Part shown: in pieces, positions 1-53,925 of the stretch
How positions within the stretch are numbered: position 1 is the first letter of the stretch
Layout of the letters: the number at the start of each line of letters is the position of its first letter
Made by a program: the position numbers and the translations under genes
The notes under the pieces: generated by a model
Told to the model about the DNA's origin: nothing
What the model saw: the letters and a program-made list of their open reading frames with translations, nothing else
Databases searched by the model: none
Assembly: GCA_030647105.1 (NCBI GenBank)
Contig: JAUSJW010000100.1
Span: forward strand, 1 to 53,925
Source: Nanobdellota archaeon
GTDB lineage: Archaea; Nanobdellota; Nanobdellia; Woesearchaeales; WJIZ01
Length of the DNA stretch: 53,925 nt
Direction of reading: 5' to 3'

Positions 1-149
1 ATAGTATTGAGTAGATTACTGCATATGATATAAATGAATCGTTTTTGGGCGCCGTCGGGGTGGGGCGAAGGTTTCGCTGAAGACGGTTGCTTAGATTTCT
101 TTTGAATCAGAAGTTTGTGTTGATAGACATTATAAAAAGGTGGTGGTGA

Positions 150-992
150 TTACTTTCTAGAACGTTTAAATCTTTTTTTCTGTATTCTCTTCTTATTATG
201 TTTAACTAACCAAGGTTTAAATTTAAGCCAAGCATTATTTAATGGATTGAAGAGGAATTTAATAAGTTCGTAAATAAAAACCGCGATCATACTTGCGACT
301 ATCGATCCCCCGAACTCTAATTTGTATACGGACATTCTGCTAATGGGGTTAAATCTAAAGGCAAAACTCTGACCCGAAACGATAAAGCTTTTTGCCCTAC
401 CCCGCTCTAGAGGGAATTCGTCCTCTATTGTTCCTGAAGTGATAGTAAAACATCCTTCGCTTTCGCAGAGATAACCTGTGAACCCGCCATCAAAATTAAA
501 AGATACACGAGTTAAACCAGTGGTACCATCAGCGTTCATGCTAAAACGATCATAGAAAGAAGAACCATGGTTAACAGTTACCTCAAAATTATACCACTTA
601 GCCCTTTCCATACTTGAGTTTTGTATCTCGAGCAATAAGTAACCCCCCGTTTGATTCTTTATATCAAAGGATAGATTATCACTACTTGTAAAGTTGATAT
701 TACCATCGCTAAAGGTAAAATAAGGCATTGCGAAATCAAAATCACAATTTTTGTTAAAATTCCCATCTATTGTTGTTCTTTTATTCTTGAGGTCAATCAT
801 AACTAGGCCGGTATCCCATTCAAAACAATTAGAGGGAGCATTTTTCTGACCAAAATTCAGGAGATAAATCTTATCGCCTGAAGGATAATATTTCGATGCA
901 AAGATTTCTCCAGAAACCCATACATAACCAAAAAAAAGTAGAATGCAAATTCCCCCTAGTAGTAACAGCTTAGGCCAGGTTAGGTTTTCCAT
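150..992 (-). CDS. hypothetical membrane protein (N- and C-terminal TM helices, Lys/Arg tail); strongly AT-rich gene
   Basis: 280-aa ORF. Its start lies 3 nt after the stop of the VWA gene (996). Hydrophobic segments LLLLGGICILLFFGYVWV and SIVASMIAVFIYELI, tail KKRIQKKRFKRSRK. Asn/Phe/Lys-rich. No family recognised. Confidence 0.55.
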   Translation of the reverse strand: MENLTWPKLLLLGGICILLFFGYVWVSGEIFASKYYPSGDKIYLLNFGQKNAPSNCFEWDTGLVMIDLKNKRTTIDGNFNKNCDFDFAMPYFTFSDGNINFTSSDNLSFDIKNQTGGYLLLEIQNSSMERAKWYNFEVTVNHGSSFYDRFSMNADGTTGLTRVSFNFDGGFTGYLCESEGCFTITSGTIEDEFPLERGRAKSFIVSGQSFAFRFNPISRMSVYKLEFGGSIVASMIAVFIYELIKFLFNPLNNAWLKFKPWLVKHNKKRIQKKRFKRSRK

Positions 993-995
993 ATT

Positions 996-1928
996 TTAAG
1001 GTATACTCCTGAACTTCGTATTCACAAACACCCACTCAATCGAGAGGGTCGTGAAGCAGAGCATGATAAGCCAGAACGCGAGCTGAACAGGTAGCTTGCG
1101 CGTGGACGTGAACGCAATGTCGCGGTACGCCATCGCGAGCTGCTCGTTCGTCTGCGCCTTGTAGAACTTCCCACCGGTGTTCGCGGCGATGAGCTTCATC
1201 CCGTCCTCATCGAGCTTCGAGAGCGTGCCGACCCCAGTGAAACTGCCGCCTTCCGGAGTCGCGACGCCAATAGTATGCACCGTCACCTTGTACTCGTTCG
1301 CGTAGTTGATGGCCTGCGGCAAGAGTGTACCCACATTGCTCTGGCCGTCAGTCAAGAGAACAAGCACCCTTCCCTCGGGCCTCTGCAGAAGCAAGTTCGT
1401 TCCCGCGATAATGCCGTCGCCCACCGCTGTTCCCGACGAGAAGTCAATCTTGAGCTCCGCTATCTTCTGCCGCACGATCTCTCTGTCAGCGGTGAGCGTC
1501 TGCTTCACGAGAGGAGTGCCTGCGAAGGTCATGAGACCGACGGTCGCGTCCTCTGGAACGTTGTTGACAAGCTGCGTCGCCGCGGACTTCGCCGCCTCCA
1601 TGCGGTTGGGCTGGAAGTCGTTGCCGAGCATGCTCCCGGAGTTATCGATGGCGATGAGGAAGTTCGCGTTGCTGCCCTGCCCCTCATACCACAAGATAGG
1701 CCCAGACAAGGCAAAGATAAGGAAAAAGAGCGTCGAGAAGCGCAAAAAGAGCAGGGGCAGGTTAAGGGAGAGCTTCGAGCCGCCTGTCACTCGGGCCAGC
1801 GCCTCGAAGTTCGCGAACTTGAGCGCCTTCTTGTGGCTGTACTTGAGGCCGTAGAAGTGCGTTAGAATCAAGAAAGGCACGATGCACAACAACCAAAGAT
1901 AATTCGGCTGGAGGTAAGTGAGTTCCAT
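996..1928 (-). CDS. von Willebrand factor A domain membrane protein (BatA-like)
   Basis: Two N-terminal TM helices, then a MIDAS-type motif in FLIAIDNSGSMLGNDFQPNRMEAAK, LVLLTDGQSN, and a C-terminal TM (LAFWLIMLCFTTLSI). Sits 1 nt downstream of the DUF58 gene. Confidence 0.85.
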   Translation of the reverse strand: MELTYLQPNYLWLLCIVPFLILTHFYGLKYSHKKALKFANFEALARVTGGSKLSLNLPLLFLRFSTLFFLIFALSGPILWYEGQGSNANFLIAIDNSGSMLGNDFQPNRMEAAKSAATQLVNNVPEDATVGLMTFAGTPLVKQTLTADREIVRQKIAELKIDFSSGTAVGDGIIAGTNLLLQRPEGRVLVLLTDGQSNVGTLLPQAINYANEYKVTVHTIGVATPEGGSFTGVGTLSKLDEDGMKLIAANTGGKFYKAQTNEQLAMAYRDIAFTSTRKLPVQLAFWLIMLCFTTLSIEWVFVNTKFRSIP

Positions 1929-1929
1929 G

Positions 1930-2823
1930 CTACTTGTACCTCTGCCTGAACTTGAAGAAGGTGAAGATGTCGTGGATGAACGGCTTGTCCGTCTCGAGAG
2001 CGATCATGGAGGAGCGTGTTTTGTTCAGCTCTTCGCGAAGGCGCTCTATCTGGGCGTGCGCCTCGTGCTCGTAGATTTGCTGCGCCTCGTGAGGATTGGC
2101 AATCATCTTCCTGTCGGACATCACATCGCCGAAAAGCACGTTGCCGGGAATCTCAGGGAGATGGTTGTCTATCGGATCGCGCACCACAACCGCGTTCAAG
2201 TCGAACTTGAGGCCCGCTATCTTCATCGCATACTCCCATCCCGGCTTGAGGCCGATGAAATCGGAGACAATGAACACAACCGTCTGGGGCTTGAGGATGT
2301 TAAGCTTGAAGAGGTAGCTCAGCGCCGCGCCGAGGTCAAAGCTGCCGCCATAATAGGCAGGATTCTTGAGCGTCTTGAGGATGCGAAAAAACTGGTTGCG
2401 CCCGATGCCTGGCGGGATGAACGTGACCACTTTATCGGTAAAGAGCGCCAGCCCCACATTATCTCCAACTCCGTGCACAGCGTAGGAGAGCGTTGCCACC
2501 AACTCTGCGGCGAACTCGCATTTCAGTTTCTCGTGAGACGACAGCAACATCTTGTCCGAGACGTCCATGAGAAAGAACACCGTGAGGTTGCGCTCCTCCT
2601 GCATCACCTTCACCATGGGCTTGTGCGTGCGAAGCGACGCCTTCCAGTCAATCATCATGGCGTCGTCGTTGGGGCTGTACTCGCGAAAGCCGACGAACTC
2701 CAGGCCTTTGCCCTTGTACACGGCCATATAATTGCCCGCCAGCATATCCTGGGAGAATCCCTTGCGCAGGATGACCTCAAGCTTTGTGATGAGTTCCTGG
2801 ATATTGAGACGAATCTCTTTCAT
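1930..2823 (-). CDS. DUF58 family protein (MoxR/VWA-associated)
   Basis: Hallmark GKGLEFVGFREYSPNDDAMMIDWKASLRT. 4-nt overlap with the MoxR gene. Classical MoxR-DUF58-VWA order. Confidence 0.85.
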   Translation of the reverse strand: MKEIRLNIQELITKLEVILRKGFSQDMLAGNYMAVYKGKGLEFVGFREYSPNDDAMMIDWKASLRTHKPMVKVMQEERNLTVFFLMDVSDKMLLSSHEKLKCEFAAELVATLSYAVHGVGDNVGLALFTDKVVTFIPPGIGRNQFFRILKTLKNPAYYGGSFDLGAALSYLFKLNILKPQTVVFIVSDFIGLKPGWEYAMKIAGLKFDLNAVVVRDPIDNHLPEIPGNVLFGDVMSDRKMIANPHEAQQIYEHEAHAQIERLREELNKTRSSMIALETDKPFIHDIFTFFKFRQRYK

Positions 2824-4184
2824 GGGACAGGGACTTTCTTGAGAATCTCGTCGATGACCTGCTCGGTCTTGATGCCCTCGGCCTGCCCTTCATACGACAA
2901 GATGAGCCGATGGCGGAGCACGTCATGCGCGATGGTCTTGACGTGGTGCGGCGTGACATAGGTCTGGCCGAGAAGCAGCGCCTCAGCCTTCGCCGCGTTG
3001 AAGAGGCCGATCGAGCCCCTCGGGGACGCGCCGAACTCCACGTACTTGCCCAAAGAAACCCCGTATTTCTTGGGCGTGCGGGTCGCGTCGATGAGCTTGA
3101 CAATGTATTTCTCCACTTTCTTGTCGACGTAAATCTGTTTCGCGAGGTTCTGGATTTCGATGATGAGGTCGGGACTGAGGATGGGCTTGATATCGAACTG
3201 GTCGAAGGCGTGCTCGGAGAGGTTGCTCTTCAGGATGCGCTCCTCTTCGTCAATGTTCGGATATCCCATATACAGCTTGAAGAGGAATCGATCAATCTGC
3301 GCCTCGGGGAGTGCGTACGTTCCGACGTTCTCCAGGGGGTTCTGCGTCGCCATGGTGAAAAATGGCAACGGGACGGGGAAGGATTCCTTGGCGATGGTGG
3401 CCTGCTTTTCCGCCATGCTTTCAAGAAGCGCGGACTGTACCTTCGGCGGCGCCCTGTTGATTTCGTCCGCGAGGATGAAGTTGTTGAAGATAGGGCCTTT
3501 GAGCGTGTAGAATCCTCTGCCTTCCTGATACGTGGAGATGCCAATAATATCCGTCGGCAACAGGTCGGGAGTGAACTGGATTCTTGAGAACGAGCATTGG
3601 GTTGTTTTGGCGAGCGCGCGAATTAAAGTGGTTTTAGCTACGCCAGGGACACCCTCTACGAGAACGTGTCCGTCGGCGATGAGCGCGCGGAACATACCTT
3701 TCACGGCTAGGTCCTGGCCGACGATGAGCTTGCCCACTTCAAACTTAACCTTGTCGAAAAGCGCGCAATAGGCGAGAACCGATTTCTGGAGGCTTTTCTT
3801 CTGCCCCGGCGAGAGAACTGATTGTGCCTCGGACGGGAGAGCGGCCTGCTGATGAGCCTGCTCAATGAGCTCTTTCATATTCTCCGCCGAGCTCCCGTGC
3901 TCGACATGCGCGATACTCTCCGTAAGCGAGGGCTCATCCTCGATAGCCCGATCAACAACCGTGTCAGTAGACTCATACTCCTTCTCGACTTTGTCTAGCT
4001 CTTTCTGGCGATCCGCGCCGCCTTTCTCGAGCAGCTCCTGCTCCAGCTCCAGCTTCCTGCGTAGAAGATCGAGACGGCTGGCTTTGGGCTTTGGCGCGGG
4101 CTTGGGAGCCGCCTTTGATTTTGCAGAAGAGGCTTGCGACTGAGAACCCTTCCCCCTTTTTTCTGCCATAGCCCACTTTTGCAT
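2820..4184 (-). CDS. MoxR-like AAA+ ATPase with a ~130-aa N-terminal low-complexity/coiled-coil extension
   Basis: Walker A GVPGVAKTT, FSRIQFTPDLLPTDIIG, Walker B region ILADEINRAPPKVQSALLESMAE, ATQNPLE, C-terminal ASPRGS lid. TATA geometry favours the ATG at 4169 (Met6) as the real start. Confidence 0.9.
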   Translation of the reverse strand: MQKWAMAEKRGKGSQSQASSAKSKAAPKPAPKPKASRLDLLRRKLELEQELLEKGGADRQKELDKVEKEYESTDTVVDRAIEDEPSLTESIAHVEHGSSAENMKELIEQAHQQAALPSEAQSVLSPGQKKSLQKSVLAYCALFDKVKFEVGKLIVGQDLAVKGMFRALIADGHVLVEGVPGVAKTTLIRALAKTTQCSFSRIQFTPDLLPTDIIGISTYQEGRGFYTLKGPIFNNFILADEINRAPPKVQSALLESMAEKQATIAKESFPVPLPFFTMATQNPLENVGTYALPEAQIDRFLFKLYMGYPNIDEEERILKSNLSEHAFDQFDIKPILSPDLIIEIQNLAKQIYVDKKVEKYIVKLIDATRTPKKYGVSLGKYVEFGASPRGSIGLFNAAKAEALLLGQTYVTPHHVKTIAHDVLRHRLILSYEGQAEGIKTEQVIDEILKKVPVP

Positions 4185-4247
4185 CCAGTCCTATAAATAC
4201 TTTCCGGGAGGAATATGTTTAAATATCCCATCTCCTAGAATAACCGC

Positions 4248-4808
4248 ATGAAAAAGGAGCCTGTGTCCTACCGAAAGCATCTTTCCAGGGTCTCCGCGAC
4301 TAGAACCATCGAGGACCTTGAAATGGCGTTCAAGAATTTTATCCATGAGCAATATGACATCCACCATGGGCACACGTTTACTGAAATCCAGAACGTTGCC
4401 GGGAAAAAACGCATCCATCCCCACCTAAGAGAGCATATTCGGAGTGCCGCGCAGATGTTCGAAGAAATGGCCTACCGCAAAAAGAAGCTGAGCAAACACG
4501 AACTGCACCACATCCGAAAGCACGTCCACGCGCTCATCAAATCTTCCAGAGACGCCTACGGCCCGAGCGCTGAGCCGGAGAAAGGGTTATTCGCCCGCGT
4601 CAAGAGGACGCGTGATACGATTGTGCAGAAGACGAAAGAGAATGTCCAGCGCCTCAGGCACAAGGATATCCTCGTTGACGCGGAGTACCGCGAGATGCGC
4701 AAGTTCATGGACGCTTCTCACAAGCTCGGCATGGGCAGGAGCCAAATAGAGACGGAACTGCTTGTCATGGGCTTCCCCAAAGAGAAAGTAGAGAAGCTTC
4801 TCAAATAG
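4248..4808 (+). CDS. hypothetical soluble helical, His/Lys-rich protein
   Basis: 186-aa ORF with a TATA (4218-4225) 23 nt upstream of the ATG. No TM segment. Its central segment resembles the cytoplasmic loop of the giant protein (see findings). Confidence 0.6.
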   Translation: MKKEPVSYRKHLSRVSATRTIEDLEMAFKNFIHEQYDIHHGHTFTEIQNVAGKKRIHPHLREHIRSAAQMFEEMAYRKKKLSKHELHHIRKHVHALIKSSRDAYGPSAEPEKGLFARVKRTRDTIVQKTKENVQRLRHKDILVDAEYREMRKFMDASHKLGMGRSQIETELLVMGFPKEKVEKLLK

Positions 4809-4817
4809 AAACGTGGT

Positions 4818-5945
4818 TTATTTTCCTGTCACCCTATCAAGGGTGATAACACTAATTCCTTTCGCCCGCAAGGCATCAGGGAAAGTAACGCTCGAAAGCC
4901 CGGAGTAAAACTTCCAATTTCCTACAGGCCGCCTGTGCATATCTCCTACATTTGCCAAGTAGACTCCAGGAGACAATTCCTCGGCTCGCTCAGCCCAAGA
5001 ACGATTTCTGACATCGAGAGTGAGATGCGCGAGCGACTGTGTGCTTGTATCTGAGACTCCCGTTTCCTTAAGGACCTTTTTGAGCTCGCCAATCTGCCCA
5101 TCAAGCAACGGCACAAGGGTCTCCGACGCCTTATCCGCCATGGCAAGCAGGGACTTCCTCTCCGCGGAGGGGGCTCCTTGCGCGACTCGCTCCCGATAGG
5201 CCCCAAGGTCTCTGACAAATTCAGTACGATAATGCATGAGGTGATTCAATTCGCCAGCGAGAAGACCCCGCGCAAGAACGTCCTCGCGCTCAAGGCCCAA
5301 TTGGGCATACCCGCCAAGGTGCTTAAAACTTCCTTCGCCTTCCACTGCGTGCGCACGACAGACGCTGGCGATGCGGTTCATTCCCGCGTCCATCAGGTTG
5401 CTCCACGCTCGCGCGTAGACGGCATCCCGCTGCGCAATGGTTTCAGGATCTGCATGCTTACCTAGAATTCGCATATCGTTTCTGAGCACCTCCTGCTGGA
5501 AGTCAATATCGTTAGCATATCCGCCCCATTGGCAGTAAAATTCACGGGTGCGTGCAGTTCTTTGGGTGGCAGGGCTACCTTCGCGAAGAAGGCCCTCGGA
5601 GAGGATGCCCTCAAGCCCGCCGAGAATACGGTCCATTGTTTTCGCCAATGCGAGAGTGCTCTCACCATTGTTTCCCCCAGCCCCACCCTTTTGCGTTCGA
5701 TATTCATGGATTTCGGGGGAGACAACAATAGTCACAAAAGAAATCCCCGGAAAGGATTGGCCATAATCAAGGGGAACGCGCGCGGTTTCCAAAGCGCGTA
5801 TCAGTCCATCATAAGACGTTCGCGCAGACGGAGCAGTCTCTTTAAAGAGTGCCGCATTTCGCGGTTGTGATTCTTGAACAAGGGGAGTGGTGCAGCCCGC
5901 CACCAGAGCGCTCAAGAGCAAGAGAGAGACCTGATAGTTCTTCAT
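4818..5945 (-). CDS. hypothetical lipoprotein
   Basis: Signal peptide with lipobox-like LLLLSALVAGC. Own TATA (5967-5974) 22 nt upstream of the ATG. No family recognised. Confidence 0.7.
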   Translation of the reverse strand: MKNYQVSLLLLSALVAGCTTPLVQESQPRNAALFKETAPSARTSYDGLIRALETARVPLDYGQSFPGISFVTIVVSPEIHEYRTQKGGAGGNNGESTLALAKTMDRILGGLEGILSEGLLREGSPATQRTARTREFYCQWGGYANDIDFQQEVLRNDMRILGKHADPETIAQRDAVYARAWSNLMDAGMNRIASVCRAHAVEGEGSFKHLGGYAQLGLEREDVLARGLLAGELNHLMHYRTEFVRDLGAYRERVAQGAPSAERKSLLAMADKASETLVPLLDGQIGELKKVLKETGVSDTSTQSLAHLTLDVRNRSWAERAEELSPGVYLANVGDMHRRPVGNWKFYSGLSSVTFPDALRAKGISVITLDRVTGK

Positions 5946-6001
5946 CTTCCTTCCGGTTGCTAGAGATTATATAAATTTTACTATTTTATAGTAATTAATA
6001 T

Positions 6002-9000
6002 TTAGACCTTCCTTCTTCTAGAAAGCCAGACAATGATGAGGAAGGCGATGAAGAGCAGCGTCAGGAGCAGGCCTGAGAGCACCTGGTAAAGCGAGCTTTC
6101 CCGCTGCTTGATAGGCTCGAACTGGTCGATTTCCTTGGGCACGGAAAGGAGGTATCTGCAGCCTTCGATGATGAAGCTCAGCCGCTCTCTCGCCCGGTCG
6201 TACTGTCCCGCCTGGATATCGGACTGCGCCTCAGTCATGAGTTCGCTGAGTTCAAGGCATTCTGGATTCATTTGGAGCAGGTCACGCACGAAGTTGATAT
6301 GGTCGTCAATCTGCGTCCGGTTCTCCGCGACGCGTTCGGTACCAGTGAGGGAGATAATAGCCTTGTCGGTGAACACGGGGTCGGTGGAGGTGGCGCTGAC
6401 GATGACGTCGAACTCCCGCACAGTGCCGCTCCACTTGATGAAGAGCCGTGTCTCCTCAGTCTGCTTGGGCACGAGCGTGTCGAAGGCGCTTCTTTCGAAC
6501 CAGGCGATTACCGTGGGGTCGGAAGTATTCGCGACGAGTTTAATGCCGCTCAGTACGGATTCCGCGTTGTTGGTAAGTATGATAGGCGCGACAACCGTGT
6601 CTTCGCTAAATCCGGTAACGTGCCGAGGCGCGACAATTTCGAGATAGCGCGGCTCTGTCACGGTGCGCAGCCGGGTCTTGAAGGTGGTGCGGGTGCGGGT
6701 AACCGTAACGGTATCCGTATCGCTGGTAGTCTCGACATCAGTCACCTCGATAGTGACCGGCGCGCTGAGAACGCTGTCCGTACCGTCCGTAGCGTTGAAA
6801 ACCGCCGTCTCAGTGCCTGCGGAGGTGCTGGTGGTGGTGAGCGAGACAATATGTGTGGAATTGCTGATGGACAGCGCGACGTTCGTGACGCCCGAGACGC
6901 TAAAGAGCAGAGTGTCATCAGTATCAAGATCGGAGAAGTAATCATCGAGGTCAATCCAGTTTGGAAGACTGTCTCCCTCATCGAGCTCAATATTGGGAAT
7001 GCGGTGGCGGATGACAACGGAACTTACGTTCGGAGTCAGATTAGTGTTCGTCGTGTTAAGAATCACCCGATACTGGAGATAGGTCGTATTCTCGGAGACG
7101 ACGCGCTCTCCGGAGCTATTGAGATAACTCCGGTTGAGGAGCAGGATACTCCAGTTGTTCCAAGTGGTGGAATCTTCAGAAGTTCGAGTCTGGAGAACAG
7201 CGGCGGTGCCCGTAGGAGTGATAGCGTCCCAGCTGAGGTTCACAAGGCCAATGGGATTGTAGGCAATAGTAGCTGTGCCGCCCATATCGAGCGCAGGTGA
7301 GAGATACTCTCCACGGTTGTTGAAAACGCTTCCGTTCGCGCCGAGGAGAATGCCCGTATCAGAGGTGTTCGTGCCGTTCGCCGTGCCGGAGGAGAAATCC
7401 GTAGCGTCGTGGTCCACAAAACCAAAGCGCGGCGCGCGGTTGCTGTCCGCGACCGTAATATTCCATGTGAACGTAGCGTTCGCGTTCCTTGGGTCGGAGA
7501 TAATAACCGTGACATTGTGCAGCCCCGCGTCCAGGAAGTCCGGCACGTACGTAAGCGCGCTCGTCGTGTTGCTTGTCGAGTTCAACACGCCGTCGATGTA
7601 CCAGCGGTACGTGACGTTATCACCGTTGGAATCGTTCACGGAGACGTTGAAGGGTACAGTCGCGTTCTCCGAGACATTGATGGAAGTGCGGTTCAGGGTG
7701 AAAGAACTCAGGTTGGCCCACGCGAAGACAGTAGTATTGGAAAGCGGAGTCCCGTAGGGAGTGAGCTGGGTGAGGTTGGGCGGGCTGTTGACAGAAAGAA
7801 TGGTCAAATTAAACAGAACGGAAGCGCTCTTGCCCCCGGAGTCATTGACCGAGAGGTTCACGACATGCAGGCCGACAAAGGAGCTGTTCACCGTGACGTT
7901 CATCATGCCCGTGCTGCGGTTGATTGCGAAAGGAGCGCTGAGATTGAAGCCGTAGGTGAGGTTCGGCTCTCCGTCCTCCTCGTCAGTCGCGTTCACATCA
8001 TAGAGCAGGGTTTGCAGCGCTTCCGCTTCGAGGTTGGGCACACTCACCGAGGGGACATCGTTGAAGAACTGCACCTGGAAATTGACCGTCTTGTTGGTCG
8101 TCACGTTCGCGAGGTCAGTGACATTGAACTGAACCGTGTGATTGCCTACTTGTGTAGAGTTAGGCGTGAAGAGAATCCGCCCCGTGGAGGCGTTGATAGT
8201 GAAGAGCGTCGAGTTCGTGCGGTAGGTGAGGGTGTCGTTGCTCGGCACAAGGAAATCCTCATCCGTGGCGTTGACCGTGTAATTGAAGAGCGAATCCTCC
8301 GTTGCGTTGAGATCTGAGAGGGTGAGCGTCGGAGCGTCATTGGTGTTGTTGACTGTGAAGTTGATGGTCTGGCTCGTATTGAGCTCATAATCCGAAGCGG
8401 TGAAGTTGATAGAATAGTTGCCGACGAACGTGTAATTGAGCGTGAAGTTCGCGACCGCCCCGCGTATAGACATATTCTTGATGGTAAACCAGCTCGCGTT
8501 CGCCGTGAAGTTGACGGCGTCGCTCTCCGCGTCCGTCGCGTTGATGGTGCAGGTAAAGAGGATATCCTCCCACGCGGTGCGCTCGTTTTCGCAGAGGTAG
8601 ACGAAGGTGGGTGCGGTGTTAATGTTGAGCACTTCAACTCTCAGCGCCGCATAAACTGCGAGTCCGTTGCTGTCGTTCACCGTGATATTAACTGTATAGT
8701 TTCCAACTTCGGTTATCGTAGGAGTGAAGGAAATGAAGCCTGCGCTCGTGATGTTGAAGAGCGTCGTGTTGTCTGAGAAATTGAGGGTATCGGGGGTCGG
8801 GAGGTTGAAGTCGTCATCCGTGACATTGCGGCTCAGATTGTAGGTGAAAGGTGTGCCGCGCGTCGCGGTCAGGTTTGGCACGAGGGTGAAGGTGGGCGCT
8901 TCAGGAGTGTTGTTGACCGTCACGTTGTAGACATAGGTTGTGGCGTCGCCCCAGAAGTCAGTCGCCGTGACAAGGACGCGATGGTCTCCCACCCGGTCGT

Positions 9001-12000
9001 CGTTAGGGAAGAACGACGCGTTCCCAGCCGCGGAAAGATTGAACCAGCTCGTGTTAGAAGTGAAGTTGACGGCGTCATTCTCAGCATCAGAGGCGTTAAA
9101 GAGACAGCTGAACTGCGCGCCTTCCTGAATTACGGTGAAATTGGAGCAGATGAGGCCGAACACAGGCGCGGAGTTGGTTCTGACCGAAAGATTGAAGGTC
9201 GTGAACCCGAGCGCGAGCGCTATATCTGTCGCGTTTACGAGCACTGTGTAGTTTCCTGCCTGGGCAAGAACCGGCGTGAAATTGAGCCTGAGCGCGGTTG
9301 CGTTGAGCTTGGTGAGAGTAAAGAAACTCTGGTTCACCGCGAACGTGAGGTTTTCTGACGTGTTGAGGAAGCTATCGTAGGGCTGAGAGAAGTCGTCATC
9401 CGCGGCGATGACCGTGAACGTGGAGTTCCGTCCGATAATGGCAGTCTGGCTGGCGAGAGTCGTGAAGACAGGCGCGTCGTTAGTGTTGTTAACAGTGATG
9501 TTGATAGTGGTCAAGGCATGAAGCAGACCGTCGCTGAGATTGAGGCGAACGCTGTAGTTGCCAACCTGTGCGTTGGAGGGCGTGAAGTTAGCGAGGAACG
9601 ACCTGCTCGTTGTCCTGCTGATGTTAAACCAGGACAGGTTAGAAGAGAGCGTCAGGGTATCCAGTTCTGAGTCTGTCCCGTTGATAATGCAGAAATGGCG
9701 AATGTCTTCGATGGCCGTTGAGTTGGAGCAAGTGGCGTCGAAGCTCGGCGCGTTGTTGATGTCCGTCACCGTGAAATTCGCGAGCTTATAGCCCATTCCA
9801 TTGTCTGTATCGCGGACAGTGAGGTTCAGCGTGTAATTTCCAGCGTCATTGTTTAGGGGCGTGAAATTGAACGCGCCGGTAGTAGAATTGATTGCGAGCG
9901 TCAGCGCCGCGCAGTCGCTGAGATAGTTTTGCTGGCAACTCACGATGCTGAAGTTGTACACTAAACTGGCTGCCGCGGTTTCCTCGTCAGAAGCGGCGAG
10001 CTGGTAGCCGTAGAGCGTTTCTGTGGTCGCGGACGAGATACTCGTTCCTGCGGGAGTTGAGAACACAGGCAAGTCATTGACCGCCGTGATAGTGAGGTCG
10101 ATATTCGCCGAGTCGGAATCGCCACTAGTATCGCTGACCGTAACCAAAGGCCTAAACGGCCCGGAGTTGGAAAAGTTGGAGGTCGTGACGCGAACAGTGA
10201 AGTTGCCATTCGTGAAGTCGAAGCGCCAGCAGTTGCTGCAGTCGGGATGGGAAGTAAAATTCTGGATAGAGCCAGCGGTGTAGTCAAAGGCCAGCCCGTC
10301 ATTGATATTGACATCCGAGGAGTAGTGGCTAATGTTGTACTTACAATCGAGGTCCTCAGTGCAGACCAGTGGCTCGAGGTTATTGCCCGTCTTGTTGAAA
10401 GCGGGGGCGCTGTTGTTAATGAGGAGGTCATCCGTAATGTTGAGCGTCGGGGAGGTTGCGTTGGCGCAGAGCACATTGAAGTAAGACCTTCCCTTGTAAG
10501 GAATTGTGCGGTTGTAGCTATAGAGGCCGCCGGCCTCGCTAAAGGTCATGTTCGCCGCGCCTTCATAAGCTCCTGTGAAATTGAACTGGATAGTGCAGAT
10601 TCCACTGATTGCCGTGCCATTAGTGTAATTAGCGTAGAAGGTCAGGTTGGTCACCGAGTATTTCGCGAGCCCGTCGACATCCTGGCTGTCGTAAACTGAG
10701 AGGTTGGCGCCCGAGCTGTTTACGCTTGCGAAGTTGTGCGCGTAGGCCTCAGCCGAGCCGAAGGTGAACCGCTGATGATGGCTTCCTGCGGTGAGGACCT
10801 GTGCAGTCCACGTCGCTGTCGTGTTGCAGGAATAGTTCGAAACTGTCGCGAGGTTTCCTGACTGGAGGAAGGGAATCTCGGCATCGCCACAGGTCAGCGT
10901 CTCAGGCATCAGGTCTCCGGAAGAGCCGTAGGTGGTTCCGTTGCTCGCCGCGATGGAGAGGTCAGCCGCCCCGAGAGTGGTGAACCGCACCTCCCATTCC
11001 CCGCCAACCGTCGGGTAGCTCTGCACGTTCAAGATGGAAAGTTCCACCTCATAGGTCTCGTTGCTCAGGTGAGGTACCTGCCATTCTATAGAGTCTATTA
11101 GTCCATTGTTGTTGCGGTCAAACGCGTCGAACGTTGCTTCTTCTCGCGCGCCTCCGACAACATGGTAGAGGTGAATTGCGTCAACAGGCACCTCAGGGAG
11201 CTCCGTGAAGGCGGTGATGTTCAGATAATGGAGTTCTGAAGAGATAGTAACCCGCTTCGTGCTTTCAGAAAGCTGCTCTTCGGTAGAACGAGGGGATTCC
11301 GTGTAGTACTCGACTTCTACTTCAGGCGAAGCTGTCACCACCTGAAGTTCCGCCGGAGCCCGCGCCGCTCCCGCGACAACTCTGCTCGGACCCTCTTTGA
11401 GCGCGTAATCCGTTTTCTCCAATTCGCGAACACCGGAAGCGGTGAGCTCGCGCACCGTGAAGTTAAGCGGAACATGGTCGAGCGTGACGGTCGCCCCGCG
11501 AACGCTGGCGATCTTTGTCCAGCGTACAGGCTGGCCAACGCGGGCAGCCCCCTGCACGTTCACGTCTTTCGGCTGCTTCACCTGAATAGAAATCAGATTA
11601 GAAAGCGACGATTGTTCCGTGTCGCTGGCCGTGAAGAAGGTGAAAGCGGTTCCGGAGAAGCCTGGCTGCGCGGAAACCAGGGCCACTCCGTCAACAATCT
11701 CAACATCAATGCCATCCACTGAGTACCAAGAATAAGACAAGGTATCGCCATCCGCGTCCGTGGCGAAATCACCCAGGCGCAGCTGCGTAACCGCCCCATA
11801 ATCGAGGCTGAGGTTAGGGAGATCGCGGAAAGCTGGAGCCCTATTGAAAACAAGCGAACTGCCATAGGAAACGCTCTCAAGGACAAACGTCCCGTTCTGC
11901 ACCTCAATGGAGAGCGTTCCGGAAACAGGAGTAGAGAGCCTGCAGGTCTCGTCGCAGACATCGACGAAGCGCCGTTCGGAAGGCTCGAACACGACGCTGA

Positions 12001-14869
12001 TATTTTCTTCCTCGGACTCTACAAGCTCAAAGTAGCTGTCTTCTGCGGAGAAGCTGTAATTCGCGTACGCGATTTTCGCGGTGACGATATTCTCCGATCC
12101 TGCGCCGAGCTTGCCTTCCGAAAGGAAAAAGGTGTCATCGTACGTATCGCGCTCCGCCGCCAAGTCATACAGCGCGCAGCATCCCGCTCCGCCGTAGCAC
12201 ACGCGCTCCTGTGTTTCCAACGCGCGCACCGTGTAGATCGCGCAGAGATTCTTCGGATCCGCTTCCCATCCCAACTGGCTGCCTTCCACAGTGAGGTCCA
12301 CCACGCCGCCGCTATCGACAACCCCATCGTCATCAGGGTCCCAGGCGGTTCCGGCATGGTAATCCAAATCAAGGTCAATAGCTCTTTCTCCGGGCGATAA
12401 GGATTTGCGAGTATCCGTCTTCACGCGCGATAAAGGCCGGGAAGCGCTGTCAAAGACCACCTGAGTTCCAGCCAGAACACGCGCATGGGCTCCGGAGCTG
12501 AGCGTTCCAGTAAGCGTGAGCGAAGATAGGCTCCGCTGACCAGGGAAGAGTTCATAGGACGCGGGGAAAGCGAACGTCTGCCCGACAGGCACCGTGAAGG
12601 TCGCGTTTTCCCGCACGAGGAATCCAGTCAATGGCGCGTCCTGGAGGAAGAAGAAGGCACCAGCGAAGAGGAGCAAGAGAGCCATCGCGACCGCCACGCC
12701 TTGCCGGGGCCTGAACACGCGGACAGGTTTGAGGCGCGCGAGTTGTGTTGCCTCGTGCAGGAGGGCTTCTACTCTTCCGCGTGACACCGCTCCCCCGCTA
12801 TACGCCAATTCCGTAAGCTGAGAGAAGAAAGGCTCGACAGACTTCTGGAGGAAGTCGTGAAGTTTCTTTTCGCGGGCCGCCTTGCCGAGCTCTTCGTAGG
12901 TCGCCTCGTATTCAATGCTAAGGTGGTGTTTGAGCCAGTCCTTCATAATGGTGTCAAGCTGTTTGAGCGCGAGCGTGGGCTCTTCCCTCGCTATCTGGCT
13001 CGAAAGCAAAGAGAGCCGAGCCGTGATATCGGGCGCCTGTCGCGTCAGGACATTCAAAGCGGGATGCGCGGACGAGGGGAACAGGCGCGAGAGCAGGAGC
13101 CGGAGTTTGCTCGGCTTGCCCTGCTTGGCTGCCAGCCTGCGATGGATAAAGGCGCGAAGAGGCTGTAAGGCCGCTGAAATCCGCTGCCTGAACGGTTTCT
13201 TGTGATGCAGCCAGCCCAAAACGCCCAGGAACAAGAGGGCGGAAAGCGACGAGATAATAAGGCCCCATTCCACTCCGCCGTACAGTTCAGGTGGCGCGAG
13301 CTTGGGCACTTCTGTCGGCGCGACAATCTCCTCTTGTCTGCATGATCTGCACGGCCCGCCGCAGTCCACGCCTTGTTCGCAGAGGGTAGTGCCGTTCTCC
13401 GCGCGTGGACAATTCATAACGGCGTCGAAGCAGGTCGCGCAGGAGTTCTCGCATGAGCCGCCGCAGTCCACGCCTTGCTCATCATAGTCCTGTCTCCCGT
13501 CAAAGCAGTAATCTCCGGCGTTGCACTGGCGAGTAAGATTGGGCGTGTATCTCCCCGTCTTGCATTCGTTCAAATCTGAGCAGTTTCTCGCGGCGTATCC
13601 CGAGCCGCACAATCCCCAGCCAGAGCAGAACCATTTCTCCTCGCAGCGTTTCGAGCTTCCTCCGCCGCCTCCGCCGCCTCCGCCGCCCACGACAGCTGCG
13701 GGAGTGGACGCTTCAGGGAGGTTGTTCACATTCAGGTCGAAGATAATCGCATCAGAAGCGGCAATCGTATCGTTCGCTTCTATGCTCACACGCTGCCTTC
13801 CAAACGCGTTGGCCTCGACCGCGAAGCTGATAAAGTGGGAAGAGGGGCATACTCCTTGCCGCGGATCGCGGTTATTCTCAATAGAGACAGAGACAAAGGG
13901 ATTCGCGGAGATAGATCTAAGCTCAAATTTGAGGCAGTCACCATTCGAGTCGTTGAAGAAGTCGTCGAGGTCGTACGCGTTGATAATGTTATGGTCTTCA
14001 TCCCAAGTGTAGTTGAGCGTTCCAGCAGACGTAACATAGAACGGCTTGCTGTTGGTGGGAAGAATAGTGATATTGATAAGTTGTGAATCGGTATTGTTGG
14101 CGCACGTGTTGTTGTCCTGCGCGGTAATGTTAAGGAGGTGGTAACCGACATGTTTTAGGTCGGGAGTAATTGTGAGCAGGCCTGAGCTCGCGTTGAGAGT
14201 GACATACGAACCGCCGACTGGGGAGAGCGACGCGTAAGCGTCCGTCTGATTGAAGGCGATGCTGAAGTTTATCGCGTCTCCCTCAGGGTCGGACGCGTTG
14301 ATGTCGATGACGAGCGTCGCGTTGCGGTCCACGCTGAAGCTCGCCGACACGTTCAGTACCGGAGGCTCGTTCGCCGCGCAATCGGAAGTGATGTTAAGCG
14401 GCAGGACAGAGGAGGTAACCTGATTACTGCATCCCGATCCGTCGCTTATGTTGATAGCGATATGGTAGTATCCTGCCGAGCTAACAGAAGGCGTGAACGT
14501 GACGCCGCCTGAAGACGAGATGTTGAACAAGGTAGTGTTGTCGATGTAAGTGAAACTCGTACTGGGATTGGCGTCGGACGCCGAGACTGTGCAGTTGTAG
14601 AGCACTGTCGCGTTCGCTGTGGACGAGCAGTTGGACACGTTGAGTGATGGCGCGGTGTTGACACAGAAGGTCACGCTTCCAGAGCCGGAGTTCATGCCCG
14701 TCACAGCGATAACCGCGGGCTCTGGAGATTTGAGGAAGACAAGCGCGCTCCAAACAGAGACCGCGAGCAAACAGAGCACCATCAAAGCGAGCGTCGTGTT
14801 CGAAAGCGCCGCGGCTCGCGCGCGCGTCATCATGCCGGCAAGGCCCCAATTATTTCTTCTGTTGCTCAT
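6002..14869 (-). CDS. giant (2,955 aa) multi-TM surface protein with cadherin/Ig-like repeat array, Cys-rich module and dense N-glycosylation sequons
   Basis: Uninterrupted ORF. N-terminal hydrophobic anchor, two internal hydrophobic helices, and a C-terminal TM plus RRRKV. About ten repeats of ~90-115 aa joined by N-x-x-(A/P)-P-x-F linkers. Every other-frame ORF inside it is Arg/Gly/Pro-rich junk. Confidence 0.85.
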   Translation of the reverse strand: MSNRRNNWGLAGMMTRARAAALSNTTLALMVLCLLAVSVWSALVFLKSPEPAVIAVTGMNSGSGSVTFCVNTAPSLNVSNCSSTANATVLYNCTVSASDANPSTSFTYIDNTTLFNISSSGGVTFTPSVSSAGYYHIAINISDGSGCSNQVTSSVLPLNITSDCAANEPPVLNVSASFSVDRNATLVIDINASDPEGDAINFSIAFNQTDAYASLSPVGGSYVTLNASSGLLTITPDLKHVGYHLLNITAQDNNTCANNTDSQLINITILPTNSKPFYVTSAGTLNYTWDEDHNIINAYDLDDFFNDSNGDCLKFELRSISANPFVSVSIENNRDPRQGVCPSSHFISFAVEANAFGRQRVSIEANDTIAASDAIIFDLNVNNLPEASTPAAVVGGGGGGGGGGSSKRCEEKWFCSGWGLCGSGYAARNCSDLNECKTGRYTPNLTRQCNAGDYCFDGRQDYDEQGVDCGGSCENSCATCFDAVMNCPRAENGTTLCEQGVDCGGPCRSCRQEEIVAPTEVPKLAPPELYGGVEWGLIISSLSALLFLGVLGWLHHKKPFRQRISAALQPLRAFIHRRLAAKQGKPSKLRLLLSRLFPSSAHPALNVLTRQAPDITARLSLLSSQIAREEPTLALKQLDTIMKDWLKHHLSIEYEATYEELGKAAREKKLHDFLQKSVEPFFSQLTELAYSGGAVSRGRVEALLHEATQLARLKPVRVFRPRQGVAVAMALLLLFAGAFFFLQDAPLTGFLVRENATFTVPVGQTFAFPASYELFPGQRSLSSLTLTGTLSSGAHARVLAGTQVVFDSASRPLSRVKTDTRKSLSPGERAIDLDLDYHAGTAWDPDDDGVVDSGGVVDLTVEGSQLGWEADPKNLCAIYTVRALETQERVCYGGAGCCALYDLAAERDTYDDTFFLSEGKLGAGSENIVTAKIAYANYSFSAEDSYFELVESEEENISVVFEPSERRFVDVCDETCRLSTPVSGTLSIEVQNGTFVLESVSYGSSLVFNRAPAFRDLPNLSLDYGAVTQLRLGDFATDADGDTLSYSWYSVDGIDVEIVDGVALVSAQPGFSGTAFTFFTASDTEQSSLSNLISIQVKQPKDVNVQGAARVGQPVRWTKIASVRGATVTLDHVPLNFTVRELTASGVRELEKTDYALKEGPSRVVAGAARAPAELQVVTASPEVEVEYYTESPRSTEEQLSESTKRVTISSELHYLNITAFTELPEVPVDAIHLYHVVGGAREEATFDAFDRNNNGLIDSIEWQVPHLSNETYEVELSILNVQSYPTVGGEWEVRFTTLGAADLSIAASNGTTYGSSGDLMPETLTCGDAEIPFLQSGNLATVSNYSCNTTATWTAQVLTAGSHHQRFTFGSAEAYAHNFASVNSSGANLSVYDSQDVDGLAKYSVTNLTFYANYTNGTAISGICTIQFNFTGAYEGAANMTFSEAGGLYSYNRTIPYKGRSYFNVLCANATSPTLNITDDLLINNSAPAFNKTGNNLEPLVCTEDLDCKYNISHYSSDVNINDGLAFDYTAGSIQNFTSHPDCSNCWRFDFTNGNFTVRVTTSNFSNSGPFRPLVTVSDTSGDSDSANIDLTITAVNDLPVFSTPAGTSISSATTETLYGYQLAASDEETAAASLVYNFSIVSCQQNYLSDCAALTLAINSTTGAFNFTPLNNDAGNYTLNLTVRDTDNGMGYKLANFTVTDINNAPSFDATCSNSTAIEDIRHFCIINGTDSELDTLTLSSNLSWFNISRTTSRSFLANFTPSNAQVGNYSVRLNLSDGLLHALTTINITVNNTNDAPVFTTLASQTAIIGRNSTFTVIAADDDFSQPYDSFLNTSENLTFAVNQSFFTLTKLNATALRLNFTPVLAQAGNYTVLVNATDIALALGFTTFNLSVRTNSAPVFGLICSNFTVIQEGAQFSCLFNASDAENDAVNFTSNTSWFNLSAAGNASFFPNDDRVGDHRVLVTATDFWGDATTYVYNVTVNNTPEAPTFTLVPNLTATRGTPFTYNLSRNVTDDDFNLPTPDTLNFSDNTTLFNITSAGFISFTPTITEVGNYTVNITVNDSNGLAVYAALRVEVLNINTAPTFVYLCENERTAWEDILFTCTINATDAESDAVNFTANASWFTIKNMSIRGAVANFTLNYTFVGNYSINFTASDYELNTSQTINFTVNNTNDAPTLTLSDLNATEDSLFNYTVNATDEDFLVPSNDTLTYRTNSTLFTINASTGRILFTPNSTQVGNHTVQFNVTDLANVTTNKTVNFQVQFFNDVPSVSVPNLEAEALQTLLYDVNATDEEDGEPNLTYGFNLSAPFAINRSTGMMNVTVNSSFVGLHVVNLSVNDSGGKSASVLFNLTILSVNSPPNLTQLTPYGTPLSNTTVFAWANLSSFTLNRTSINVSENATVPFNVSVNDSNGDNVTYRWYIDGVLNSTSNTTSALTYVPDFLDAGLHNVTVIISDPRNANATFTWNITVADSNRAPRFGFVDHDATDFSSGTANGTNTSDTGILLGANGSVFNNRGEYLSPALDMGGTATIAYNPIGLVNLSWDAITPTGTAAVLQTRTSEDSTTWNNWSILLLNRSYLNSSGERVVSENTTYLQYRVILNTTNTNLTPNVSSVVIRHRIPNIELDEGDSLPNWIDLDDYFSDLDTDDTLLFSVSGVTNVALSISNSTHIVSLTTTSTSAGTETAVFNATDGTDSVLSAPVTIEVTDVETTSDTDTVTVTRTRTTFKTRLRTVTEPRYLEIVAPRHVTGFSEDTVVAPIILTNNAESVLSGIKLVANTSDPTVIAWFERSAFDTLVPKQTEETRLFIKWSGTVREFDVIVSATSTDPVFTDKAIISLTGTERVAENRTQIDDHINFVRDLLQMNPECLELSELMTEAQSDIQAGQYDRARERLSFIIEGCRYLLSVPKEIDQFEPIKQRESSLYQVLSGLLLTLLFIAFLIIVWLSRRRKV
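7424..10417 (-). repeat. in-frame tandem array of ~10 cadherin-like domains (aa 1485-2482 of the giant ORF)
   Basis: Recurring linkers: NNSAPAF, VNDLPVF, INNAPSF, TNDAPVF, TNSAPVF, PEAPTF, NTAPTF, TNDAPTL, FNDVPSV, NSPPNL, SNRAPRF. Recurring core: F(N/T)I...G.(I/L).FTP...VGNYTV. Confidence 0.75.
13658..13687 (-). repeat. (GGCGGCGGA)x3 + GGA microsatellite encoding Gly10 linker
   Basis: Plus strand reads tcc tcc gcc gcc tcc gcc gcc tcc gcc gcc. This encodes aa 395-404 of the giant ORF. Confidence 0.9.
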
Positions 14870-15059
14870 GCTTCAGGTACTCACGTTTTCTCGCGACGGC
14901 CTCCTCGAGGCCGGCGTCTTTCAGATAGCGTATGAGAAGGTGGCGGATGCCCTCACGGGCGATTTCCGCGTCCGTCGAGAACATGCCGATTTCAATCAGT
15001 TTCCGCATTTGCTCTTTCAGCTCTTTCCCTACGCGGATATGAAGAAGTTCAGATTCCAT
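14850..15059 (-). CDS. ribbon-helix-helix (CopG/Arc-like) DNA-binding protein
   Basis: 69 aa. N-terminal beta-strand LLHIRVGKELKEQMRKLIE followed by helix DAEIAREGIRHLLIRYL. The stop overlaps the giant ORF start by 20 nt. Confidence 0.7.
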   Translation of the reverse strand: MESELLHIRVGKELKEQMRKLIEIGMFSTDAEIAREGIRHLLIRYLKDAGLEEAVARKREYLKHEQQKK

Positions 15060-15080
15060 GCATGACTTGCCCGGCGGTTT

Positions 15081-15095
15081 GTATCATTTTGATAC
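15081..15095. promoter_or_regulatory. perfect palindrome GTATCA-TTT-TGATAC upstream of the RHH gene
   Basis: Read directly, 22 nt upstream of the RHH ATG (15059). The core CATTTTGATA recurs at 15114-15130. Confidence 0.5.
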
Positions 15096-15113
15096 TCTTT
15101 CGAACCTTATAAT

Positions 15114-15130
15114 GTACCATTTTGATATAC
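15114..15130. promoter_or_regulatory. second, imperfect copy of the palindrome (GTACCATTTTGATATAC)
   Basis: Shares CATTTTGATA with 15081-15095. Lies next to TTTATATA at 15134-15141. Confidence 0.4.
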
Positions 15131-15203
15131 TCGTTTATATATGTTTGCTTTACTTGGTTTACTTGATTTATTTTACTGAGTATTGCTGGAACCTCCAATC
15201 AGT

Positions 15204-16373
15204 TCATTGCCCGCTCTTGCGCGAGCGCCTCCTTGCCCACAAGAAGAGGTTGAGCGCGAGCAAAGAAGCGCAGAGCGCCGCCGTGAAAATCCAGAGAGAC
15301 ATCGGCTTAGAGGGCGATGGAGCTATCTGGGAAAGGGGAGGGGGGAGAAGAGTGAGAACATACTCCTCCTTTGGAAGCTCCCCCGTGAAGCTGCCCTCCG
15401 GAAGAAGTCTGACGCTGATGCGCTGCTCCAGCTCGCCTGATGCCCTCTTCGTTTTCACGTTCGGATTCGCGTTCAGGAAGTCAATGCTGTAGGTGACGTT
15501 CCTACTTTCGCCCGGGCTGAGGAGGAGGAGCGAGGAATCGAGCGTCAGGAACGGCGTCATGGCGCCCTCTCCCGCCACCGCGAGCGCCATGCTTCCCCCG
15601 CGGAGATTTGAAACCGTGAAAGCGCCAGATAGGTAGGTGCCATCAAAGGTCACATTCGCGCTGTTGGGCGTGATGGCGAATTCGGAGAGCTGCGCCGTCA
15701 GATGCTCGATGCGAACGATATCCAGCGTCGCTTCCGAAGGCAGCTCGGCGCGAATTCTAAAGGGACCTTTCGCGCCCTCCAGCCTGCACGTCGCCACGCA
15801 CTGCTGCTCGAAGCGCGTCGGCGCGTCAGCGGCGAAGATAAGTTTTGAGGCGGATGCTCCGCCTTCGTCCCATTCGAGATAGAGTCGAGCCGGACCCTCC
15901 CCAGTATAGGTTCCCGTAACAAACACACCATTAACCGATCCGGGCTCCCCCCAGACAACGGAAGTGTTCTCCGTAAACCTCCATCCCTCGGCGCCTCCCG
16001 CGACGTTAAGCGAGAAGACCACATTTCCAGTCAAATCGGGTATAAGCGCAAAGGTTCCCAAAACCACCAGGAACAAAAGCGCGCCAATAAGCCCCCAAGT
16101 GCGAGTCTCCTTCGAAAGGCTGGCGTCTAGTTGTCGAATCCGTGCTTCCTGAAGCTGTAACTCTGTCTGATAGAACCTATAATAGTACGCGAAGGATTTT
16201 CCGGCAAGCCCGGTGTGATACACCTGAGTATATTCGGCCCTGGATACGCTGCCCCGCCGGAATGCCTCATGGAGTTGAGACTCTTGTTTAGCGAGCCGCT
16301 CAATATACTGCCCACAAAGCGCTGCCTTTCGCGCCGCGAGCGCCTTCTCGTTCCGCAGAGAGAGAAGGCTCAT
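15204..16373 (-). CDS. hypothetical bitopic membrane protein (cytoplasmic helical N-terminus, TM, beta-rich ectodomain, C-terminal TM plus basic tail); mini-paralog of the giant protein core
   Basis: 389 aa. TM WGLIGALLFLVVLGTFALI followed by PDLTGNVVF, then CVATCRL, then C-terminal LWIFTAALCASLLALNLFLWARRRSRK. 4-nt overlap with the upstream HTH gene. Confidence 0.7.
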   Translation of the reverse strand: MSLLSLRNEKALAARKAALCGQYIERLAKQESQLHEAFRRGSVSRAEYTQVYHTGLAGKSFAYYYRFYQTELQLQEARIRQLDASLSKETRTWGLIGALLFLVVLGTFALIPDLTGNVVFSLNVAGGAEGWRFTENTSVVWGEPGSVNGVFVTGTYTGEGPARLYLEWDEGGASASKLIFAADAPTRFEQQCVATCRLEGAKGPFRIRAELPSEATLDIVRIEHLTAQLSEFAITPNSANVTFDGTYLSGAFTVSNLRGGSMALAVAGEGAMTPFLTLDSSLLLLSPGESRNVTYSIDFLNANPNVKTKRASGELEQRISVRLLPEGSFTGELPKEEYVLTLLPPPLSQIAPSPSKPMSLWIFTAALCASLLALNLFLWARRRSRKSGQ

Positions 16374-16846
16374 TTCTCCCTCGCGCGGTGATACGCTGTC
16401 CAGACCGTGCGCTGGTTTCTGTCAATGAGCCGGGCGATATCAGCGAAGCTCAGCTTGCGCTGCTCGTGCAAGTAGGTGACGAGGTTCTCAAGAAGGGAAC
16501 GCGGCTTTTTGCCGAGCGTCTCCACCGGGAGGTCGTGCGGCGAAGCTCCCGGCCAGACGCGTTTCTGCAGCTTTCTGCGCGCGTCGCTAACAGCCTGCCA
16601 GATGCCCTGCTTGCTGCGGCAGAGCAGGCGCGCGACAGTTGTGATGCTCAACTGGCGTTCCTCGACAAGGTACGTCGCGACGGCTTCGAGCGGACTCAGA
16701 CCCAGGGCAAGAACGGTGGGCGGAACACGGATGCCCTGGGCGAGCGCGACGAGCTCGGAAGAAGAGAGGCGGTAGTCCTGCTGCAGGCTGTCCAGCAGCC
16801 TTCTCAGTTCCAGAAATCGAGTATCACTGCCTACCGCGCGCCGCAT
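16370..16846 (-). CDS. tandem helix-turn-helix protein (two sigma70-r4/LuxR/HTH_10-like units)
   Basis: LSPLEAVATYLVEERQLSITTVARLLCRSKQGIWQAVSDARRKL and LLENLVTYLHEQRKLSFADIARLIDRNQRTVWTAYHRAREK. TATA 25 nt upstream. Confidence 0.7.
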   Translation of the reverse strand: MRRAVGSDTRFLELRRLLDSLQQDYRLSSSELVALAQGIRVPPTVLALGLSPLEAVATYLVEERQLSITTVARLLCRSKQGIWQAVSDARRKLQKRVWPGASPHDLPVETLGKKPRSLLENLVTYLHEQRKLSFADIARLIDRNQRTVWTAYHRAREK

Positions 16847-16870
16847 TGGTAACTATATGTAGGTAATTTC

Positions 16871-16880
16871 TTTATAAATA
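16871..16880 (-). promoter_or_regulatory. TATA box for the tandem-HTH operon
   Basis: TTTATAAATA, 25 nt from ATG 16846. Confidence 0.65.
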
Positions 16881-16937
16881 TTTCCAATTAGTAAATATAT
16901 GTAAGTAAGCTTCAGGAAAGGCGCTTAGGCAGAAATG

Positions 16938-16945
16938 TTTATATA
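16938..16945 (+). promoter_or_regulatory. TATA box for the pilin-like gene pair
   Basis: TTTATATA, 23 nt upstream of ATG 16968. Confidence 0.7.
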
Positions 16946-16967
16946 GGTTCCACGCCAGAGAGAAAGT

Positions 16968-17414
16968 ATGGGAAAAAGAGGCAGGAGAGCGCAGTACTCT
17001 ATGGAGTTTATGCTGGTCTTCTCGTTCTCCCTGCTGATTGTGCTCCCGCTCATTATGCTCCTTCAATCAGAGTACAATCAGAACAAAGAAGTGCTCAACG
17101 TCGCGCAGGCTCGCAAGGTGCTTGACCAGATTTCTATCACCGCGCAGAAAACCTACTACGCTGGCCCGCCCAGCCGCAACACCCTAGAAGTCATCGTTCC
17201 TGCGGGGGTCACCAACATCAGCGTGACCAATATCGACGGCGCGAACCGAAAATCTGAGTTGGTTATCACGGTCGACAGGGGCATGGACCAGGACACGCTG
17301 GTAGATGTCCTGCCCTTCTGGATAAACATCTCACTTTCCCCCTCTTCAGGCACCCGCAAAATCCTCCTCAAGGCAGAGGACACAAGAATCATCAACATCA
17401 CCGAAATCGCATGA
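16968..17414 (+). CDS. class III signal peptide (archaeal type IV pilin-like) protein
   Basis: MGKRGRRA-QYSMEFMLVFSFSLLIVLPLIML fits the QxSxE class III motif followed by a hydrophobic helix. Confidence 0.75.
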   Translation: MGKRGRRAQYSMEFMLVFSFSLLIVLPLIMLLQSEYNQNKEVLNVAQARKVLDQISITAQKTYYAGPPSRNTLEVIVPAGVTNISVTNIDGANRKSELVITVDRGMDQDTLVDVLPFWINISLSPSSGTRKILLKAEDTRIINITEIA

Positions 17415-17932
17415 GACGCGCCCAGTACTCCCTGGAGTTTATGATATTCATGGCGATGCTCTCCGTGCTTTTTCTCGCCTTCCTGGTCAATTATACAGAC
17501 TCCCTCCAGCAGCTGTTTGTCGACCGTGAAAAAGCAGCGTTCGATGACCTCGGCCAAAGTATCCGCACCACGCTCATCGCGACCTCGAAGGTGATAGACG
17601 GATTCAAAATAACCCTCCCGGAGATTCCGGAGACCATAGCGGGCATCGAATTCGAGATTAACAATACACCCTATTATTTCTATCTGAGCAACAGCAAAAC
17701 CGATTATGTGTATAGCATGCCCTACACAATTGGAAAGTTCAGGAAAGGGAGCAATGTGCTCTGGAATGTGGAAGGCGTGCTGGCTCTCAGCGATTATCCC
17801 CCGATAGTCCGAGCAGACGGTGTTGTGAATTTCACCCAGTGCAACGATCTCGTGGACAACGACGAGGACAGCTTCGTCGACCTAGGTGATGTGAATTGCA
17901 CAGTTTGGTCTCAGGATAATGAAACCGGCTAA
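17411..17932 (+). CDS. class III signal peptide (archaeal type IV pilin-like) protein with C-terminal Asp/Cys metal-loop-like motif
   Basis: MRRA-QYSLEFMIFMAMLSVLFLAFLV. C-terminal CNDLVDNDEDSFVDLGDVNC. 4-nt overlap with the previous gene. Confidence 0.75.
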   Translation: MRRAQYSLEFMIFMAMLSVLFLAFLVNYTDSLQQLFVDREKAAFDDLGQSIRTTLIATSKVIDGFKITLPEIPETIAGIEFEINNTPYYFYLSNSKTDYVYSMPYTIGKFRKGSNVLWNVEGVLALSDYPPIVRADGVVNFTQCNDLVDNDEDSFVDLGDVNCTVWSQDNETG

Positions 17933-17947
17933 TGAACACCTTAGAGG

Positions 17948-19423
17948 TTAACAGCGGGAAAGAAGGTACAGTTTCAAATCCGAAAGCTTGACACGCTCTT
18001 GTTTGGTGGTATCTCGCTCCCTAACGGTAACTGCCTTATCAGCGAGAGTATCAAAGTCTACCGTGACGCAGAACGGAATGCCTTGTTCATCGGCGCGCGC
18101 GTATCTCCTTCCGATGCTTCCGCCCGTGTCGAAGACGCAGAACAGGTCTTTCTTCAGGAGGTCGTAGACCTTTTTGGTCTCATCGTTTAATTTGTTCACT
18201 AAGGAAAAGACGCCGACTTTTACGGGCGCGAGTTTGGGGGAAAGCTTCAGCACGATGTTGCCCCGCTCCTTGTCGTCGTGGTAGGCGTCGAAGAGGAACA
18301 CCAGAAACGCGCGCTCAACGCCAAGGGACGGCTCAGCGACCACGTGCGGAACAAGCTTCTCCTTGGTTTCCTCGATAAAAAGTGAGAGGTCTTTCTTGGA
18401 GTGCTTGATGTGCTGCTGCAAATCGAAGTCCGAGCGATTGGCCATGCCGAGCAGTTCTTTCCAGCCGAAGGGAAACTCGTATTCGAGGTCCCAGGTCTCA
18501 GTGGCGTAATGGCTCTTTTCCTTAGCAACATGCTGGCGGATGCGGAAGTGGTCAGGGTTCGCGCCGAGGGAGGCAAACCACAGATGCTCGGTCGCGAGCC
18601 AGTAGGCGTGCCATTCTGTCTTGATGACGCCCTTCTTGAGGGCGTCGGCGATGGTCATCTTCTTGTGCTCTTCGCCCGTTTTCTGCATCTCCTCGCTGTA
18701 GACAAAAAGGGAATGCTGCTTCACCTCGTCGATGAACGGGCAGCCCTGGTTTTTCGGATTGATGAAGAACTCGAGTTCCATCTGCTCGAATTCCCGGCAG
18801 CGGAAGAGGAAGTCGCGCGGCGAAATCTCGTTACGGAACGCTTTTCCAATCTGCGCGATGCCGAACGGCAGCTTCATGCGCGCGTTTTCCGCGACGAGCT
18901 TGAAATCAGCGAACATCAGCTGCGCGGTCTCCGGGCGCAAATACGATTTGGCCGAGCTCTCTTCTTTCGGCCCGACCATCGTCGAGAACATCAGGTTGAA
19001 GGGCTGCACCTCCTTGAACGATGATTTGCACGAGGGGCACGCGAGCTTGTGCTTCTTCACTTGCTCGTTGATTTCATCCGCAGTCAGTCCCTCGACTTTG
19101 ATCTTCAGGGCGGCCTCAAGGAACGTATCCGCCCGCGTCTTTTGCCCGCACTTGGAACAAGTGAGCATGAAGTCCTCGAAATGCGCTGTATGGCCGGACG
19201 CTTCCCACACTTTCGGATGCGTGATGATAGAGCCATCCATACCCGCGATGTCCTCGCGCTGGTGCACGTGCGTCTTCCACCATTCCCGCTTGATGTTGTT
19301 CTTGAGTTCTACACCCAAGGGACCAAAGTCGAAGAATCCCGAGAGACCGTTGTAAATCTCGGCAGTGGGATAGACAAATCCCTTCCGCTTGCAGAACGTC
19401 GCGAGCTCTTCAATTGTCGGCAT
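17948..19423 (-). CDS. glyS: glycine--tRNA ligase (alpha2, archaeal/eukaryotic type)
   Basis: FVYPTAEIYNGLSGFFDFGPLGVELKNNIKREWW, RPETAQ, GIAQIGKAFRNEISPR, GIPFCVTVD anticodon-binding end. The ORF extends to 19540, but homology and the TATA at 19446-19453 point to Met40 (ATG at 19423). Confidence 0.93.
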   Translation of the reverse strand: MPTIEELATFCKRKGFVYPTAEIYNGLSGFFDFGPLGVELKNNIKREWWKTHVHQREDIAGMDGSIITHPKVWEASGHTAHFEDFMLTCSKCGQKTRADTFLEAALKIKVEGLTADEINEQVKKHKLACPSCKSSFKEVQPFNLMFSTMVGPKEESSAKSYLRPETAQLMFADFKLVAENARMKLPFGIAQIGKAFRNEISPRDFLFRCREFEQMELEFFINPKNQGCPFIDEVKQHSLFVYSEEMQKTGEEHKKMTIADALKKGVIKTEWHAYWLATEHLWFASLGANPDHFRIRQHVAKEKSHYATETWDLEYEFPFGWKELLGMANRSDFDLQQHIKHSKKDLSLFIEETKEKLVPHVVAEPSLGVERAFLVFLFDAYHDDKERGNIVLKLSPKLAPVKVGVFSLVNKLNDETKKVYDLLKKDLFCVFDTGGSIGRRYARADEQGIPFCVTVDFDTLADKAVTVRERDTTKQERVKLSDLKLYLLSRC

Positions 19424-19445
19424 AGCAGGCTGAATCCGTAAGCGG

Positions 19446-19453
19446 TATTTAAA
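19446..19453 (-). promoter_or_regulatory. TATA box for glyS
   Basis: TATTTAAA (TTTAAATA on the minus strand), 23 nt from ATG 19423. Confidence 0.7.
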
Positions 19454-19538
19454 GGTTGTTGGGACGCGCGTAAAAGGCGGCGAGAAGGAAACGCTTATTA
19501 ATGGCCGCAGTTTGCTAAAAAAGCTTTGAGGGGATAAC

Positions 19539-20663
19539 ATGACAGAAAGACAGACACCTGGACAAAGCCTGCTCGCCGACCGTGGCCTCGGAGTAGTCTA
19601 CGGCAGCCAAGGGAACGTCCTGGCGTACCATCCTGGAATGCGGGCCCCTGTTCGTCTGGATAGCGATGAGTTCCACCCGCAAGATGCCCGTTTCGGTCAT
19701 GGCGGCCGCGAGGGAGGCTCTCAGATTCTCCATCTGGAATATGTGCAGGGAATACGGCCCGAAGTCGTGAAATTTGCCTACAGCCGCGGGCTCAGCTCCA
19801 TTCCGCCAGTGCTCATGCCTGCCCTCGGAAGCGAGCAGGGAGAAGGAGCCAGTCAAGAGTTCGATGAGAGGGGAAAGCAACGAAGAGAACTCCCGGTAGG
19901 CCTCACTCACCATCAAGGCGAACTCTATTGTGTAACGCAAGAGTTCAATCCCAATTACCAGCCACGCCTGCGCCTCTATCGGCTGAGCGACGGCCAGGAA
20001 ATCGAACTACTGCGAATGCCAGGCTCTAATCGAGACGTTCAGGAGTTTGATGAAATAGCCCGTGGAAGAACCATGGAAGCGCGGGATAAGAGCCTCGAAG
20101 GACTCCTGGTGAGAAAAGGTTCCGTGGACGTAGCGAGCGATGGCACCTACCTCTATCTCTCAAGCGAAAATACTGTGGCGCTGAGAGTCAACGACAATAG
20201 AGCGAGCTTCGAACGCCAGATTTCCGGCAGGATTTCCAATTGGGTCCGCCTCGCCTCAGATGGGCAGACCGCGTTTCAAGTGTACTACCGTGGACTGGAA
20301 ACCGACCCAAGCGGAGTCCAAGTGCATCGGCTTCCGGACTACGAGCTTGCGGCGCAGTGGGTGCCATTTGACGGGGAGAGCCCATATAATCTCTCAATGA
20401 CCTCGTTTGGCGGGCTGTTCTTCTTTGGAGCCGATAACCTGGAAAGCTGGAACGGTGATTTGTACGCGATTGAGCTTCCGACAGGCTCCAGCCGAAAAGT
20501 CGAGCCTCGGCTCATCCTTCCGGGAGCGTTCGAGCTGCATGGAAATATTGGCGCTGGAGGAAATCCACTCCTGGTGCTGCCTAGGGCGGCTATTGATGAC
20601 CTGGTCCGGAGCGCGGAGCTCAGGGACTGGGAGGCCCAGGCGAGAATTCTTTCGGCAGGCTAG
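19539..20663 (+). CDS. hypothetical protein, beta-propeller-like repeats
   Basis: 374 aa. Recurring blade-like motif: GSQGNVLAYH, HQGELYCVTQ, SDGTYLYLSS, SDGQTAFQVY, WNGDLYAIEL. The N-terminal third is uncertain (weak TATA, competing antisense ORF). Confidence 0.55.
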   Translation: MTERQTPGQSLLADRGLGVVYGSQGNVLAYHPGMRAPVRLDSDEFHPQDARFGHGGREGGSQILHLEYVQGIRPEVVKFAYSRGLSSIPPVLMPALGSEQGEGASQEFDERGKQRRELPVGLTHHQGELYCVTQEFNPNYQPRLRLYRLSDGQEIELLRMPGSNRDVQEFDEIARGRTMEARDKSLEGLLVRKGSVDVASDGTYLYLSSENTVALRVNDNRASFERQISGRISNWVRLASDGQTAFQVYYRGLETDPSGVQVHRLPDYELAAQWVPFDGESPYNLSMTSFGGLFFFGADNLESWNGDLYAIELPTGSSRKVEPRLILPGAFELHGNIGAGGNPLLVLPRAAIDDLVRSAELRDWEAQARILSAG

Positions 20664-21844
20664 CCCTTCACCCAAGCCAGCTCTTCCGAATCCAATCCCA
20701 GCTCTTCCGCGAGCGGGATATTTTTTTTCAGAATCTGCTTGTAAGAAGACATCGATTTCACCGCCTCTTTGATGGACGTGTGCGTATGCGCCGCAATCTT
20801 CGCCGCGATAGCCTTCTTCTTCATCGCCTTCTGGTTCGCCCACCAGATTTTGAGCAGGCGACCCGTCTGTTTGTATTCAACGACCTTCTCGTACTTCTTG
20901 TCCTTCGCGACAGCTACCCCCGCCGTGAGCAGCGCGTTGATGGTCACGAGGAAGCGCCAGTGCTGCCATCTCCGGATGCGCCGCTGGAAAATGTCCGCTT
21001 TCGAGAGCGCGTCATACGCTCTGGCTAAATCAGCGGGCTGGCTATACTCTTCCGGCAGGTTCGCGTCCAGCCACAGGAGGCGCTGGTCGACATCCTCGTC
21101 CACATAATCAAAGGCGCTCACCGCGACATGGGGGTCCGTGGTCTTGAAAATCTTCAGCAGGGCGTTCAGAATCGTTTCCTGCTTTTCACGCATGCCGAGC
21201 GCGTCGAGAGATTCGAGAGTGATCGTGCCGAGAGTGGAGAGAATTTCCAAGTCGTTGAGCGCGGCGCGCGCGTCTCCGCCTGAGCGCCTGGAGATGCTTT
21301 TCGCGGCCTCCTCGGAAAGCCCAATAGCCTCTTTTTTTGAGATAGCGAGAAGAAGAGAGGTTAACGTTCCAGTAGCCAAAGGCTCAAAGGAGATAAGCTC
21401 AGACTTAGAGCGCAAAGATGAAAACTTATGGTCATGGGGGTCGAGCATCGTAAGAACGACAGGCACGGTGGAATCCTCGAGCAGCCGGATGATTTCCTGC
21501 AGCCCTCCGCGGTCATCGGAGCCCGAAAGGCCGTCGATGTCGTCAACGAGCAGAAGTTTCCCTTTGGAGAAAAGACTCTGCTGGTTCATAGCGGAGCCGA
21601 GCCGGCTTGAAATCTGTTCCTTGTTGCGGAAGTCAGAAGCGTTCAGCTCGAAGAGCTCCAGACCCAGCTCCTTGGCGACCGCGTGCGCCGCGGTGGTCTT
21701 CCCCGTGCCTGGCGGTCCCCAGAGAATGGCGGCTTTCTTCCTGCGCGGCCCCTTGACAAAAGACCGAAGCGACGCGATAGCCTTGTCCTGACCCATCAGC
21801 TCCTGAACGGACTTCGGAGCGTACTTTTTAACGAGCGGGAGCAT
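20660..21844 (-). CDS. rfcL: replication factor C large subunit
   Basis: KKYAPKSVQELMGQDKA, Walker A GPPGTGKTT, ELNASD, LLLVDDIDGL, SGGDARAALNDLE. Confidence 0.9.
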   Translation of the reverse strand: MLPLVKKYAPKSVQELMGQDKAIASLRSFVKGPRRKKAAILWGPPGTGKTTAAHAVAKELGLELFELNASDFRNKEQISSRLGSAMNQQSLFSKGKLLLVDDIDGLSGSDDRGGLQEIIRLLEDSTVPVVLTMLDPHDHKFSSLRSKSELISFEPLATGTLTSLLLAISKKEAIGLSEEAAKSISRRSGGDARAALNDLEILSTLGTITLESLDALGMREKQETILNALLKIFKTTDPHVAVSAFDYVDEDVDQRLLWLDANLPEEYSQPADLARAYDALSKADIFQRRIRRWQHWRFLVTINALLTAGVAVAKDKKYEKVVEYKQTGRLLKIWWANQKAMKKKAIAAKIAAHTHTSIKEAVKSMSSYKQILKKNIPLAEELGLDSEELAWVKG

Positions 21845-21866
21845 AGGAATAAGAAGCGACCAAGTC

Positions 21867-21874
21867 TATAAAAA
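21867..21874 (-). promoter_or_regulatory. TATA box for rfcL
   Basis: TATAAAAA (TTTTTATA on the minus strand), 23 nt from ATG 21844. Confidence 0.7.
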
Positions 21875-21892
21875 AGTGCTGGTGAGGGAGAG

Positions 21893-22303
21893 TTAAGGCT
21901 CCTCTAAAATAACCGTAACGGTGCCGCTATAGTTCCCATACGGCGTGCCGGGAGGGATGCCGATGGAGACGCGCAGAATTTTGGATTCATTGGGAAGAAT
22001 CACAAAGGGCTCGGGAACCTGCACCCAGGCCGCCATCGCTCCGGAAGTTGTAAAACGCACGCGTGTGGGCTTCTCCACTTGGTTAATAGAGAGTTCTCGT
22101 GCAGAACCCGAACCCCAGTTCAGCGTGCCGAAGTGAAATCCGTCTGGATCGACATTGATGCCCATAAGCGAGGTGTTCTCAACGTTCACATCCATCGGAT
22201 ACTGCTGCTCCGCATAGCGGTCCTTCGCCTGCAACAGGAGAGTCGCGAACGTTCCGAGGAGCGCCAGCGCGATGGCCAAAAAGAGGGCAGAGCTCAGCTT
22301 CAT
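21893..22303 (-). CDS. hypothetical exported beta-sandwich protein
   Basis: 136 aa, signal/anchor LSSALFLAIALALLGTFATLLL. 4-nt overlap with the upstream gene. Confidence 0.65.
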   Translation of the reverse strand: MKLSSALFLAIALALLGTFATLLLQAKDRYAEQQYPMDVNVENTSLMGINVDPDGFHFGTLNWGSGSARELSINQVEKPTRVRFTTSGAMAAWVQVPEPFVILPNESKILRVSIGIPPGTPYGNYSGTVTVILEEP

Positions 22304-23514
22304 CGTTTTTTCCTGCTTCTAAAGAGAATCCATCCCGCGTTGAGCAGCACGAGGAGAGCCAGCAGGATGATGAGGACTAAGAGTAAGGAGTTCTTGAAGA
22401 ACGGCGCGGGCTGTTCCTCGGTTTCTTCGAGCGTCACCTGCGCCTCCTTTCCGGCTTGCTTGTCGTAATAGAACACGCGGATATCCAGGTCGTAGGTTCC
22501 GGGTGGCAGCTGTCCATGCTCCCAGAATGCGGTAAGCCTCCCAGTGCCCCAACTCTCAAGGGTGAGCGAGCTTGTCTTGAGCGTATCGATAACCGCGCCG
22601 CCTTGCTTGACCGTCACGACAGCGTACACATCCTCGATGCCGGAGTTCCAGTTGCTTTCGAGGTCGATATGAATTTTCGCGATGTCCCCTAAAAGGTCAG
22701 TCGTGACAGCAGTGATAAGAATTTTAATTTCGCCAATGCGCAGCGTTGTGGAGAGCTGCGCCGGCGACTTGCCGCCATAGTCAATAGCCGCTGAAGCGGT
22801 ATATTCTCCGCTCTGCTGGCCTTTGGTGTCCCAGTAGGCGCGCAACGGCGCGCGTTCGGCCACGGCGAGGGTTGGAAGATGGGAAGTAGGGCTTCGCGCG
22901 ACGACTGTACCATCGGGAGCCGTGACCTCGATTTCAGTCCAGAGATCCGTAAGCTCCTCAGTCCCGAAGTTGAGCAGTGGGAGCGTGAAATAAACGATAG
23001 TCCCGGGCTGTATGCGCCTCGGCTCGTACTCAAAGCTCGCCTCGAGGAATTTCCCGTCGTTCGGCACCCGAATCTTGAGGATATGGGAAACCGCAGCGAA
23101 AGCTGACGACCCGCCGCCCTGCACTATCTCTTCAGGTGTGAAATATTGAGAAGTGATAATTTCAGTGTAGTAGGTTCCAGGCTTCAAATCCGCAGGCAGT
23201 CGCAAGGCGTATTCCACAAGCAATTCGTTCGATGTGTGGGCCTCTAAAATCTGCTCGCCGTTCGAAAAAAAGATGTACGGCGCGAGGCTCCCATGCGCTT
23301 CTATCCGAAGGTTTTTCTCTCCGTCAGAAAGGATATTGAAGTCCCCCAAAACTTCAGGCTGGCCGATAAAAATAGTCTCTCTCAGGGGCGGAGTAACCCC
23401 CATAGATGAGGAGCCGCCGAAGACTAAGATAGGAAAGAGCAAAACAAGAAGGCAAAAAAGAAAGAACCGTTTCATAAGCGGCTTAGGTGCTCTGGGAGGC
23501 GAGGAAGACAACAT
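22300..23514 (-). CDS. hypothetical surface protein (CARDB/NEW3-like beta-sandwich repeats, C-terminal TM plus basic tail)
   Basis: 404 aa. N-terminal FFLFCLLVLLFPILVFG. PGTY motifs recur (LKPGTYYTEI, LPPGTYDLDI). C-terminal LLLVLIILLALLVLLNAGWILFRSRKKR. Confidence 0.7.
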   Translation of the reverse strand: MLSSSPPRAPKPLMKRFFLFCLLVLLFPILVFGGSSSMGVTPPLRETIFIGQPEVLGDFNILSDGEKNLRIEAHGSLAPYIFFSNGEQILEAHTSNELLVEYALRLPADLKPGTYYTEIITSQYFTPEEIVQGGGSSAFAAVSHILKIRVPNDGKFLEASFEYEPRRIQPGTIVYFTLPLLNFGTEELTDLWTEIEVTAPDGTVVARSPTSHLPTLAVAERAPLRAYWDTKGQQSGEYTASAAIDYGGKSPAQLSTTLRIGEIKILITAVTTDLLGDIAKIHIDLESNWNSGIEDVYAVVTVKQGGAVIDTLKTSSLTLESWGTGRLTAFWEHGQLPPGTYDLDIRVFYYDKQAGKEAQVTLEETEEQPAPFFKNSLLLVLIILLALLVLLNAGWILFRSRKKR

Positions 23515-24172
23515 CCTGCTGCTTGTTGCCCGCGGGTTCGCTCTCTGGGACAGAGACGTTAACGCCGAGGAAAGCCGTATCGTTGCCGTCGTTGTTCGAC
23601 AGGTTCACAACAAGGAATCGCGAGCCTGCGCCGAGGGCATTGAGGGGAAGCGCGTCGTACGTGGTGTTGCAGAACGCCTTGCTGTAGTTCACGAAGACGC
23701 ATCCCACGAGGAAGCACGCCTGTTTGTCAGTGTAAAGAGTGGAGTTTTCCGGGAACTGCGCGAGGCAGCCGGCAGTAGTCTCAGAGGAAGTGAACGGCCC
23801 CCTGCCAGAGATACCTGTGCCGTTGCCAGCCTGGTCAGAGGTGGTAGTAGAGTACAATCGGAGAGAGATGTTAACAGTGCCGTCGTTCCTGACAATCCAA
23901 TAGTCTCCGAGATCCTGGCTGGAGTTGCGGCCGCTTACAATATCAATCTGTCCGAACTGGATAAGGTTATCGGTGATATTAATATAGGCGTTCGCCGCAA
24001 TGGAGAGGTTCGCGTAAGCGGTCGCGGAGGTATTAGTGGAAAGCATACCCGTAATGGGCTGGAAATCGTTAAGCTTGCTCAAGCTGAGCATGGTTCCAAA
24101 GACGGAGATGACGATGGCCGCGACGACAAACATCGCTAATGTTGCGTTTGAAAGGTCTTCCATGTGTTTCAC
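23483..24172 (-). CDS. hypothetical exported Asn/Thr/Ser-rich protein
   Basis: 229 aa. Anchor LAMFVVAAIVISVFGTMLSL followed by PITGML. Many N-x-S/T sequons. Four Cys. Confidence 0.65.
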   Translation of the reverse strand: MKHMEDLSNATLAMFVVAAIVISVFGTMLSLSKLNDFQPITGMLSTNTSATAYANLSIAANAYINITDNLIQFGQIDIVSGRNSSQDLGDYWIVRNDGTVNISLRLYSTTTSDQAGNGTGISGRGPFTSSETTAGCLAQFPENSTLYTDKQACFLVGCVFVNYSKAFCNTTYDALPLNALGAGSRFLVVNLSNNDGNDTAFLGVNVSVPESEPAGNKQQDVVFLASQST

Positions 24173-24381
24173 CTGACAGTTAGTGTAACGTGCGCGGTAA
24201 TGGGCACGTTAGGAACTGTGAGTTGGACAGAAGCGGTGGGCGTAGTGGACGCTGCAGCCTGCTTCGGAGTTGAAGAGAGATGTGACACTGCGTTGAGTAC
24301 CATCGTGGTGCTCAGTGCGCTTACAACAAGCGCCAAGACGACTAGCACAAGAACTGATTTTCGGGAAATGTGGTCTTCCAT
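24169..24381 (-). CDS. small hypothetical membrane/exported protein
   Basis: 70 aa, TM SVLVLVVLALVVSALSTTMVL. First gene of the four-gene operon. TATA-like TAATATA at 24405-24411, 24 nt upstream. Confidence 0.5.
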   Translation of the reverse strand: MEDHISRKSVLVLVVLALVVSALSTTMVLNAVSHLSSTPKQAAASTTPTASVQLTVPNVPITAHVTLTVR

Positions 24382-24553
24382 TCGAGTTCCTCGTTATACG
24401 CTACTAATATAGGAATGTCTACTATTACGCTATTATATAAACATTTCTATTCGGGACAATTTCGGGCAGAAGAGAGCCGTGCTCATGCCCAGAATAAGAT
24501 TTGTTTCGATGATATCCTTTTTTATCAGGTTTTGCCAAATAGATGGCGCCCCT

Positions 24554-25609
24554 TCACAAGAGCCGTCCTTTCAACTGCTCCTTTTTCCAGGGCCTGTTGC
24601 TGGCAAGAAGGGTTTGCTTGTCGAGCATGCGGAAAAGCAGCTGGGGGATTTTATAATTTCCAAGCGCAATCCTGTCCGCGAGCATCGCCATGACTTCGCG
24701 CGTCTTCGTGTCAAGGAACTCAGCGCTCGCCTTTCCCCGCGACCTTCCGAAGAGAAGCGAGGGCATGTAACCGAGGCTGTTTCTCAGAATCGTGGGGAAG
24801 AGTTTTTTGAATCGTATGTTCCGCTGATACGCGCGCAGTAGGGCGCGCATCGCGGCGTAATACCTGCGTCTCACAGGCCAATTCACCATCGCCGCCATAT
24901 AATAAGAGCCCAGCAGGAGGGCTAGGTCGTGCGCCGGGTCACCAAAGACAGAGACCTCATGGTCGAGGATGAAGCAACGATTGCCCCTGACCAGGACATT
25001 CTTCGGGAGCGCGTCGCCATGGATGAGACAGACTCGATTTCTTACGAGCTTTTTGGCGTTGCGCTCCATCGCCTTCTTTATCGAGCGGTGAGGTGTAGCG
25101 TCCCGGTATTCATGGGTGTAGAGGTCGAGCTTGAGGATGCGGAACGCCTCGCTGATGGGGAACTGCAACTTTAGTCTTTGGCTCTGGTAGCTTTTGCTGT
25201 GCAGGCGGCCATAGATACCCCCCAGCTCGCGCACAACACGCAGATTCACCTTCGCCGCGAGCAGGTCATAGATGAGCGGCTCATAGCCTTGCGGAACCGC
25301 GGCCATGCAAACGACGCCTTCTGCCCGGTCAAGGAAGAGGGGCTCTGGAGCTTCTTTCAATCCCAATTCCCGCCAGGCCTTCAGGGCATGGTACTCTGTC
25401 ACGACGCGCTCCTTGGGGAAGCGGATGCTCCGATTGAACTTCATGACTCCTTCCGCCTGCTTGAGTGCTACCCTCTTCGAGCCGCTCCTTGCAAGAAAGA
25501 GGTGATTGAGCAGCCCGCCGCCAAGCGGAGTCACTTCAATAGCGTCGTCTTTGCCAAATACACCCTTACGAATGAGATAGCTGGGCACCTGCCTCACGGT
25601 GAGCACCAT
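24554..25609 (-). CDS. phosphotransferase-family kinase (APH/choline-kinase/MtnK-like fold)
   Basis: Catalytic loop LIHGDALPKNVLV and ILDHEVSVFGDPAHDLA. The ORF track starts at GTG 25624, but the ATG at 25609 sits 23 nt from the TATA at 25632-25639. Confidence 0.75.
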   Translation of the reverse strand: MVLTVRQVPSYLIRKGVFGKDDAIEVTPLGGGLLNHLFLARSGSKRVALKQAEGVMKFNRSIRFPKERVVTEYHALKAWRELGLKEAPEPLFLDRAEGVVCMAAVPQGYEPLIYDLLAAKVNLRVVRELGGIYGRLHSKSYQSQRLKLQFPISEAFRILKLDLYTHEYRDATPHRSIKKAMERNAKKLVRNRVCLIHGDALPKNVLVRGNRCFILDHEVSVFGDPAHDLALLLGSYYMAAMVNWPVRRRYYAAMRALLRAYQRNIRFKKLFPTILRNSLGYMPSLLFGRSRGKASAEFLDTKTREVMAMLADRIALGNYKIPQLLFRMLDKQTLLASNRPWKKEQLKGRLL

Positions 25610-25631
25610 AGGAGAGAAGAACACTGCTCGC

Positions 25632-25639
25632 TATATAAG
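25632..25639 (-). promoter_or_regulatory. TATA box for the kinase gene
   Basis: TATATAAG, 23 nt from ATG 25609. Confidence 0.6.
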
Positions 25640-25657
25640 GATTCTCACAACGTCAGT

Positions 25658-25665
25658 TTTTTATA
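25658..25665 (+). promoter_or_regulatory. TATA box for the TerC/DUF475 gene
   Basis: TTTTTATA, 23 nt upstream of ATG 25688. Confidence 0.65.
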
Positions 25666-25687
25666 CCCTTCCTCATTTTAGCGGGCT

Positions 25688-26614
25688 ATGGACTGGCTTT
25701 CAACGCTCCTTATTGTCTTCGGCCTTGCGCTGTTCGAGATTATCATCAGCATCGACAACGCTATCATCAATGCGGAAGTGCTGGGCACAATGGGTGCCAA
25801 GGCGAGAAAATGGTTCCTGTTCTGGGGTATCCTCATCGCGGTTTTCCTCGTGAGGGGCCTTCTGCCTTGGGCGATTCTCTGGATTAGCAGCCCTTCTCTT
25901 GGCTTCATCGGCGCGTTTACAGCTTCCTTCAGCTCTGACCCCGCGGTGGCGCACGTCATCGAGCAGTCTGCCCCTATCCTCCTGATTGGCGGCGGAACGT
26001 TCCTCGTGCTGCTGTTCTTCCATTGGCTCTTCCTTGAGCCCAAGAATTACGGCCTCAAGGGAGAGGAGTACATTCACAAGCATGGTGTATGGTTCTTCGC
26101 CATCGCGTCCATCCTGCTTGTTTTTCTGGTTTGGAACGCTATCGCCATCAACCCCCTCATGGCGCTCGGCGCCGTCATCGGCTCGAGCGCGTTCTTCATC
26201 ACGCACGGCTTCAAGGAGAACGCTGAGAAGGTGGAGAAAGAGATGATGTCTGGGGAAACCCACCTGAGCGATTTGAGCAAGCTCTTCTACCTCGAAATCA
26301 TCGACATGACCTTTTCAATCGACGGCATCCTCGGCGCCTTCGCTTTCACGTTCGTTCTGCCCATCATCCTCATCGGCAACGGCATCGGCGCGATTGTCGT
26401 GCGGCAGCTCACGGTCGCGAACATCGACCGCGTGAAAAAATACAAGTACCTCAAGAACGGCGCCATGTATTCAATCTTCGCCCTCGGCTCGGTCATGGTC
26501 CTGCACAGCTTCGGCGCGCAAATCCCAGAGTGGGTGAGCCCCCTGGTTACCATCGGCATCATCGGGTATTTCTTCTGGAAGTCTGTCCAGGCGCTGAAAG
26601 CGACTCCCGCTTAA
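25688..26614 (+). CDS. TerC/DUF475-family integral membrane protein
   Basis: Multi-pass protein with an internal duplication carrying FEIIISIDNAIINAEVL and LEIIDMTFSIDGILGAFA. Confidence 0.75.
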   Translation: MDWLSTLLIVFGLALFEIIISIDNAIINAEVLGTMGAKARKWFLFWGILIAVFLVRGLLPWAILWISSPSLGFIGAFTASFSSDPAVAHVIEQSAPILLIGGGTFLVLLFFHWLFLEPKNYGLKGEEYIHKHGVWFFAIASILLVFLVWNAIAINPLMALGAVIGSSAFFITHGFKENAEKVEKEMMSGETHLSDLSKLFYLEIIDMTFSIDGILGAFAFTFVLPIILIGNGIGAIVVRQLTVANIDRVKKYKYLKNGAMYSIFALGSVMVLHSFGAQIPEWVSPLVTIGIIGYFFWKSVQALKATPA

Positions 26615-26645
26615 TCTGGTTCACCTTCTCTTGATGATACTAACC

Positions 26646-26653
26646 TTTATATA
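26646..26653 (+). promoter_or_regulatory. TATA box for the metal-repressor/ABC operon
   Basis: TTTATATA, 24 nt upstream of ATG 26677. Confidence 0.75.
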
Positions 26654-26654
26654 G

Positions 26655-26674
26655 AAGTTCGTAGATACGAACTT
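26655..26674. promoter_or_regulatory. perfect 9-bp inverted repeat AAGTTCGTA-GA-TACGAACTT; candidate DtxR/MntR operator
   Basis: Read directly. It fills the space between the TATA box and the start codon of the repressor gene. Confidence 0.65.
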
Positions 26675-26676
26675 TT

Positions 26677-27075
26677 ATGACTACCGCTACCAGGGAGGAC
26701 TATATCCGGGAGATGTACAAACTATCCCTTAAGACCGCGCATATCCGCTCAGTTGAGCTCTCGGACGCCTTGGGCCTCGCGAAATCCACAGTCTCAGAGC
26801 GCCTGCGAGCCCTCGCGGAAGAGAAGCTGCTCACCTATGAGCCCTATTCCACAGTCTCCTTCACGAAAAAAGGGAAGGAGCTTGGCAGAAAGCTCACCTA
26901 TAAGCACCGTATCATCGAGGTGTTCCTGCACGACACGCTCGGATTTCCCGTTTCCAAGGTTCATTCCGAAGCGCACAAGCTCGAGCATGCGTTCAGCGAC
27001 GACGCGATTACGCGCCTCGCGAAAGTGCTCGGCCACCCAAAGACAGACCCGCATGGAAACACGGTGCAAACATGA
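26677..27075 (+). CDS. DtxR/MntR-family metal-dependent transcriptional repressor (two-domain, no SH3-like tail)
   Basis: REDYIREMYKL, wHTH SVELSDALGLAKSTVSERLRALAEEKLL, FTKKGKELG, YKHRIIEVFL, HSEAHKLEH. Confidence 0.9.
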   Translation: MTTATREDYIREMYKLSLKTAHIRSVELSDALGLAKSTVSERLRALAEEKLLTYEPYSTVSFTKKGKELGRKLTYKHRIIEVFLHDTLGFPVSKVHSEAHKLEHAFSDDAITRLAKVLGHPKTDPHGNTVQT

Positions 27076-27986
27076 AACTCTTCCTCCTTATAGTGTTGAC
27101 AACGCTCTTGATAGCGTGCTCTCCCGCGCAGGACTCAGGAAAGCTCCAGATTGTCGCGACAACGGGCATGGTCGCGGACATCGCGAAAAATATCGGGGGA
27201 GAATTCGTTGAAGTCAACGCATTAATGGGCCCGGGCGTTGACCCGCACCTCTACAAGGCGAGCGAGGGCGACGTCTCGCTTCTTTCAGGCGCTGACATCG
27301 TCTTCTATTCCGGCCTGCATCTCGAGGCCAAGATGGGCGATGTGATTGAGGAGATGGAAGGGAAGAGCGTTGCGGTCACGCGCACGCTCCCTCGCGAAGA
27401 GCTCCTTGATTTCCCACCCTATGAGAACCAGTACGACCCGCACGTCTGGTTCAACGTGCTGTACTGGAAGCAGGCGGCCGAAGTTGTGAGAGACGAGCTG
27501 ATGGCGCGCGACCCGGAGCACGCAGACGCGTATCGCCAGAACGCGGCAGCGTATTTGCAACAACTATCAGAGCTTGACTCCTATGTCCACAGGCGGGCGC
27601 AGGAACTCCCAGCAGACCAGCGCATCCTTGTCACCGCGCACGACGCGTTCCGCTATTTCGGCAGGGAATACGACTTCCAAGTCATCGGTCTACAAGGCAT
27701 CAGCACCCAAGCCGAGGCCGGAACCAAAGATGTACAGGAGCTTGTTGATTTCATCGTCTCCCGCAAGGTCAAGGCGCTCTTTGTTGAGAGCTCGGTGCCT
27801 GAGCGCAACCTCAAGGCTGTTCAGGAGGCCTGCCGCGCCAAGGGGTGGGACGTGCAAATCGGCGGCCAGCTGTACTCTGACGCCATGGGCGACGCGGGAA
27901 CCTTCGAAGGCACGTACATCGGCATGGTGACGGCGAACATCGACACCATCGTAGGGGCGCTGGGAGGGAACGATGCATCCAATTGA
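27072..27986 (+). CDS. metal (Mn/Zn/Fe) ABC transporter substrate-binding lipoprotein (TroA/ZnuA cluster A-I)
   Basis: Lipobox-like LLIACS. IVATTGMVADIAKNIGGE, DPHLYKA, DPHVWFN, VTAHDAFRYFG, LFVESSVP. Confidence 0.9.
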   Translation: MKLFLLIVLTTLLIACSPAQDSGKLQIVATTGMVADIAKNIGGEFVEVNALMGPGVDPHLYKASEGDVSLLSGADIVFYSGLHLEAKMGDVIEEMEGKSVAVTRTLPREELLDFPPYENQYDPHVWFNVLYWKQAAEVVRDELMARDPEHADAYRQNAAAYLQQLSELDSYVHRRAQELPADQRILVTAHDAFRYFGREYDFQVIGLQGISTQAEAGTKDVQELVDFIVSRKVKALFVESSVPERNLKAVQEACRAKGWDVQIGGQLYSDAMGDAGTFEGTYIGMVTANIDTIVGALGGNDASN

Positions 27987-28707
27987 GATTTCCGACCTCA
28001 CGGTCGCGTACCATGAGAAGCCAGTCATCTGGGATTTAGATTTTCACGCTCCCGCTGGCGTGCTTCTCGCCGTTGTCGGGCCGAACGGAGCGGGCAAGAC
28101 GACGCTTCTCAAATCCATTCTCGGGCTGGTGAAGCCCTCCGCCGGCACTGTGACCATCTTCGGCAAGCCGGCGCAAAAGCAGATGCACCGCCTCGCTTAC
28201 GTGCCCCAGCGCGGCAGCGTTGACTGGGATTTTCCAACGACGGTTTTAGATATCGTGATGATGGGGCTCTACGGTAAGCTCGGCTGGTTCAAGCGGCCGG
28301 GCAAGAAGGAGAAAGAACTCGCCCTCCAGAGCCTTGAGAAAGTCGGGATGGCGGACTTCGCCGGCAGACAAATCAGCCAGCTTTCGGGAGGCCAGCAGCA
28401 ACGGGTCTTTCTCGCGCGCGCCCTGGTCCAGGACGCAGACCTGTACCTGATGGACGAGCCGTTTGTCGGCGTTGACGCCGTCACTGAAAAGGCGATTGTC
28501 GCCCTCCTTCGGGAATTGCGGTCGCGCGGAAAAACCGTTGTTGTCGTGCACCACGACGTGCCAACGCTCAAAACCTATTTCGACTGGGCGCTGCTGCTCA
28601 ACGTGCGCAAAATCGCTTTAGGCCCGGTTCAAAAAGTCGTCACGCCCAAGAATCTGCAGAAGACGTACGGAGGCAGGGCCTCGTTCCTGGATTTGGAGCA
28701 TGCTTGA
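27973..28707 (+). CDS. metal ABC transporter ATP-binding protein
   Basis: Walker A GPNGAGKTT, signature LSGGQQQRV, Walker B LYLMDEPF, H-loop VVVVHHD. Confidence 0.92.
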   Translation: MHPIEISDLTVAYHEKPVIWDLDFHAPAGVLLAVVGPNGAGKTTLLKSILGLVKPSAGTVTIFGKPAQKQMHRLAYVPQRGSVDWDFPTTVLDIVMMGLYGKLGWFKRPGKKEKELALQSLEKVGMADFAGRQISQLSGGQQQRVFLARALVQDADLYLMDEPFVGVDAVTEKAIVALLRELRSRGKTVVVVHHDVPTLKTYFDWALLLNVRKIALGPVQKVVTPKNLQKTYGGRASFLDLEHA

Positions 28708-29800
28708 TTACACCCTGATTCTTGTTTTTTCTGGATGCCTGGTTTTGGGCATTGTCGCGGGAACGCTCGGGAGCTTCGCGGTTCTTCGCAAACAGAGCCT
28801 GCTCGGCGACGCCATCTCTCACGCGGCTTTGCCGGGAGTCGCCATCGCGTTTCTTTTGGCGTCGAGCAAACACCCCGCCGTTCTGCTTCTCGGCGCTCTC
28901 TGCGCTGGCTGGCTCGGCACCCTCTTTATCCTGCTTATCACGCGCACGACGCGCATCAAGAACGACACTGCCATGGGAATTGTGCTGTCCGTCTTTTTCG
29001 GCCTGGGCCTTTTTCTTTTGACGCTTATCCAGCGCATGCCCTCCGCGAGCAAGGCAGGCCTTGACAAGTTTCTCTTCGGAAACGCATCGACACTGCTGCT
29101 CCAGGACGTCTGGACGATGCTTATTTTAGGGGGAGCGACGCTCGCGTGCGTGCTGCTCTTCTGGAAGGAGTTCAAATTATTGTCCTTTGACCCGGACTTT
29201 TTACACAGCCTCGGAAGAAATACCCTGATACTCGATGTGTTCCTGACTACGCTTCTTGTCGCGGCGATTGTCATCGGCCTGCAGGCTGTGGGCGTTGTTT
29301 TGATGAGCGCTCTGGTCATCGCTCCGGCTGTGGCGGCAAGGCAATGGACCGACCATCTCGGAAGAATGGTCGCGCTTTCGGCTCTTTTTGGTGGAGTTGG
29401 CGGAGTCTTAGGGGCGTTCGCGAGCAGCCGCATTTCCAACCTTCCAACAGGCCCGGCGATTGTCGTTGGCATCAGCGTGCTCTTCATTATCAGCTTGTTC
29501 TTCTCTCCCCATCGCGGTTTGCTCAAGGACTGGCTCCGCGAGCGCAAGAACAGAAAGACCGTGCGATCGAAGAAAGTGCTGCTCGCGCTTTTCACGCTTT
29601 CCAGAAGCCACAAAACGCCCTTTCACAGCCATCCGGTTTCGTCCCTTGAGGCCATAGCCCCCGGTTCGATTGAAGGCGGGCTTGAGGAACTTCGAAACCA
29701 GGGACTGGCCTTGCCATCCGGAGCGGGGTGGAAGCTGACTCATAAGGGAGCTATCGAGGCGCGGCGCCTCGCTCAGCACGTGTATGGTGAGATGCCATGA
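28700..29800 (+). CDS. metal ABC transporter permease (ABC-3 family) with ~90-aa C-terminal cytoplasmic extension
   Basis: SLLGDAISHAALPGVA. The ABC-3 core ends near FFSPHRGLL (aa ~270). Extra tail aa 276-366. Confidence 0.9.
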   Translation: MLDYTLILVFSGCLVLGIVAGTLGSFAVLRKQSLLGDAISHAALPGVAIAFLLASSKHPAVLLLGALCAGWLGTLFILLITRTTRIKNDTAMGIVLSVFFGLGLFLLTLIQRMPSASKAGLDKFLFGNASTLLLQDVWTMLILGGATLACVLLFWKEFKLLSFDPDFLHSLGRNTLILDVFLTTLLVAAIVIGLQAVGVVLMSALVIAPAVAARQWTDHLGRMVALSALFGGVGGVLGAFASSRISNLPTGPAIVVGISVLFIISLFFSPHRGLLKDWLRERKNRKTVRSKKVLLALFTLSRSHKTPFHSHPVSSLEAIAPGSIEGGLEELRNQGLALPSGAGWKLTHKGAIEARRLAQHVYGEMP

Positions 29801-30906
29801 CTCCTCAAATTGAGATTTTGCTCATCGCCTCTGTCGTCGCGATCGCGTGCTCGCTTGTAGGCACGTTTCTGGTCTTACGGCGCGTCTCACTTATGTCTGA
29901 TGCTGTCAGCCATTCCATCCTCTTGGGAATTGTGCTCGCGTTCTTTGTCGTGAAAGAACTGTCATCTCCCTTTCTCATCTTAGGCGCCGCCGTTATCGGG
30001 GTTCTAACAGTTGTATTGACAGAACTGCTTATCACGACCAAGAAAATCAAGGAGGACGCTTCCATCGGGCTTGTTTTTCCTTTGCTGTTTTCTCTTGGCG
30101 TCATCTTGATTACCCAGTTCGCCGAGAACGTGCATATCGATTTGGACGCGGTGCTCTTGGGCGAGCTCGCGTTTGCGCCGTTTCATCGCTTTGTGCTCGG
30201 CGGAGTCGATTTAGGCCCGCAAGCGCTCTGGATGATGGGGTCGATTCTCACGGTCACGCTCGCGTTCCTTTTGCTCTGCTATAAAGAACTCAAGCTCGCG
30301 ACGTTTGATTCCGGACTGGCGGTGGCTTTGGGATTTTCTCCGGCGATTATCCATTACTCTCTCATGACACTCGTCAGCATCACGGCTGTCGGAGCGTTCG
30401 ACGCCGTGGGCTCGATTCTTGTCGTGGCTCTGATGATTACCCCGCCAGCGACCGCCTTTCTTTTGACACATCGTTTGGACAGGATGCTCTTCCTTGGGGC
30501 AGGTATCGGCGTTCTTTCCGCGGTGCTCGGCTACGGCCTCGCGCATTTCTTCAACGCGTCGATAGCCGGCGGAATGGCCTTAATGTCTGGCGTCCTCTTT
30601 CTGCTCGCTCTCTTGCTCTCGCCTTCCCGAGGCCTTATCGCCCAGGGCTTGCAGCACCGCTCGAAGAAGCTTAGGTTCGCCTCTGAGCTTTTGACGGTGC
30701 ACCTGCTCGACCATGAAGGCGCGCCCGAAGAGCGCAAGGAGAACATCCGCGAAAACTGCATGCGCCACATGAACTGGACAGAACCGTTTACACAGAAAGT
30801 GGTTCGCGAATCCCTCTCTAAAGAATGGCTGACCGAGCGTGACGGCTTGCTTTCTTTGACTCCCTTAGGAAGAGAGACCGCGAAACAAGTGATGGTTCGA
30901 ACCTAG
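29797..30906 (+). CDS. metal ABC transporter permease (ABC-3 family) with ~87-aa C-terminal cytoplasmic extension
   Basis: SLMSDAVSHSILLGIV. The core ends near LLSPSRGLI (aa ~280). Extra tail aa 283-369. Confidence 0.9.
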   Translation: MTPQIEILLIASVVAIACSLVGTFLVLRRVSLMSDAVSHSILLGIVLAFFVVKELSSPFLILGAAVIGVLTVVLTELLITTKKIKEDASIGLVFPLLFSLGVILITQFAENVHIDLDAVLLGELAFAPFHRFVLGGVDLGPQALWMMGSILTVTLAFLLLCYKELKLATFDSGLAVALGFSPAIIHYSLMTLVSITAVGAFDAVGSILVVALMITPPATAFLLTHRLDRMLFLGAGIGVLSAVLGYGLAHFFNASIAGGMALMSGVLFLLALLLSPSRGLIAQGLQHRSKKLRFASELLTVHLLDHEGAPEERKENIRENCMRHMNWTEPFTQKVVRESLSKEWLTERDGLLSLTPLGRETAKQVMVRT

Positions 30907-30918
30907 CGAGGACATACC

Positions 30919-30926
30919 TTTAAAAA
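30919..30926 (+). promoter_or_regulatory. TATA box for ispH
   Basis: TTTAAAAA, 22 nt upstream of ATG 30948. Confidence 0.65.
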
Positions 30927-30947
30927 TTCTTCAAGCCTTCGCTCCTT

Positions 30948-31874
30948 ATGGTCGAACGCATTATCTTAGCAAACCCCCGAGGCTTTTGCGCGGGTGTGAG
31001 CAGAGCTATCGACATCGTCGAATTGGCGCTCCAGAAATTCGGAAAGCCTATTTACGTGCGGCACCCGATTGTGCACAACATCCACGTCGTGCGGGAGCTC
31101 GAGAAGAAGGGCGCTGTCTTTGTCGAGAGCCTTGACGCGGTTCCTACCGGGAGCTACGTCATCTTCTCTGCCCACGGTTCTCCAGCGGCTTTAAGACAGG
31201 AAGCGGTTCTCAAGGGATTGAAGCCGATTGATGCCGTGTGCCCTCTTGTGACGAAAGTACATGTGGAAGCGAGGCGCTTTGCACGCAACGGCTTCGAGAT
31301 TGTCTACATCGGCCACCGCGGGCACCAGGAGGCGATTGGCGTGACGTCGATTGCGCCGATGCATCTTGTGGAGACACTTGAAGATGTCGAGAATCTTGTC
31401 CTCGCTTCCGATAAGGCAGTGATTTTGACGCAGACGACGCTTTCTGTTGATGATGCCCGGAAGCTTGTTGAAGCGCTCAAGAAAAAGTATCCTTTTATTA
31501 CCGAGACGCCTAAAGAAGACATCTGCTACGCGACGACGAACAGGCAAGGAGCAGTCAAGGAGCTCGCGAAGCAGGCTGACGTGATTCTGGTGATTGGCTC
31601 GCCGACGAGCTCGAACTCGGTCAGATTAGTCGAGACTGCTACTGCCATGGGAAAACCTGCGTATTTGATTAACGACAAAACGGAATTACAAGAAGGATGG
31701 ATTACGAACGCGAAGATTGTCGGAGTCACTTCCGGCGCATCGGGGCCTGAGGATTTGGTCTTAGAGTTGGTGGAATTCTTGAAAGAGAAATTCAATGTGA
31801 CGAAAGTCGAGAATCTGGTACACACGACGGAGAACGTGGAGTTTGTGTTGCCGGACGAGCTGAAAGAGAAATAA
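30948..31874 (+). CDS. ispH: 4-hydroxy-3-methylbut-2-enyl diphosphate reductase (IspH/LytB)
   Basis: ILANPRGFCAGVSRAIDIVE, YVRHPIVHN, FSAHGS, CPLVTKVH, LTQTTLS, ICYATTNRQ, GSPTSSNS. Confidence 0.93.
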   Translation: MVERIILANPRGFCAGVSRAIDIVELALQKFGKPIYVRHPIVHNIHVVRELEKKGAVFVESLDAVPTGSYVIFSAHGSPAALRQEAVLKGLKPIDAVCPLVTKVHVEARRFARNGFEIVYIGHRGHQEAIGVTSIAPMHLVETLEDVENLVLASDKAVILTQTTLSVDDARKLVEALKKKYPFITETPKEDICYATTNRQGAVKELAKQADVILVIGSPTSSNSVRLVETATAMGKPAYLINDKTELQEGWITNAKIVGVTSGASGPEDLVLELVEFLKEKFNVTKVENLVHTTENVEFVLPDELKEK

Positions 31875-33542
31875 TCACGCGGCAAGTCTTCGATATTCTT
31901 TTCGAATATAATTGATGGTTCCTTGCACGGGGTCCTGGATTCCCGTCGCTGCGGCCACTCTTTGCTGGATTGGAATCCGATTCCCAGTCATCACTCTTTC
32001 ACGCAGGAAGCGCTCGGTGTTTGGTGTCAGGAGCGTTCCGCTTTGATCTATGATTGTGGCGGCAATCGCGAGACCATTTGACCTGCCCCAGAAATAGGCT
32101 TGGTAATATCCCGGCTGGTTCCAAAGATGCGCAACCGTGGTGTACCAGGTTCCGGGGTCGTGCCTTCGCACATTGGCAGGTCTTACCAGTTCCCGGGCCT
32201 CTCTCGCGGCAGTTCTCAACTCGCTCCTGCCGCATGTGCTCAAGGCGACGTCCATAAGCGTAATCTCAACCGTAGAATACAGTTCGAACAAATGCTGGAG
32301 CAGGGTCCATTTCTCTATCAGCCTTGTGTCGCTTACACCATAATGCTCCCTTAAATGTACGGGATCAAACGGCGCCAAGTCATGGGTCATGGAGAAGCTT
32401 TCGCTTCCGTTGACCGGCTGAAAGAAGAAACTCGGGTCTTCTTGTGCGGCTCGCCTGCACGCTTCAAAATCCATAAAATGACCCATCTCATGCGGAAAAA
32501 TTCCTGCCCGTTTACGCGAATCGGTGCTATAGGAGACCGGATCGAAAAACAACCCATTCTTGCCGTCTGAGAACGCTCCAAGCGAAAGAGACACTGCCTG
32601 AGGTCGCTTCCCCTGCCTCTCTTCAATGTCAAGAAGCACATTAGGATTGCGCGGGTCGTAGAGCCTTTCTAATGTCTTACGGTCATAGCCCATCCGCACA
32701 AAAAGGTCGATACTGTTTCTCAATAGCACCACAGGATTCTGTGGGACATCAAGTCCGGCGAATGGGTCTTTGGTTGCAAGCAAGAACTGGACATCCCACG
32801 GCTCCAATGGGCCTTCTCCGAGAAGTTCACGCATCAAGGCATCGTAGATGTCTTTTGTTCCCTCTACAAATCTTAGCAAGACTGCACCAATCTCATGGGC
32901 CTTTGGAGCTTCATACCATTCTGCTTGGACGTCGAAAATGTTTGCGACTCTCCCCCCTGCGAACGCTATCACTTGGCGATTGTGAGCGGCCCTTTCATCA
33001 GCGAACGCGCTCTCGAGACCATCCAGCTGAGTTGACGCAACAAAGATTCTTCGTCTTGTTTCGCCATCCGGATTGCCCTTCATCTCCCTGCGAAAGTCAC
33101 TCATGGTAAGCGAGCCCACATCCGGCACGATAAGGGGCTGTTTGTATGCGGCGGCGGCTTTTTCATGCTCGCTATTAAACGCTTGACTCCCGTGTACCCC
33201 ATCATAGAGTTTCCGATCCCTTCTCACCTTCACCGCGCGCCGCTCTACTTCCGTAGTCGCGAGCGTTTCGAACCTGCCTATGAGCTGGTCGTATACTCCT
33301 CCTGTAGCGTTAATTCTTTCCTTCAGCTCCGTTGCTCTTTTGTATTTCTCTTCTCTTTCTGGCTCTTTTCTTGCCCCTAGTCCCATAAGGTCATGACGAT
33401 CAGTTTCTTCTTCGAGATGGCTAAGCTCTCTGTCATGTTCTAGGAGCCAGAAGTTGACTTCCGCGAGATTCATCTCAGAAACAGCGCGCGGCAGCTCTCG
33501 CTCCGTTACCGATTGCACAATCTGGTCTATGCCCCATGCCAT
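31875..33542 (-). CDS. M3-like zinc metallopeptidase (gluzincin)
   Basis: HEMGH followed 22 residues later by ESFS (M3-type HExxH...ExxS arrangement). Mostly helical 555-aa protein. Family assignment is tentative. Confidence 0.6.
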   Translation of the reverse strand: MAWGIDQIVQSVTERELPRAVSEMNLAEVNFWLLEHDRELSHLEEETDRHDLMGLGARKEPEREEKYKRATELKERINATGGVYDQLIGRFETLATTEVERRAVKVRRDRKLYDGVHGSQAFNSEHEKAAAAYKQPLIVPDVGSLTMSDFRREMKGNPDGETRRRIFVASTQLDGLESAFADERAAHNRQVIAFAGGRVANIFDVQAEWYEAPKAHEIGAVLLRFVEGTKDIYDALMRELLGEGPLEPWDVQFLLATKDPFAGLDVPQNPVVLLRNSIDLFVRMGYDRKTLERLYDPRNPNVLLDIEERQGKRPQAVSLSLGAFSDGKNGLFFDPVSYSTDSRKRAGIFPHEMGHFMDFEACRRAAQEDPSFFFQPVNGSESFSMTHDLAPFDPVHLREHYGVSDTRLIEKWTLLQHLFELYSTVEITLMDVALSTCGRSELRTAAREARELVRPANVRRHDPGTWYTTVAHLWNQPGYYQAYFWGRSNGLAIAATIIDQSGTLLTPNTERFLRERVMTGNRIPIQQRVAAATGIQDPVQGTINYIRKEYRRLAA

Positions 33543-33614
33543 GTTCTAACCTAGAAGCCCTAAGGCTTGCGCCTCTTTTTCTCTCAGAATCGTTTGCGCT
33601 TATATAAACTTTCT

Positions 33615-34826
33615 CTACGCATACTTGGTTTTCACGTACTCATCAATCATCGCTTTGAACTCGTTTATCCTATTCGGGCCCCTCAGCTTCGCAGCTTCCT
33701 TGCCATCGACAAAGACCGGACTGACCGGGTCTTCGCCAGCGCCAGGGAGCGAGAGACCGAGATTGGCTTCCTTGCTCTCTCCCGGGCCGTTGACGACGCA
33801 GCCCATGACCGCGACGACCATCTCTTCCTGGCCTTGGTAGCCTTGCTTTTTCCACTCTGGAGCCTTCTTCTGGAGATACTCGGTAATTTCCACCGCGATT
33901 TCCTGGAAGAGTGTTGATGTTGTTCTTCCGCATCCGGGGCAGCTCGTGACCGTTGGCGTGAATCTTCTGATTCCGTTCGCCTGGAGAATTTGCTGAGCGA
34001 CTCGTACTTCTTCTGTCCTTGAAGCGCCGGGCGCGGGCGTGAGCGATACCCTGATGGTGTCGCCGATGCCTTTGTTCAAGAGAACGCTTAAGGCAGCTGT
34101 GCTTGAGACGACTCCTTTGGTTCCAAGGCCCGCTTCCGTAAGGCCTAAATGAAGAGGATACGTTGTCTTTGCTGCGATTTCCTCGTACGCAGCGACCATC
34201 GGCTTCATTCTGCTGACTTTCGCCGAGAGGATAATTTTATTTTCTGGCATACCATATTCTCTTGCCAATCGAGCGGATTCTATGGCTGAGATGACCATCG
34301 CATTCGCAACAATCTCTTCGGAATCTTTCTGCTCCTCTCTCTTTAATTTCGCATTGTCGTCCATCAGTTTCATGTACACTCTTTGGTCGATGCTGCCGAA
34401 GTTGACGCCGATTCTGACCGGTTTCTTGTTGTCCAAGGCTTTCTCGATAATCGCCTTGAAGTTCGCGTCGTGCTTGTCGCCGAAACCGACATTTCCGGGA
34501 TTGATTCTGTACTTGTCGAGAATCTGGGCCATTTCAGGATATCTTGTGAGGAGCAAGTGGCCGTTGAAATGGAAGTCGCCAATGAGCGGGACGTCGCATT
34601 TCTCTTTCTCGAGAATCGCCTTGATTTTTGGGACAGCCTCGGCGTTGCTGTTGTCCATCACCGTGAAGCGCACGAGTTCAGAACCCGCGTCTGCCAGCTC
34701 CATAATCTGTTTCGCGGTCGCCTGCGCGTCATAAGTCGGCGTATTCGTCATGCTCTGGACGCGGATAGAGTTGTCACCACCAACACTTACGTTCCCTACC
34801 TTGACTTCACCGCTTTCTCGTCTCAT
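33615..34826 (-). CDS. ispG: 4-hydroxy-3-methylbut-2-en-1-yl diphosphate synthase (IspG/GcpE)
   Basis: VGNVSVGGDNSIRVQSMTNT, RINPGNVG, PVRIGVNFGS, LHLGLTEAG, GIGDTIRVSL, SCPGCGRT, GCVVNGPGE. Confidence 0.93.
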   Translation of the reverse strand: MRRESGEVKVGNVSVGGDNSIRVQSMTNTPTYDAQATAKQIMELADAGSELVRFTVMDNSNAEAVPKIKAILEKEKCDVPLIGDFHFNGHLLLTRYPEMAQILDKYRINPGNVGFGDKHDANFKAIIEKALDNKKPVRIGVNFGSIDQRVYMKLMDDNAKLKREEQKDSEEIVANAMVISAIESARLAREYGMPENKIILSAKVSRMKPMVAAYEEIAAKTTYPLHLGLTEAGLGTKGVVSSTAALSVLLNKGIGDTIRVSLTPAPGASRTEEVRVAQQILQANGIRRFTPTVTSCPGCGRTTSTLFQEIAVEITEYLQKKAPEWKKQGYQGQEEMVVAVMGCVVNGPGESKEANLGLSLPGAGEDPVSPVFVDGKEAAKLRGPNRINEFKAMIDEYVKTKYA

Positions 34827-34828
34827 TT

Positions 34829-35908
34829 TTAGTTGAAATGCTTATTTTTGAAAATGTCAAAGCCGAGCTTCCACAGCTTCGCCTCTTTCATCAGGAGCTG
34901 GACGATGAACTTGCTTGGAAAATCGCGGTCGTGCTCAGCGAGGATGTCCGCGTTGTTTTTCTTCTTGAAAATTCCAATCATGTCGTCGCACTGCTTTTCT
35001 GACATGTGGTTCATGTAGTCGCGCATCTTGAGGCTAATCCACAAATCCCTGCCGAGCTTTTGGTTGAAGAGCTTGCTGTAATTTTCCTTGTCTTTGGCGA
35101 GATAGGTTCCCGCAATCATGCCGTAGATGATGCCACCGTACGTTGTGGCCTTGACTTGCGTCGCTGCGTCCCCTAACAAAAAGACGTTTCCTTTCTGGAG
35201 TTTCTGCTTCGGGTTGTAAAGCGGGATGACTCCGGACTGGTCTTCGATGATTTTTGAGGCTCCGAGGAGATTTTGATACTCTTGCTTTAACGTCGCGTTG
35301 TCCATGCCGATGACGCCGACCCTCGCTATCTTATTGTCTTCCGGAACAACCCAGGCGAATTCTCCCACGCCCATCCTGATTTCGGTGACGCCTTCCTCTA
35401 AATTTGGAAACTTGCATCTCGCCTGCCAGCCCTGGACAAATTTTCTGTCACCATATATGCCAGCGGCTTGTGCGACTTGGCTTTTCGGGCCGTCGGCGCC
35501 TACCAGCATGTCCGACTCGTACGTTTTCTTACTCGTTTTTACACGGATCTTGCCTTCTCGCTCCTTCATTCCCTCGAATCGTTCTCCTAGATGGACTTTG
35601 GCGCCATTGTCCACGGCTTTCTGGAAGAGCCATTGGTCCAATCTTGCGCGGTCAAGCACGAAGTTGGTCTTCTTGAGATCGATGTAGATGCTCTTTCCGC
35701 CCGGCGCGACAATCTTGAATCTGTTGATTTTGGAAACGATGAGATTGGGGTCGATTTGCGTAACTCTTGAGATGGAATCGGTGAGAATTCCGGTGCAGGC
35801 GACGGGCTTTCCAACGACCTCATGCTCCTCGAAGAGGTGGACATCCTCATTCTTTTCCTGCGAGGCGTAGAAGCTTCCTGCGGGGCCTGCGCCGATGACG
35901 GAAATCAT
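34829..35908 (-). CDS. geranylgeranyl reductase family FAD-dependent oxidoreductase
   Basis: MISVIGAGPAGS (dinucleotide fold), VGADGPKS, FLLGDAATQVKATTYGGI. The ORF extends to 35959, but Met18 (35908) sits 23 nt from the TATA at 35931-35938. 2-nt gap to ispG. Confidence 0.85.
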   Translation of the reverse strand: MISVIGAGPAGSFYASQEKNEDVHLFEEHEVVGKPVACTGILTDSISRVTQIDPNLIVSKINRFKIVAPGGKSIYIDLKKTNFVLDRARLDQWLFQKAVDNGAKVHLGERFEGMKEREGKIRVKTSKKTYESDMLVGADGPKSQVAQAAGIYGDRKFVQGWQARCKFPNLEEGVTEIRMGVGEFAWVVPEDNKIARVGVIGMDNATLKQEYQNLLGASKIIEDQSGVIPLYNPKQKLQKGNVFLLGDAATQVKATTYGGIIYGMIAGTYLAKDKENYSKLFNQKLGRDLWISLKMRDYMNHMSEKQCDDMIGIFKKKNNADILAEHDRDFPSKFIVQLLMKEAKLWKLGFDIFKNKHFN

Positions 35909-35930
35909 AAGGGGAGAAACGCGTACGAGC

Positions 35931-35938
35931 TTTAAAAG
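35931..35938 (-). promoter_or_regulatory. TATA box for the GGR-ispG operon
   Basis: TTTAAAAG (CTTTTAAA on the minus strand), 23 nt from ATG 35908. Confidence 0.6.
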
Positions 35939-35961
35939 ACTTATGAGCCCCTGACGCATCC

Positions 35962-35969
35962 TTTATAAA
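35962..35969 (+). promoter_or_regulatory. TATA box for dph2
   Basis: TTTATAAA, 23 nt upstream of ATG 35992. Confidence 0.7.
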
Positions 35970-35991
35970 GCTCTGCGGACTCCTTTTCTCC

Positions 35992-36264
35992 ATGGGCAAT
36001 TACGATTTGGAGGAACAGAGAATCATCGACAAGGTGAACTCTGGGAAGTACACGAAGGTACTTCTCCAGCTTCCGGATGGATTGAAGACTGAGGCAGGAG
36101 ACTTAGTTCGGAGACTTGAGAAAGGGACGTCCGCAACGTACCTCATCTGGTTCGGTACTAATTTCGGCGCCTGTGATTTGCCCATTGGCGTGCAATCCTT
36201 AGGGGTGCAGCTCGTGATTGCCTTCGGGCACAACAAGTACGTGAAGGACGTGAGGGGATGGTAG
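35992..36264 (+). CDS. dph2: diphthamide synthase Dph2, N-terminal fragment (90 aa)
   Basis: KVLLQLPDGLKTEAGDLVRRLEK...FGTNFGACDLP...VIAFGH matches the Dph2 N-terminus, including the first Fe-S Cys. Ends at TAG 36262-36264. Confidence 0.8.
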   Translation: MGNYDLEEQRIIDKVNSGKYTKVLLQLPDGLKTEAGDLVRRLEKGTSATYLIWFGTNFGACDLPIGVQSLGVQLVIAFGHNKYVKDVRGW

Positions 36265-36974
36265 AATTCCTCCTGATTCCGGCGTACTCGAAAGAAGAGG
36301 TTGTCTTGCCTTCTGAGATTCTCGATACTCTTTCTCCCTACAAGTCAATCGCAATCTTCGCCGCTGTGCAGTTCATCAAGCTAGAGAATTTGCTTGCGCA
36401 GCTCAAGGAGAAAGGAATCAAAACTATCACGACGCACGGGAAAAGAACGTCGGGAAAGTTCCAAATCTTAGGCTGCGACTGCTACCATGAGAGTTTTGAA
36501 GAGGATGTCTTCGAAGCCGACGCAATTCTCTATGTCGGAGATGGATTGTTTCACCCGAAGGCGCTGCTGTTGGCCCAGCGCAAGCCGATTCTGCTCTTCG
36601 ATCCGATTGCTAAAACACTCAAGACGATTAGCTTGAAGCATCTCGAAGCGCAGGAGAAGAAGTACAAAGGAAATTTGCTGAGATTCATGAACGCGAAGAC
36701 TATTGGTGTTTTGGTCTCAACAAAGCCGGGACAGAGTTACCTCAACAACGCGCTGCTGCTCAAGAAGAAATCAGACAAGGAAGTCTTCATTTTTGTCGAC
36801 GACACGTTCAATTACGCCAACATGGAGAACTATCCGTTTATCGACGTCTGGGTCAACACAGCGTGCCCCAGGATTGGGTTTGATGACGTGACTGCGATGC
36901 CGAAGCCGCTGATTAATATCAACGACGCCTTGGAGCCTGAAAAGGCGCTCGTGCGCTACGAACGTCAATCTTAA
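36258..36974 (+). CDS. dph2: diphthamide synthase Dph2, C-terminal fragment (238 aa), different frame
   Basis: FQILGCDCYH, YVGDGLFHP, IGVLVSTKPGQ, WVNTACPRIG continue the Dph2 alignment with no residues missing. The ATG overlaps the upstream stop (ATGGTAG). Confidence 0.8.
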   Translation: MVEFLLIPAYSKEEVVLPSEILDTLSPYKSIAIFAAVQFIKLENLLAQLKEKGIKTITTHGKRTSGKFQILGCDCYHESFEEDVFEADAILYVGDGLFHPKALLLAQRKPILLFDPIAKTLKTISLKHLEAQEKKYKGNLLRFMNAKTIGVLVSTKPGQSYLNNALLLKKKSDKEVFIFVDDTFNYANMENYPFIDVWVNTACPRIGFDDVTAMPKPLININDALEPEKALVRYERQS

Positions 36975-37083
36975 CATGTCAGAAATCGCCGAAGCGTAAG
37001 CCATAGCACTTCAGTGTAGGGAAAGCGAGCGATTTCTGAGCATGCTCAAAAACCACTCGCTCATCAAGTGGCGTGCAAACACG

Positions 37084-37108
37084 CCACCTGCTTTAGCAGG
37101 TGGTTTTT
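37084..37108 (+). terminator. perfect 8-bp hairpin CCACCTGC-TTTA-GCAGGTGG followed by TTTTT
   Basis: Read directly. Lies downstream of dph2 and 10 nt upstream of the SDR TATA box. Confidence 0.6.
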
Positions 37109-37117
37109 GACAAATCT

Positions 37118-37125
37118 TTTTAAAG
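37118..37125 (+). promoter_or_regulatory. TATA box for the SDR/FkbH operon
   Basis: TTTTAAAG, 22 nt upstream of ATG 37147. Confidence 0.6.
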
Positions 37126-37146
37126 TATCGAACAAGTCTTTCCTCT

Positions 37147-37788
37147 ATGAAAACCGCGATTGTCCTCGGGGCTTCGGGTGGGTTGGGGAGCGCTATCGCT
37201 TCGATCCTTGCCGAGGAGTACACTGTTATCGGCACCCACCACGGAAAAGAGCATCCAGAAATCAGGAATGTCACCTGGAAAGCGCTGGACCTTGCTGACG
37301 CCTCGTCAGTTAAGCGATTTTGCGAAGGGATTTCCTCTGTTGATGTGCTTGTGGACACGGTGGCGGCTCCTCTCAAAGTACAGCGGTTCCATCAGATTCC
37401 TCTCCAAGCATTTCAGGAAGATTACGCCATCAATGTTTTGCATCCTTTGCTCCTGCTCCAGACGCTTCTTCCAAAATTCACCAAGAACGGCTCGGCGATT
37501 TTCGTCCTGAGCGAGATGATTTACGAGACTCCTGCGTTTTTCTCGTCCTACGCCATCTCCAAATACGCCCTTCTCGGCCTGGTGAAATCGCTGGGCGCGG
37601 AATTGAAAGAAGTGCGCGTGAATGGCGTGGCGCCCGGCATGATGGACACTAAATATATCAAGACGCTTCCCGCCTTTGTGAAGGAGCAGTATGCGAAGGC
37701 TAAGGGGCTTGTGAAGCCGGAGAAGGTCGCTCAAGCGGTGAAGAAGCTCATCGATTCTGAAACGCGCGGCGAAGTGGTGAGAGTATGA
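37147..37788 (+). CDS. short-chain dehydrogenase/reductase (SDR)
   Basis: VLGASGGLGSAIA cofactor motif, catalytic YAISKYAL. 4-nt overlap with the next gene. Confidence 0.85.
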   Translation: MKTAIVLGASGGLGSAIASILAEEYTVIGTHHGKEHPEIRNVTWKALDLADASSVKRFCEGISSVDVLVDTVAAPLKVQRFHQIPLQAFQEDYAINVLHPLLLLQTLLPKFTKNGSAIFVLSEMIYETPAFFSSYAISKYALLGLVKSLGAELKEVRVNGVAPGMMDTKYIKTLPAFVKEQYAKAKGLVKPEKVAQAVKKLIDSETRGEVVRV

Positions 37789-39461
37789 AGATTTCCATCG
37801 CGCTGCTTTCTTCGTACACGCTCAAGAATGTGGAAGAGCCGCTCAAAAAAGAACTGCTTGCGCGTGGTTTTGAGCCTGAATTTTCACATGGCGGATATAA
37901 CCAGTTTATCCAGGAGCTGATTGACACGTCATCTTGGCTGCACGCTTCGAAGCCGAACGTTATCCTTATCGCGCTCAGCGCCCGCACCTTCCTGCATGAG
38001 GCTGAATACGAATTGCTTGATAGCGAAAAGAAGGCGTTCTCGCAAGCCGACGAGAAGCTCGGCATGCTGGAGCAGGCGCTGTTAGCCATCGATTTTCCAG
38101 CCAGAGTCATCCTCACTACCCTTGATTTCCCGCAGTACTCGCCCCTCGGCGTGATGGATTTGACAAGCAGGGGGATGCATTCGCTTATTGAGCATTGCAA
38201 TCATCGTCTCATTGAGTTGGCGAAGGCGTCCGACCGGGTGGTTCTGCTTGATTTTGAAAAAGTGGTTTCATATGTGGGGAAGCACAAGGTTACGGACGAA
38301 AAACTCTTTTACATGGGCAAACTAGTCTTGGGGAAGGAAGCCGCTAACGCTTTCGCGCAGGAGTGCGCCACCCTCATCAACGCGTCTTACGGAAAGACCA
38401 AGAAATGCCTCGTTGTTGACCTGGACAACACGCTTTGGGGAGGAGTTGTCGGCGAGGACGGGAAGAACAGCCTGAAAATCGGCAAAGAGGGCGCGGGGGC
38501 GATTTACCGCGAAATTCAGTTGATTCTGCGAAACCTCAAGAAGAAAGGCGTTTTGCTAGCGATTGCCTCCAAAAACAATCTTGAGGACGCTGAAGAGGCG
38601 TTCAAGAACTCTGAGATGGTTCTGAAGCTTGATGATTTTGTCGCGCGAAGAATCAACTGGGAGCACAAGTCGAAAAATATCCGCGAGATTGCCGAGGAGC
38701 TGAGCCTAGGCGTGGACAGCTTCGCGTTCCTAGATGACAATATCGCTGAGCGCATGGAGGTCAAGACGAATGTTCCTGAAGTGGAAGTGATTGATTTTCC
38801 TTCCGATGTCGCCCTGCTTCCCAAAACGCTGCAGCAGTGGCCTTCTTTCGAAACGCTCGCGTTAACTGAAGAGGACAAAAAGCGGCATGACTTGTATGCG
38901 GAGGAGCGGAAACGGGAGACGCTCAAAAAAACAGTCTCGCTCGACGATTACCTGAAGCAACTCGAGATTGTGATTACGGTGAAGAAGAACGACCTTGAGC
39001 ATCTTGAGAGGATTACGCAACTGACGAATAAGACGAACCAGTTTAATTTGACGACCAAACGCTATACCAAAGAGGAAATGCTCGCGTTTATGCAGAACAA
39101 GGACAGCTTTGTGACTTCCGTTGACGTTCGCGATAAGTTCGGCGACTTGGGGCTGACGGGAGTGATGATTGTCAAACGGATTTCAGCCGGGCGCTTCCTG
39201 ATTGATTCTTTTTTAATGAGCTGCCGCATTCTTTCGCGCAAGATTGAGAACCAGTACTTCACCGAGAGTATGCGGATGATTTCCGAGAAAGACGCGGTGG
39301 TGGAATGCTTGTATGTTCCCACCGCAAAAAACGGGCTGGTGAAAGAGATGTATGAGACGCTCGGATGCACCCTCGCTTCTGAGAAAGACGGCAGAAAGGA
39401 ATATAATACCCCGGTGAAATCGCTTATCCAGAATAATTACCCCTGGATACGGGTTGAATGA
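37785..39461 (+). CDS. FkbH-like HAD-IIIC family phosphatase/acyl-loading protein
   Basis: HAD motif I LVVDLDNTLWGGVVGEDG, IASKNN, FLDDN. The N-terminal ~200-aa and C-terminal GNAT-like regions are typical of the FkbH family. Confidence 0.8.
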   Translation: MKISIALLSSYTLKNVEEPLKKELLARGFEPEFSHGGYNQFIQELIDTSSWLHASKPNVILIALSARTFLHEAEYELLDSEKKAFSQADEKLGMLEQALLAIDFPARVILTTLDFPQYSPLGVMDLTSRGMHSLIEHCNHRLIELAKASDRVVLLDFEKVVSYVGKHKVTDEKLFYMGKLVLGKEAANAFAQECATLINASYGKTKKCLVVDLDNTLWGGVVGEDGKNSLKIGKEGAGAIYREIQLILRNLKKKGVLLAIASKNNLEDAEEAFKNSEMVLKLDDFVARRINWEHKSKNIREIAEELSLGVDSFAFLDDNIAERMEVKTNVPEVEVIDFPSDVALLPKTLQQWPSFETLALTEEDKKRHDLYAEERKRETLKKTVSLDDYLKQLEIVITVKKNDLEHLERITQLTNKTNQFNLTTKRYTKEEMLAFMQNKDSFVTSVDVRDKFGDLGLTGVMIVKRISAGRFLIDSFLMSCRILSRKIENQYFTESMRMISEKDAVVECLYVPTAKNGLVKEMYETLGCTLASEKDGRKEYNTPVKSLIQNNYPWIRVE

Positions 39462-39462
39462 T

Positions 39463-40953
39463 TCACGCTCGCTTCGTTTTTCTCTTGGCCGCGGCGATAG
39501 CGTACTGCACGGGATTCTTGAATCTCTTTTCTTCGGGCGTTGGCGTGACGCCGACCGCCTGATAATAATCGCTTGTGTAATTAGGCGGGAGAATCTTTTC
39601 TTTGTTTCGTTTGTGATAGCTTAAATGACTGGTGATAATGTTCTGCCTCAGCGATTCGGGATGCTGCTTGTTCCATTCTTCGAAGCGCTTTTCTACCATT
39701 TCGTAGTCCCAGCCAACAGAGACGAGGAAATTAGTGAGGATGAAAAGCGCTCTTTTCTTTCCGTCTTTCAGGGGACCGAGCATGGTTTTGATTGCGGGTG
39801 GGAAGAAGGATTCGGGAATCGCGTTCTCGACCTTTTGGAACTCGCGCTCTTCCCTCACTTCTTTTTTGGCTTCCGCGGCCCTCATCGCCTCGTGCAAAAG
39901 CCTTGATGCTTCCCCCGACTTCGCTTTCTTGCGGTCGATGAAGGTGAAGCGGGTGAGTTTCAAGGTTTCAGGATTCGCCAGCTTCTTTTCGAAGTCGAGA
40001 ACTTTCTCGGGGTTGAAGGGTGTGCTGACAAGCCCTGATTTTTCGTGGAAGGAGTAGGGCATGCGGTAGAGGTGTCTTGTCGCTATCAGAATGGTGTCGA
40101 CTTCAATAATTGAGAGCGGGTTGAAGTGCGTCACATAGTCATTTGAGCCGCAGTCGCAAAGCGATTTCTTCATAGGGATTTTCTCCATGAGATTGCCGCA
40201 GCGCTCGCACTTGAGAAAAGGTCTGTCTTCGATTCTCGTCGTATTCCCGCACTTTCTGCACTGGAACTCGAAGAGATTCACATCAGTCTGTTTCTTTTGG
40301 ATTTCTTTCCCGCACTTCGCGCAGATTTTGAGCGTAAGTTCTTCGAAGCTCTTGCCAGTCATCTCCTTGAGGCGGTCGGGCGAGGCCTTGAACTGCTTTT
40401 TCAGCCCTTTGCCGAAGATGATGCTGTTTCCTTCCACTGGGATGTACTTTTCAGCGATGTACGTTAAGAGGTAAAGCGCGATGGCTCTCGGCGCTTCGGG
40501 AAAGAGGTCTTTTGTTTCCTGAGCATTGAATGTTGTTGGAAAGGATTCGAACGGGATACCGATGTGAAATCCCTTGTTTCCGGAGAACTTGACAGAGACT
40601 GAGCCGATGCCGAAGTCCTTCAAAGCCTGAATGATGAGCCAGCACGTGATTTTAGAGAGCTTCCAATCGGGAATGTCGATGTCGATGACCAAATCCCAGC
40701 CTTTCCTGATTCGCTTCTTGTCGGCTTCTTTCATTTCGGGCCCTAATTGAAGAGGATTCGTCCAGAGCTCTTCTGAGCCGTGGAAGCTGGTGGCGCCCTG
40801 CTTAATGAGGTCGAGAATCTCTTCTGGAAACTTGAGGACGTCTGGGCGCTTGCCGAAGCTGTCGCCATAGCGCACGCCGATTTCCCGGTTCCTCGCGTGC
40901 TCGATGAGGGCTTGCTTGATGCCCTCCTTCGCGTAGAACTTAAACTGAGCCAT
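39463..40953 (-). CDS. DNA primase, AEP PriS catalytic core with Zn-ribbon insert and PriL-like C-terminal helical domain (single chain)
   Basis: WDLVIDIDIPD (DxD), SGNKGFHIGIP, RHLYRMPYSFHEKSGL. Cys pairs CAKC/CRKC/CERC/CDC. C-terminal FFPPAIKTML...RALFILTNFLVSVGW. Confidence 0.85.
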   Translation of the reverse strand: MAQFKFYAKEGIKQALIEHARNREIGVRYGDSFGKRPDVLKFPEEILDLIKQGATSFHGSEELWTNPLQLGPEMKEADKKRIRKGWDLVIDIDIPDWKLSKITCWLIIQALKDFGIGSVSVKFSGNKGFHIGIPFESFPTTFNAQETKDLFPEAPRAIALYLLTYIAEKYIPVEGNSIIFGKGLKKQFKASPDRLKEMTGKSFEELTLKICAKCGKEIQKKQTDVNLFEFQCRKCGNTTRIEDRPFLKCERCGNLMEKIPMKKSLCDCGSNDYVTHFNPLSIIEVDTILIATRHLYRMPYSFHEKSGLVSTPFNPEKVLDFEKKLANPETLKLTRFTFIDRKKAKSGEASRLLHEAMRAAEAKKEVREEREFQKVENAIPESFFPPAIKTMLGPLKDGKKRALFILTNFLVSVGWDYEMVEKRFEEWNKQHPESLRQNIITSHLSYHKRNKEKILPPNYTSDYYQAVGVTPTPEEKRFKNPVQYAIAAAKRKTKRA

Positions 40954-40973
40954 AGGAAGAGAAAAATTGCTGC

Positions 40974-40981
40974 TTATTTAT
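40974..40981 (-). promoter_or_regulatory. TATA box for the primase gene
   Basis: TTATTTAT (ATAAATAA on the minus strand), 21 nt from ATG 40953. Confidence 0.55.
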
Positions 40982-41021
40982 GTGTTGCGTCATTGAACGA
41001 GCTTCCAGAGGAAACCTGTTG

Positions 41022-41765
41022 TTATCCATACGGGCGGTATGCGGGAGGCTGCGTAGTACGCATAGGTGGAGTAGTTGGCCTTTGCATCATCGCCTGCTTT
41101 CTCGCGTTCAAATGGTGCTTCGCTATGGAGTGGAGCAATGCCCAAAGGACGCAGAAGGAGATACCAGCAAAGAGGAAGGCAATGGTGAAGATTTCTTTGA
41201 GGATGAAAGGCAGAAGCAGGAAGATGCTCTGCCGGATGCTCTCTGCCGTGAGCTGATTATTCACTACAGCGTCAATGATAGGAGTTGTGTCAGGTGGAAA
41301 GAGATGGCCCCAGAAGAACCCGAGGCTGAAGGCGAAGAGGCAGGAGATGCCGAGATGCAGGAACATCTTGCCGAGGTGCCAGGTCAGGAGAACATGGTCC
41401 TTTTCGATGAAGAAGAGCGCAATAAGGAGCAGGATGGAGGCAAGGGCGAGGGGGAGAACGGAGTTCTTGAAACTAAGGCTTGGGAGCGTTTGCTCGGCCA
41501 GGGCTTTTGAGGTGTATGCTAGCAGGAGAGCGCGGTTATCTCCAGTCTTGCATTCCGCTGGGCCATTCTCATCACACCAGCTGTTCCGCATTTCCTGGTC
41601 AAGGCGCTCCCTTGACGCAGCTGAACTATGGTCGTAGATGTCCCCAAAGAGCGTGCGGACGGTCGATTCCGTATCCAGGCTCGCGAAGAGGGCGAAGAGC
41701 AAGGAGAACAGGCAGAGGCTCACGAGGCTTCTGACAGCCCAAGCTGAAAAGGCGCGGAAGGACAT
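41022..41765 (-). CDS. hypothetical multi-pass membrane protein
   Basis: 247 aa with several hydrophobic helices. TATA (41788-41795) 23 nt upstream. Pro-rich C-terminus. Confidence 0.6.
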   Translation of the reverse strand: MSFRAFSAWAVRSLVSLCLFSLLFALFASLDTESTVRTLFGDIYDHSSAASRERLDQEMRNSWCDENGPAECKTGDNRALLLAYTSKALAEQTLPSLSFKNSVLPLALASILLLIALFFIEKDHVLLTWHLGKMFLHLGISCLFAFSLGFFWGHLFPPDTTPIIDAVVNNQLTAESIRQSIFLLLPFILKEIFTIAFLFAGISFCVLWALLHSIAKHHLNARKQAMMQRPTTPPMRTTQPPAYRPYG

Positions 41766-41808
41766 GAGTTTTTATCCCGTTGGCGGCTTTAAATAGTTTG
41801 TCGCAAGC

Positions 41809-41816
41809 TTTATAAA
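41809..41816 (+). promoter_or_regulatory. TATA box for the 5S rRNA gene
   Basis: TTTATAAA, 23 nt upstream of the predicted 5S 5' end. Confidence 0.65.
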
Positions 41817-41838
41817 TAGCCTCAGCTTTCCTTTTGCT

Positions 41839-41954
41839 TAGGACGGCCATAGGGGCTCGGCTCTACCTGTTCCCATTTCGAACACAGCAGTCAAGCGAGC
41901 TTCCGTTTTTGGTTGTACTGCTCTCTTGAGCGGGAACCCAGGAAAGCTGTCCTA
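41839..41954 (+). rRNA. rrf: 5S ribosomal RNA
   Basis: Terminal helix TAGGACGGC / GCTGTCCTA. Conserved blocks CCATAG, CCCATTTCGAAC, AGTCAAGC, GTTGTACTGC, GAGCGGGAACCC as in archaeal 5S. ~116 nt. T-rich tract follows. Confidence 0.85.
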
Positions 41955-41969
41955 CCTTTCTTTTCCTTT
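41955..41969 (+). terminator. oligo-T tract (CCTTTCTTTTCCTTT) immediately after 5S
   Basis: Archaeal terminators are oligo-T runs. A further T9 lies at 41992-42000. Confidence 0.5.
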
Positions 41970-42017
41970 AACACAAATGGGTTGACTTCTCTTTTTTTTT
42001 GATACCAGATAGGTCTA

Positions 42018-42057
42018 GGTGGGCACAATCTCATCATGCCCTTTGTTTGTGCCCACC
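42018..42057. other. 11-bp inverted repeat GGTGGGCACAA ... TTGTGCCCACC (18-nt loop) in the convergent gap
   Basis: Read directly. Ends 4 nt from the stop of the methyltransferase gene (42061). Confidence 0.5.
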
Positions 42058-42060
42058 CAC

Positions 42061-42636
42061 TTACTTCAGAACGCGTACACGTATAATCAGGCACTGGCCG
42101 AGCAAGAGGCTTTTCGGCATCGGCATCCTAAGCAAAGGAATCCAGCCGCGGTTCACGGTAACGCGTTCAACCTTGAAGAAATCCGGAACCTGCCACATAA
42201 AGAAGGGGTTGACATGTGAATTCCCGTCGTGCTCGTGCTTGTTGAATTCGATGAATTTGCCGGTGAGGAGGTACTTGAGCCGGTTGAAAAGGTTGCCGAT
42301 GTTGGGCGTTGAGAAGACGTAGACGCCGTCTTTCTTGAGGATGCGCCGCACTTCGCGCAGATAGAGGTATTTATTTTCGAGGTGCTCGATGACCTCTGTC
42401 GAGATGACTGCGTCGTACGTGTCAGACTTGAACGGGAGCGGGTTATTGAAATTCGCGATAGTCACTTTCCCGTCGAAGCGGTCCACGAGGTCTGCGTACT
42501 CGATATGCTTGAAACCCGTCGCGCGCAGCATCTTCACAACTTGCCCCGCTCCGCAGCCCAGGTCCACGATTCTCGCGTCTTTGGGTAGCCCTTTCAGGAG
42601 CGCGACCGCGGTCTCGTAGGTTTGTGGGTAGGCCAT
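42061..42636 (-). CDS. class I SAM-dependent methyltransferase
   Basis: Motif I IVDLGCGAGQ, DAVISTEVIEHL, GVYVFSTPN. Own TATA at 42661-42668. Confidence 0.85.
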   Translation of the reverse strand: MAYPQTYETAVALLKGLPKDARIVDLGCGAGQVVKMLRATGFKHIEYADLVDRFDGKVTIANFNNPLPFKSDTYDAVISTEVIEHLENKYLYLREVRRILKKDGVYVFSTPNIGNLFNRLKYLLTGKFIEFNKHEHDGNSHVNPFFMWQVPDFFKVERVTVNRGWIPLLRMPMPKSLLLGQCLIIRVRVLK

Positions 42637-42694
42637 TTCTTAGCTGAAAGTCGGGAACGGTTATATATTGCTTTCTCTTGATAGGGGTGCACTA

Positions 42695-43486
42695 CTACTT
42701 TACTGCCTTGATAGTCCAGCCGTTATACCGGGACAATACATTCATAACAGCGGCGAATGCCTTATTGATCTTATAGAACTTTTTTCCTAAGCTTGTGCCA
42801 TATCCTCGGTGGTTAAACGCCCTAGCGTTTGAGAACTCCGTGAAATACGCGAGAATCTCCTTTTTCCTGAACATCCGTACGATAGGGACATTGCCCTCCA
42901 CTTCCATATAGCGGTGCGCGAGCTGATTGAGATTTTCCTTTGGGAAATGACCTTGGATGAAGCCCCAGAGCGGGAACCAGAGATAATATTTCCAATCCTT
43001 GCCGTAGAACCACAAGATGGCTTTTCCACCTGGCTTGAGGACTCTATGGATTTCGCTCACGGCTTTTTTCATATCCGGAACGTGGTGGATGACCCCCATG
43101 CTGTACACCACGTCAAAGGTATCGTCTTTGAACGGCAGCTTTTCCGCGTTGGCGACTTGCAAATTCGCCTTGAGTTTTGCATCTTCGAATCGTTTCTTCG
43201 TGGTCTTGATTCCCGCTTTAGTAAGGTCGATTCCGTAACATTCCGCTCCGTGCTTAGCGAACTGCAGCAGGTCAGTTCCGACTCCGACGCCAATCTCTAG
43301 GACTTTTTTGCCTGAATGTTTTCTGAATTCCGCGGCAGTGTAGAGATAGGGAAAATAGGTGAGATATCTCTTGCGCACGATTTCTTCCCAATACGCGTCT
43401 GTCCCGTACTCTTTCTTGGAATACCAGCGCTGAGGCAGACGGGTTTCCCAATACGATTTAGAAACTTTGAGAATCCCCCTTGCCAT
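42695..43486 (-). CDS. class I SAM-dependent methyltransferase
   Basis: VLEIGVGVGTD, GIDLT, FDVVYSMGVIHHV, LKPGGKAIL. The ORF extends to 43501, but Met6 (43486) is 23 nt from the TATA at 43509-43516. Confidence 0.85.
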   Translation of the reverse strand: MARGILKVSKSYWETRLPQRWYSKKEYGTDAYWEEIVRKRYLTYFPYLYTAAEFRKHSGKKVLEIGVGVGTDLLQFAKHGAECYGIDLTKAGIKTTKKRFEDAKLKANLQVANAEKLPFKDDTFDVVYSMGVIHHVPDMKKAVSEIHRVLKPGGKAILWFYGKDWKYYLWFPLWGFIQGHFPKENLNQLAHRYMEVEGNVPIVRMFRKKEILAYFTEFSNARAFNHRGYGTSLGKKFYKINKAFAAVMNVLSRYNGWTIKAVK

Positions 43487-43507
43487 TTTCCCTGAAACCA
43501 TTCTCCC

Positions 43508-44305
43508 CTATAAAAAGACTCCCTTTGCGTCCTGAAGCGTGTGGATATGCTTCTCTTTCTCTGAACTCAAATGCCCGTTCAGCAATCCCCTGGAAGCGAG
43601 GCTCGGGAACACGTCTTTTTCGAGACTAGCTCCTGGCTGCTCGAGAATCGCTGGAGAAGCCATGAAGATGGGTGAGAAGACCAGGTAGATGTCGGATTGC
43701 TTGGGCTTTTGGGTGAACGCGAGAATCTTGTTACCCTCGACCTTGAGCGTGCCTTTCTCAGAGGGCTGCGAGGAAGTGGTCATGAGCAGCGTCGCGGCTG
43801 CGGAATTCTTGACCTGGTCTTTCCAGAGTTCCTCGAGGTTCACTTTGCTGAAGAGGAGGTCGCCGTAGACGACGAGGAACTCGGTCTCCACTTTGCCTTT
43901 GACAAGCCTTAAACTGTCAGCAGAGCCCTCTGACGTTTTCTCCTCAACATAGCTAACACGGACCCCGTAAAGCGAGCCGTCCCTCACGACGTGGAAGATG
44001 GCGCTGAGCGCGTTCTTGCGAGCGACGATAAAGATGTTCTTGAAGCCGGACTCGCGCAATTTTTCGAGCGCGTGCACAACGACTTCCTTGCCCTTCACCT
44101 TCGCAGTCATACGGTAGCCGTCGCCCAATCTGATGTGCTCTTCCGGTCCGCCCGCAAGGATTACTGCAGTTCTATTCGCGCCCAGAGCGGCCGAGACCAG
44201 ATGCTCGAAGGCCTGGCTCCGGTTGCGGATATGGAGATTGTCGACTATGGAATCGACTCCTTTGAGCAGGCCCTTGTCGATAGTGATAGAGATTTTCTCC
44301 TTCAT
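43508..44305 (-). CDS. ribbon-helix-helix domain fused to a sugar-nucleotidyltransferase-like (GT-A/NTP_transferase) domain
   Basis: N-terminal KISITIDKGLLKGVDSIV...RNRSQAFEHLVSAAL (RHH). Then AVILAGGPEEHIRLGDGYRM...GKEVVVHAL, VVYGDLLF, with an atypical nucleotide-binding signature. Confidence 0.7.
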   Translation of the reverse strand: MKEKISITIDKGLLKGVDSIVDNLHIRNRSQAFEHLVSAALGANRTAVILAGGPEEHIRLGDGYRMTAKVKGKEVVVHALEKLRESGFKNIFIVARKNALSAIFHVVRDGSLYGVRVSYVEEKTSEGSADSLRLVKGKVETEFLVVYGDLLFSKVNLEELWKDQVKNSAAATLLMTTSSQPSEKGTLKVEGNKILAFTQKPKQSDIYLVFSPIFMASPAILEQPGASLEKDVFPSLASRGLLNGHLSSEKEKHIHTLQDAKGVFL

Positions 44306-44320
44306 GAGCCCGAAAAGAGG

Positions 44321-44346
44321 TATGCGCTATATAAAATTATCGCATA
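44321..44346. promoter_or_regulatory. inverted repeat TATGCG-N14-CGCATA bracketing the TATA box (44328-44335) of the RHH-NTP gene
   Basis: Read directly. TATATAAA is 23 nt from ATG 44305. Confidence 0.45.
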
Positions 44347-44365
44347 AAGTAGGATAAGGGTAAGA

Positions 44366-44373
44366 TATTTAAA
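44366..44373 (+). promoter_or_regulatory. TATA box for the ugd operon
   Basis: TATTTAAA, 26 nt upstream of ATG 44399. Confidence 0.6.
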
Positions 44374-44398
44374 GCGCGTGCCCTTTTTCAGTCCTACA

Positions 44399-45691
44399 AT
44401 GAACATCGCAGTCATCGGTTCGGGTTACGTCGGTCTCGTAGCGGGAGCCTGCCTCGCGGAGATGGGAAACGAAGTCATGCTCGTTGACATCGACCAGAAA
44501 AAGGTCGACCTACTGAACTCGGGCAAGGTTCCGATTTATGAGCCAGGGCTGGAAGAGACACTCAAGAAAAATAAGAAAAAAATCACGTTCACAACCGACA
44601 TTAAGGCAGCCATCGAGAAAAGTCTCGCTATCTTTATCGCCGTCGGCACTCCACCGGGGAAGAACCATGAAGCTGACTTATCCGCGGTCAAGGCTGTCGC
44701 GAAGACCATTGGCCAGCACATGAACGGCTATAAAGTTATTATCGACAAGAGCACCGTGCCGGTCGGAACCGCTGACCTGGTCGCGAAGATAATCAAGGAA
44801 AATCAAACAACGCCCGTTGAGTTTGACGTCGTTTCCAACCCTGAATTCCTGCGGGAGGGGGAGGCAATCAACGACTTCCTCGTGCCCGACAGAATTGTTG
44901 TCGGATGCTCCACCGAGAAAGCGAAGAAAACGCTCGAAGATTTGTACAAGGGCATCGCGCGGACGGACAGGCCGATTCTCTTCTGCGACGTGCGGAGCGC
45001 GGAGATGATAAAATACGCGAGCAACGCGATGCTGGCGACGAGAATCAGCTTCATGAACGAAATCGCGCAGCTCTGCGAGAAGCTCGGCGCGGACGTCAAG
45101 ATGGTCGCGAAGGGCATGGGCCTGGATTCCAGAATCGGCCCGCGCTTCCTGCAGGCCGGCGTCGGATACGGCGGAAGCTGCTTTCCAAAAGACGTGCAAG
45201 CGTTGTTGCAGACGATGCGGCAAAATGGTGTGCCAGGGACAATTCTGCAAGCGGTAGAAGCCGTCAACGCGGAGCAGAAGCAGAGCTTGCTTCCCAAAAT
45301 CAAGAACCTCGTTCCTCAGCTCAAGGGCAAGCGTGTCGCGGTGTGGGGGCTCGCGTTCAAGCCCAAGACAGACGATATGCGCGAAGCGCCTTCTCTTGTT
45401 GTCATCGAACAGCTCCTTAAAGAGGGAGCGTGTGTTGTCGCGTATGACCCCGAAGCGGAGGCAGTCGCGAAGAAGCTGCTCCCTTCCATCGAATACGCTC
45501 AGGATCCGTATGAAACGCTCAAAGGGGCTGACTGCCTCGTGATTGTCACCGAGTGGAACGCGTTTAGGGATTTAGACAAGCAGAAGATGAAACGGCTCAT
45601 GAACTCGCCAGTCATCGTCGACGGCAGAAACGTCTATGAGCCGGGCGAGATGCGCGAGCACGGATTTTCCTACATCGGGGTGGGCAGATGA
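44399..45691 (+). CDS. ugd: UDP-glucose (or UDP-GlcNAc) 6-dehydrogenase
   Basis: MNIAVIGSGYVGLVAGACLA, NPEFLREG, catalytic GYGGSCFPKD, GLAFKPKTDDMREAP. The ORF track begins at GTG 44378; the ATG at 44399 fits the homologous N-terminus. Confidence 0.92.
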   Translation: MNIAVIGSGYVGLVAGACLAEMGNEVMLVDIDQKKVDLLNSGKVPIYEPGLEETLKKNKKKITFTTDIKAAIEKSLAIFIAVGTPPGKNHEADLSAVKAVAKTIGQHMNGYKVIIDKSTVPVGTADLVAKIIKENQTTPVEFDVVSNPEFLREGEAINDFLVPDRIVVGCSTEKAKKTLEDLYKGIARTDRPILFCDVRSAEMIKYASNAMLATRISFMNEIAQLCEKLGADVKMVAKGMGLDSRIGPRFLQAGVGYGGSCFPKDVQALLQTMRQNGVPGTILQAVEAVNAEQKQSLLPKIKNLVPQLKGKRVAVWGLAFKPKTDDMREAPSLVVIEQLLKEGACVVAYDPEAEAVAKKLLPSIEYAQDPYETLKGADCLVIVTEWNAFRDLDKQKMKRLMNSPVIVDGRNVYEPGEMREHGFSYIGVGR

Positions 45692-46413
45692 AAGCGATTT
45701 TACTCTGCGCTGGCTACGCGACACGGCTGTATCCCTTAACGGAGAAAACGCCCAAGCCGCTGCTTCCTGTTGGCGGCAAGCCGATTCTCGAGCACATTCT
45801 CGAAAAGGTCTTCAAAATTCCCGGAGTGACAGAAGCAGTCATCGTGACCAACAGCAAGTTCTTTCCGCACTTCCAGGAATGGAAGAAGGGAAAACCCTGG
45901 CGCCTCACGATTCTCAATGATGGCACGCACTCCAATGAGGACAGAAAAGGCGCATTGGGCGATTTGCAGTTCGCTCTCGACTCTTTGAAAATCGCCGACG
46001 ACTGCCTGGTCATCGCCGGCGACAATTTGTTTTCATTTTCTTTGCAGAGCATGGTCGACTGTTCCAAGCAGAAGCGCGCCGCCGTGGTCACACTGTACGA
46101 TGTTCAGGAGTTGGAACTGGCGAAGCTCTACGGCATCGTCAAGATTGACACTTCCGGAAAGATTATCGATTTCCACGAGAAGCCTGAACACCCGACATCC
46201 ACACTGAGCAGCACCGGCGTCTATTTGTATCCGCACGCCTCACTCGCGAAACTCAAAACGTTCCTTGCCGAAGGTGGCAAGCACGACAAGTCTGGAGATT
46301 TCCTGGAGTGGCTGTATACGCGCGAACCTGTGTATGGCCTCGTGACGACCGAGCGCTGGTACGATATCGGGTCCTTAGAGCAGCTTGAAGAGGCGCGGAG
46401 GGCGTTCCCATGA
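45688..46413 (+). CDS. sugar-1-phosphate nucleotidylyltransferase
   Basis: [43 protein letters not shown]. 4-nt overlaps on both sides. Confidence 0.88.
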
Positions 46414-47333
46414 AAACCGCGCTTGTCACAGGTGGAGCTGGATTTTTGGGCAGCCATCTCTGCGACGCGCTTATCAAGGACCATCGGGTCATCTGCGTTG
46501 ATAACCTCTTCACGGGCTCCACCAAGAACGTCGAGCATCTCTTGAAACATCCTCAGTTCAAACTCATCAAGCACGACATCATCCAGCCGCTGGCCATTGA
46601 CGAGAAGATTGATTTCATCTACAACCTTGCGTGCCCCGCGTCGCCGGTGCACTACCAGTTCAACGCTATTAGGACAATTAAAGCGAATGTCCTGGGAACG
46701 ATGAACATGCTCGGGCTGGCAAAGAAGCATGGCGCCCGCATCCTGCAGGCGAGCACTTCCGAAGTGTATGGCGACCCGCTGGAGCATCCGCAGAAGGAAA
46801 CGTACCGAGGCAACGTCAATCCCATTGGAATTCGGGCGTGCTACGACGAAGGCAAGCGATGCGCCGAGACCTTGATGTTTGACTATCACCGCCAAAACGG
46901 TGTTGACATCCGAGTGATTCGCATCTTCAACACCTACGGGCCGCGGATGGCGGCGAACGATGGAAGAGTTGTCTCCAACTTTATTGTACAGGCGCTCAAG
47001 GGCGAGGACATCACAATCTATGGTGACGGTACGCAGACCCGAAGCTTCTGCTATGTCTCGGATTTGATTGACGGCATCGTGAAGATGATGCATCAGGGCT
47101 ACATCGGACCGGTCAATTTAGGAAATCAGGAAGAATATACGGTTCTGGAGCTCGCTCAAAAGATTATCGCGCTTTCCGGAAGCAAGTCCAAGGTCGTCCA
47201 CAAGCCGCTGCCGCTCGACGACCCTACAAAACGCAGACCGGACATCACGCTCGCGAAAAAGCATCTCGGATGGAAGCCGACGACTCAGGTCGATGAGGGC
47301 CTGAAGAAGACGATTGTGTGGTTCAAAGAGTAG
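46410..47333 (+). CDS. UDP-glucuronate decarboxylase (UDP-xylose synthase-like extended SDR)
   Basis: [37 protein letters not shown] (YxxxK), IFNTYGPRM. Confidence 0.9.
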
Positions 47334-47362
47334 GGGTAGCGCTTTCTTCTGATGCAACAACC

Positions 47363-47370
47363 TTTATATA
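47363..47370 (+). promoter_or_regulatory. TATA box for the WbpB/D/E-like operon
   Basis: TTTATATA, 23 nt upstream of ATG 47393. Confidence 0.7.
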
Positions 47371-47392
47371 TCTCTCCGGGTTTTGAAGCGCT

Positions 47393-48334
47393 ATGAAAGT
47401 CGGCGTCATTGGATCGGGGGACTGGGGTAAAAACCACCTTAGAATCTACTCAGGGCTCGACTGCGAGCTTGCGGGGCTTGCGGACATCAATCCGGAGCGC
47501 AGAAAGCTCGCTGACCACTATGGCATCCCGTTCTTCACTGATTACAAGGAGATGCTTAAGAAGGTGGACGCTGTCTCGGTTGTCGTTCCTACTGACCTGC
47601 ATTACCGCGTTGTGAAAGACTGTTTGAACGCTGGGGTGCACGTATTGGTTGAGAAGCCCATCACCAACGACGCGGCTTCCGCGAAAGAACTGATTGAGCT
47701 CGCGAAGAAAAAGAAGCTCGTCCTCGCCGTTGGCTACCTGTTCCGGTTCAACGCCGCGGTCAAGAAAGTGAAAGAGGAGCTCAAGACTATCGGCGATATT
47801 CAGTATATCACCGGCCGCTACATCCATTCCAACAAGCCGCCGAGAAAGGACTCCGGAGTCATCTTCAACTTCGGCGTGCACCTCGTGGACATTCTGAATT
47901 ACATCTTGACAGACAGGCCAAAAAAGGTCTTTTGCACGAGCACGTACTCTCTTTCCAAAGAGCGGGAAGACGCCGCGGTCATTACGTTAGATTACGGAGC
48001 CTACTTCGCTTCGCTTGAGATGAGTTGGCTGCACCCCCTAAAGAAGCGCGACTTCTGGATTGTTGGCAGGAAGGCGAAGCTCTACGCGGATTTGTTTGAG
48101 CAGATTGTTATCCGCTACCCAATTGAAGTCGGCGCGGACAAGACGACCGCCTCACCTGAAGTCAACCTCGAAGTCAACAAAAACGAGCCGCTGCAAGCTG
48201 AATTGCAGGCGTTCCTAAACGCGATTAAGAAGGGCGGCAACGGTGTCTTCGAGGGCAATGAAGAGCTGTTCACAACCCGGATTTGCGAGCTTGCCGAGAA
48301 GTCGAGCAAGGAGCACAAGGAGATAGCGATATGA
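47393..48334 (+). CDS. Gfo/Idh/MocA-family sugar-nucleotide oxidoreductase (WbpB-like)
   Basis: VGVIGSGDWGKNH, HVLVEKP, GYLFRFN. Confidence 0.85.
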   Translation: MKVGVIGSGDWGKNHLRIYSGLDCELAGLADINPERRKLADHYGIPFFTDYKEMLKKVDAVSVVVPTDLHYRVVKDCLNAGVHVLVEKPITNDAASAKELIELAKKKKLVLAVGYLFRFNAAVKKVKEELKTIGDIQYITGRYIHSNKPPRKDSGVIFNFGVHLVDILNYILTDRPKKVFCTSTYSLSKEREDAAVITLDYGAYFASLEMSWLHPLKKRDFWIVGRKAKLYADLFEQIVIRYPIEVGADKTTASPEVNLEVNKNEPLQAELQAFLNAIKKGGNGVFEGNEELFTTRICELAEKSSKEHKEIAI

Positions 48335-48906
48335 AACTCGGCAAGCGCTGTGTCGTTGACGAGCTTTGCTCTATTGATGTCCAGCCTAAGGGCGGCGACC
48401 ATAAGGAAACTATTCTTGGAGATGACTCCCATATTCGTTCCCATACGGTCCTCTACGCCGGCAATGTTATCGGCAAGCGCTTCCAGACCGGGCATGGTGC
48501 CTTGATTCGGGAAGAAAACACCATTGGCGATGACGTCAGCGTGGGAAGCCACAGTGTGGTCGAACACCACGTGAAAATTGGCAAGGGGGTCCGGATTCAC
48601 TCGCAAGCTTTTGTTCCCGAGTTCAGCGTCTTGAAAGAGGGGTGCTGGATTGGCCCGAATGTGGTCTTAACCAACGCTCTGTATCCTAAGTCTAAAGACG
48701 CCAAGAAAAATTTGAAAGGCGTTGTCGTTGAGGAGAACGCTAAAATCGGCGCGAACTCCACAGTTCTGCCCGGTGTTGTCATCGGCAAGAATTCACTCGT
48801 AGGAGCGGGAAGTGTAGTTGTGAGAGACGTACCTCCCAACACGGTGGTTGTCGGCAGCCCTGCCCGCGTCATCAAAAAGATTTCGGAGCTGAAGGCGTAT
48901 GGATAA
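48331..48906 (+). CDS. left-handed beta-helix (hexapeptide) N-acetyltransferase (WbpD-like)
   Basis: Hexapeptide repeats IGDDVSVGSHSVVEHHVKIGKGVRI and IGANSTVLPGVVIGKNSLVGAGSVV. The ATG at 48331 overlaps the upstream stop (ATGA). Confidence 0.85.
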   Translation: MKLGKRCVVDELCSIDVQPKGGDHKETILGDDSHIRSHTVLYAGNVIGKRFQTGHGALIREENTIGDDVSVGSHSVVEHHVKIGKGVRIHSQAFVPEFSVLKEGCWIGPNVVLTNALYPKSKDAKKNLKGVVVEENAKIGANSTVLPGVVIGKNSLVGAGSVVVRDVPPNTVVVGSPARVIKKISELKAYG

Positions 48907-50008
48907 GCTACCCCTTGTTGATTTGCAGGCGCAGTACCGCGGCATCAAGAAAGAAGTGGACGCAGCTATCCAGAATATTCTTGATACTACTCAGTTTATC
49001 GGCGGTGCCGCGCTTACTCAATTTGAGCAGCGCTTCGCCCAGTATTGCGGCAAGAAAAAATCAGTGGGGGTAAGCAACGGCACTTCCGCGCTCTACGTCG
49101 CGCTCAAGATGCTGGGTGTCGGAAAAGGCGATGAGGTCATCACGGTTCCCAATACCTTTATCGCCACCAGCGAAGTCATCAACGAGCTGGGCGCCTCGGT
49201 GAAGTTTGTTGATGTGGAAGCGGACACCGCGTTGATGAATCCTGAGCTCCTCAAAAAGGCGATTACCCCAAAAACCAAAGTCATCCTCCCTGTGCACCTC
49301 TACGGGCAGCCGTGCGACATGAAGGCTATTAGCGATATAGCCACGGACAAGAACGTTGCGATTGTCGAGGACGCCGCCCAGGCGCATGGAGCGCGGCAGA
49401 ACGGCAAGCGGGTTCCGGTGACGGACATCGGCTGCTTCAGTTTTTATCCGGGGAAAAATCTCGGGGCTTACGGAGACGCGGGAGCGATTGTGTGCGGGAA
49501 TGAGGAGTTCGCTTTGAAGTGCGAGCGATTCGTCAACCACGGCAGAAATCCCGGAGAAAAATACCTGCATCACACGTTAGGCTCCAATTACCGTATGGAC
49601 ACCCTGCAGGCGGCAGTGCTCGACGTCAAATTGAAGCATCTCGACTCGTGGACGCAGAAACGAAGGCAAACTGCGAAGTGGTACGACGGCCTCCTGAAAG
49701 GCGTCAAGACGATTACCGAGCGCAAAGGAAACGAGTCAGTCTACCATCTGTATGTTATCCAATCCGAAAATAGGCAGGGCCTTCTGGAACACCTCCACAA
49801 GCAGGGCATCCAGGCAGGCGTGCACTATCCAGTTCCCTTGCATATGCAGCCGAGCTACGCCTACCTCGGCCTGAAGAATGGAAGCTTCCCTGTGGCCGAG
49901 AAGCTGTGCTCCACCTGTGTTTCCCTGCCTCTTTATCCCGAGCTCACCCGTGAACAGGTGGAGTTTGTCGCGGAGCAGGTGATGGCATTTGAGAGTTCTC
50001 GTCCTTAG
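48899..50008 (+). CDS. DegT/DnrJ/EryC1/StrS-family PLP aminotransferase (WbpE-like)
   Basis: FIGGAALTQFEQRFA, GVSNGTSAL, EDAAQAHG, SFYPGKNLG (PLP Lys), YHLYVI. Confidence 0.92.
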   Translation: MDKLPLVDLQAQYRGIKKEVDAAIQNILDTTQFIGGAALTQFEQRFAQYCGKKKSVGVSNGTSALYVALKMLGVGKGDEVITVPNTFIATSEVINELGASVKFVDVEADTALMNPELLKKAITPKTKVILPVHLYGQPCDMKAISDIATDKNVAIVEDAAQAHGARQNGKRVPVTDIGCFSFYPGKNLGAYGDAGAIVCGNEEFALKCERFVNHGRNPGEKYLHHTLGSNYRMDTLQAAVLDVKLKHLDSWTQKRRQTAKWYDGLLKGVKTITERKGNESVYHLYVIQSENRQGLLEHLHKQGIQAGVHYPVPLHMQPSYAYLGLKNGSFPVAEKLCSTCVSLPLYPELTREQVEFVAEQVMAFESSRP

Positions 50009-51188
50009 CCCCTCTTACCCGAGGAGCGAAACGGACACTAGAGTCGCGTTCGTGCGCGCTTTTGTCAAGGAGCTGACTAAAGAGAAGAACATCGACGTCG
50101 AGATTGTTACGAGCTCAGCGCCGGATAGCGCCCCTCTTTTTCAGGTGATGGACAAGGCGAAGATTTACCGCTTCAATTACTTCTTTCCGCGGTCGATGCA
50201 GCGATTGACCTATACTCCTTCCGGCGGCATGCTCGAGAGCTTCCGAACGAGTGTTCTCGCGAAACTGCAGGCGCCGCTTTTTCTCAAGTTCTTCTTCTGG
50301 AAAGCGCTGAAGCATGCTAAGCGCTGCGACGTGATTCATGCGCAATGGCTGCTCTCGGGATTTGTCGGCGTGTTCCTGAAGAAGCTGTACAAGAAGCCGC
50401 TAATTTGCGAGGTGCGCGGGGCTGACTTGCGGAGCATGCCGGCGTGGTTCATCCGCTTTACCTTGAAGCATGCTGACCATGTGATATCGTGGACACCTGA
50501 GATGACTGATTTGCTGCACAAGCACGGGAGAACGCGCAACATTCACGACATCAAAGGCATGATTGATTTCGAGAAGCTTGAGAGCGCTTCAGGCGTTGAG
50601 ACGTTCAAGAAAGAAGTGAATCCCGGCGGAAAATTCCTCGTGACATTCCTCGGCCGGATGGTGTACATGAAGAATCCTCTTGCCTTCATCCGCGCGATTC
50701 CCTATGTTGTCGCGAAAGACAAGAACGTGCAGTTCATCATGGCGGGCGACGGAGCATTGGTTCCGGACGCCTGGAAACTCGCGGAGAAGCTCGGAGTAAA
50801 GGAGCGCGTCACGATTCTCGGACCCCGGAGTGACGTCAACGCGATTCTGCGCAACACGGATGTGTTTGTCGGTTTGAGTCCCCTCTGCCACACCTATTCC
50901 GCCACAATCATGGAAGCAATGTATCTCGGAGTGCCGTGCGTCTTGGACACGCCTCCTTACACGCGCGAGGCGTTCACGCATAAGAAGTATGCGTATCTTG
51001 TGCCGTCTGACGACCCGAAGAAGCTGGCTGAGGCCATCCTACTCGTGAAGAACGATAAGAAGCTGCGAGAAACGCTTTCTCAGAACGGACCCACATTGGT
51101 CAAATCGCTAGGATTTGAGAAGAAGGAAATTATCCGGAAGACGGTTGAGCTGTATAAGAAGGCCATTACAGAAGCGCGTCAATCTTAA
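49989..51188 (+). CDS. family 4 (GT-B) glycosyltransferase
   Basis: MRVLVLSPSYP, FLGRMVYMKNP, E-x7-E region TIMEAMYLGVPCV. TTG start overlapping the end of the aminotransferase gene. Confidence 0.82.
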   Translation: MRVLVLSPSYPRSETDTRVAFVRAFVKELTKEKNIDVEIVTSSAPDSAPLFQVMDKAKIYRFNYFFPRSMQRLTYTPSGGMLESFRTSVLAKLQAPLFLKFFFWKALKHAKRCDVIHAQWLLSGFVGVFLKKLYKKPLICEVRGADLRSMPAWFIRFTLKHADHVISWTPEMTDLLHKHGRTRNIHDIKGMIDFEKLESASGVETFKKEVNPGGKFLVTFLGRMVYMKNPLAFIRAIPYVVAKDKNVQFIMAGDGALVPDAWKLAEKLGVKERVTILGPRSDVNAILRNTDVFVGLSPLCHTYSATIMEAMYLGVPCVLDTPPYTREAFTHKKYAYLVPSDDPKKLAEAILLVKNDKKLRETLSQNGPTLVKSLGFEKKEIIRKTVELYKKAITEARQS

Positions 51189-53058
51189 GTTCCGGCTTTC
51201 TCACGTCGCCTTCTATGTACATCCGGTGCCAGAGCTCGAAGCACGTCGCGGCCCAGATGTAGTTGTAGTGCATCGTGAGTTTGTCGCTCGGTTTGCTCGC
51301 TAGGATTTTCTGGATGAAGTCTTTCTTCAGATAGCCTTCCTTGACGACACTGCCTTGCGGAAGGATGTCTTTGGCGAGTCCCTTGAGCTCGTTTTGATAG
51401 AGCGATTGCGTGTTCGGAATGAAGCCCCACTTCTTCTTCTCTAAAGTTTCTTTGGGAAGGACGCCTCTCATCGCTTTTCTCAGAATCATCTTGCCCTGGT
51501 CCGCGATTTTGTAGCGCGTCGGGATGGCGAAACAGGTCTCGATGAGCTCCGCGTCGAGGAAGGGAGACCTCGCTTCGAGGGAGTGCGCCATGGAAGTGGC
51601 GTCATCAACACTCAGGAGGTCGTCAGGCATCTTGCTCGCGAACTCGCAGACCATCATGTTCTCTACCGGCGTTTGGTTTTTATCTTTGAAATACGGAACG
51701 AACAGGCTTTTTATCTCAGGAACAGGCTTCAATGATTCTCCATAGACCTTCTTCAGGTATTCTTTCGAGGAGAAGAGCTTGTTCTCGTGCGCGTTGAGAG
51801 TGTAGAGCTCCGCGTTGTCTTTCGCTGTGAGCTTTCCGAACTCTTTGAGCTTGCACTCTTCCCCTATTTTTTGGGATGAGATAATTGTTGCAGCTGCCTT
51901 TCTCGCTTCACTGATTTGCTTCGCTTTTGCCTTTTTTCTCTCTTCGATGGTTTTTTCGAGCCACTGATACCGATAGATATAGCCGCCCAGGACTTCGTCG
52001 CCGCCTGAGCCGCCCACAACAACTTTTGTGTGCTTCGCGACCGCCTTGTTGACAAAATAGGGCCAGAGGTTCCGCTTAGGGGAATCAATCGACCAAATCA
52101 TGCGCGGCAGCTCCTTGACCAGGTCAGTCTCGATGACCATCTCGCGGTGGTCAGTGCCGAATTTCTCCGAGACCGTTCTCGCATCCTTGAACTCGTCTGT
52201 CGGCTGGTTGAAGCCCATGCAGAACGTTTTCATCTCTTTCAGATGCGGAGACATGAGGGCGACGACGGTGCTCGTGTCGAGGCCGCCGGAGAGGAAGGCG
52301 CCGACCGGAACATCCGCTATCGCGTAGCGCTCCATGGTTGTTTCAAGTGTCGCTCTTAATTTTGCGATGTGCCACGCTTCAGGCTTTTCTATGATTTTGA
52401 GTTCTGGTTTCCAGTAGCGCTTAACCATGAATTTTCCCCTGCTCCAAGTCAAGGTGTGCCCTGGAAGGAGCTTCTTTATCGCCGTGAACATGGTGCGGTC
52501 TTCCGCGATGTAGCGCAGATTGAGGAGCTGATGGAGCGCTTTCGTGTCGATGTCTTTCTTGACGCTTTCATGCTGGAGAATAGCTTTAACTTCTGAAGCA
52601 AATAGAATCGCATTTCCAAGCGGCGCATAAAACAACGGCTTCACACCCGCCCTGTCTCTTGCTAAAAACAATCTTTTCTTCGTGTCGTCCCAAATCGCAA
52701 AGGCGAACTCGCCGTTCAGCTTCAGGACACACTCTTCTCCATATTCTTCATACGCGTGGACAATCGTCTCTGTGTCGGATTGCGTGGAGAAGCGATGACC
52801 TTTTTTCTCAAGCTCTTTTCTTAGCTCCCTGTAGTTGTAGATTTCTCCGTTGAAGATAACGCAACTATCTCCGTCCTCGTTGAAGATGGGCTGCTTTCCG
52901 GTTGAAAGATCAATGATACTGAGACGCCTGTGGCCGAGGAGCACCCCTTTGGATTGGTAGGTTCCGCTGTCATCTGGGCCGCGATGAGAGAGTGACGCGA
53001 GCATGCGGCCTAGGAGCGCCTTGTCCTCCATTCCCGCCATTCCAGCAATGCCGCACAT
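51166..53058 (-). CDS. asnB: asparagine synthase (glutamine-hydrolysing) family amidotransferase
   Basis: N-terminal MCGIAG (Ntn Cys), HRGPDDSG, RLSIIDL, PP-loop FLSGGLDTS. TATA (53081-53088) 23 nt upstream. Confidence 0.9.
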   Translation of the reverse strand: MCGIAGMAGMEDKALLGRMLASLSHRGPDDSGTYQSKGVLLGHRRLSIIDLSTGKQPIFNEDGDSCVIFNGEIYNYRELRKELEKKGHRFSTQSDTETIVHAYEEYGEECVLKLNGEFAFAIWDDTKKRLFLARDRAGVKPLFYAPLGNAILFASEVKAILQHESVKKDIDTKALHQLLNLRYIAEDRTMFTAIKKLLPGHTLTWSRGKFMVKRYWKPELKIIEKPEAWHIAKLRATLETTMERYAIADVPVGAFLSGGLDTSTVVALMSPHLKEMKTFCMGFNQPTDEFKDARTVSEKFGTDHREMVIETDLVKELPRMIWSIDSPKRNLWPYFVNKAVAKHTKVVVGGSGGDEVLGGYIYRYQWLEKTIEERKKAKAKQISEARKAAATIISSQKIGEECKLKEFGKLTAKDNAELYTLNAHENKLFSSKEYLKKVYGESLKPVPEIKSLFVPYFKDKNQTPVENMMVCEFASKMPDDLLSVDDATSMAHSLEARSPFLDAELIETCFAIPTRYKIADQGKMILRKAMRGVLPKETLEKKKWGFIPNTQSLYQNELKGLAKDILPQGSVVKEGYLKKDFIQKILASKPSDKLTMHYNYIWAATCFELWHRMYIEGDVRKPELKIDALL

Positions 53059-53080
53059 GCCGCTTCTTTTTGCCCCGAAC

Positions 53081-53088
53081 TTTATATA
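53081..53088 (-). promoter_or_regulatory. TATA box for the asnB-like gene
   Basis: TTTATATA (TATATAAA on the minus strand), 23 nt from ATG 53058. Confidence 0.7.
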
Positions 53089-53105
53089 GGTTTGGGCACG
53101 ATATC

Positions 53106-53113
53106 TTTATTAA
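53106..53113 (+). promoter_or_regulatory. TATA box for the truncated ORF at the window edge
   Basis: TTTATTAA, 23 nt upstream of ATG 53136. Confidence 0.5.
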
Positions 53114-53135
53114 ATCCCCATTCCATTCCTGTTCC

Positions 53136-53925
53136 ATGGCCCCCTTCCTTGTCATCCGCATCGGAAACGAGCTGCTGCCCATCTCGGGCCTCGAGGGCTG
53201 CGGCGGCGGAGAACTGGCGTTTACAGAATACCTGCTCCACTTCCTTTCAGGCGACAAAAGCGTGCGCTTCTTGCTGTTCTCCCGCCCGTTTTCCAAGGAA
53301 ACGCAACTCAAGCACCTAGGCAGGGTAAACGCTGACCCGTACGCGCTGCTTGATTTCCTCGTTACTGACCCGCGCTGGTTTGGCAGCCTTGTCGGAAAGC
53401 GGGCTAGCGAGCTGAAAAAACGTATGCGCAGGGACATTGTTTTTGTGCCGTATACCCCGCAGGAAAAGTTCTTTCTTTCTCTCATCCGCCGCTCACTCGT
53501 TCGAAAGCCCGCTACGGGATACCTCGCGCTTCGGTTTTATATTCGAGTGCGGCATCTTCTCAAGAAGGAGCGCCTTTCTGAAGGGCTCCTCTACTTCATC
53601 AACCGGCCGTTCGCCTTTTTGTTTCCCAAGACCTTCTCATTTGGGTTGTTTATGCAGAACTCTCATCTTGTTTCGCGCATCCCCGTTGTCCAGAGCGTGA
53701 TCAACCGGCACCTTGAACGGTACGCGCTCGTGGACTGGGCGAGCGCTTTCCTTCTCCAGGAGTACCAACAGCGCAATCCGCATCACAAAGGACGAATTCT
53801 GCACCTGTGCCTGCCCCTTGTGCACGAGGTTCTCGCATCAAATATATCTTCCTTGGAGGGCATCTCGTTCTGGAAGCAGAATCTGTATCCTGCGATTCCG
53901 GGAAAGCCCGACAAGACGGTGCGCA
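53136..53925 (+). CDS. 5' part of an ORF running off the window (possible GT-B glycosyltransferase N-terminal domain)
   Basis: My translation from ATG 53136 gives 263 codons with no stop (MAPFLVIRIGNELLPISGLEGCGGGELAFTEYLLHFLSGDKSVRFLLFSRP...). It is absent from the ORF track because it has no stop in the window. The G-x-GG-x-E...L...G motif resembles GT4 N-termini. Confidence 0.5.
   Translation, partial: MAPFLVIRIGNELLPISGLEGCGGGELAFTEYLLHFLSGDKSVRFLLFSRPFSKETQLKHLGRVNADPYALLDFLVTDPRWFGSLVGKRASELKKRMRRDIVFVPYTPQEKFFLSLIRRSLVRKPATGYLALRFYIRVRHLLKKERLSEGLLYFINRPFAFLFPKTFSFGLFMQNSHLVSRIPVVQSVINRHLERYALVDWASAFLLQEYQQRNPHHKGRILHLCLPLVHEVLASNISSLEGISFWKQNLYPAIPGKPDKTVR

Follow-up and report, generated by a model that had tools for sequence, protein, structure and literature searches.

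A helical domain found in both a soluble protein and a giant surface protein next to a MoxR-DUF58-VWA operon: a putative conserved cassette of DPANN-type archaea

The window (the whole 53,925-nt stretch of DNA that was analysed) very likely carries a conserved surface-protein cassette of archaea of the DPANN type (labelled Nanoarchaeota in the record), which includes a giant, heavily N-glycosylated surface protein, the helical domain that it harbours, the soluble protein ORF186 and the MoxR operon. The domain, of about 90 residues, occurs in both ORF186 and the cytoplasmic loop of the giant (aa ~625-713). As a possible mechanism, at somewhat less than even odds, we propose that the MoxR/DUF58/VWA machine acts on the giant via the tethered copy of this domain, where we infer all physical contacts as well as the direction of action. 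The description of the cassette and its mechanism taken jointly have a probability of about 0.6, which is a compromise figure.

The operon is represented by three contiguous or overlapping genes on the minus strand: a MoxR-family AAA+ ATPase (2820..4184; Pfam AAA_3 1.8e-56, AAA_lid_2 1.2e-19, bpMoxR 6e-9) with a Lys/Ala/Pro-rich N-terminal extension of about 140 aa, a VWA-like DUF58 protein (1930..2823; Pfam DUF58 4.9e-41) and a BatA-type membrane VWA protein (996..1928; Pfam BatA 2.9e-7, VWA_2 2.3e-21, VWA 5e-18), which is encoded by the last conserved gene. This is the arrangement of a Bat-type operon, with no second VWA, TPR or BatD gene adjacent. The ORF next after the VWA gene (150-992), scanned against NCBIfam, gave no match there, and neither a Transglut_core nor a kinase match was found in the Pfam-scanned genes at 996-17932.

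The helical domain and its family

ORF186 (4248..4808, plus strand), for which AlphaFold gives a mean pLDDT of 84.4, has neither a TM segment nor a sequon in the whole protein. It consists of a helical domain of five helices at aa ~8-104 (4269..4559 for aa 8-104, plus strand, as delimited by family profiles and AlphaFold), followed by a linker helix and, at the C-terminus, a bundle of three helices (aa 145-185). The giant (6002..14869, minus strand) is a surface protein of 2955 aa that has four TM segments, predicted at aa 19-37, 536-554, 724-742 and 2930-2948, and Ig/cadherin/PKD-type repeats (Pfam Big_9 3.9e-23, PKD 5e-7). Its region between TM2 and TM3 (aa 556-724; 12698..13204, minus strand) contains none of the 152 N-glycosylation sequons of the protein and no Cys, and is net positive (30 K/R vs 15 D/E), as is consistent with a cytoplasmic loop. 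The helical domain is placed within this loop (12731..12997, minus strand) by hmmsearch, hhalign and a profile built from soluble members only.

The original prediction aligned giant aa 651-703 (nt 12761-12919) to ORF186 aa 37-89 without gaps; its peptides and coordinates are correct, and of the 53 aligned positions 11 are identical and 25 score positively in BLOSUM62. The Smith–Waterman score is 75 vs 32.9±5.5 for shuffles (z=7.6), with none of the 200 shuffles reaching it, while BLASTP widens the match to 73 columns at E=2e-5, a modest pairwise signal; among the 549 ORFs of the window, the two are reciprocal best phmmer matches. An exhaustive HMMER search yielded 71 family members at E≤1e-3 (22 at E≤1e-10), and a 68-member profile made without the window sequences detected ORF186 at E=4e-26 and giant aa 625-713 at E=7e-15 (hmmsearch). 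The soluble-only profile matches the giant’s loop at 26.6 bits and other membrane tails at 38-55 bits, the profile of membrane tails only matches ORF186 at 58.9 bits, and in hhalign the family profile aligns to the loop of three orthologous giants with a probability of 98.7% (E=1.6e-16). The shuffled pairwise controls and, decisively, the profiles bear out the suggested link between ORF186 and the giant segment: ORF186 and the giant’s intracellular loop are homologous.

Since the tethered copies group with tethered and the soluble ones with soluble across lineages, the paralogy is ancient, and ORF186 is by this grouping an ancient paralogue of the giant’s cytoplasmic domain. The domain represents an uncatalogued family which has no Pfam entry and comprises at least 71 cluster representatives, many of them short stand-alone or coiled-coil proteins.

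This family is probably a distant branch of DUF4129, as several comparisons suggest, although the link passes no standard threshold. Neither ORF186 nor the giant’s loop matches Pfam DUF4129 (PF13559) at E≤0.1 or at E≤1, and the family consensus has no Pfam match; sub-threshold DUF4129 matches occur in four of 69 members and are placed exactly on the helical domain, the best being P0027 (19.4 bits, E=1.1e-3) and P0058 (14.4 bits) vs the gathering score of 24.8 bits. An hhalign comparison of 68 family sequences with three DUF4129 domains, verified by Pfam at 35-55 bits, gave P=0.0073 and a probability of 5% over 76 colinear columns, with a score of 19.1 that was reached by none of 100 column shuffles (7.55±1.41, maximum 11). 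Both sides have in common the colinear pattern T-x-x-E ... [FL]-x-E-x-[ER]-Y-[GS].

Synteny and fusion origin of the giant

At least 14 loci from Nanoarchaeota/Woesearchaeota-type MAGs (the window, L001, L005-L014, L020 and the 92-kb contig of P0037) share, in conserved synteny, the order BatA/VWA-DUF58-MoxR, soluble domain protein and giant gene(s); the genes flanking the cassette differ between these loci. The soluble domain gene always separates MoxR from the giant gene(s), and the giant or its counterpart gene A adjoins it in 12 of the 13 loci with enough flank. In one locus, L012, a 120-aa domain protein accompanies the MoxR operon and there is no giant gene, so the soluble protein may be in the first place a component of this operon. 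The syntenic orthologues are 60-69% (MoxR) and 36-60% (DUF58) identical to those of the window, and the VWA orthologues, which occupy the corresponding position in L005-L014 and L020, 38-63% identical. The original prediction had offered co-occurrence of its gene set in related genomes as a check; for the MoxR operon, ORF186 and the giant it is seen in at least 14 loci, and the view that these are one conserved unit is strongly supported. The broader “one system” of that prediction holds for these components and, in some lineages, for the RHH gene, but ORF389 and the tandem-HTH gene accompany them in close relatives only.

In most syntenic loci, the giant is represented by two genes: A, with a tail bearing the helical domain, and B. 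Gene A corresponds to giant aa ~107-713 and gene B to aa ~1600-2952, the latter at about 30% identity and E around 1e-122 in L007-L014. The giant’s counterpart of gene A (aa 1-724; 12698..14869, minus strand) is colinear with the separate gene A proteins and comprises an N-terminal TM, an Ig-like ectodomain, a poly-Gly stretch, a Cys-rich region, a TM and the cytoplasmic domain. In the gene-A-type proteins of 730-970 aa (P0043, P0053, P0055, P0067 and gene A of L007-L014 and L020), the helical domain lies 40-90 residues past the second TM, and the protein ends after it. The gene-B-equivalent part (aa ~1600-2955; 6002..10069, minus strand) includes a repeat ectodomain, the C-terminal TM and a basic tail. 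Between the two lies a middle part (aa ~725-1600; 10070..12697, minus strand), which starts with TM3 and PLTG and is absent from the split-gene loci; both fused orthologues, i.e., P0038 (full-length, 43% identity) and that of L006, have it.

By these correspondences, two ancestral genes that lay side by side were fused into the giant, together with an extra middle part, and the fusion turned what had been a C-terminal tail into the intracellular loop of a four-TM giant. The earlier idea that the giant arose by fusion was right in this respect, although the partners are genes A and B and an origin from an ORF389-like unit was not detected.

ORF389 and the putative regulators

Upstream of the giant on the minus strand are an RHH-like small protein gene (14850..15059), overlapping the giant’s start by 20 nt, ORF389 (15204..16373) and a tandem-HTH regulator gene (16370..16846; Pfam Sigma70_r4_2 4.3e-6, DUF134 1e-3), which overlaps ORF389 by 4 nt; the coordinates confirm both overlaps, which the original prediction had pointed out. 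The RHH-like protein has a strand-helix-helix pattern by eye, no Pfam match at E≤0.1 and weak NCBIfam matches (ParD E=0.0045, VapB E=0.021), both far below the cut-offs. In L003, L004 and the distant locus L020, a homologue of it lies immediately upstream of the giant or of gene A (in L020 at E=1.5e-19, with a 4-nt overlap). The HTH-ORF389-RHH-giant order is kept in a relative at 50% identity, and the tandem-HTH gene is kept with ORF389 in L002 and L004. Eleven wider syntenic loci lack ORF389, the tandem-HTH gene is likewise absent from the wider syntenic set, and both RHH and HTH genes are missing in L007-L014. Proteins of ~394 aa at the position of ORF389 elsewhere were considered as its relatives and proved to be unrelated (P=0.14). 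ORF389, the tandem-HTH gene and partly the RHH gene are lineage-level additions, probably acting as local regulators or accessory surface proteins.

ORF389 is predicted to be a bitopic membrane protein in which a helical N-terminus on the cytoplasmic side is combined with two beta-sandwiches of the Ig-like kind and a TM at the C-terminal end (AlphaFold mean pLDDT 65.7); Foldseek relates it to generic Ig-like, PapD, MSP and RbmA folds, and P0004 (50% identity) is the sole homologue found. Originally, it was supposed to carry a third copy of the helical module and to have in common with the giant an ectodomain module, so that the giant would stem from an ORF389-like unit. We regard this reading, with its single helical module common to three genes, as improbable. 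The N-terminus of ORF389 gives Smith–Waterman z values of 0.9 and -1.3, and together with that of P0004 it fails to align with the 68-sequence family profile (hhalign P=0.69); the family profile finds no HMM match in ORF389 even at E≤10, and the soluble-only and tail-only profiles do not match it either. The residues of the supposed motif are not kept in P0004 (AFRRGSVSR is replaced by AQHEGRLSS), and AlphaFold predicts two long helices and one short helix vs the five-helix domain of ORF186. Consequently, ORF389 is a lineage-specific neighbour without the helical domain.

The ectodomain half of this reading fared better: the motifs are present and colinear, although the giant has an additional stretch of about 143 residues, and F-x3-C-x2-[ST]-C-x-[LI] and the G...A[RK][VL][YL] strand are kept in both small families, on the ORF389 and the giant sides. 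A chained profile Smith–Waterman comparison gave p of about 0.004-0.02 vs column shuffles, with 0-11 of 500 exceeding the score depending on the gap cost, and the gene order kept in the relative at 50% identity also speaks for this reading. However, hhalign of the ORF389 ectodomain with giant aa 746-1005, which belong to the middle part, without TM segments and with 2 and 3 sequences per side, gave P=0.0039 and a probability of 8.6%, and the full-length Smith–Waterman z is 0.2-0.5. Moreover, a TM followed by [ILV]TG occurs also at the giant’s first TM and in the unrelated ORF 23483-24172, so this motif is generic in the genome. The support for ectodomain homology is thus marginal, and the absence of ORF389 from the wider loci, as well as the identity of the fusion partners, argues against the three-gene scheme.

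Possible mechanism and comparison with known systems

In the mechanism which we propose, the tethered cytoplasmic domain would serve as an intracellular “handle” that lets the MoxR/DUF58/VWA machine act on the surface protein in assembly, quality control or remodelling, while the soluble paralogue may act as an adaptor or competitor, pairing either with the handle or with DUF58/VWA. A bolder version, which seems to us rather doubtful, is that MoxR-DUF58-VWA is a dedicated cytoplasmic assembly/remodelling chaperone for giant DPANN adhesins, recruited by the DUF4129-like handle with the soluble paralogue as an adaptor, and that, by extension, the DUF4129/DUF4381 components of bacterial Bat/PFNA-type MoxR operons would serve to recognise membrane or surface proteins as clients.

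Two other explanations address the same genes. ORF186 might be an archaeal counterpart of the DUF4381/DUF4129 component which works only with the MoxR operon, the giant being an uncoupled neighbour with a related tail. The giant-less locus L012, the proteobacterial DUF4381 gene located inside the operon between DUF58 and BatA, and the many short stand-alone or coiled-coil family members are in line with this explanation. We find it unlikely because the giant or gene A adjoins the soluble gene in nearly all loci despite different surroundings, the same rare domain is present in both neighbours, and both paralogues have been kept since before the lineage split. A still smaller chance is given to transmembrane signalling, in which the giant would sense outside contact, its domain would sequester or release the soluble paralogue, and the three-helix bundle together with RHH and HTH would alter transcription. 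The weak RecX_HTH1/COMM_HN-type matches of the three-helix end, the RHH gene overlapping the giant’s start here and in L020, and the nearby HTH gene agree with such signalling, but the soluble protein’s C-terminal part varies by lineage, a TPR-like hairpin replacing the bundle in L007-L014 and L020, which argues against one fixed output function and so weighs on the mechanism that we propose as well; besides, RHH and HTH are absent from L007-L014, and no DNA-binding family match in Pfam or NCBIfam is above threshold.

The proposed coupling of the operon to the giant may be of broader importance, as few prokaryotic clusters without an established client or function are as widespread as the MoxR-DUF58-VWA (Bat-type) operons, and the literature assigns MoxR-DUF58-Bat operons no settled function (PMC3557215, PMC5700661). 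The rare domain that the operon’s small accessory protein has in common with the giant’s cytoplasmic side nominates a concrete client and recognition module, and this pairing suggests what MoxR-type ATPase operons act on. The arrangement is kept across lineages in which MoxR and VWA have diverged to the identities given above, and a tail-to-loop gene fusion is documented in organisms with a largely unknown host-contact machinery. Giant surface proteins of DPANN, e.g., of nanohaloarchaea, are multi-thousand-residue, repeat-rich, membrane-anchored and thought to mediate host contact (PMC10266531); our giant resembles them by description, and the literature retrieved mentions neither a MoxR linkage nor a paired cytoplasmic domain for them.

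The Bat (“Bacteroides aerotolerance”) operons contain MoxR, DUF58 and the BatA-type VWA in the same order as here, and in both cases a small helical protein is tied to the operon (DUF4381 in Catenovulum, ORF186 here). In contrast to the compared operons of Bacteroides and Catenovulum, BatB, BatC, BatD and BatE (VWA-TPR, TPR, BatD) are lacking here, and the small protein here is a soluble one, encoded in the divergent direction, with a paralogue in the tail of the adjacent giant. DUF4129 or DUF4381 genes are located beside MoxR-DUF58 in Streptomyces, Halomontanus, Halomarina and Catenovulum. In Actinobacteria and Haloarchaea, the DUF4129 proteins encoded in MoxR-DUF58 clusters resemble our family in that the domain is all-helical, of about 70-90 residues and directly follows a TM; the C-terminal location after a TM is found in the gene-A-type proteins, in the giant this position has turned into a loop, and ORF186 departs from this layout, while the MoxR/DUF58 neighbourhood is found in the window and the other syntenic loci listed above. 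Unlike in DUF4129 clusters, the domain here is paired, with a soluble copy and a copy in a giant repeat adhesin, and the Pfam-scanned genes of the cassette include no transglutaminase-like or DUF4350 gene.

The bifidobacterial PFNA cluster (pkb2-fn3-aaa-atp(MoxR)-duf58-tgm) also has the gene of a big glycosylated repeat surface protein beside MoxR and DUF58, and MoxR was proposed to be the chaperone of this large FN3 protein (PMC8430577). Large dockerin-type proteins similarly flank MoxR-DUF58-transglutaminase on a Vescimonas plasmid. The archaeal cassette differs from PFNA in having neither a kinase nor a transglutaminase, and its surface protein is linked to the operon by a common cytoplasmic domain, a connection not described for PFNA in PMC8430577.

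Helical domain of ORF186 and the giant surface protein

The soluble 186-aa protein ORF186 (4248-4808, plus strand) and the 2955-aa giant surface protein (6002-14869, minus strand) had been predicted to have a cytoplasmic helical module in common. The peptides behind this prediction are present where expected, and their gap-free alignment of 53 positions has 11 identities and 25 positives. Homology between ORF186 and the loop of the giant (aa 556-724) is borne out far beyond chance, with pairwise, shuffle, profile and hhalign tests in agreement. The Smith-Waterman score is 75 against 32.9+-5.5 for shuffled sequences (z=7.6; 0/200 reach 75), BLASTP extends the alignment to 73 columns (E=2e-5), and the two proteins are reciprocal best phmmer matches among the 549 ORFs of the window (E=2e-4 and 7e-3).

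Word-indexed search, which also returned the locus tags Q7S65_05665 and Q7S65_05685 for window genes, yielded one ORF186 relative only (74% identity). When 1.84 billion cluster representatives were searched exhaustively with HMMER, using ORF186, this 74% homologue and the loop as queries, 71 proteins emerged at E<=1e-3, 22 of them at E<=1e-10. The family consensus is ..F[RK]xFLxxxxxI.YE[FY]T[YF]xEL....KK.I...LK..I......[LI].E[IL]EY.g.K.S..E[IL]... A 68-member profile, made without window proteins or the orthologue of the giant, matches ORF186 (E=4e-26) and giant aa 625-713 (E=7e-15), and nothing else in the window. A profile restricted to soluble members, which removes circularity, matches other membrane tails as well as the loop (26.6 bits), and a profile of six membrane tails matches ORF186 with 58.9 bits. 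Comparison of the family with the loop of three orthologous giants by hhalign gives a probability of 98.7% (E=1.6e-16). In the AlphaFold model of ORF186 (mean pLDDT 84.4) there are five helices, at 8-17, 21-36, 44-53, 58-75 and 83-104.

The giant has four hydrophobic segments (aa 19-37, 536-554, 724-742 and 2930-2948). N-x-S/T sequons number 152 in its two long segments (4.9-5.9 per 100 aa), which also contain 48 Cys. The 169 residues from TM2 to TM3 include neither a sequon nor a Cys, with 30 K/R against 15 D/E, and this stretch is predicted to be cytoplasmic on these grounds. Ahead of the Cys-rich region lies a run of ten Gly (aa 395-404; 13658-13687, minus strand), and a poly-Gly linker is also kept in P0043, P0053 and P0055, which resemble the N-terminal part of the giant. 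A metagenome contig of a related locus, L004, stops at the poly-Gly run ahead of the loop, probably because the assembly broke at the GGN repeat.

Architectures, fusion and synteny of the cassette

The domain family comprises three architectures: soluble proteins, surface proteins of 730-970 aa, and giants. In the soluble members (~120-350 aa) the domain is followed either by a Lys-rich helix and a three-helix end, which in ORF186 as elsewhere has the motif E-I-x-[RK]-[FY]-[IV]...G...I-[KR]-K-E-L-x-x-M-G-F, or by a TPR-like hairpin. The 730-970-aa members begin with a TM, which is followed by an Ig/cadherin-like ectodomain, poly-Gly, a Cys-rich region with GIDCGGPCPPC repeats and a second TM; the cytoplasmic domain comes next, and then a TPR-like hairpin. 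The giants (2200-3400 aa) have the domain as an internal loop and are represented by the window giant, P0038 (43% identity to it over 2933 columns), the L006 giant, P0060 and a 3367-aa gene beside P0037.

In loci L007-L014 and L020 two adjoining genes stand in place of the giant. The first, gene A, is colinear with giant aa ~107-713 and stops after the domain, and the second, gene B, aligns with giant aa ~1600-2952; the middle of the giant (aa ~725-1600) occurs in fused forms only. The original prediction derived the giant from fusion and expansion of an ORF389-like unit: the fusion itself stands, but its partners are genes A and B and not such a unit. In L020, A and B are additionally separated by a 139-aa TM-plus-cadherin gene, and P0060 looks like gene A joined to a gene of this TM-plus-cadherin kind.

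A soluble paralogue with a TPR-like hairpin C-terminus is encoded in L007, L010, L011, L013, L014 (~9870-10640) and L020 (17228-18280). Since the hairpin motif A[KR]xxYxxIKExYxxLxxExKKxIYxxIxxLY is common to this paralogue and the gene A tail, the paralogue appears from its sequence to mimic the entire tail, beyond the domain alone. ORF186 differs from these hairpin-type paralogues in that its C-terminus is a three-helix bundle.

The window operon consists of genes for a BatA-type VWA protein (996-1928), DUF58 (1930-2823) and a MoxR AAA+ ATPase (2820-4184), all on the minus strand. The VWA-DUF58-MoxR order on one strand, with the soluble gene on the opposite strand and the giant, or gene B plus gene A, convergent to it, is found in the window, L001, L005-L014, L020 and the 92-kb contig that encodes the 123-aa protein P0037. 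The search for related loci was seeded with a 10-sequence alignment subset, and L020 was recovered independently via gene A; L005-L014 belong to ten GTDB species genomes labelled as Nanoarchaeota, Nanoarchaeia, Woesearchaeota or "Methanosarcinales" MAGs. Identity to the window across loci is 60-69% for MoxR, 38-63% for VWA and 36-60% for DUF58, and gene content outside the cassette varies from locus to locus. L012 is an exception, in that its operon is accompanied by a 120-aa domain protein and the giant is missing.

Across loci, a tethered domain resembles other tethered domains more than it does the soluble copy in its own genome, and the soluble copies likewise resemble one another more closely: in the window, identity is 38% between the tethered domain and that of P0038, 30% between the soluble copy and that of L005, and 18% between soluble and tethered copies. 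Had ORF186 and the loop undergone recent duplication or gene conversion, same-genome partners would be the closest; the pattern rejects this, and the soluble/tethered duplication is therefore ancient, with both copies retained.

Several features of the neighbouring genes vary among these loci. The window MoxR has a ~140-residue N-terminal extension (aa 1-140), Lys/Ala/Pro-rich with a coiled-coil-like stretch, which is kept in L005 and L006 (433-454 aa) and missing in the split-giant lineages L007-L014 (321-328 aa). Window positions 1-2000, covering ORF280 and the VWA gene, have a G+C content of 0.466 against 0.50-0.58 across the remaining window; no homologue of ORF280 (150-992) was found at the syntenic loci. 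ORF375 (4818-5945, minus strand), located between the giant gene and ORF186, resembles a lipoprotein at its N-terminus (LLSALVAGC). It was rejected as a cassette member, and its slot looks like a variable insertion site, because the slot is empty in L001, a 74% relative, and is occupied by an unrelated 207-aa gene in L006.

ORF389 and the genes beyond the giant

Upstream of the giant lie the 69-aa RHH-like ORF69 (14850-15059, minus strand; 20-nt overlap with the giant start), ORF389 (15204-16373, minus strand) and a tandem-HTH ORF (16370-16846, minus strand; 4-nt overlap with ORF389), which had all been assigned to one system with the cassette. Synteny upholds this for the MoxR operon, the soluble gene and the giant, which recur together, but not for ORF389 and the HTH gene, which are confined to the lineage of P0004, the only ORF389 relative found by word-indexed search (50% identity). 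The RHH gene takes part in some loci: L020 has an ORF69 homologue (E=1.5e-19) that overlaps the gene A start, L003 and L004 each have one overlapping the start of the giant, and L007-L014 have none. Profile searches with ORF389 and P0004 gave no matches among genome contigs and only the P0004 lineage among metagenomes.

A third copy of the helical module, expected in ORF389, had to be rejected. Its N-terminus has no similarity to ORF186 or the loop (z=0.9 and -1.3), hhalign of ORF389+P0004 gives E=0.2 against ORF186, its homologue P0002 and the loop and P=0.69 against the 68-sequence family, and the family HMM does not match ORF389 even at E<=10. The helices predicted by AlphaFold (H3-39, H45-54 and H61-108) differ from the five of ORF186, and the motif AFRRGSVSRAEY is altered to AQHEGRLSSEDH in P0004, its sole homologue.

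The ectodomain module proposed for ORF389 and the giant is an intermediate case: its motifs are real and colinear, but the statistics are weak and the claim is unproven. F-x3-C-x2-[ST]-C-x-[LI] is kept in ORF389, P0004, the giant, P0038 and L006. Full-length Smith-Waterman comparison gives z=0.2-0.5, and hhalign of the ectodomains gives P=0.0022 with the TM segments and P=0.0039 (probability 8.6%) without them; for the chained profile alignment, in which one long gap is free, between 0 and 11 of 500 column shuffles attain the score, according to the gap cost chosen. In the ORF389 model there is a pair of Ig-like sandwiches of generic type, for which Foldseek finds RbmA, MSP and PapD-type folds. 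The other motif, P-x-[ILV]-T-G following a TM, also occurs after TM1 of the giant, in gene B elsewhere and in an unrelated ORF, and is a general post-anchor feature of the lineage; it may represent a lineage-wide processing or sorting signal. The unrelated ORF (23483-24172, minus strand; 229 aa, no family match) has QPITGM after its TM, the same motif as in ORF389 and twice in the giant.

Upstream of gene A, a conserved membrane protein of ~394 aa is encoded in L010 (18757-19938), L013 (18789-19982) and L020 (7516-8700), with a signal peptide, a beta-rich ectodomain, a C-terminal TM and a basic tail, adjoined by a gene for a ~100-140-aa partner. These proteins were considered as positional ORF389 orthologues and rejected (hhalign P=0.14). 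On the plus strand of the window, an overlapping pair of small genes (16968-17414 and 17411-17932) encodes products that start with MGKRGRRAQYSMEFMLVF and MRRAQYSLEFMIFM and continue into a hydrophobic helix; we take these starts to resemble the archaeal class III (type IV pilin-like) signal peptide. Pfam has no family match for either gene, and the product of 17411-17932 has a weak NCBIfam match to "acidic double-disulfide repeat".

Probable distant relation to DUF4129, and known MoxR systems

Neither ORF186 nor the loop matches any Pfam or NCBIfam family, and Foldseek comparison of the confident ORF186 model with the PDB gave generic helical bundles only (E>=0.28). We suppose, with about two chances in three, that the family is a distant relative of DUF4129, short of established membership. 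Sub-threshold DUF4129 matches occur in 4 of 69 members, and the two located fall exactly on the domain (P0027 aa 30-84 against model positions 13-64 of 69, 19.4 bits, E=1.1e-3; P0058 aa 56-101 against positions 24-66); two members have weak DUF4381 matches. The family consensus has no DUF4129 match in Pfam, and 10 further members or locus proteins match neither DUF4129 nor DUF4381. Bona fide examples of both, found by walking from MoxR matches on plasmids and verified with Pfam (35-123 bits), show DUF4129 genes adjoining MoxR-DUF58 in Streptomyces, Halomontanus and Halomarina and a DUF4381 gene between DUF58 and BatA in Catenovulum. In hhalign, the family is not significantly similar to two DUF4129 sequences (P=0.13) or one DUF4381 (P=0.55); against three DUF4129 domains it aligns over 76 colinear columns with P=0.0073 and an HH probability of only 5%. 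The score of 19.1 compares with 7.55+-1.41 for column shuffles (0/100 reach 19.1), and the alignment pairs T-x-x-E with T/P-x-x-E and E-x-E-Y with E-x-R-Y.

MoxR ATPases work with VWA partners on specific client complexes. Together with the co-location of MoxR-DUF58 and large surface proteins and with the rare domain common to ORF186 and the loop, this suggests a mechanism that goes beyond what is shown for the cassette (homology, gene fusion, ancient paralogy, conserved gene order and the predicted topology): the tethered domain may be the site inside the cell at which the surface protein meets the MoxR/DUF58/VWA machine, and the soluble paralogue would serve as an adaptor or a competitor. 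Such co-location is found in the PFNA cluster (PMC8430577) and in a Vescimonas locus, and the function of Bat-type operons is experimentally undefined (PMC3557215, PMC5700661). We found no paper treating DUF4129 together with MoxR, and no description of the cassette among papers that link DPANN archaea either to MoxR and DUF58 or to giant surface proteins. MoxR, DUF58, BatA-VWA and repeat adhesins are of already known kinds, while the soluble/tethered domain pair, its likely DUF4129 affinity, the conserved linkage with giant adhesins in DPANN-type archaea and the tail-to-loop fusion appear to be new.

What the first reader, a model, noticed from the sequence alone, without database searches (positions are those of the whole stretch)
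6002..14869. Giant 2,955-aa ORF with four hydrophobic spans: two ectodomains joined through a cytoplasmic loop
Seen in the sequence: one uninterrupted minus-strand ORF, which I indexed by hand. The N-terminal half runs as follows. aa 26-46 is a hydrophobic anchor. aa ~60-390 holds Ig/cadherin-like modules. aa 395-404 is a Gly10 linker. aa 409-510 is a Cys-rich module with two EQGVDCGG(S/P)C motifs. aa ~533-555 is a TM followed by HHKKPFRQR. The middle is a ~170-aa charged helical segment, then a TM at aa ~725-742 followed by LTGFLV. The C-terminal part is a ~2,190-aa ectodomain. It contains Asp-rich calcium-loop-like motifs (DPDDDGVVD, DRNNNGLIDSIEW). It also contains ten repeats joined by N-x-x-(A/P)-P-x-F linkers that recall the cadherin DxNDNxPxF interdomain motif. 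It ends in a C-terminal TM plus RRRKV. N-x-S/T sequons are very dense (9 in aa 1701-1800 by hand count). Inference: this is a heavily N-glycosylated adhesin whose two extracellular parts are coupled by an intracellular loop. That topology is unusual for archaeal surface proteins. It makes the protein a prime candidate for cell-cell (host) contact if this is a DPANN-like organism.
Basis: partly seen in the sequence, partly recalled or inferred. Interest (0 to 1): 0.7.

Follow-up and report, generated by a model that had tools for sequence, protein, structure and literature searches.

The report
Fused surface glycoprotein with MoxR–VWA cassette
The 2,955-aa gene is real: it fuses two neighbouring membrane-anchored, sugar-coated Ig-repeat surface proteins of a tiny DPANN archaeon, and its inner loop carries an undescribed helical domain that almost always sits beside a MoxR ATPase–DUF58–VWA gene cassette, pointing to a conserved and untested cell-surface machine.

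Summary
It is one uninterrupted 2,955-aa minus-strand ORF with four hydrophobic spans. It has 153 N-x-S/T sequons against about 47 expected, and none in the loop. It has Big_9/tandem-95 Ig-like repeats. The four-span topology is conserved in 3 full-length orthologs (39–67% identity) and in at least 10 further relatives, so it is not an assembly artefact.

First, in most relatives the two halves are separate adjacent genes. Half A is anchor, Ig repeats, CGGxC module, TM and cytoplasmic tail. Half B is N-terminal TM, Ig repeats, β-sandwich, disulfide helix bundle and TM. The window's protein is their fusion, which explains the odd topology.

Second, the loop holds a ~95-aa helical-bundle module ("YEFTYEEL…EYSG") with no Pfam, NCBIfam or PDB match. 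It is found in 429 cluster representatives. All 10 related loci examined individually (L001–L004, L006–L010; L005 duplicates L004) carry the module next to MoxR or the full MoxR–DUF58–BatA/VWA cassette. So do 20 of 44 loci fished by the motif alone, often with an RHH gene and a stand-alone module protein.

Best reading: this is the surface component of a Bat-like, DPANN-specific membrane system. A role as adhesin versus envelope scaffold is unresolved, and the mechanism is inferred.

The parts
6002..14869 (-). Giant ORF, 2,955 aa: fusion of 'half A' (aa 1 to about 722) and 'half B' (aa about 723-2955)
14735..14791 (-). TM1 (aa 27-45), an N-in signal-anchor or possibly cleaved signal peptide, preceded by an Arg-rich N-terminus
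   Evidence: KD 2.62; conserved in orthologs; cleavage not testable here
13265..14734 (-). Ectodomain 1 (aa 46-535): Ig-like repeats (about aa 60-390), Gly10 linker (aa 395-404, nt 13658-13687), Cys-rich module with two (E)xG(V/I)DCGGxC motifs (aa 409-510, nt 13340-13645)
   Evidence: 24 sequons; BLAST of aa 66-317 to Big_9 repeats of other proteins, E to 6e-13; Cadherin_4 weak; 17 Cys between aa 409 and 510; motifs conserved in orthologs; CGGxC precedes the TM in 47 of 50 module proteins
13208..13264 (-). TM2 (aa 536-554), followed by HHKKPFRQR
   Evidence: AF2 helix aa 532-556
12701..13207 (-). Cytoplasmic loop (aa 555-723): 0 sequons, 0 Cys, 1 Asn, 30 K+R
12734..13027 (-). Conserved ~95-aa five-helix module (aa 615-712), family consensus ...R.FFK..F.I.YEFTYEEL...FF.K.SE.EYSG..ISK.EL..LI.E.K.IV; uncurated domain
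   Evidence: 429 representatives at E<=1e-3; AF2 pLDDT 84-97 over the module; no Pfam/NCBIfam/PDB match
12644..12700 (-). TM3 (aa 724-742), an internal N-in anchor equivalent to the N-terminal TM of separate half-B genes; followed by the PLTGFLV motif
6083..12643 (-). Ectodomain 2 (aa 743-2929), 128 sequons
11081..11119 (-). EF-hand-like loop DRNNNGLIDSIEW (aa 1251-1263); D-x-[ND]-x-N-G-L-[IT]-D-x-I-E-W conserved in 4 orthologs
   Evidence: Pfam EF-hand_5 E 0.0079, below cutoff
7421..10417 (-). Ten ~95-aa Big_9 / tandem-95 Ig-like repeats (aa 1485-2483) joined by N..(A/L/P/V)P.(F/L/V) linkers
6143..6655 (-). C-terminal β-sandwich (aa about 2739-2842) plus three-helix bundle with invariant C2871/C2904 (aa about 2849-2909): the most widely conserved part, the hallmark of half B
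   Evidence: AF2 pLDDT about 90 for the sandwich; invariant Cys; 26 half-B ORFs match at E 1e-11 to 5e-35; only generic Ig/MG/Fn3 fold hits
6026..6082 (-). TM4 (aa 2930-2948), followed by the cytoplasmic tail LSRRRKV
14850..15059 (-). 69-aa ribbon-helix-helix-like ORF overlapping the giant's start by 20 nt; conserved upstream of the big gene in L001, L002, L007, L009
   Evidence: PDB CopG/Arc/MetJ and ParD E 0.005-0.02; RHH_8 in 2 of 5, E 2e-4
4248..4808 (+). 186-aa stand-alone soluble copy of the loop module (module at aa 12-100)
   Evidence: module HMM E 2.9e-14; homologs in the same slot in L001/L002 and next to BatA in L006/L008
2820..4184 (-). MoxR-type AAA+ ATPase (AAA_3), Walker A GVPGVAKT, Walker B FILADEINR, no TM
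1930..2823 (-). DUF58 protein (VWA-like), no TM, sequons at the expected level, so cytoplasmic
996..1928 (-). BatA-type membrane protein: 3 TM plus a VWA domain with MIDAS DNSGS; VWA inferred to be extracellular
   Evidence: Borrelia BB0173 topology experiment (PMC5700661)

Best explanation
The ORF encodes a real, heavily N-glycosylated, Ig-repeat surface protein that crosses the membrane four times. It is a single-chain fusion of two proteins that most Woesearchaeota encode as adjacent genes. Half A consists of an anchor, Ig repeats, a Cys-rich CGGxC stalk, a TM and a cytoplasmic helical-bundle tail. Half B consists of an N-terminal TM, Big_9 repeats, a β-sandwich, a disulfide-locked helix bundle and a C-terminal TM. 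Joining A's cytoplasmic tail to B's N-in anchor gives two ectodomains joined by a cytoplasmic loop. The protein is the extracellular component of a conserved gene cluster that also holds an RHH protein, a soluble copy of the loop module, a MoxR AAA+ ATPase, a DUF58 protein and a BatA-type membrane protein with a MIDAS-containing VWA domain facing outward. This is a DPANN elaboration of the bacterial Bat/MoxR-DUF58-VWA cluster.

Proposed mechanism (inferred, not shown): the loop or tail module is the cytoplasmic handle through which MoxR/DUF58, possibly bridged by the soluble module protein, assembles, matures or remodels the surface protein. The BatA VWA/MIDAS domain engages the ectodomains outside the cell. 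The output is a Ca2+-stiffened, multiply anchored glycoprotein array used for attachment to a host or substrate and/or as an envelope scaffold.

Shown: the ORF, the four spans, their conservation, the fusion origin, the module family and the gene linkage. Inferred: topology, glycosylation, physical coupling and function.
For: Integrity and conservation: three full-length orthologs from independent assemblies (67/43/39% identity, 99-100% coverage) keep all four spans. Further 4-TM relatives are P0008, P0009, P0074, P0109 and the short-loop group P0018/23/25/27/34/37.

Topology: positive-inside charges, 152 sequons in 2,669 ecto residues against 0 in the loop, and cytoplasmic proteins of the window at 0-0.5 per 100 aa.

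Fusion origin: in L007, P0032 ends in the loop module and is followed by a separate 1,482-aa gene aligning to aa 1660-2954 (E 3e-77). Half A (Cys-module/TM2 match) and half B (C-terminal-domain match) are both present as separate ORFs in 18 of the 44 motif-fished loci, mostly directly adjacent (e.g. L022: A 7673-10585, B 10579-14775).

Module: 429 representatives at E<=1e-3, a confident 5-helix AF2 model, and CGGxC within 60 aa before the TM in 47 of 50 proteins.

Linkage: MoxR, or the full MoxR-DUF58-BatA cassette, lies adjacent in all 10 related loci examined individually (L001-L004, L006-L010; L005 duplicates L004), although their outer flanks differ. The short-loop loci supply the module in trans as a 142-144-aa gene next to BatA. 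Of 44 loci fished only by YEFTYEE[LF], 20 have all three cassette genes and 23 have at least one; of the 9 with full 10-kb flanks, 8 have the cassette. Both same-strand and divergent layouts occur.

Cassette competence: Walker A/B and MIDAS motifs are intact in all orthologs.

BatA VWA outside: K/R-rich loop at aa 29-56, and sequons depleted (4 observed against 19.3 expected over 8 orthologs) while MoxR and DUF58 are at expectation. This agrees with the experimental topology of Borrelia BB0173 (PMC5700661).

Precedent: the Bifidobacterium PFNA cluster pairs an FN3 surface protein with MoxR and DUF58 (PMC8430577).
Against: No physical interaction was tested, so gene linkage is the only evidence for coupling. 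Seven module proteins of about 650-730 aa (L013, L014, L018, L020, L021, L026, L030) show no cassette gene within the held flank; L020, with full 10-kb flanks, is the clear case, and the others have shorter or one-sided flanks. The module is therefore not strictly cassette-bound. In the window, MoxR is separated from the giant gene by two extra ORFs, one on the opposite strand. The function of bacterial Bat clusters is itself unknown ('Bat function remains elusive', PMC3557215), so the analogy carries little mechanistic content. TM calls rest on hydropathy, charge and sequon logic, not on a dedicated predictor or an experiment. Glycosylation is inferred from sequons only. Whether TM1 is cleaved is unknown.
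Confidence: 0.6

Rival explanations
1. Envelope scaffold. The A/B proteins (fused here) are the main S-layer-like or pseudo-periplasm-defining envelope glycoproteins of these archaea, analogous to SlaA/SlaB, rather than host-specific adhesins. MoxR-DUF58-BatA would then be their assembly chaperone system.
For: [quoted passage not shown] Conservation among the four orthologs is even along the whole length (10-47% invariant columns per 100-aa window, with no hypervariable tip), unlike typical fast-evolving host-recognition proteins. The family is present across many Woesearchaeota/Pacearchaeota species. Both ends of each ectodomain are membrane-anchored, which suits a canopy better than a reaching fibre.
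Against: There are no expression data. There is no homology to known S-layer proteins (PDB and Pfam searches negative). The genomes carry several other giant surface proteins that could equally be the S-layer. EF-hand-like and DxDxDG loops and the linkage to a VWA/MIDAS protein are as typical of adhesion systems.
Confidence: 0.3
2. Stand-alone host-contact adhesin. The loop merely tethers two adhesive ectodomains, and the neighbouring MoxR-DUF58-BatA genes are functionally unrelated.
For: Big_9/tandem-95 repeat proteins are commonly adhesins. DPANN depend on host contact. There are conserved putative Ca2+ loops.
Against: The loop is not a passive tether. It carries a conserved folded domain that recurs in hundreds of proteins and as a separate gene. 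Cassette adjacency holds in all 10 individually examined related loci with unrelated outer flanks, in both gene orientations, and in 20 of 44 motif-fished loci. For scale, one ~3-kb cassette per genome of order 1 Mb (assumed, not measured here) would fall within 10 kb of a random gene only a few percent of the time.
Confidence: 0.15
3. Artefact: two genes joined by an assembly or sequencing error (a missing stop or frameshift in the aa 560-725 region).
For: Most relatives have the two halves as separate genes whose boundary lies exactly where the loop ends. The source is a MAG.
Against: The frame is open throughout. The fused form recurs in at least 11 long-loop proteins, plus six short-loop 4-TM relatives, from different samples and pipelines (NCBI, ENA, JGI, Logan) at 23-67% identity, all with a loop followed by a TM and a long ectodomain. 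The loop module is in frame and scores E about 1e-22 to the family HMM.
Confidence: 0.02
4. Conflict or defence system. This would be a MoxR-vWA NTP-dependent system of the kind described by Kaur et al. 2020 (PMC7159879), with the giant protein as an extracellular sensor of invaders.
For: The Pfam bpMoxR model also hits the ATPase (E 6e-9). An RHH gene sits at the head of the cluster.
Against: There are no PADLOC hits for any cluster protein. AAA_3 is by far the better model (E 1.8e-56). No effector, β-propeller, caspase or nuclease domain is in the conserved core. The cluster matches the DUF58-BatA (Bat-type) MoxR context, not the ternary vWA-β-propeller one.
Confidence: 0.04

Closest known systems
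Bacterial Bat (Bacteroides aerotolerance)-type clusters: MoxR - DUF58 - BatA/BatB (VWA) - BatC - BatD - BatE (B. fragilis, Leptospira, Borrelia bb0170-bb0176, Francisella)
   Same: The same three-gene core in the same order: AAA_3 MoxR, DUF58, and a BatA_N + VWA membrane protein with MIDAS. The VWA faces the extracytoplasmic side (experimental for BB0173, PMC5700661; inferred here). A large exported, membrane-anchored β-rich partner (BatD) belongs to the bacterial cluster.
   Different: No BatB/TPR, BatC, BatD or BatE/SH3 homologs are present. The exported partner here is a 1.6-3.2-kaa N-glycosylated Big_9 repeat protein or protein pair with a CGGxC stalk and a novel cytoplasmic helical module. 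A soluble copy of that module and an RHH gene are added. The host is a DPANN archaeon. The function of the bacterial clusters is itself unresolved (PMC3557215).
Bifidobacterium PFNA cluster (pkb2 - fn3 - MoxR AAA-ATPase - duf58 - tgm)
   Same: An Ig-superfold (FN3) membrane-anchored surface glycoprotein is encoded immediately upstream of MoxR and DUF58, with a membrane protein as the third partner. It is proposed to mediate adhesion and communication, with MoxR as a possible folding chaperone (PMC8430577).
   Different: Its third partner is a transglutaminase rather than BatA/VWA, and a Ser/Thr kinase is present. The FN3 protein is small and single-pass. There is no loop module and no fusion of two ectodomains.
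Tandem-95 / Big_9 repeat adhesin-like giant proteins (NCBIfam NF012211; Pfam PF17963)
   Same: The ten to twelve ~95-aa repeats with N-x-(A/P)-P linkers pass the curated cutoffs.
   Different: Typical members are secreted or singly anchored bacterial proteins. This one has four TM spans, an internal cytoplasmic domain, extreme sequon density and a dedicated C-terminal sandwich, helix bundle and TM anchor.
DPANN/Sulfolobales S-layer and anchor glycoproteins (SlaA/SlaB-like; Nanobdella MJ1_0299/0707-type)
   Same: Multiple Ig-like folds, many N-glycosylation sequons, a C-terminal TM helix and an N-terminal hydrophobic segment (10.1101/2023.10.27.564410).
   Different: No sequence or specific fold homology was detected. 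This protein has internal TM hairpins and a cytoplasmic domain, and it is linked to a MoxR-VWA cassette.
Integrin-type adhesion (analogy only)
   Same: An extracellular MIDAS VWA domain, Ca2+-loop-bearing Ig-like ectodomains, TM helices and a cytoplasmic helical-bundle handle that could receive inside-out input.
   Different: There is no homology. The VWA is on a separate protein. Foldseek similarity of the module to FAT/talin-like four-helix bundles is not significant (best E 0.4).

Membership tests
Big_9 / tandem-95 repeat proteins | Multiple ~90-95-aa Ig-like repeats scoring above the curated cutoffs | tested here: met
   PF17963 82.6 bits (cutoff 23.6), 10 stretches; NF012211 131.8 bits (cutoff 90), 12 stretches
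Classical cadherins | Cadherin domain (PF00028) with the DxNDNxPxF Ca2+-binding linker | tested here: not met
   No PF00028 hit at E<=1; Cadherin_4 16.7 bits, below its cutoff of 25.1. Linkers are N..(A/P)P.F without the acidic DxNDN set in most copies
EF-hand Ca2+-binding loop | 12-residue loop D-x-[DN]-x-[DN]-G-x-[ILV]-[DN]-x-x-E, flanked by helices | tested here: inconclusive
   DRNNNGLIDSIE fits the loop pattern and is conserved in 4 orthologs, but Pfam EF-hand_5 scores 16.1 bits, below its cutoff of 25.9. The flanking structure was not modelled
Bat-type MoxR-DUF58-VWA cluster | AAA_3 MoxR ATPase with intact Walker A/B | tested here: met
   PF07726 E 1.8e-56; GVPGVAKT and FILADEINR
Bat-type MoxR-DUF58-VWA cluster | DUF58 protein directly downstream of MoxR | tested here: met
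   PF01882 E 4.9e-41; the genes overlap by 4 nt
Bat-type MoxR-DUF58-VWA cluster | BatA: BatA_N TM region plus a VWA domain with the MIDAS motif DxSxS | tested here: met
   PF07584 E 2.9e-7, VWA_2 E 2.3e-21, DNSGS at aa 95, conserved in 8 orthologs
Bat-type MoxR-DUF58-VWA cluster | BatB/BatC (TPR), BatD, BatE (SH3) partners | tested here: not met
   No such Pfam hits in the giant protein or in the neighbours scanned
DUF4129 / DUF4381 (helical domains found next to MoxR-DUF58 in bacteria) | Significant match of the loop module to PF13559 or PF14316 | tested here: not met
   DUF4129 in 1 of 7 at E 0.23; DUF4381 in 2 of 68 at E 0.002, below cutoff, location not determined; the module consensus gives no hit; none in 19 further proteins. 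No profile-profile test was possible
Ribbon-helix-helix regulators (upstream 69-aa ORF) | N-terminal β-strand plus two helices, with a match to RHH families | tested here: inconclusive
   PDB CopG/Arc/MetJ antidote and ParD at E 0.005-0.02; Pfam RHH_8 in 2 of 5 orthologs at E 2e-4, and none for the window copy itself
Archaeal S-layer / anchor glycoproteins | Abundant, lattice-forming, N-glycosylated Ig-fold protein with a C-terminal TM | not testable with these tools
   Sequons, Ig folds and a C-terminal TM are present. Abundance and lattice formation need expression data and imaging
Anti-phage defence systems (PADLOC) | Match of any cluster protein to a defence-system model | tested here: not met
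   0 hits for 9 proteins

The most novel reading that the evidence does not exclude
The cluster encodes a previously unrecognised, ATP-driven, bidirectional adhesion machine of DPANN archaea. A cytoplasmic MoxR AAA+/DUF58 motor would grip the novel helical-bundle module in the loop or tail of the surface protein, with the soluble module protein as adaptor. It would control, from the inside, the conformation or deployment of multiply anchored Ig-repeat ectodomains, which cooperate outside with a MIDAS VWA domain. This would be an integrin-like inside-out attachment system that evolved independently and underlies episymbiont-host contact in Woesearchaeota and Pacearchaeota.
Probability: 0.15. 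Interest if true: 0.85.

Novelty: new variant of a known kind. Interest (0 to 1): 0.58.

Why it matters
How DPANN episymbionts build their surface and hold on to hosts is largely unknown, and most of their large surface proteins are annotated only as 'Ig-like' or 'hypothetical'. This analysis turns one such ORF into a defined, conserved multi-gene system. Its parts are a two-subunit (or fused) glycoprotein, an uncurated cytoplasmic domain family with about 430 cluster representatives, and a MoxR-DUF58-VWA cassette whose bacterial counterparts (the Bat clusters) have resisted functional assignment for 25 years. The natural fusion is Rosetta-stone evidence that halves A and B act together. The tight module-cassette linkage nominates a concrete substrate or partner for a MoxR ATPase. 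Both points are directly testable by co-folding, pull-downs and metatranscriptomics. If confirmed, they would inform both DPANN cell biology and the long-standing question of what Bat-type MoxR-VWA systems do.

Tried and rejected
1. DUF4129/DUF4381 identity of the loop module, a lead recalled from memory. Only sub-threshold, sporadic Pfam hits were found, so I did not adopt it.

2. Sequence searches of the loop profile, aa 743-1492, aa 2477-2929 and the Cys-rich module against PDB gave nothing significant.

3. Foldseek of the loop model against PDB gave only generic four-helix bundles (FAT, PsbQ, HEPN, FliS), best E 0.4. I rejected this as evidence for any homology, including the tempting focal-adhesion analogy.

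4. Foldseek of the C-terminal model gave generic Ig, macroglobulin and Fn3 domains only.

5. The word-indexed homolog search with the module profile returned a single hit. The exhaustive HMM search was needed instead.

6. The look-up of encoding contigs for the window protein itself found nothing on record.

7. The search for related loci with the divergent alignment A2 failed for lack of a conserved stretch. It was rerun with the YEFTYEEL subgroup.

8. I first hypothesised that the long loop is required for cassette linkage. This was rejected because the short-loop relatives (24-38-aa hairpin) also have the cassette. It was replaced by 'module in cis or in trans' after the stand-alone module genes were found.

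9. I first assumed the BatA VWA domain is cytoplasmic. This was reversed after the Borrelia topology paper, the positive-inside analysis and the sequon depletion.

10. The defence-system reading: no PADLOC hits.

11. The MopE-like copper-binding identity of the Cys module, suggested by a hit's name: no PF11617 match in the giant protein.


Full report
**1. The observation**

The window carries a single uninterrupted minus-strand ORF at 6002..14869 encoding 2,955 aa.
- Hydropathy peaks lie only at aa 27-45, 536-554, 724-742 and 2930-2948.
- Gly10 is at 395, and the two EQGVDCGG motifs are at 464 and 498.
- HHKKPFRQR follows TM2, LTGFLV follows TM3, and RRRKV ends the protein.
- DPDDDGVVD is at 844 and DRNNNGLIDSIEW is at 1251.

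There are 153 N-x-S/T sequons against about 47 expected from composition, and none between aa 501 and 700. A loosened linker pattern, N.{0,3}[APLV]P.[FLV], occurs 14 times against 2.1 (maximum 7) in shuffles. The ten copies from aa 1485 to 2477 are spaced 88-116 aa apart. The repeats are Pfam Big_9 (10 stretches, E 3.9e-23) and NCBIfam 'tandem-95' (12 stretches, E 6.6e-39), both above their curated cutoffs.

**2. Is it one gene, and is the topology real?**

A whole-protein search found three full-length orthologs from independent assemblies: P0004 (67%), P0005 (43%, Ca. Woesearchaeota) and P0006 (39%), each covering 99-100% of the query. All three keep four hydrophobic spans at equivalent positions and a 176-231-aa loop with 0-1 sequons between ectodomains carrying 24-29 and 112-137 sequons.

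Shorter relatives (P0008, P0009, later P0074, P0109 and others) have the same four-span plan. Another group (P0018, P0023, P0025, P0027, P0034, P0037; Pacearchaeota/Nanoarchaeia) has the two internal helices joined by only 24-38 aa.

Three lines of evidence support N-in / ecto 1 / loop-in / ecto 2 / C-in.
- Charge distribution follows the positive-inside rule at all eight helix ends.
- The loop has a single Asn, no Cys and 30 K+R.
- At the ectodomain sequon rate, about 9.5 sequons would be expected in the loop (P about 7e-5). Presumed cytoplasmic proteins of the same window carry 0-0.5 sequons per 100 aa, against 5.2 for the giant protein.

No dedicated TM predictor was available, so the topology is a strong inference and not a demonstration. 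An assembly artefact is very unlikely.

**3. Where the odd topology comes from**

In locus L007 the relative P0032 (2,008 aa) consists of an anchor, an ectodomain, a Cys module, a TM and a 186-aa tail homologous to the loop, and it stops there. It is followed by a 148-aa anchored Ig protein and a separate 1,482-aa gene. That gene has an N-terminal TM, Big_9 repeats and a C-terminal domain plus TM, and it aligns to aa 1660-2954 of the giant protein (E 3e-77).

Among 44 loci later retrieved from GTDB species genomes, 26 have an ORF matching the giant's C-terminal domain (aa 2735-2955) at E 1e-11 to 5e-35. Most of these are about 1,220-1,400 aa with a TM at each end ('half B'). Thirty loci have an ORF matching the Cys module plus TM2 (most about 630-1,010 aa, with some truncated or longer ORFs; 'half A'). 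Both halves are present in 18 loci, mostly directly adjacent and sometimes overlapping by a few bases (L022: A 7673-10585, B 10579-14775).

The window's protein is therefore the fusion of A and B. A's cytoplasmic tail has been joined to B's N-in anchor. The fused form is the minority: 11 of the 155 module-bearing proteins held.

**4. The loop is a domain, not a tether**

Loops and tails share a core of about 95 aa (aa 615-712 here). A profile of seven such cores, searched exhaustively against 1.84 billion representatives, found 429 proteins at E<=1e-3 and 45 at E<=1e-10.

The family consensus is ...R.FFK..F.I.YEFTYEEL..EL.K.KI...LK..I..FF.K.SE.EYSG..ISK.EL..LI.E.K.IV. AlphaFold2 on a 30-sequence alignment models TM2, loop and TM3 at mean pLDDT 81.9. 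The module forms five helices (aa 615-625, 631-650, 658-667, 671-690, 697-712) at pLDDT 84-97.

Neither the consensus nor the individual members match any Pfam or NCBIfam family, any PDB sequence or any PDB fold (best Foldseek E 0.4, generic four-helix bundles). A remembered resemblance to DUF4129/DUF4381 was tested and not supported.

Architectures of the 155 proteins held:
- 37 carry the module as a tail after an ectodomain and a TM.
- 11 carry it between TMs with a long ectodomain after it (fused A+B).
- 2 carry it between TMs with only a short or truncated region after it.
- 35 are small proteins with an N-terminal TM followed by the module.
- 70 have no upstream TM (soluble proteins or fragments).

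In 47 of the 50 proteins with an ectodomain and TM before the module, a CGGxC motif lies within 60 aa upstream of that TM. The Cys stalk, the TM and the module therefore form a three-part unit. All carriers that have a source name are Ca. Woesearchaeota.

**5. The conserved neighbourhood**

Downstream of the giant gene lie a MoxR AAA+ ATPase (AAA_3, E 1.8e-56), a DUF58 protein (E 4.9e-41) and a BatA-type protein (BatA_N + VWA).

The same trio directly follows, or faces, the big protein in nine related loci: L001, L002, L003, L004, L006, L007, L008, L009 (P0055; the contig ends inside MoxR) and L010. In L010 a soluble 808-aa module protein sits head-to-head with the cassette, next to a 1,204-aa Big_9 gene. 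In several of these loci the outer flanks are unrelated, so this is not mere synteny.

Scanning all ORFs with the module HMM showed that the window's 186-aa plus-strand ORF (4248..4808) is a stand-alone copy of the module (E 2.9e-14). L001 and L002 have the same gene in the same slot. The two short-loop loci, whose big protein lacks the module, encode it as a separate 142-144-aa gene right after BatA. Every locus thus has the module, in cis or in trans.

A 60-94-aa ORF overlapping the big gene's start (window 14850..15059) is conserved in five loci and is RHH-like.

In the independent test, 44 loci were fished from GTDB species genomes solely by the peptide pattern YEFTYEE[LF]. Of these, 20 contain MoxR, DUF58 and BatA together and 23 contain at least one of them. 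Of the nine loci with full 10-kb flanks on both sides, eight have the cassette. Seven module proteins of about 650-730 aa show no cassette gene within the held flank, L020 being the clear case, so the module also serves paralogous one-pass surface proteins.

The Walker A/B motifs of MoxR and the MIDAS motif of BatA are intact in all orthologs.

**6. Which side is the cassette on?**

MoxR and DUF58 have no hydrophobic spans, and their sequon counts sit at expectation (13 vs 11.1; 11 vs 11.8 over eight orthologs). This fits cytoplasmic proteins.

BatA has three spans. Its 29-56 loop is K/R-rich (6 positive against 1 negative residue), which places the VWA domain outside the cell. This matches the experimentally determined topology of Borrelia BB0173 (PMC5700661). 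BatA sequons are strongly depleted (4 observed against 19.3 expected), as if glycosylation of an exposed MIDAS domain were selected against. That last point is an inference.

The system therefore has parts on both faces of the membrane. Outside are the two ectodomains and the VWA domain. Inside are the module (in the loop and as a soluble protein), MoxR and DUF58.

**7. Other parts of the protein**

- The EF-hand-like loop is conserved as D-x-[ND]-x-N-G-L-[IT]-D-x-I-E-W in all four orthologs, and WD[PD][DN][DN]DG is also conserved. Pfam support is below cutoff, so Ca2+ binding is plausible but unproven.
- The C-terminal 316 aa were modelled at pLDDT 75.8. They form a last Ig sandwich, a Thr-rich linker, a well-predicted β-sandwich, a three-helix bundle with two invariant cysteines (C2871, C2904) and the TM helix. 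Fold matches are generic Ig, macroglobulin and Fn3 domains.
- Residues 743-1480 have no detectable relatives in PDB.

**8. Interpretation**

Shown:
- a real, conserved, four-span, sequon-saturated Ig-repeat protein that is a fusion of two adjacent genes;
- a new cytoplasmic domain family;
- strong, orientation-independent gene linkage of that domain and these surface proteins to MoxR-DUF58-BatA.

Inferred:
- the module is the cytoplasmic handle by which the MoxR/DUF58 pair assembles, matures or remodels the surface protein;
- the outward-facing VWA/MIDAS domain contacts the ectodomains.

MoxR ATPases generally act with VWA partners on a specific target complex (established knowledge; see PMC8430577, PMC3557215).

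The closest known systems are the bacterial Bat clusters and the Bifidobacterium PFNA cluster, in which an FN3 surface protein is followed by MoxR and DUF58. In both, the mechanism is still unknown. Even conservation along the length, double anchoring of each ectodomain, and the DPANN literature on glycosylated Ig/TM envelope proteins (10.1101/2023.10.27.564410) keep the envelope reading fully alive.

Literature searches found no description of this linkage in DPANN. Makarova et al. 2016 noted vWA-MoxR pairs near archaeal type IV pilus loci (PMC4858521), which is a different context.

**9. Verdict**

The ORF by itself is a new member of a known kind, a Big_9 repeat surface protein. Three things together make it a new variant of the Bat-type MoxR-VWA systems and a concrete, testable lead into DPANN surface biology: the fusion origin, the uncurated loop domain, and the conserved cluster of RHH, A/B protein, module, MoxR, DUF58 and BatA.

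Noticed in passing
window 4248-4808 (+): This 186-aa ORF, which looked like a spurious opposite-strand ORF, is a stand-alone copy of the loop module (E 2.9e-14). Its C-terminus (LGMGRSQIETELLVMGFPKEKVEKLLK) resembles the repeated G(W/F)PxExV..LL units that fill the 312-aa cytoplasmic tail of the 4,040-aa Woesearchaeota protein P0015.
   Followed up: partly
window 996-1928 (-) and orthologs in L001-L008: The BatA VWA proteins are strongly depleted in N-x-S/T sequons (4 observed against 19.3 expected over 8 orthologs), while MoxR and DUF58 are at expectation. This suggests an extracellular VWA domain under selection against glycosylation.
   Followed up: partly
giant protein aa 53-57 and 746-752 (about nt 14699-14713 and 12614-12634); aa ~113-119 of the 15204-16373 (-) ORF (about nt 16017-16037); orthologs; the L007 148-aa gene: A short (I/L/V)-T-G motif recurs 5-12 residues after N-in hydrophobic anchors: AVTGM after TM1, PLTGFLV after TM3, DLTGNVV in the 389-aa neighbour, and ITGLF / ITGRF / QITGQ in relatives. 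It may be a processing or sorting signal of these archaea.
   Followed up: no
window 4818-5945 (-): A 375-aa ORF with a signal peptide and a lipobox-like LVAGC lies between the giant gene and the module gene. It has no homolog in any related locus and no Pfam hit, so it looks like a lineage-specific insertion into the cluster.
   Followed up: partly
window 15204-16373 (-) and 16370-16846 (-): An HTH protein (Sigma70_r4_2-like C-terminus) overlaps a 389-aa two-TM protein with a basic C-tail. The pair is conserved upstream of the giant gene only in the close orthologs L001 and L002.
   Followed up: partly
window 16968-17414 (+) and 17411-17932 (+): Two small overlapping ORFs (148 and 173 aa) have an N-terminal hydrophobic anchor and 2-2.9 sequons per 100 aa, with no family match. 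They may be small secreted or pilin-like surface proteins.
   Followed up: no
window 150-992 (-): A 280-aa ORF after BatA has an N-terminal TM, a sequon cluster at aa 100-125, a C-terminal TM and a very basic tail (KKRIQKKRFKRSRK). It has no homolog in the other loci.
   Followed up: no
window 2820-4184 (-), aa 1-130: The MoxR of this window, and of L001, L002 and L006, carries a 60-130-aa low-complexity K/A/P/E-rich N-terminal extension. It is absent from the MoxR of L003, L004, L007 and L008.
   Followed up: no
loci L011, L012, L015-L018, L022, L026, L028, L034, L038, L040, L043, L047, L050: Third-party 'binchicken' MAGs carrying the typical Woesearchaeota module/half-A/half-B/cassette layout are titled 'uncultured Methanosarcinales archaeon', and L038 is titled 'Alphaproteobacteria bacterium'. 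These labels look wrong or the contigs are mis-binned. I did not verify this.
   Followed up: no
L003 1-5797; L004 1-2638 and 19274-21055: Relatives' loci are flanked by other giant ORFs (3,241, 4,330 and 7,741 aa; NosD/β-helix and Laminin_G_3 types). Surface-protein genes therefore cluster in these small genomes.
   Followed up: no
window 41839-41955 (+): A 5S rRNA gene (Rfam RF00001, 71.4 bits). No tRNA genes are found in the whole 54-kb window.
   Followed up: no
window 6001-10000: The plus-strand GC skew is 0.13-0.21 across the repeat region, meaning a C excess on the coding strand. This probably reflects Thr/Asn/Ser-rich codon usage in the sequon-dense repeats.
   Followed up: no

Follow-up and report, generated by a model that had tools for sequence, protein, structure and literature searches.

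What might a protein that joins a DNA-binding domain to the fold of a sugar-nucleotide enzyme be doing beside an operon for nucleotide-sugar synthesis? The locus that raises this question lies on a 53,925-nucleotide contig of a Nanobdellota archaeon (JAUSJW010000100.1), which we analysed over its whole length and refer to as the window. To our knowledge, transcription regulation in DPANN archaea is essentially uncharted. Our reading, to which we assign a probability of roughly 0.7, is that the protein is a one-component transcription factor that would bind direct repeats through a ribbon-helix-helix (RHH) domain, sense a UDP-sugar with its nucleotidyltransferase (NT) fold, act by repression and descend from enzyme fusions.

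Gene Organization and Synteny

The RHH-NT gene is encoded on the minus strand, divergently from three genes on the plus strand.

43508..44305, minus strand: RHH-NT regulator gene, 265 aa plus stop, ATG start (open reading frame and domain matches)
44399..45691, plus strand: ugd, UDP-glucose 6-dehydrogenase, operon gene 1 (TuaD/AglM-like, 556 and 414 bits; Pfam; neighbour in 71/80 loci)
45688..46413, plus strand: NT2, canonical sugar-1-phosphate nucleotidyltransferase (PF00483, E=1e-39; intact G-loop, PKP and W-Y-D-I-G)
46410..47333, plus strand: UXS, UDP-glucuronate decarboxylase (E=3e-118 against human UXS1 structures)

The open reading frame and its divergence from ugd, the nucleotidyltransferase and the UDP-GlcA decarboxylase are as a preliminary description of this DNA had given them, with an intergenic region of 93 bp between the regulator and ugd in the window. 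Conservation was followed in 80 loci of ~12 kb each, which were chosen via family peptide patterns and for that reason sample only the clade of the window protein (clade 1). Where ugd was detectable in loci of distinct species, the RHH-NT gene was directly adjacent to it and divergent in 64 of the 71. NT2 is a neighbour in 50/80 loci and UXS in 53/80, and about 30 of the 80 have no canonical NT2 beside ugd. The methyltransferase genes downstream of the regulator (42061-43501) were considered as a part of the system and rejected, being neighbours in 0/80 loci. The family is large, with more than 600 close homologs of uniform length, and as far as names show it is confined to Woesearchaeota/Nanoarchaeota; a cluster look-up for the taxonomy of distant members gave one name, 'Nanoarchaeota'.

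The N-Terminus Is a NikR-Like RHH Domain

The regulator divides into two domains, which are joined by a linker of ~4 residues.

44180..44305, minus strand: NikR-like RHH domain, aa 1-42 (profile match, invariant columns, secondary structure)
43511..44173, minus strand: sugar-1-phosphate NT-fold domain, the proposed ligand sensor, aa 45-265 (PF00483, Foldseek, pLDDT)
44108..44158, minus strand: degenerate phosphate-binding loop, aa 50-66, L-A-G-G-P-E-E-H-I-R-L-G-D-G-Y-R-M against GGxGTRLxPLTxxxPKP (alignments to RmlA/VTC1 structures, NT2 and P0274)

That roughly the first 42 residues form an RHH had been proposed from the window alone, and the family bears this out. When the N-termini of 21 members are combined into a profile, it matches the NikR RHH domains from E. 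coli (E=6e-9) and P. horikoshii (E=1e-6); 19 of the 21 match Pfam RHH_1 (PF01402). Taken by itself, the window N-terminus scores below the RHH_1 threshold (E=0.059 at 13.8 bits; range 13.8-18 bits, cut-off 20.5). In the family alignment K4, S6 and T8 of the beta-strand, K-I-S-I-T-I in the regulator, are invariant, as is the R-N-R-S turn ahead of helix 2. The AF2 model agrees, with an extended N-terminus followed by helices at residues 11-23 and 29-40; over aa 1-42 its confidence is only 43-59, a low value that is to be expected when an obligate dimer is modelled as a monomer. The segment therefore has the sequence traits of the RHH (CopG/Arc/MetJ/NikR) superfamily, namely a beta-alpha-alpha profile, an N-terminal strand in which polar and hydrophobic residues alternate, and a G/N-x-S/T turn before helix 2.

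The NT Domain Has Lost Its Catalytic Signature

The resemblance of the C-terminal ~220 aa to RmlA/GalU-type nucleotidyltransferases was found by two routes. Residues 47-250 match PF00483 (NTP_transferase) with E=5.8e-14 and 52.7 bits against a cut-off of 21.2 bits, and the model, with pLDDT of 77-94 across aa 41-200, superposes on the structures of RmlA, GMPPB, VTC1 and MurU (Foldseek E ~1e-16, TM 0.70-0.74, probability 1.00). Both place the domain in the Rossmann-like alpha/beta NT fold. None of the NCBIfam equivalog models matched the regulator at its cut-off, the best being Arch_glmU with 66 bits against 292.

An atypical loop, LAGGPEEHIRLGDGYRM, had been contrasted earlier with the canonical loop of the neighbouring enzyme, and several alignments give the same picture. 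We took the loop register from HMMER alignments to solved structures, the MAFFT family alignment and BLASTP against the clade 2 protein P0274; when the family was compared by hhalign with NT2 as a lone sequence, the probability was low (18%) but the register agreed. In place of GxGTRL the regulator reads G-P-E-E-H-I (clade consensus GG-x-E-E-(H/K)-(I/L)), so that the signature with its catalytic Arg is absent: two acidic residues stand for Gly-Thr, and His or Lys occupies the Arg position. The Lys of PKP, which contacts the leaving pyrophosphate, is replaced by the nearly invariant Arg65 of Y-R-(P/M)-T; the charge is kept and the motif is gone. Both phosphate-contacting positions retain basic residues, H/K58 and R65. 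The W-x-D-x-G motif, with the second metal-binding Asp and the sugar-stacking Trp, is missing as well. Here the regulator reads E251-K252-H253-I254-H255, with H253 aligned to the Asp of WxD in a register fixed by the intermediate members GYWFNIHT and GQWFDIGS of the MAFFT alignment.

Other parts of the pocket are retained. A single residue is invariant throughout the superfamily: D149, the Mg2+-binding Asp of G-D. K200 of (E)KP does not vary within clade 1, the preceding Glu being Gln199. With these and the basic residues kept, the domain may have some residual or altered catalysis. The pocket motifs of the domain are nearly invariant in the family alignment, and the regulator is more conserved across species (54-68% identity) than the NT enzyme of the operon (41-57%). 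With both catalytic motifs lost in the clade and a canonical NT encoded in the target operon, the domain looks, from its sequence, like a pseudoenzyme.

A Conserved Triple Direct Repeat between the Promoters

Three direct repeats were found in the intergenic region.

44360..44367, minus strand: candidate operator repeat 1, TATCTTAC, overlapping the ugd TATA box at its upstream side, where the TFB recognition element (BRE) would be placed
44349..44356, minus strand: candidate operator repeat 2, TATCCTAC, 11 bp from repeat 1
44339..44346, minus strand: candidate operator repeat 3, TATGCGAT, 10 bp from repeat 2, containing the conserved arm of a palindrome described earlier

In 74 of 80 loci the motif TATCTTACC-N3-ATCCTAC, with up to 3 mismatches, stands just 5' of the RHH-NT gene and is oriented the same way. 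In full the element reads TATCTTAC-N3-TATCCTAC-N2, followed by TAT(G/C)CGAT or TATACTAC, and abuts the ugd TATA box (74/80). Repeat 3 has variants, being TATCCGATA in 18 loci, TATGCGATA in 4 and TATACTAC(C/T) in 17. Across species, pairwise identity is 92% over repeats 1-2 and 85% over repeats 1-3, against 35% in the flanking spacers and 54-68% in the proteins. The motif is present once in the 54-kb window, where 0 are expected by chance, and the search for a larger regulon gave no further operator copies in that window; among the ~12-kb loci the extra copies amount to six matches, all with 3 mismatches, in L013, L036 and L054.

What is more, the repeats stay with the RHH-NT gene where ugd is separated from it by another gene or is undetected nearby (L004, L045, L049-51, L056, L059, L063, L068). 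Four informative loci, L038, L053, L060 and L070, have neither ugd nor the motif, which counts against the model proposed below. We infer that the three repeats are the operator of the regulator, and DNA binding is predicted on this basis. The spacing of about one helical turn between conserved repeats, together with the NikR-like half-sites of clade 2 described below, would be in keeping with RHH domains that pair into a two-stranded antiparallel sheet on repeated half-sites.

A comparison of the intergenic region with Rfam gave no credible RNA element, the sole match being a nematode snoRNA (E=0.48). Immediately ahead of the ugd ATG (44392-44397) stands an inverted TCCTAC; other loci do not share it, and it was treated as a chance occurrence.

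Promoter Layouts and the Palindrome

Two putative TATA boxes were read from the sequence, that of ugd being assigned its function by likeness to the archaeal consensus.

44366..44373, plus strand: putative ugd TATA box, TATTTAAA, 25 nt before ATG 44399
44328..44336, minus strand: putative regulator TATA box, TTTTATATA, 22 nt before the regulator ATG
44321..44328, plus strand: extra copy of repeat 3 in inverted orientation, TATGCGCT, between the regulator TATA box and ATG, a non-conserved palindrome arm

The 25 nt between the ugd TATA box and the ugd ATG in the window imply that the ugd transcript would be leaderless or nearly so; across loci the position of the box relative to this ATG is constant at 26-29 nt. 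GTG 44378 was rejected as the ugd start in favour of ATG 44399, because homologs begin M-x-I-x-V-I-G and the TATA-to-ATG distance is constant. With respect to ugd, every locus has the repeats upstream of the TATA box. Relative to the regulator gene, two layouts were observed. In 23 of 66 loci, as in the window, a TTTATATA-like box follows repeat 3, so that both TATA boxes have the repeats upstream; the other 43 have one palindromic TATA box, and the repeats come between it and the regulator ATG.

The preliminary description had singled out a palindrome, TATGCG-N14-CGCATA, around the regulator TATA box. It occupies precisely 44321-44346, and its arms can be lengthened to 9 nt with 89% complementarity. 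As an operator it was rejected: the arm between TATA box and ATG is absent from that place in nearly all relatives, only L001 having CGCATA, at another spacing. The arm at 44341-44346 owes its conservation to repeat 3, within which it lies, and thus to a separate element. It is possible that the inverted extra copy at 44321..44328 serves as an auxiliary autoregulatory site. The wider proposal, that of an NDP-sugar-linked regulator of the divergent operon, is strongly supported by the conserved ugd pairing, the triple repeat in 74/80 loci and the NikR-like repeats of clade 2, with the repeats in place of the palindrome as the putative operator.

Clade 2 Relatives Carry the NikR Half-Site

A second group of RHH-NT proteins from Woesearchaeota/Nanoarchaeota (clade 2; e.g. 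P0274, P0289, P0317, P0387) consists of uncharacterised paralogs with 28-33% identity to the regulator, homologous over its full length (33% identity and E=1e-43 by BLASTP against P0274). They keep GGxGTRLxPxTxxxPKP, GD(E/N), EKP and W-F-D-x-G. Most members of clade 2 retain both catalytic motifs (GxGTR and WxD); in clade 1, 119 of 120 members lack the two. Clade 2 genes do not pair with ugd and lie in varied surroundings, in which genes for PGM/PMM or glycosyltransferases are frequent. In these unrelated contexts ATCATAC-N3-ATCATAC occurs at or near the genes' own promoters in 7 of the 9 loci examined. The half-site of E. coli NikR is TCATAC (PMC7055735). The base-contacting strand reads R-x-T-x-T in both clade 2 and NikR, and K-x-S-x-T in clade 1, where the repeat is TC(C/T)TAC. 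This parallel change of strand and site offers a small, readable piece of the RHH recognition code.

Whether the protein is a sensor or a bifunctional enzyme, which had been left as alternatives, thus receives an answer at the level of the family: clade 2 looks like a catalytically competent enzyme-plus-regulator, and clade 1, to which the window belongs, looks like a sensor. Set side by side, the apparently active clade 2 and the degenerate clade 1 amount to a natural experiment on the conversion of an enzyme into a pseudoenzyme sensor.

A Model for Feedback Control and Its Alternatives

The findings can be combined as follows. A dimer of the NikR-like RHH would bind the three TATCYTAC-like direct repeats, one helical turn apart, between the divergent promoters of the regulator gene and of the ugd/nucleotidyltransferase/UDP-GlcA-decarboxylase operon, with repeat 1 at the ugd BRE position and repeat 3 abutting the regulator TATA box. 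Since the repeats are placed at BRE and TATA, and in most relatives between the TATA box and the regulator ATG, their occupancy would hinder recruitment of TFB and RNA polymerase and repress both units. The remodelled and very strongly conserved pocket is proposed to bind, but not turn over, one of the pathway's uridine sugar nucleotides (UDP-Glc, UDP-GlcA or UDP-Xyl), and because the linker to the RHH is only ~4 residues long, ligand binding could alter DNA affinity and so give feedback on glycan precursor synthesis. The family would have originated in RHH-nucleotidyltransferase fusions of the kind that still look catalytically competent. A broader proposal is that DPANN archaea hold a family of NT-derived transcription factors, leading from the self-regulating enzymes of clade 2 to a catalytically dead UDP-sugar sensor in clade 1, whose RHH dimers would sit head-to-tail on three repeats and control UDP-GlcA/UDP-Xyl synthesis; we consider it about as probable as its negation.

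The least secure step of the model is the sign of regulation, which, judged from the geometry, is probably repression with autoregulation. The same protein on the same operator might instead be an activator, its array upstream of the TATA box recruiting TBP/TFB as Ptr2-type archaeal activators do, and might repress its own gene where the repeats lie downstream of TATA. A position upstream of TATA is also used by activators in Archaea, and the repeats have it with respect to ugd in all loci and with respect to both TATA boxes in the 23 window-type loci. However, repeat 1 abuts or overlaps the TATA box where TFB contacts the BRE, rather than lying further upstream, and the interval between the sole TATA box and the regulator ATG, occupied in 43/66 loci, is by its geometry the classic position of an archaeal repressor. 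We regard activation as possible but somewhat unlikely.

The remaining alternatives concern the NT domain. A bifunctional protein, whose RHH autoregulates and whose NT domain still catalyses nucleotidyl transfer, perhaps with altered substrates or with a metal site made of the invariant His253/His255, would resemble BirA, NadR or trifunctional PutA. D149, K200 and basic residues at the Arg15 and Lys25 positions are retained, the pocket motifs are nearly invariant, the sister clade fuses an RHH to NTs with the canonical signature, and ~30/80 loci have no canonical NT2 by ugd, all of which would suit such an enzyme. The acidic pair in place of Gly-Thr and the change of the catalytic Arg to His/Lys speak against it, as do the E-K-H at the WxD metal and sugar motif, the best equivalog score of 66 bits against a cut-off of 292 and the canonical NT co-encoded in most operons; we judge it unlikely. 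More improbable by far is a plain divergent pyrophosphorylase with a leader that does not bind DNA, the repeats then being a promoter/BRE element or the site of another factor. It would agree with the public annotation ('NDP-sugar pyrophosphorylase family protein' or 'hypothetical protein') and with the sub-threshold RHH_1 score of the window protein, but it conflicts with the N-terminal profile match to the NikR RHH (E=6e-9), the invariant K4, S6, T8 and R-N-R-S turn, repeats that track the RHH-NT gene and not ugd, and NikR-type half-sites that recur at clade 2 promoters in unrelated contexts. A 33-bp element at 85-92% identity also far exceeds what a BRE and TATA box need. On the favoured reading of a UDP-sugar-responsive repressor, these annotations probably mislead metabolic reconstructions of the host genomes.

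Comparison with Known Systems

NikR provides the closest RHH sequence match and shares the design of an N-terminal RHH with a C-terminal ligand-binding domain. Its half-site hexamer, TCATAC, is identical to the clade 2 repeats and close to the TC(C/T)TAC of the regulator. The two differ in the rest of the protein: the C-terminal domain of NikR is an ACT-like, Ni-binding tetramerisation domain with His/Cys Ni ligands, whereas that of the regulator has the NT fold, and NikR NCBIfam models match aa 3-45 only, with 13-17 bits against cut-offs of 83-175. The NikR operator consists of two inverted half-sites 16 bp apart, in contrast to three direct repeats 10-11 bp apart here, and the ligand of NikR is a metal where that of the regulator is presumably a sugar nucleotide.

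Several enzymes double as regulators. NadR includes a nucleotidyltransferase, and in BirA the enzyme's own adenylate serves as corepressor. PutA uses an RHH in an enzyme/repressor fusion (PMC5293562). Like the regulator, all three combine a DNA-binding domain with an enzyme fold and control genes of the same pathway; they differ in being active enzymes with no sequence kinship in the enzyme parts, and the analogy fits clade 2 better.

ROK repressors (Mlc/NagC), B. subtilis PurR (PRT fold) and SorC/DeoR-type regulators reuse a catalytic fold of the regulated pathway as effector domain. The principle is the same, while the folds are others and the DNA-binding domains are wHTH/HTH rather than RHH. 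We know of no regulator of these types that uses the NDP-sugar pyrophosphorylase fold, and of none from archaeal DPANN. Full-text literature searches turned up neither an RHH-nucleotidyltransferase fusion nor the regulator, and returned only the NikR operator, PutA and GMPPA. The earlier statement that no characterised example was known holds for this combination of domains and has to be qualified for the principle, which has analogues in PutA, BirA, NadR and GMPPA. If our reading is correct, the NDP-sugar pyrophosphorylase fold would join the enzyme folds recruited as effector domains, as a new sensor fold for one-component regulators, and among described archaeal transcription factors the protein would be the first to sense a nucleotide sugar. 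Its feedback would act on precursors of cell-surface glycans, in organisms that depend on their surface for an episymbiotic way of life. In at least 60 species the sequence shows the regulator, its candidate operator and its predicted target operon, which makes for a testable system of a 33-bp DNA, a 265-aa protein and a few UDP-sugars.

GMPPA, which binds GDP-mannose and inhibits GMPPB (PMC11228364), GalF and eIF2B gamma/epsilon likewise have an NT fold with degraded catalytic motifs that is used for regulation. These proteins act through protein-protein contacts, have no DNA-binding domain and carry a C-terminal left-handed beta-helix that is missing here, whereas the regulator, with its NT fold and degraded loop, has a predicted output on DNA rather than on a protein. 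GMPPA/GMPPB complexes (7d72, 7d74) were among the top fold matches of the regulator, and eIF2B gamma gave a weak sequence match.

Domain architecture and distribution of the RHH-NT protein

The proposed regulator, a ribbon-helix-helix (RHH) domain followed by a sugar-1-phosphate nucleotidyltransferase (NT) fold, is encoded here:

43508-44305, minus strand: RHH-NT gene, 265 aa

Residues 47-250 match the Pfam NTP_transferase family PF00483 (E=5.8e-14), as well as NTP_transf_3. In a sequence search of solved structures, residues 45-240 match RmlA, GDP-mannose pyrophosphorylases and GlmU, and residues 3-46 match E. coli NikR. An AlphaFold2 model built from 24 homologs has pLDDT values of 77-94 over most of the NT domain, and its Foldseek matches are RmlA, VTC1, GMPPB, MurU and a cyanobacterial UDP-glucose pyrophosphorylase (E ~1e-16, TM 0.70-0.74). 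In the model the RHH part begins with an extended N-terminus, after which come helices 11-23 and 29-40; its low confidence is expected, since this is a monomer model of an obligate dimer. The N-terminus of the window protein gives a sub-threshold match to Pfam RHH_1 (E=0.059) and weak matches to NikR. A profile made from 21 diverse family members, using the first 44-47 residues of each, matches the RHH domains of NikR from E. coli (E=6e-9) and P. horikoshii (E=1e-6), and 19 of the 21 individually match RHH_1. Together with the PF00483 and Foldseek matches, this establishes that the fusion claimed in the preliminary description is real.

More than 600 close homologs are 59-69% identical to the window protein over 94-99% of the query and nearly uniform in length (253-302 aa, mostly ~265). 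They come from metagenomes, the named ones being Woesearchaeota/Nanoarchaeota, and carry the labels 'NDP-sugar pyrophosphorylase family protein' or 'hypothetical protein'. The exception to this identity range is homolog P0022 (52%, 302 aa), which has an internal tandem duplication of ~37 residues in the NT domain, spanning the EEK..GTADSL..VVYGDIIFSKINI segment. An exhaustive HMMER search yielded 404 clusters at E<=1e-10 (50%-identity representatives); nearly all listed matches align from residue 1, so that the fusion is conserved down to ~28% identity.

Loss of the catalytic signature

Three independent alignments agree on the motif register: a HMMER family profile against solved enzymes, a MAFFT alignment that took in the neighbouring canonical enzyme, and a BLASTP alignment of the window protein with a canonical homolog.

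Catalytic motifs of canonical NTs and their counterparts in the window protein
GG-x-G-T-R-L: G52-G53-P-E-E-H58-I
Lys of P-K-P: Arg65
G-D (Mg2+ Asp): kept, D149
E-K-P: Q199-K200-P
W-x-D-x-G: E251-K-H253-I-H255

The nucleotide-binding loop had been described as atypical, and in all three alignments G-G-P-E-E-H-I indeed replaces GG-x-G-T-R-L. The W-x-D-x-G register is fixed by family members with the intermediate sequences GYWFNIHT and GQWFDIGS. Only D149 is invariant over the whole superfamily. Against NCBIfam enzyme models the window protein scores far below every cut-off (best 66 bits against 292). Within clade 1, the family clade of the window protein, the pocket motifs are almost invariant (e.g., TTSSKPSEKGT, FTQKPK, DIYLVFSP, SSEKExHIH), which speaks against decay and for a function that is conserved, be it ligand binding or another altered role.

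Divergent synteny with ugd

Scanning a single genome for each GTDB species, we obtained 80 loci from distinct species and surveyed them by tblastn with the window's neighbouring proteins. Of these, 71 have the UDP-glucose 6-dehydrogenase gene ugd (TuaD/AglM-like in the window), 50 have the canonical NT and 53 have UXS, which in the window is an SDR identified as UDP-glucuronate decarboxylase (E=3e-118 against human UXS1). The methyltransferases flanking the window's genes were found in none of the 80. Directly adjacent, divergent ugd and RHH-NT genes, 35-400 bp apart, occur in 64 of the 71 loci; six more loci have one extra gene between ugd and RHH-NT. Among the nine loci without ugd, five have <1.4 kb upstream of the RHH-NT gene (two essentially none), and the four informative ones lack both ugd and the repeat motif described below. 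In locus L038 the RHH-NT gene starts 1 bp after an unrelated gene, and ugd and motif are absent. Across species the RHH-NT protein is more conserved than the accompanying canonical NT (54-68% versus 41-57% identity).

Beyond UXS, the plus strand of the window (47393-51188) has genes similar to those for an archaeal UDP-GlcNAc 3-dehydrogenase (231 bits), a hexapeptide acetyltransferase, a DegT/PseC-type aminotransferase and a GT4 glycosyltransferase. Together they are WbpB/WbpD/WbpE-like, which suggests that a 2,3-diacetamido sugar is also made by this cluster. A DNA primase-like protein (~450-496 aa) is encoded ~2.5 kb from the RHH-NT gene (39463-40953, minus strand), and also near RHH-NT in L038 (2526-3878) and four other loci; this residual synteny is weak and has no connection with the sugar operon. 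The window's largest ORF (2955 aa) occupies 6002-14869 on the minus strand. Many of the loci lie in assemblies labeled 'uncultured Methanosarcinales archaeon'; these labels are probably wrong or placeholders, since the RHH-NT gene, ugd and the operator in these loci match those of the Woesearchaeota set.

A proposed triple-repeat operator

Set side by side, 66 divergent intergenic regions share a near-invariant block, T(T/A)TAAATATCTTACC-n-TTATCCTAC-t-TTAT-(c/g/a)-C-(g/t)-A-(t/c), in which a TATA box is followed by three direct repeats whose starts are 11 and 10 bp apart. In the window the elements have the following positions, listed with the repeat sequences of the shared block:

44366-44373: ugd TATA box, 25 nt before the ATG at 44399, its upstream edge overlapped by repeat 1
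44360-44367, minus strand: repeat 1, TATCTTAC
44349-44356, minus strand: repeat 2, TATCCTAC
44339-44346, minus strand: repeat 3, TAT(C/G)CGAT or TATACTAC
44328-44336: regulator TATA box, after repeat 3, 22 nt before the regulator ATG

Mean pairwise identity is 92% for repeats 1-2, 85% for repeats 1-3 and 35-36% for the spacers on both sides. A relaxed pattern (<=3 mismatches) has one copy, in constant orientation, directly upstream of the RHH-NT gene in 74 of the 80 loci; elsewhere in these ~12-kb loci it gave six 3-mismatch matches, in L013, L036 and L054. Loci with ugd 1 kb off or undetected are among the 74, so the element goes with the RHH-NT gene. The window contains a single copy, against 0 expected by chance. 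A second TATA box follows repeat 3 in 23 of the 66 loci, the window among them; the other 43 have none, and in most of these the regulator ATG lies a few to ~15 nt after repeat 3. There the palindromic TATTTAAATA box is the only one available and may fire in both directions. The intergenic region has no credible Rfam match.

The preliminary description had noted a palindrome around the regulator TATA box, TATGCG-N14-CGCATA. It is present, its arms extend to 9 nt with 89% complementarity, and one arm (44341-44346) belongs to conserved repeat 3. The other (44321-44326, between regulator TATA box and ATG) is not conserved at that position in relatives' loci, and on present evidence we reject the palindrome as the operator; possibly it adds a fourth site, inverted and specific to this lineage, which reinforces autoregulation. 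The repeat core, TCCTAC, also occurs inverted directly before the ugd ATG (44392-44397, plus strand; partner 44349-44354); this copy was not seen in other loci and is therefore probably due to chance.

In L007, L008, L009, L015, L017, L019 and L023 the distance from the operator to the RHH-NT ATG has grown to 200-360 bp, owing to GC-rich, hairpin-rich inserts. Those of L009 (~960-1200) and L019 (~5690-5995) have nearly the same sequence, CAAGGGTTTCGCCCCTTGAGGACGAG.AACTTTTT.CGAAAAAGTTCCATC..., and look like a MITE-like mobile element at the same spot.

A paralogous clade as an independent test

A search with a distant family member (P0210, 28% identical) uncovered clade 2, RHH-NT proteins of ~277 aa, also from Woesearchaeota/Nanoarchaeota. 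Their contexts differ and vary: phosphogluco/mannomutase genes, glycosyltransferase clusters, a SIS/GlmS-like neighbourhood and unrelated genes. Seven of nine clade 2 loci carry ATCATAC-N3-ATCATAC (<=2 mismatches) at or near the gene or operon promoter, in several between TATA box and ATG (e.g., TTTATATACCCTTATCATACATCATCATACTTCTATG in L084). In the NikR-DNA complex, alternate strand residues R3, T5 and T7 contact bases.

RHH beta-strand and associated DNA site
Clade 2: R-I-T-(I/L)-T in most; repeat TCATAC
E. coli NikR: R-V-T-I-T; half-site TCATAC
Clade 1 (window): K-I-S-I-T, with K4, S6 and T8 invariant; repeat TC(C/T)TAC

The E. coli NikR operator is GTATGA-N16-TCATAC (PMC7055735), and the clade 1 hexamer differs from TCATAC at one position. 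This parallel of strand and site in two clades and NikR is the strongest argument that the RHH of the adjacent protein would bind the repeats.

Motif census of 120 clade 2 and 120 clade 1 proteins
RHH with GxG(T/S)R: clade 2, 56/120; clade 1, 0/120
RHH with GxGxK: clade 2, 27/120; clade 1, 0/120
WxD: clade 2, kept in most; clade 1, 0/120
Signature lost: clade 2, the remainder; clade 1, 119/120, plus 1 N-terminally truncated sequence

With motifs such as ILAGGKGTRLRPITYEIPKPMVPV, GD(E/N), EKPK and GQWFDTGT, many clade 2 proteins look like active enzymes. The window protein aligns over its full length with a canonical clade 2 protein (33% identity, E=1e-43, BLASTP), and the two are closer to each other than either is to the window's plain NT. 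The superfamily thus spans RHH-tagged, apparently competent NTs and a derived clade without the signature, which is locked into divergent synteny with ugd.

Upstream of the clade 2 genes in L081 (5720-5830) and L083 (5640-5750), on the far side of a TATTTAAATA box, lies a ~110-bp block without a called gene, ~90% identical between the species; candidates are a small divergent ORF and a non-coding RNA.

Proposed mechanism

RHH dimers would occupy the three repeats on one helix face and repress both units, the ugd operon and the regulator gene, since repeat 1 lies over the BRE that TFB reads at the ugd promoter, and repeat 3 borders the regulator TATA box or covers the start region. The remodelled NT pocket would bind a uridine sugar nucleotide of the pathway, and ligand binding might be relayed by the four-residue linker and the neighbouring loop (aa 52-66) so as to tune DNA affinity, giving feedback control. 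The observation in the preliminary description holds, and its reading as an NDP-sugar-linked regulator is largely supported by the ugd synteny, the triple repeat and the clade 2 parallel, and now sharper, with direct repeats and not the palindrome as the putative operator. We give this regulator model a probability of about 0.7. Confidence is lower for the sign of regulation and for which ligand is bound, its weakest steps. The RHH-NT protein could act as an activator at ugd, which would share the same repeats; the overlap of repeat 1 with the promoter points to repression. Residual catalysis is the other rival: the retained Mg2+ Asp and the enzyme-like relatives in clade 2 speak for it, and the loss of the signature in 119 of 120 clade 1 proteins speaks against it. 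Repression coupled to ligand sensing is the reading we prefer.

The conserved RHH-NT locus is probably a regulator-operator-operon module of DPANN archaea, uncharacterised so far; literature searches brought up neither an RHH-NT fusion nor the triple-repeat operator. Given its known analogues, the protein would be a one-component regulator with an enzyme-derived sensor, not a categorically new type. BirA and NadR are established enzyme/repressor fusions, and PutA is one with an RHH domain (PMC5293562). NikR likewise joins an RHH to a ligand domain and has related half-sites; lacking the ACT-like Ni domain, the RHH-NT protein does not count as a NikR. It shares its fold with the RmlA/GalU enzymes, two of whose defining catalytic motifs it fails. 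GMPPA is an NT-fold pseudoenzyme that senses a pathway product (PMC11228364), but its target is another protein, not DNA.
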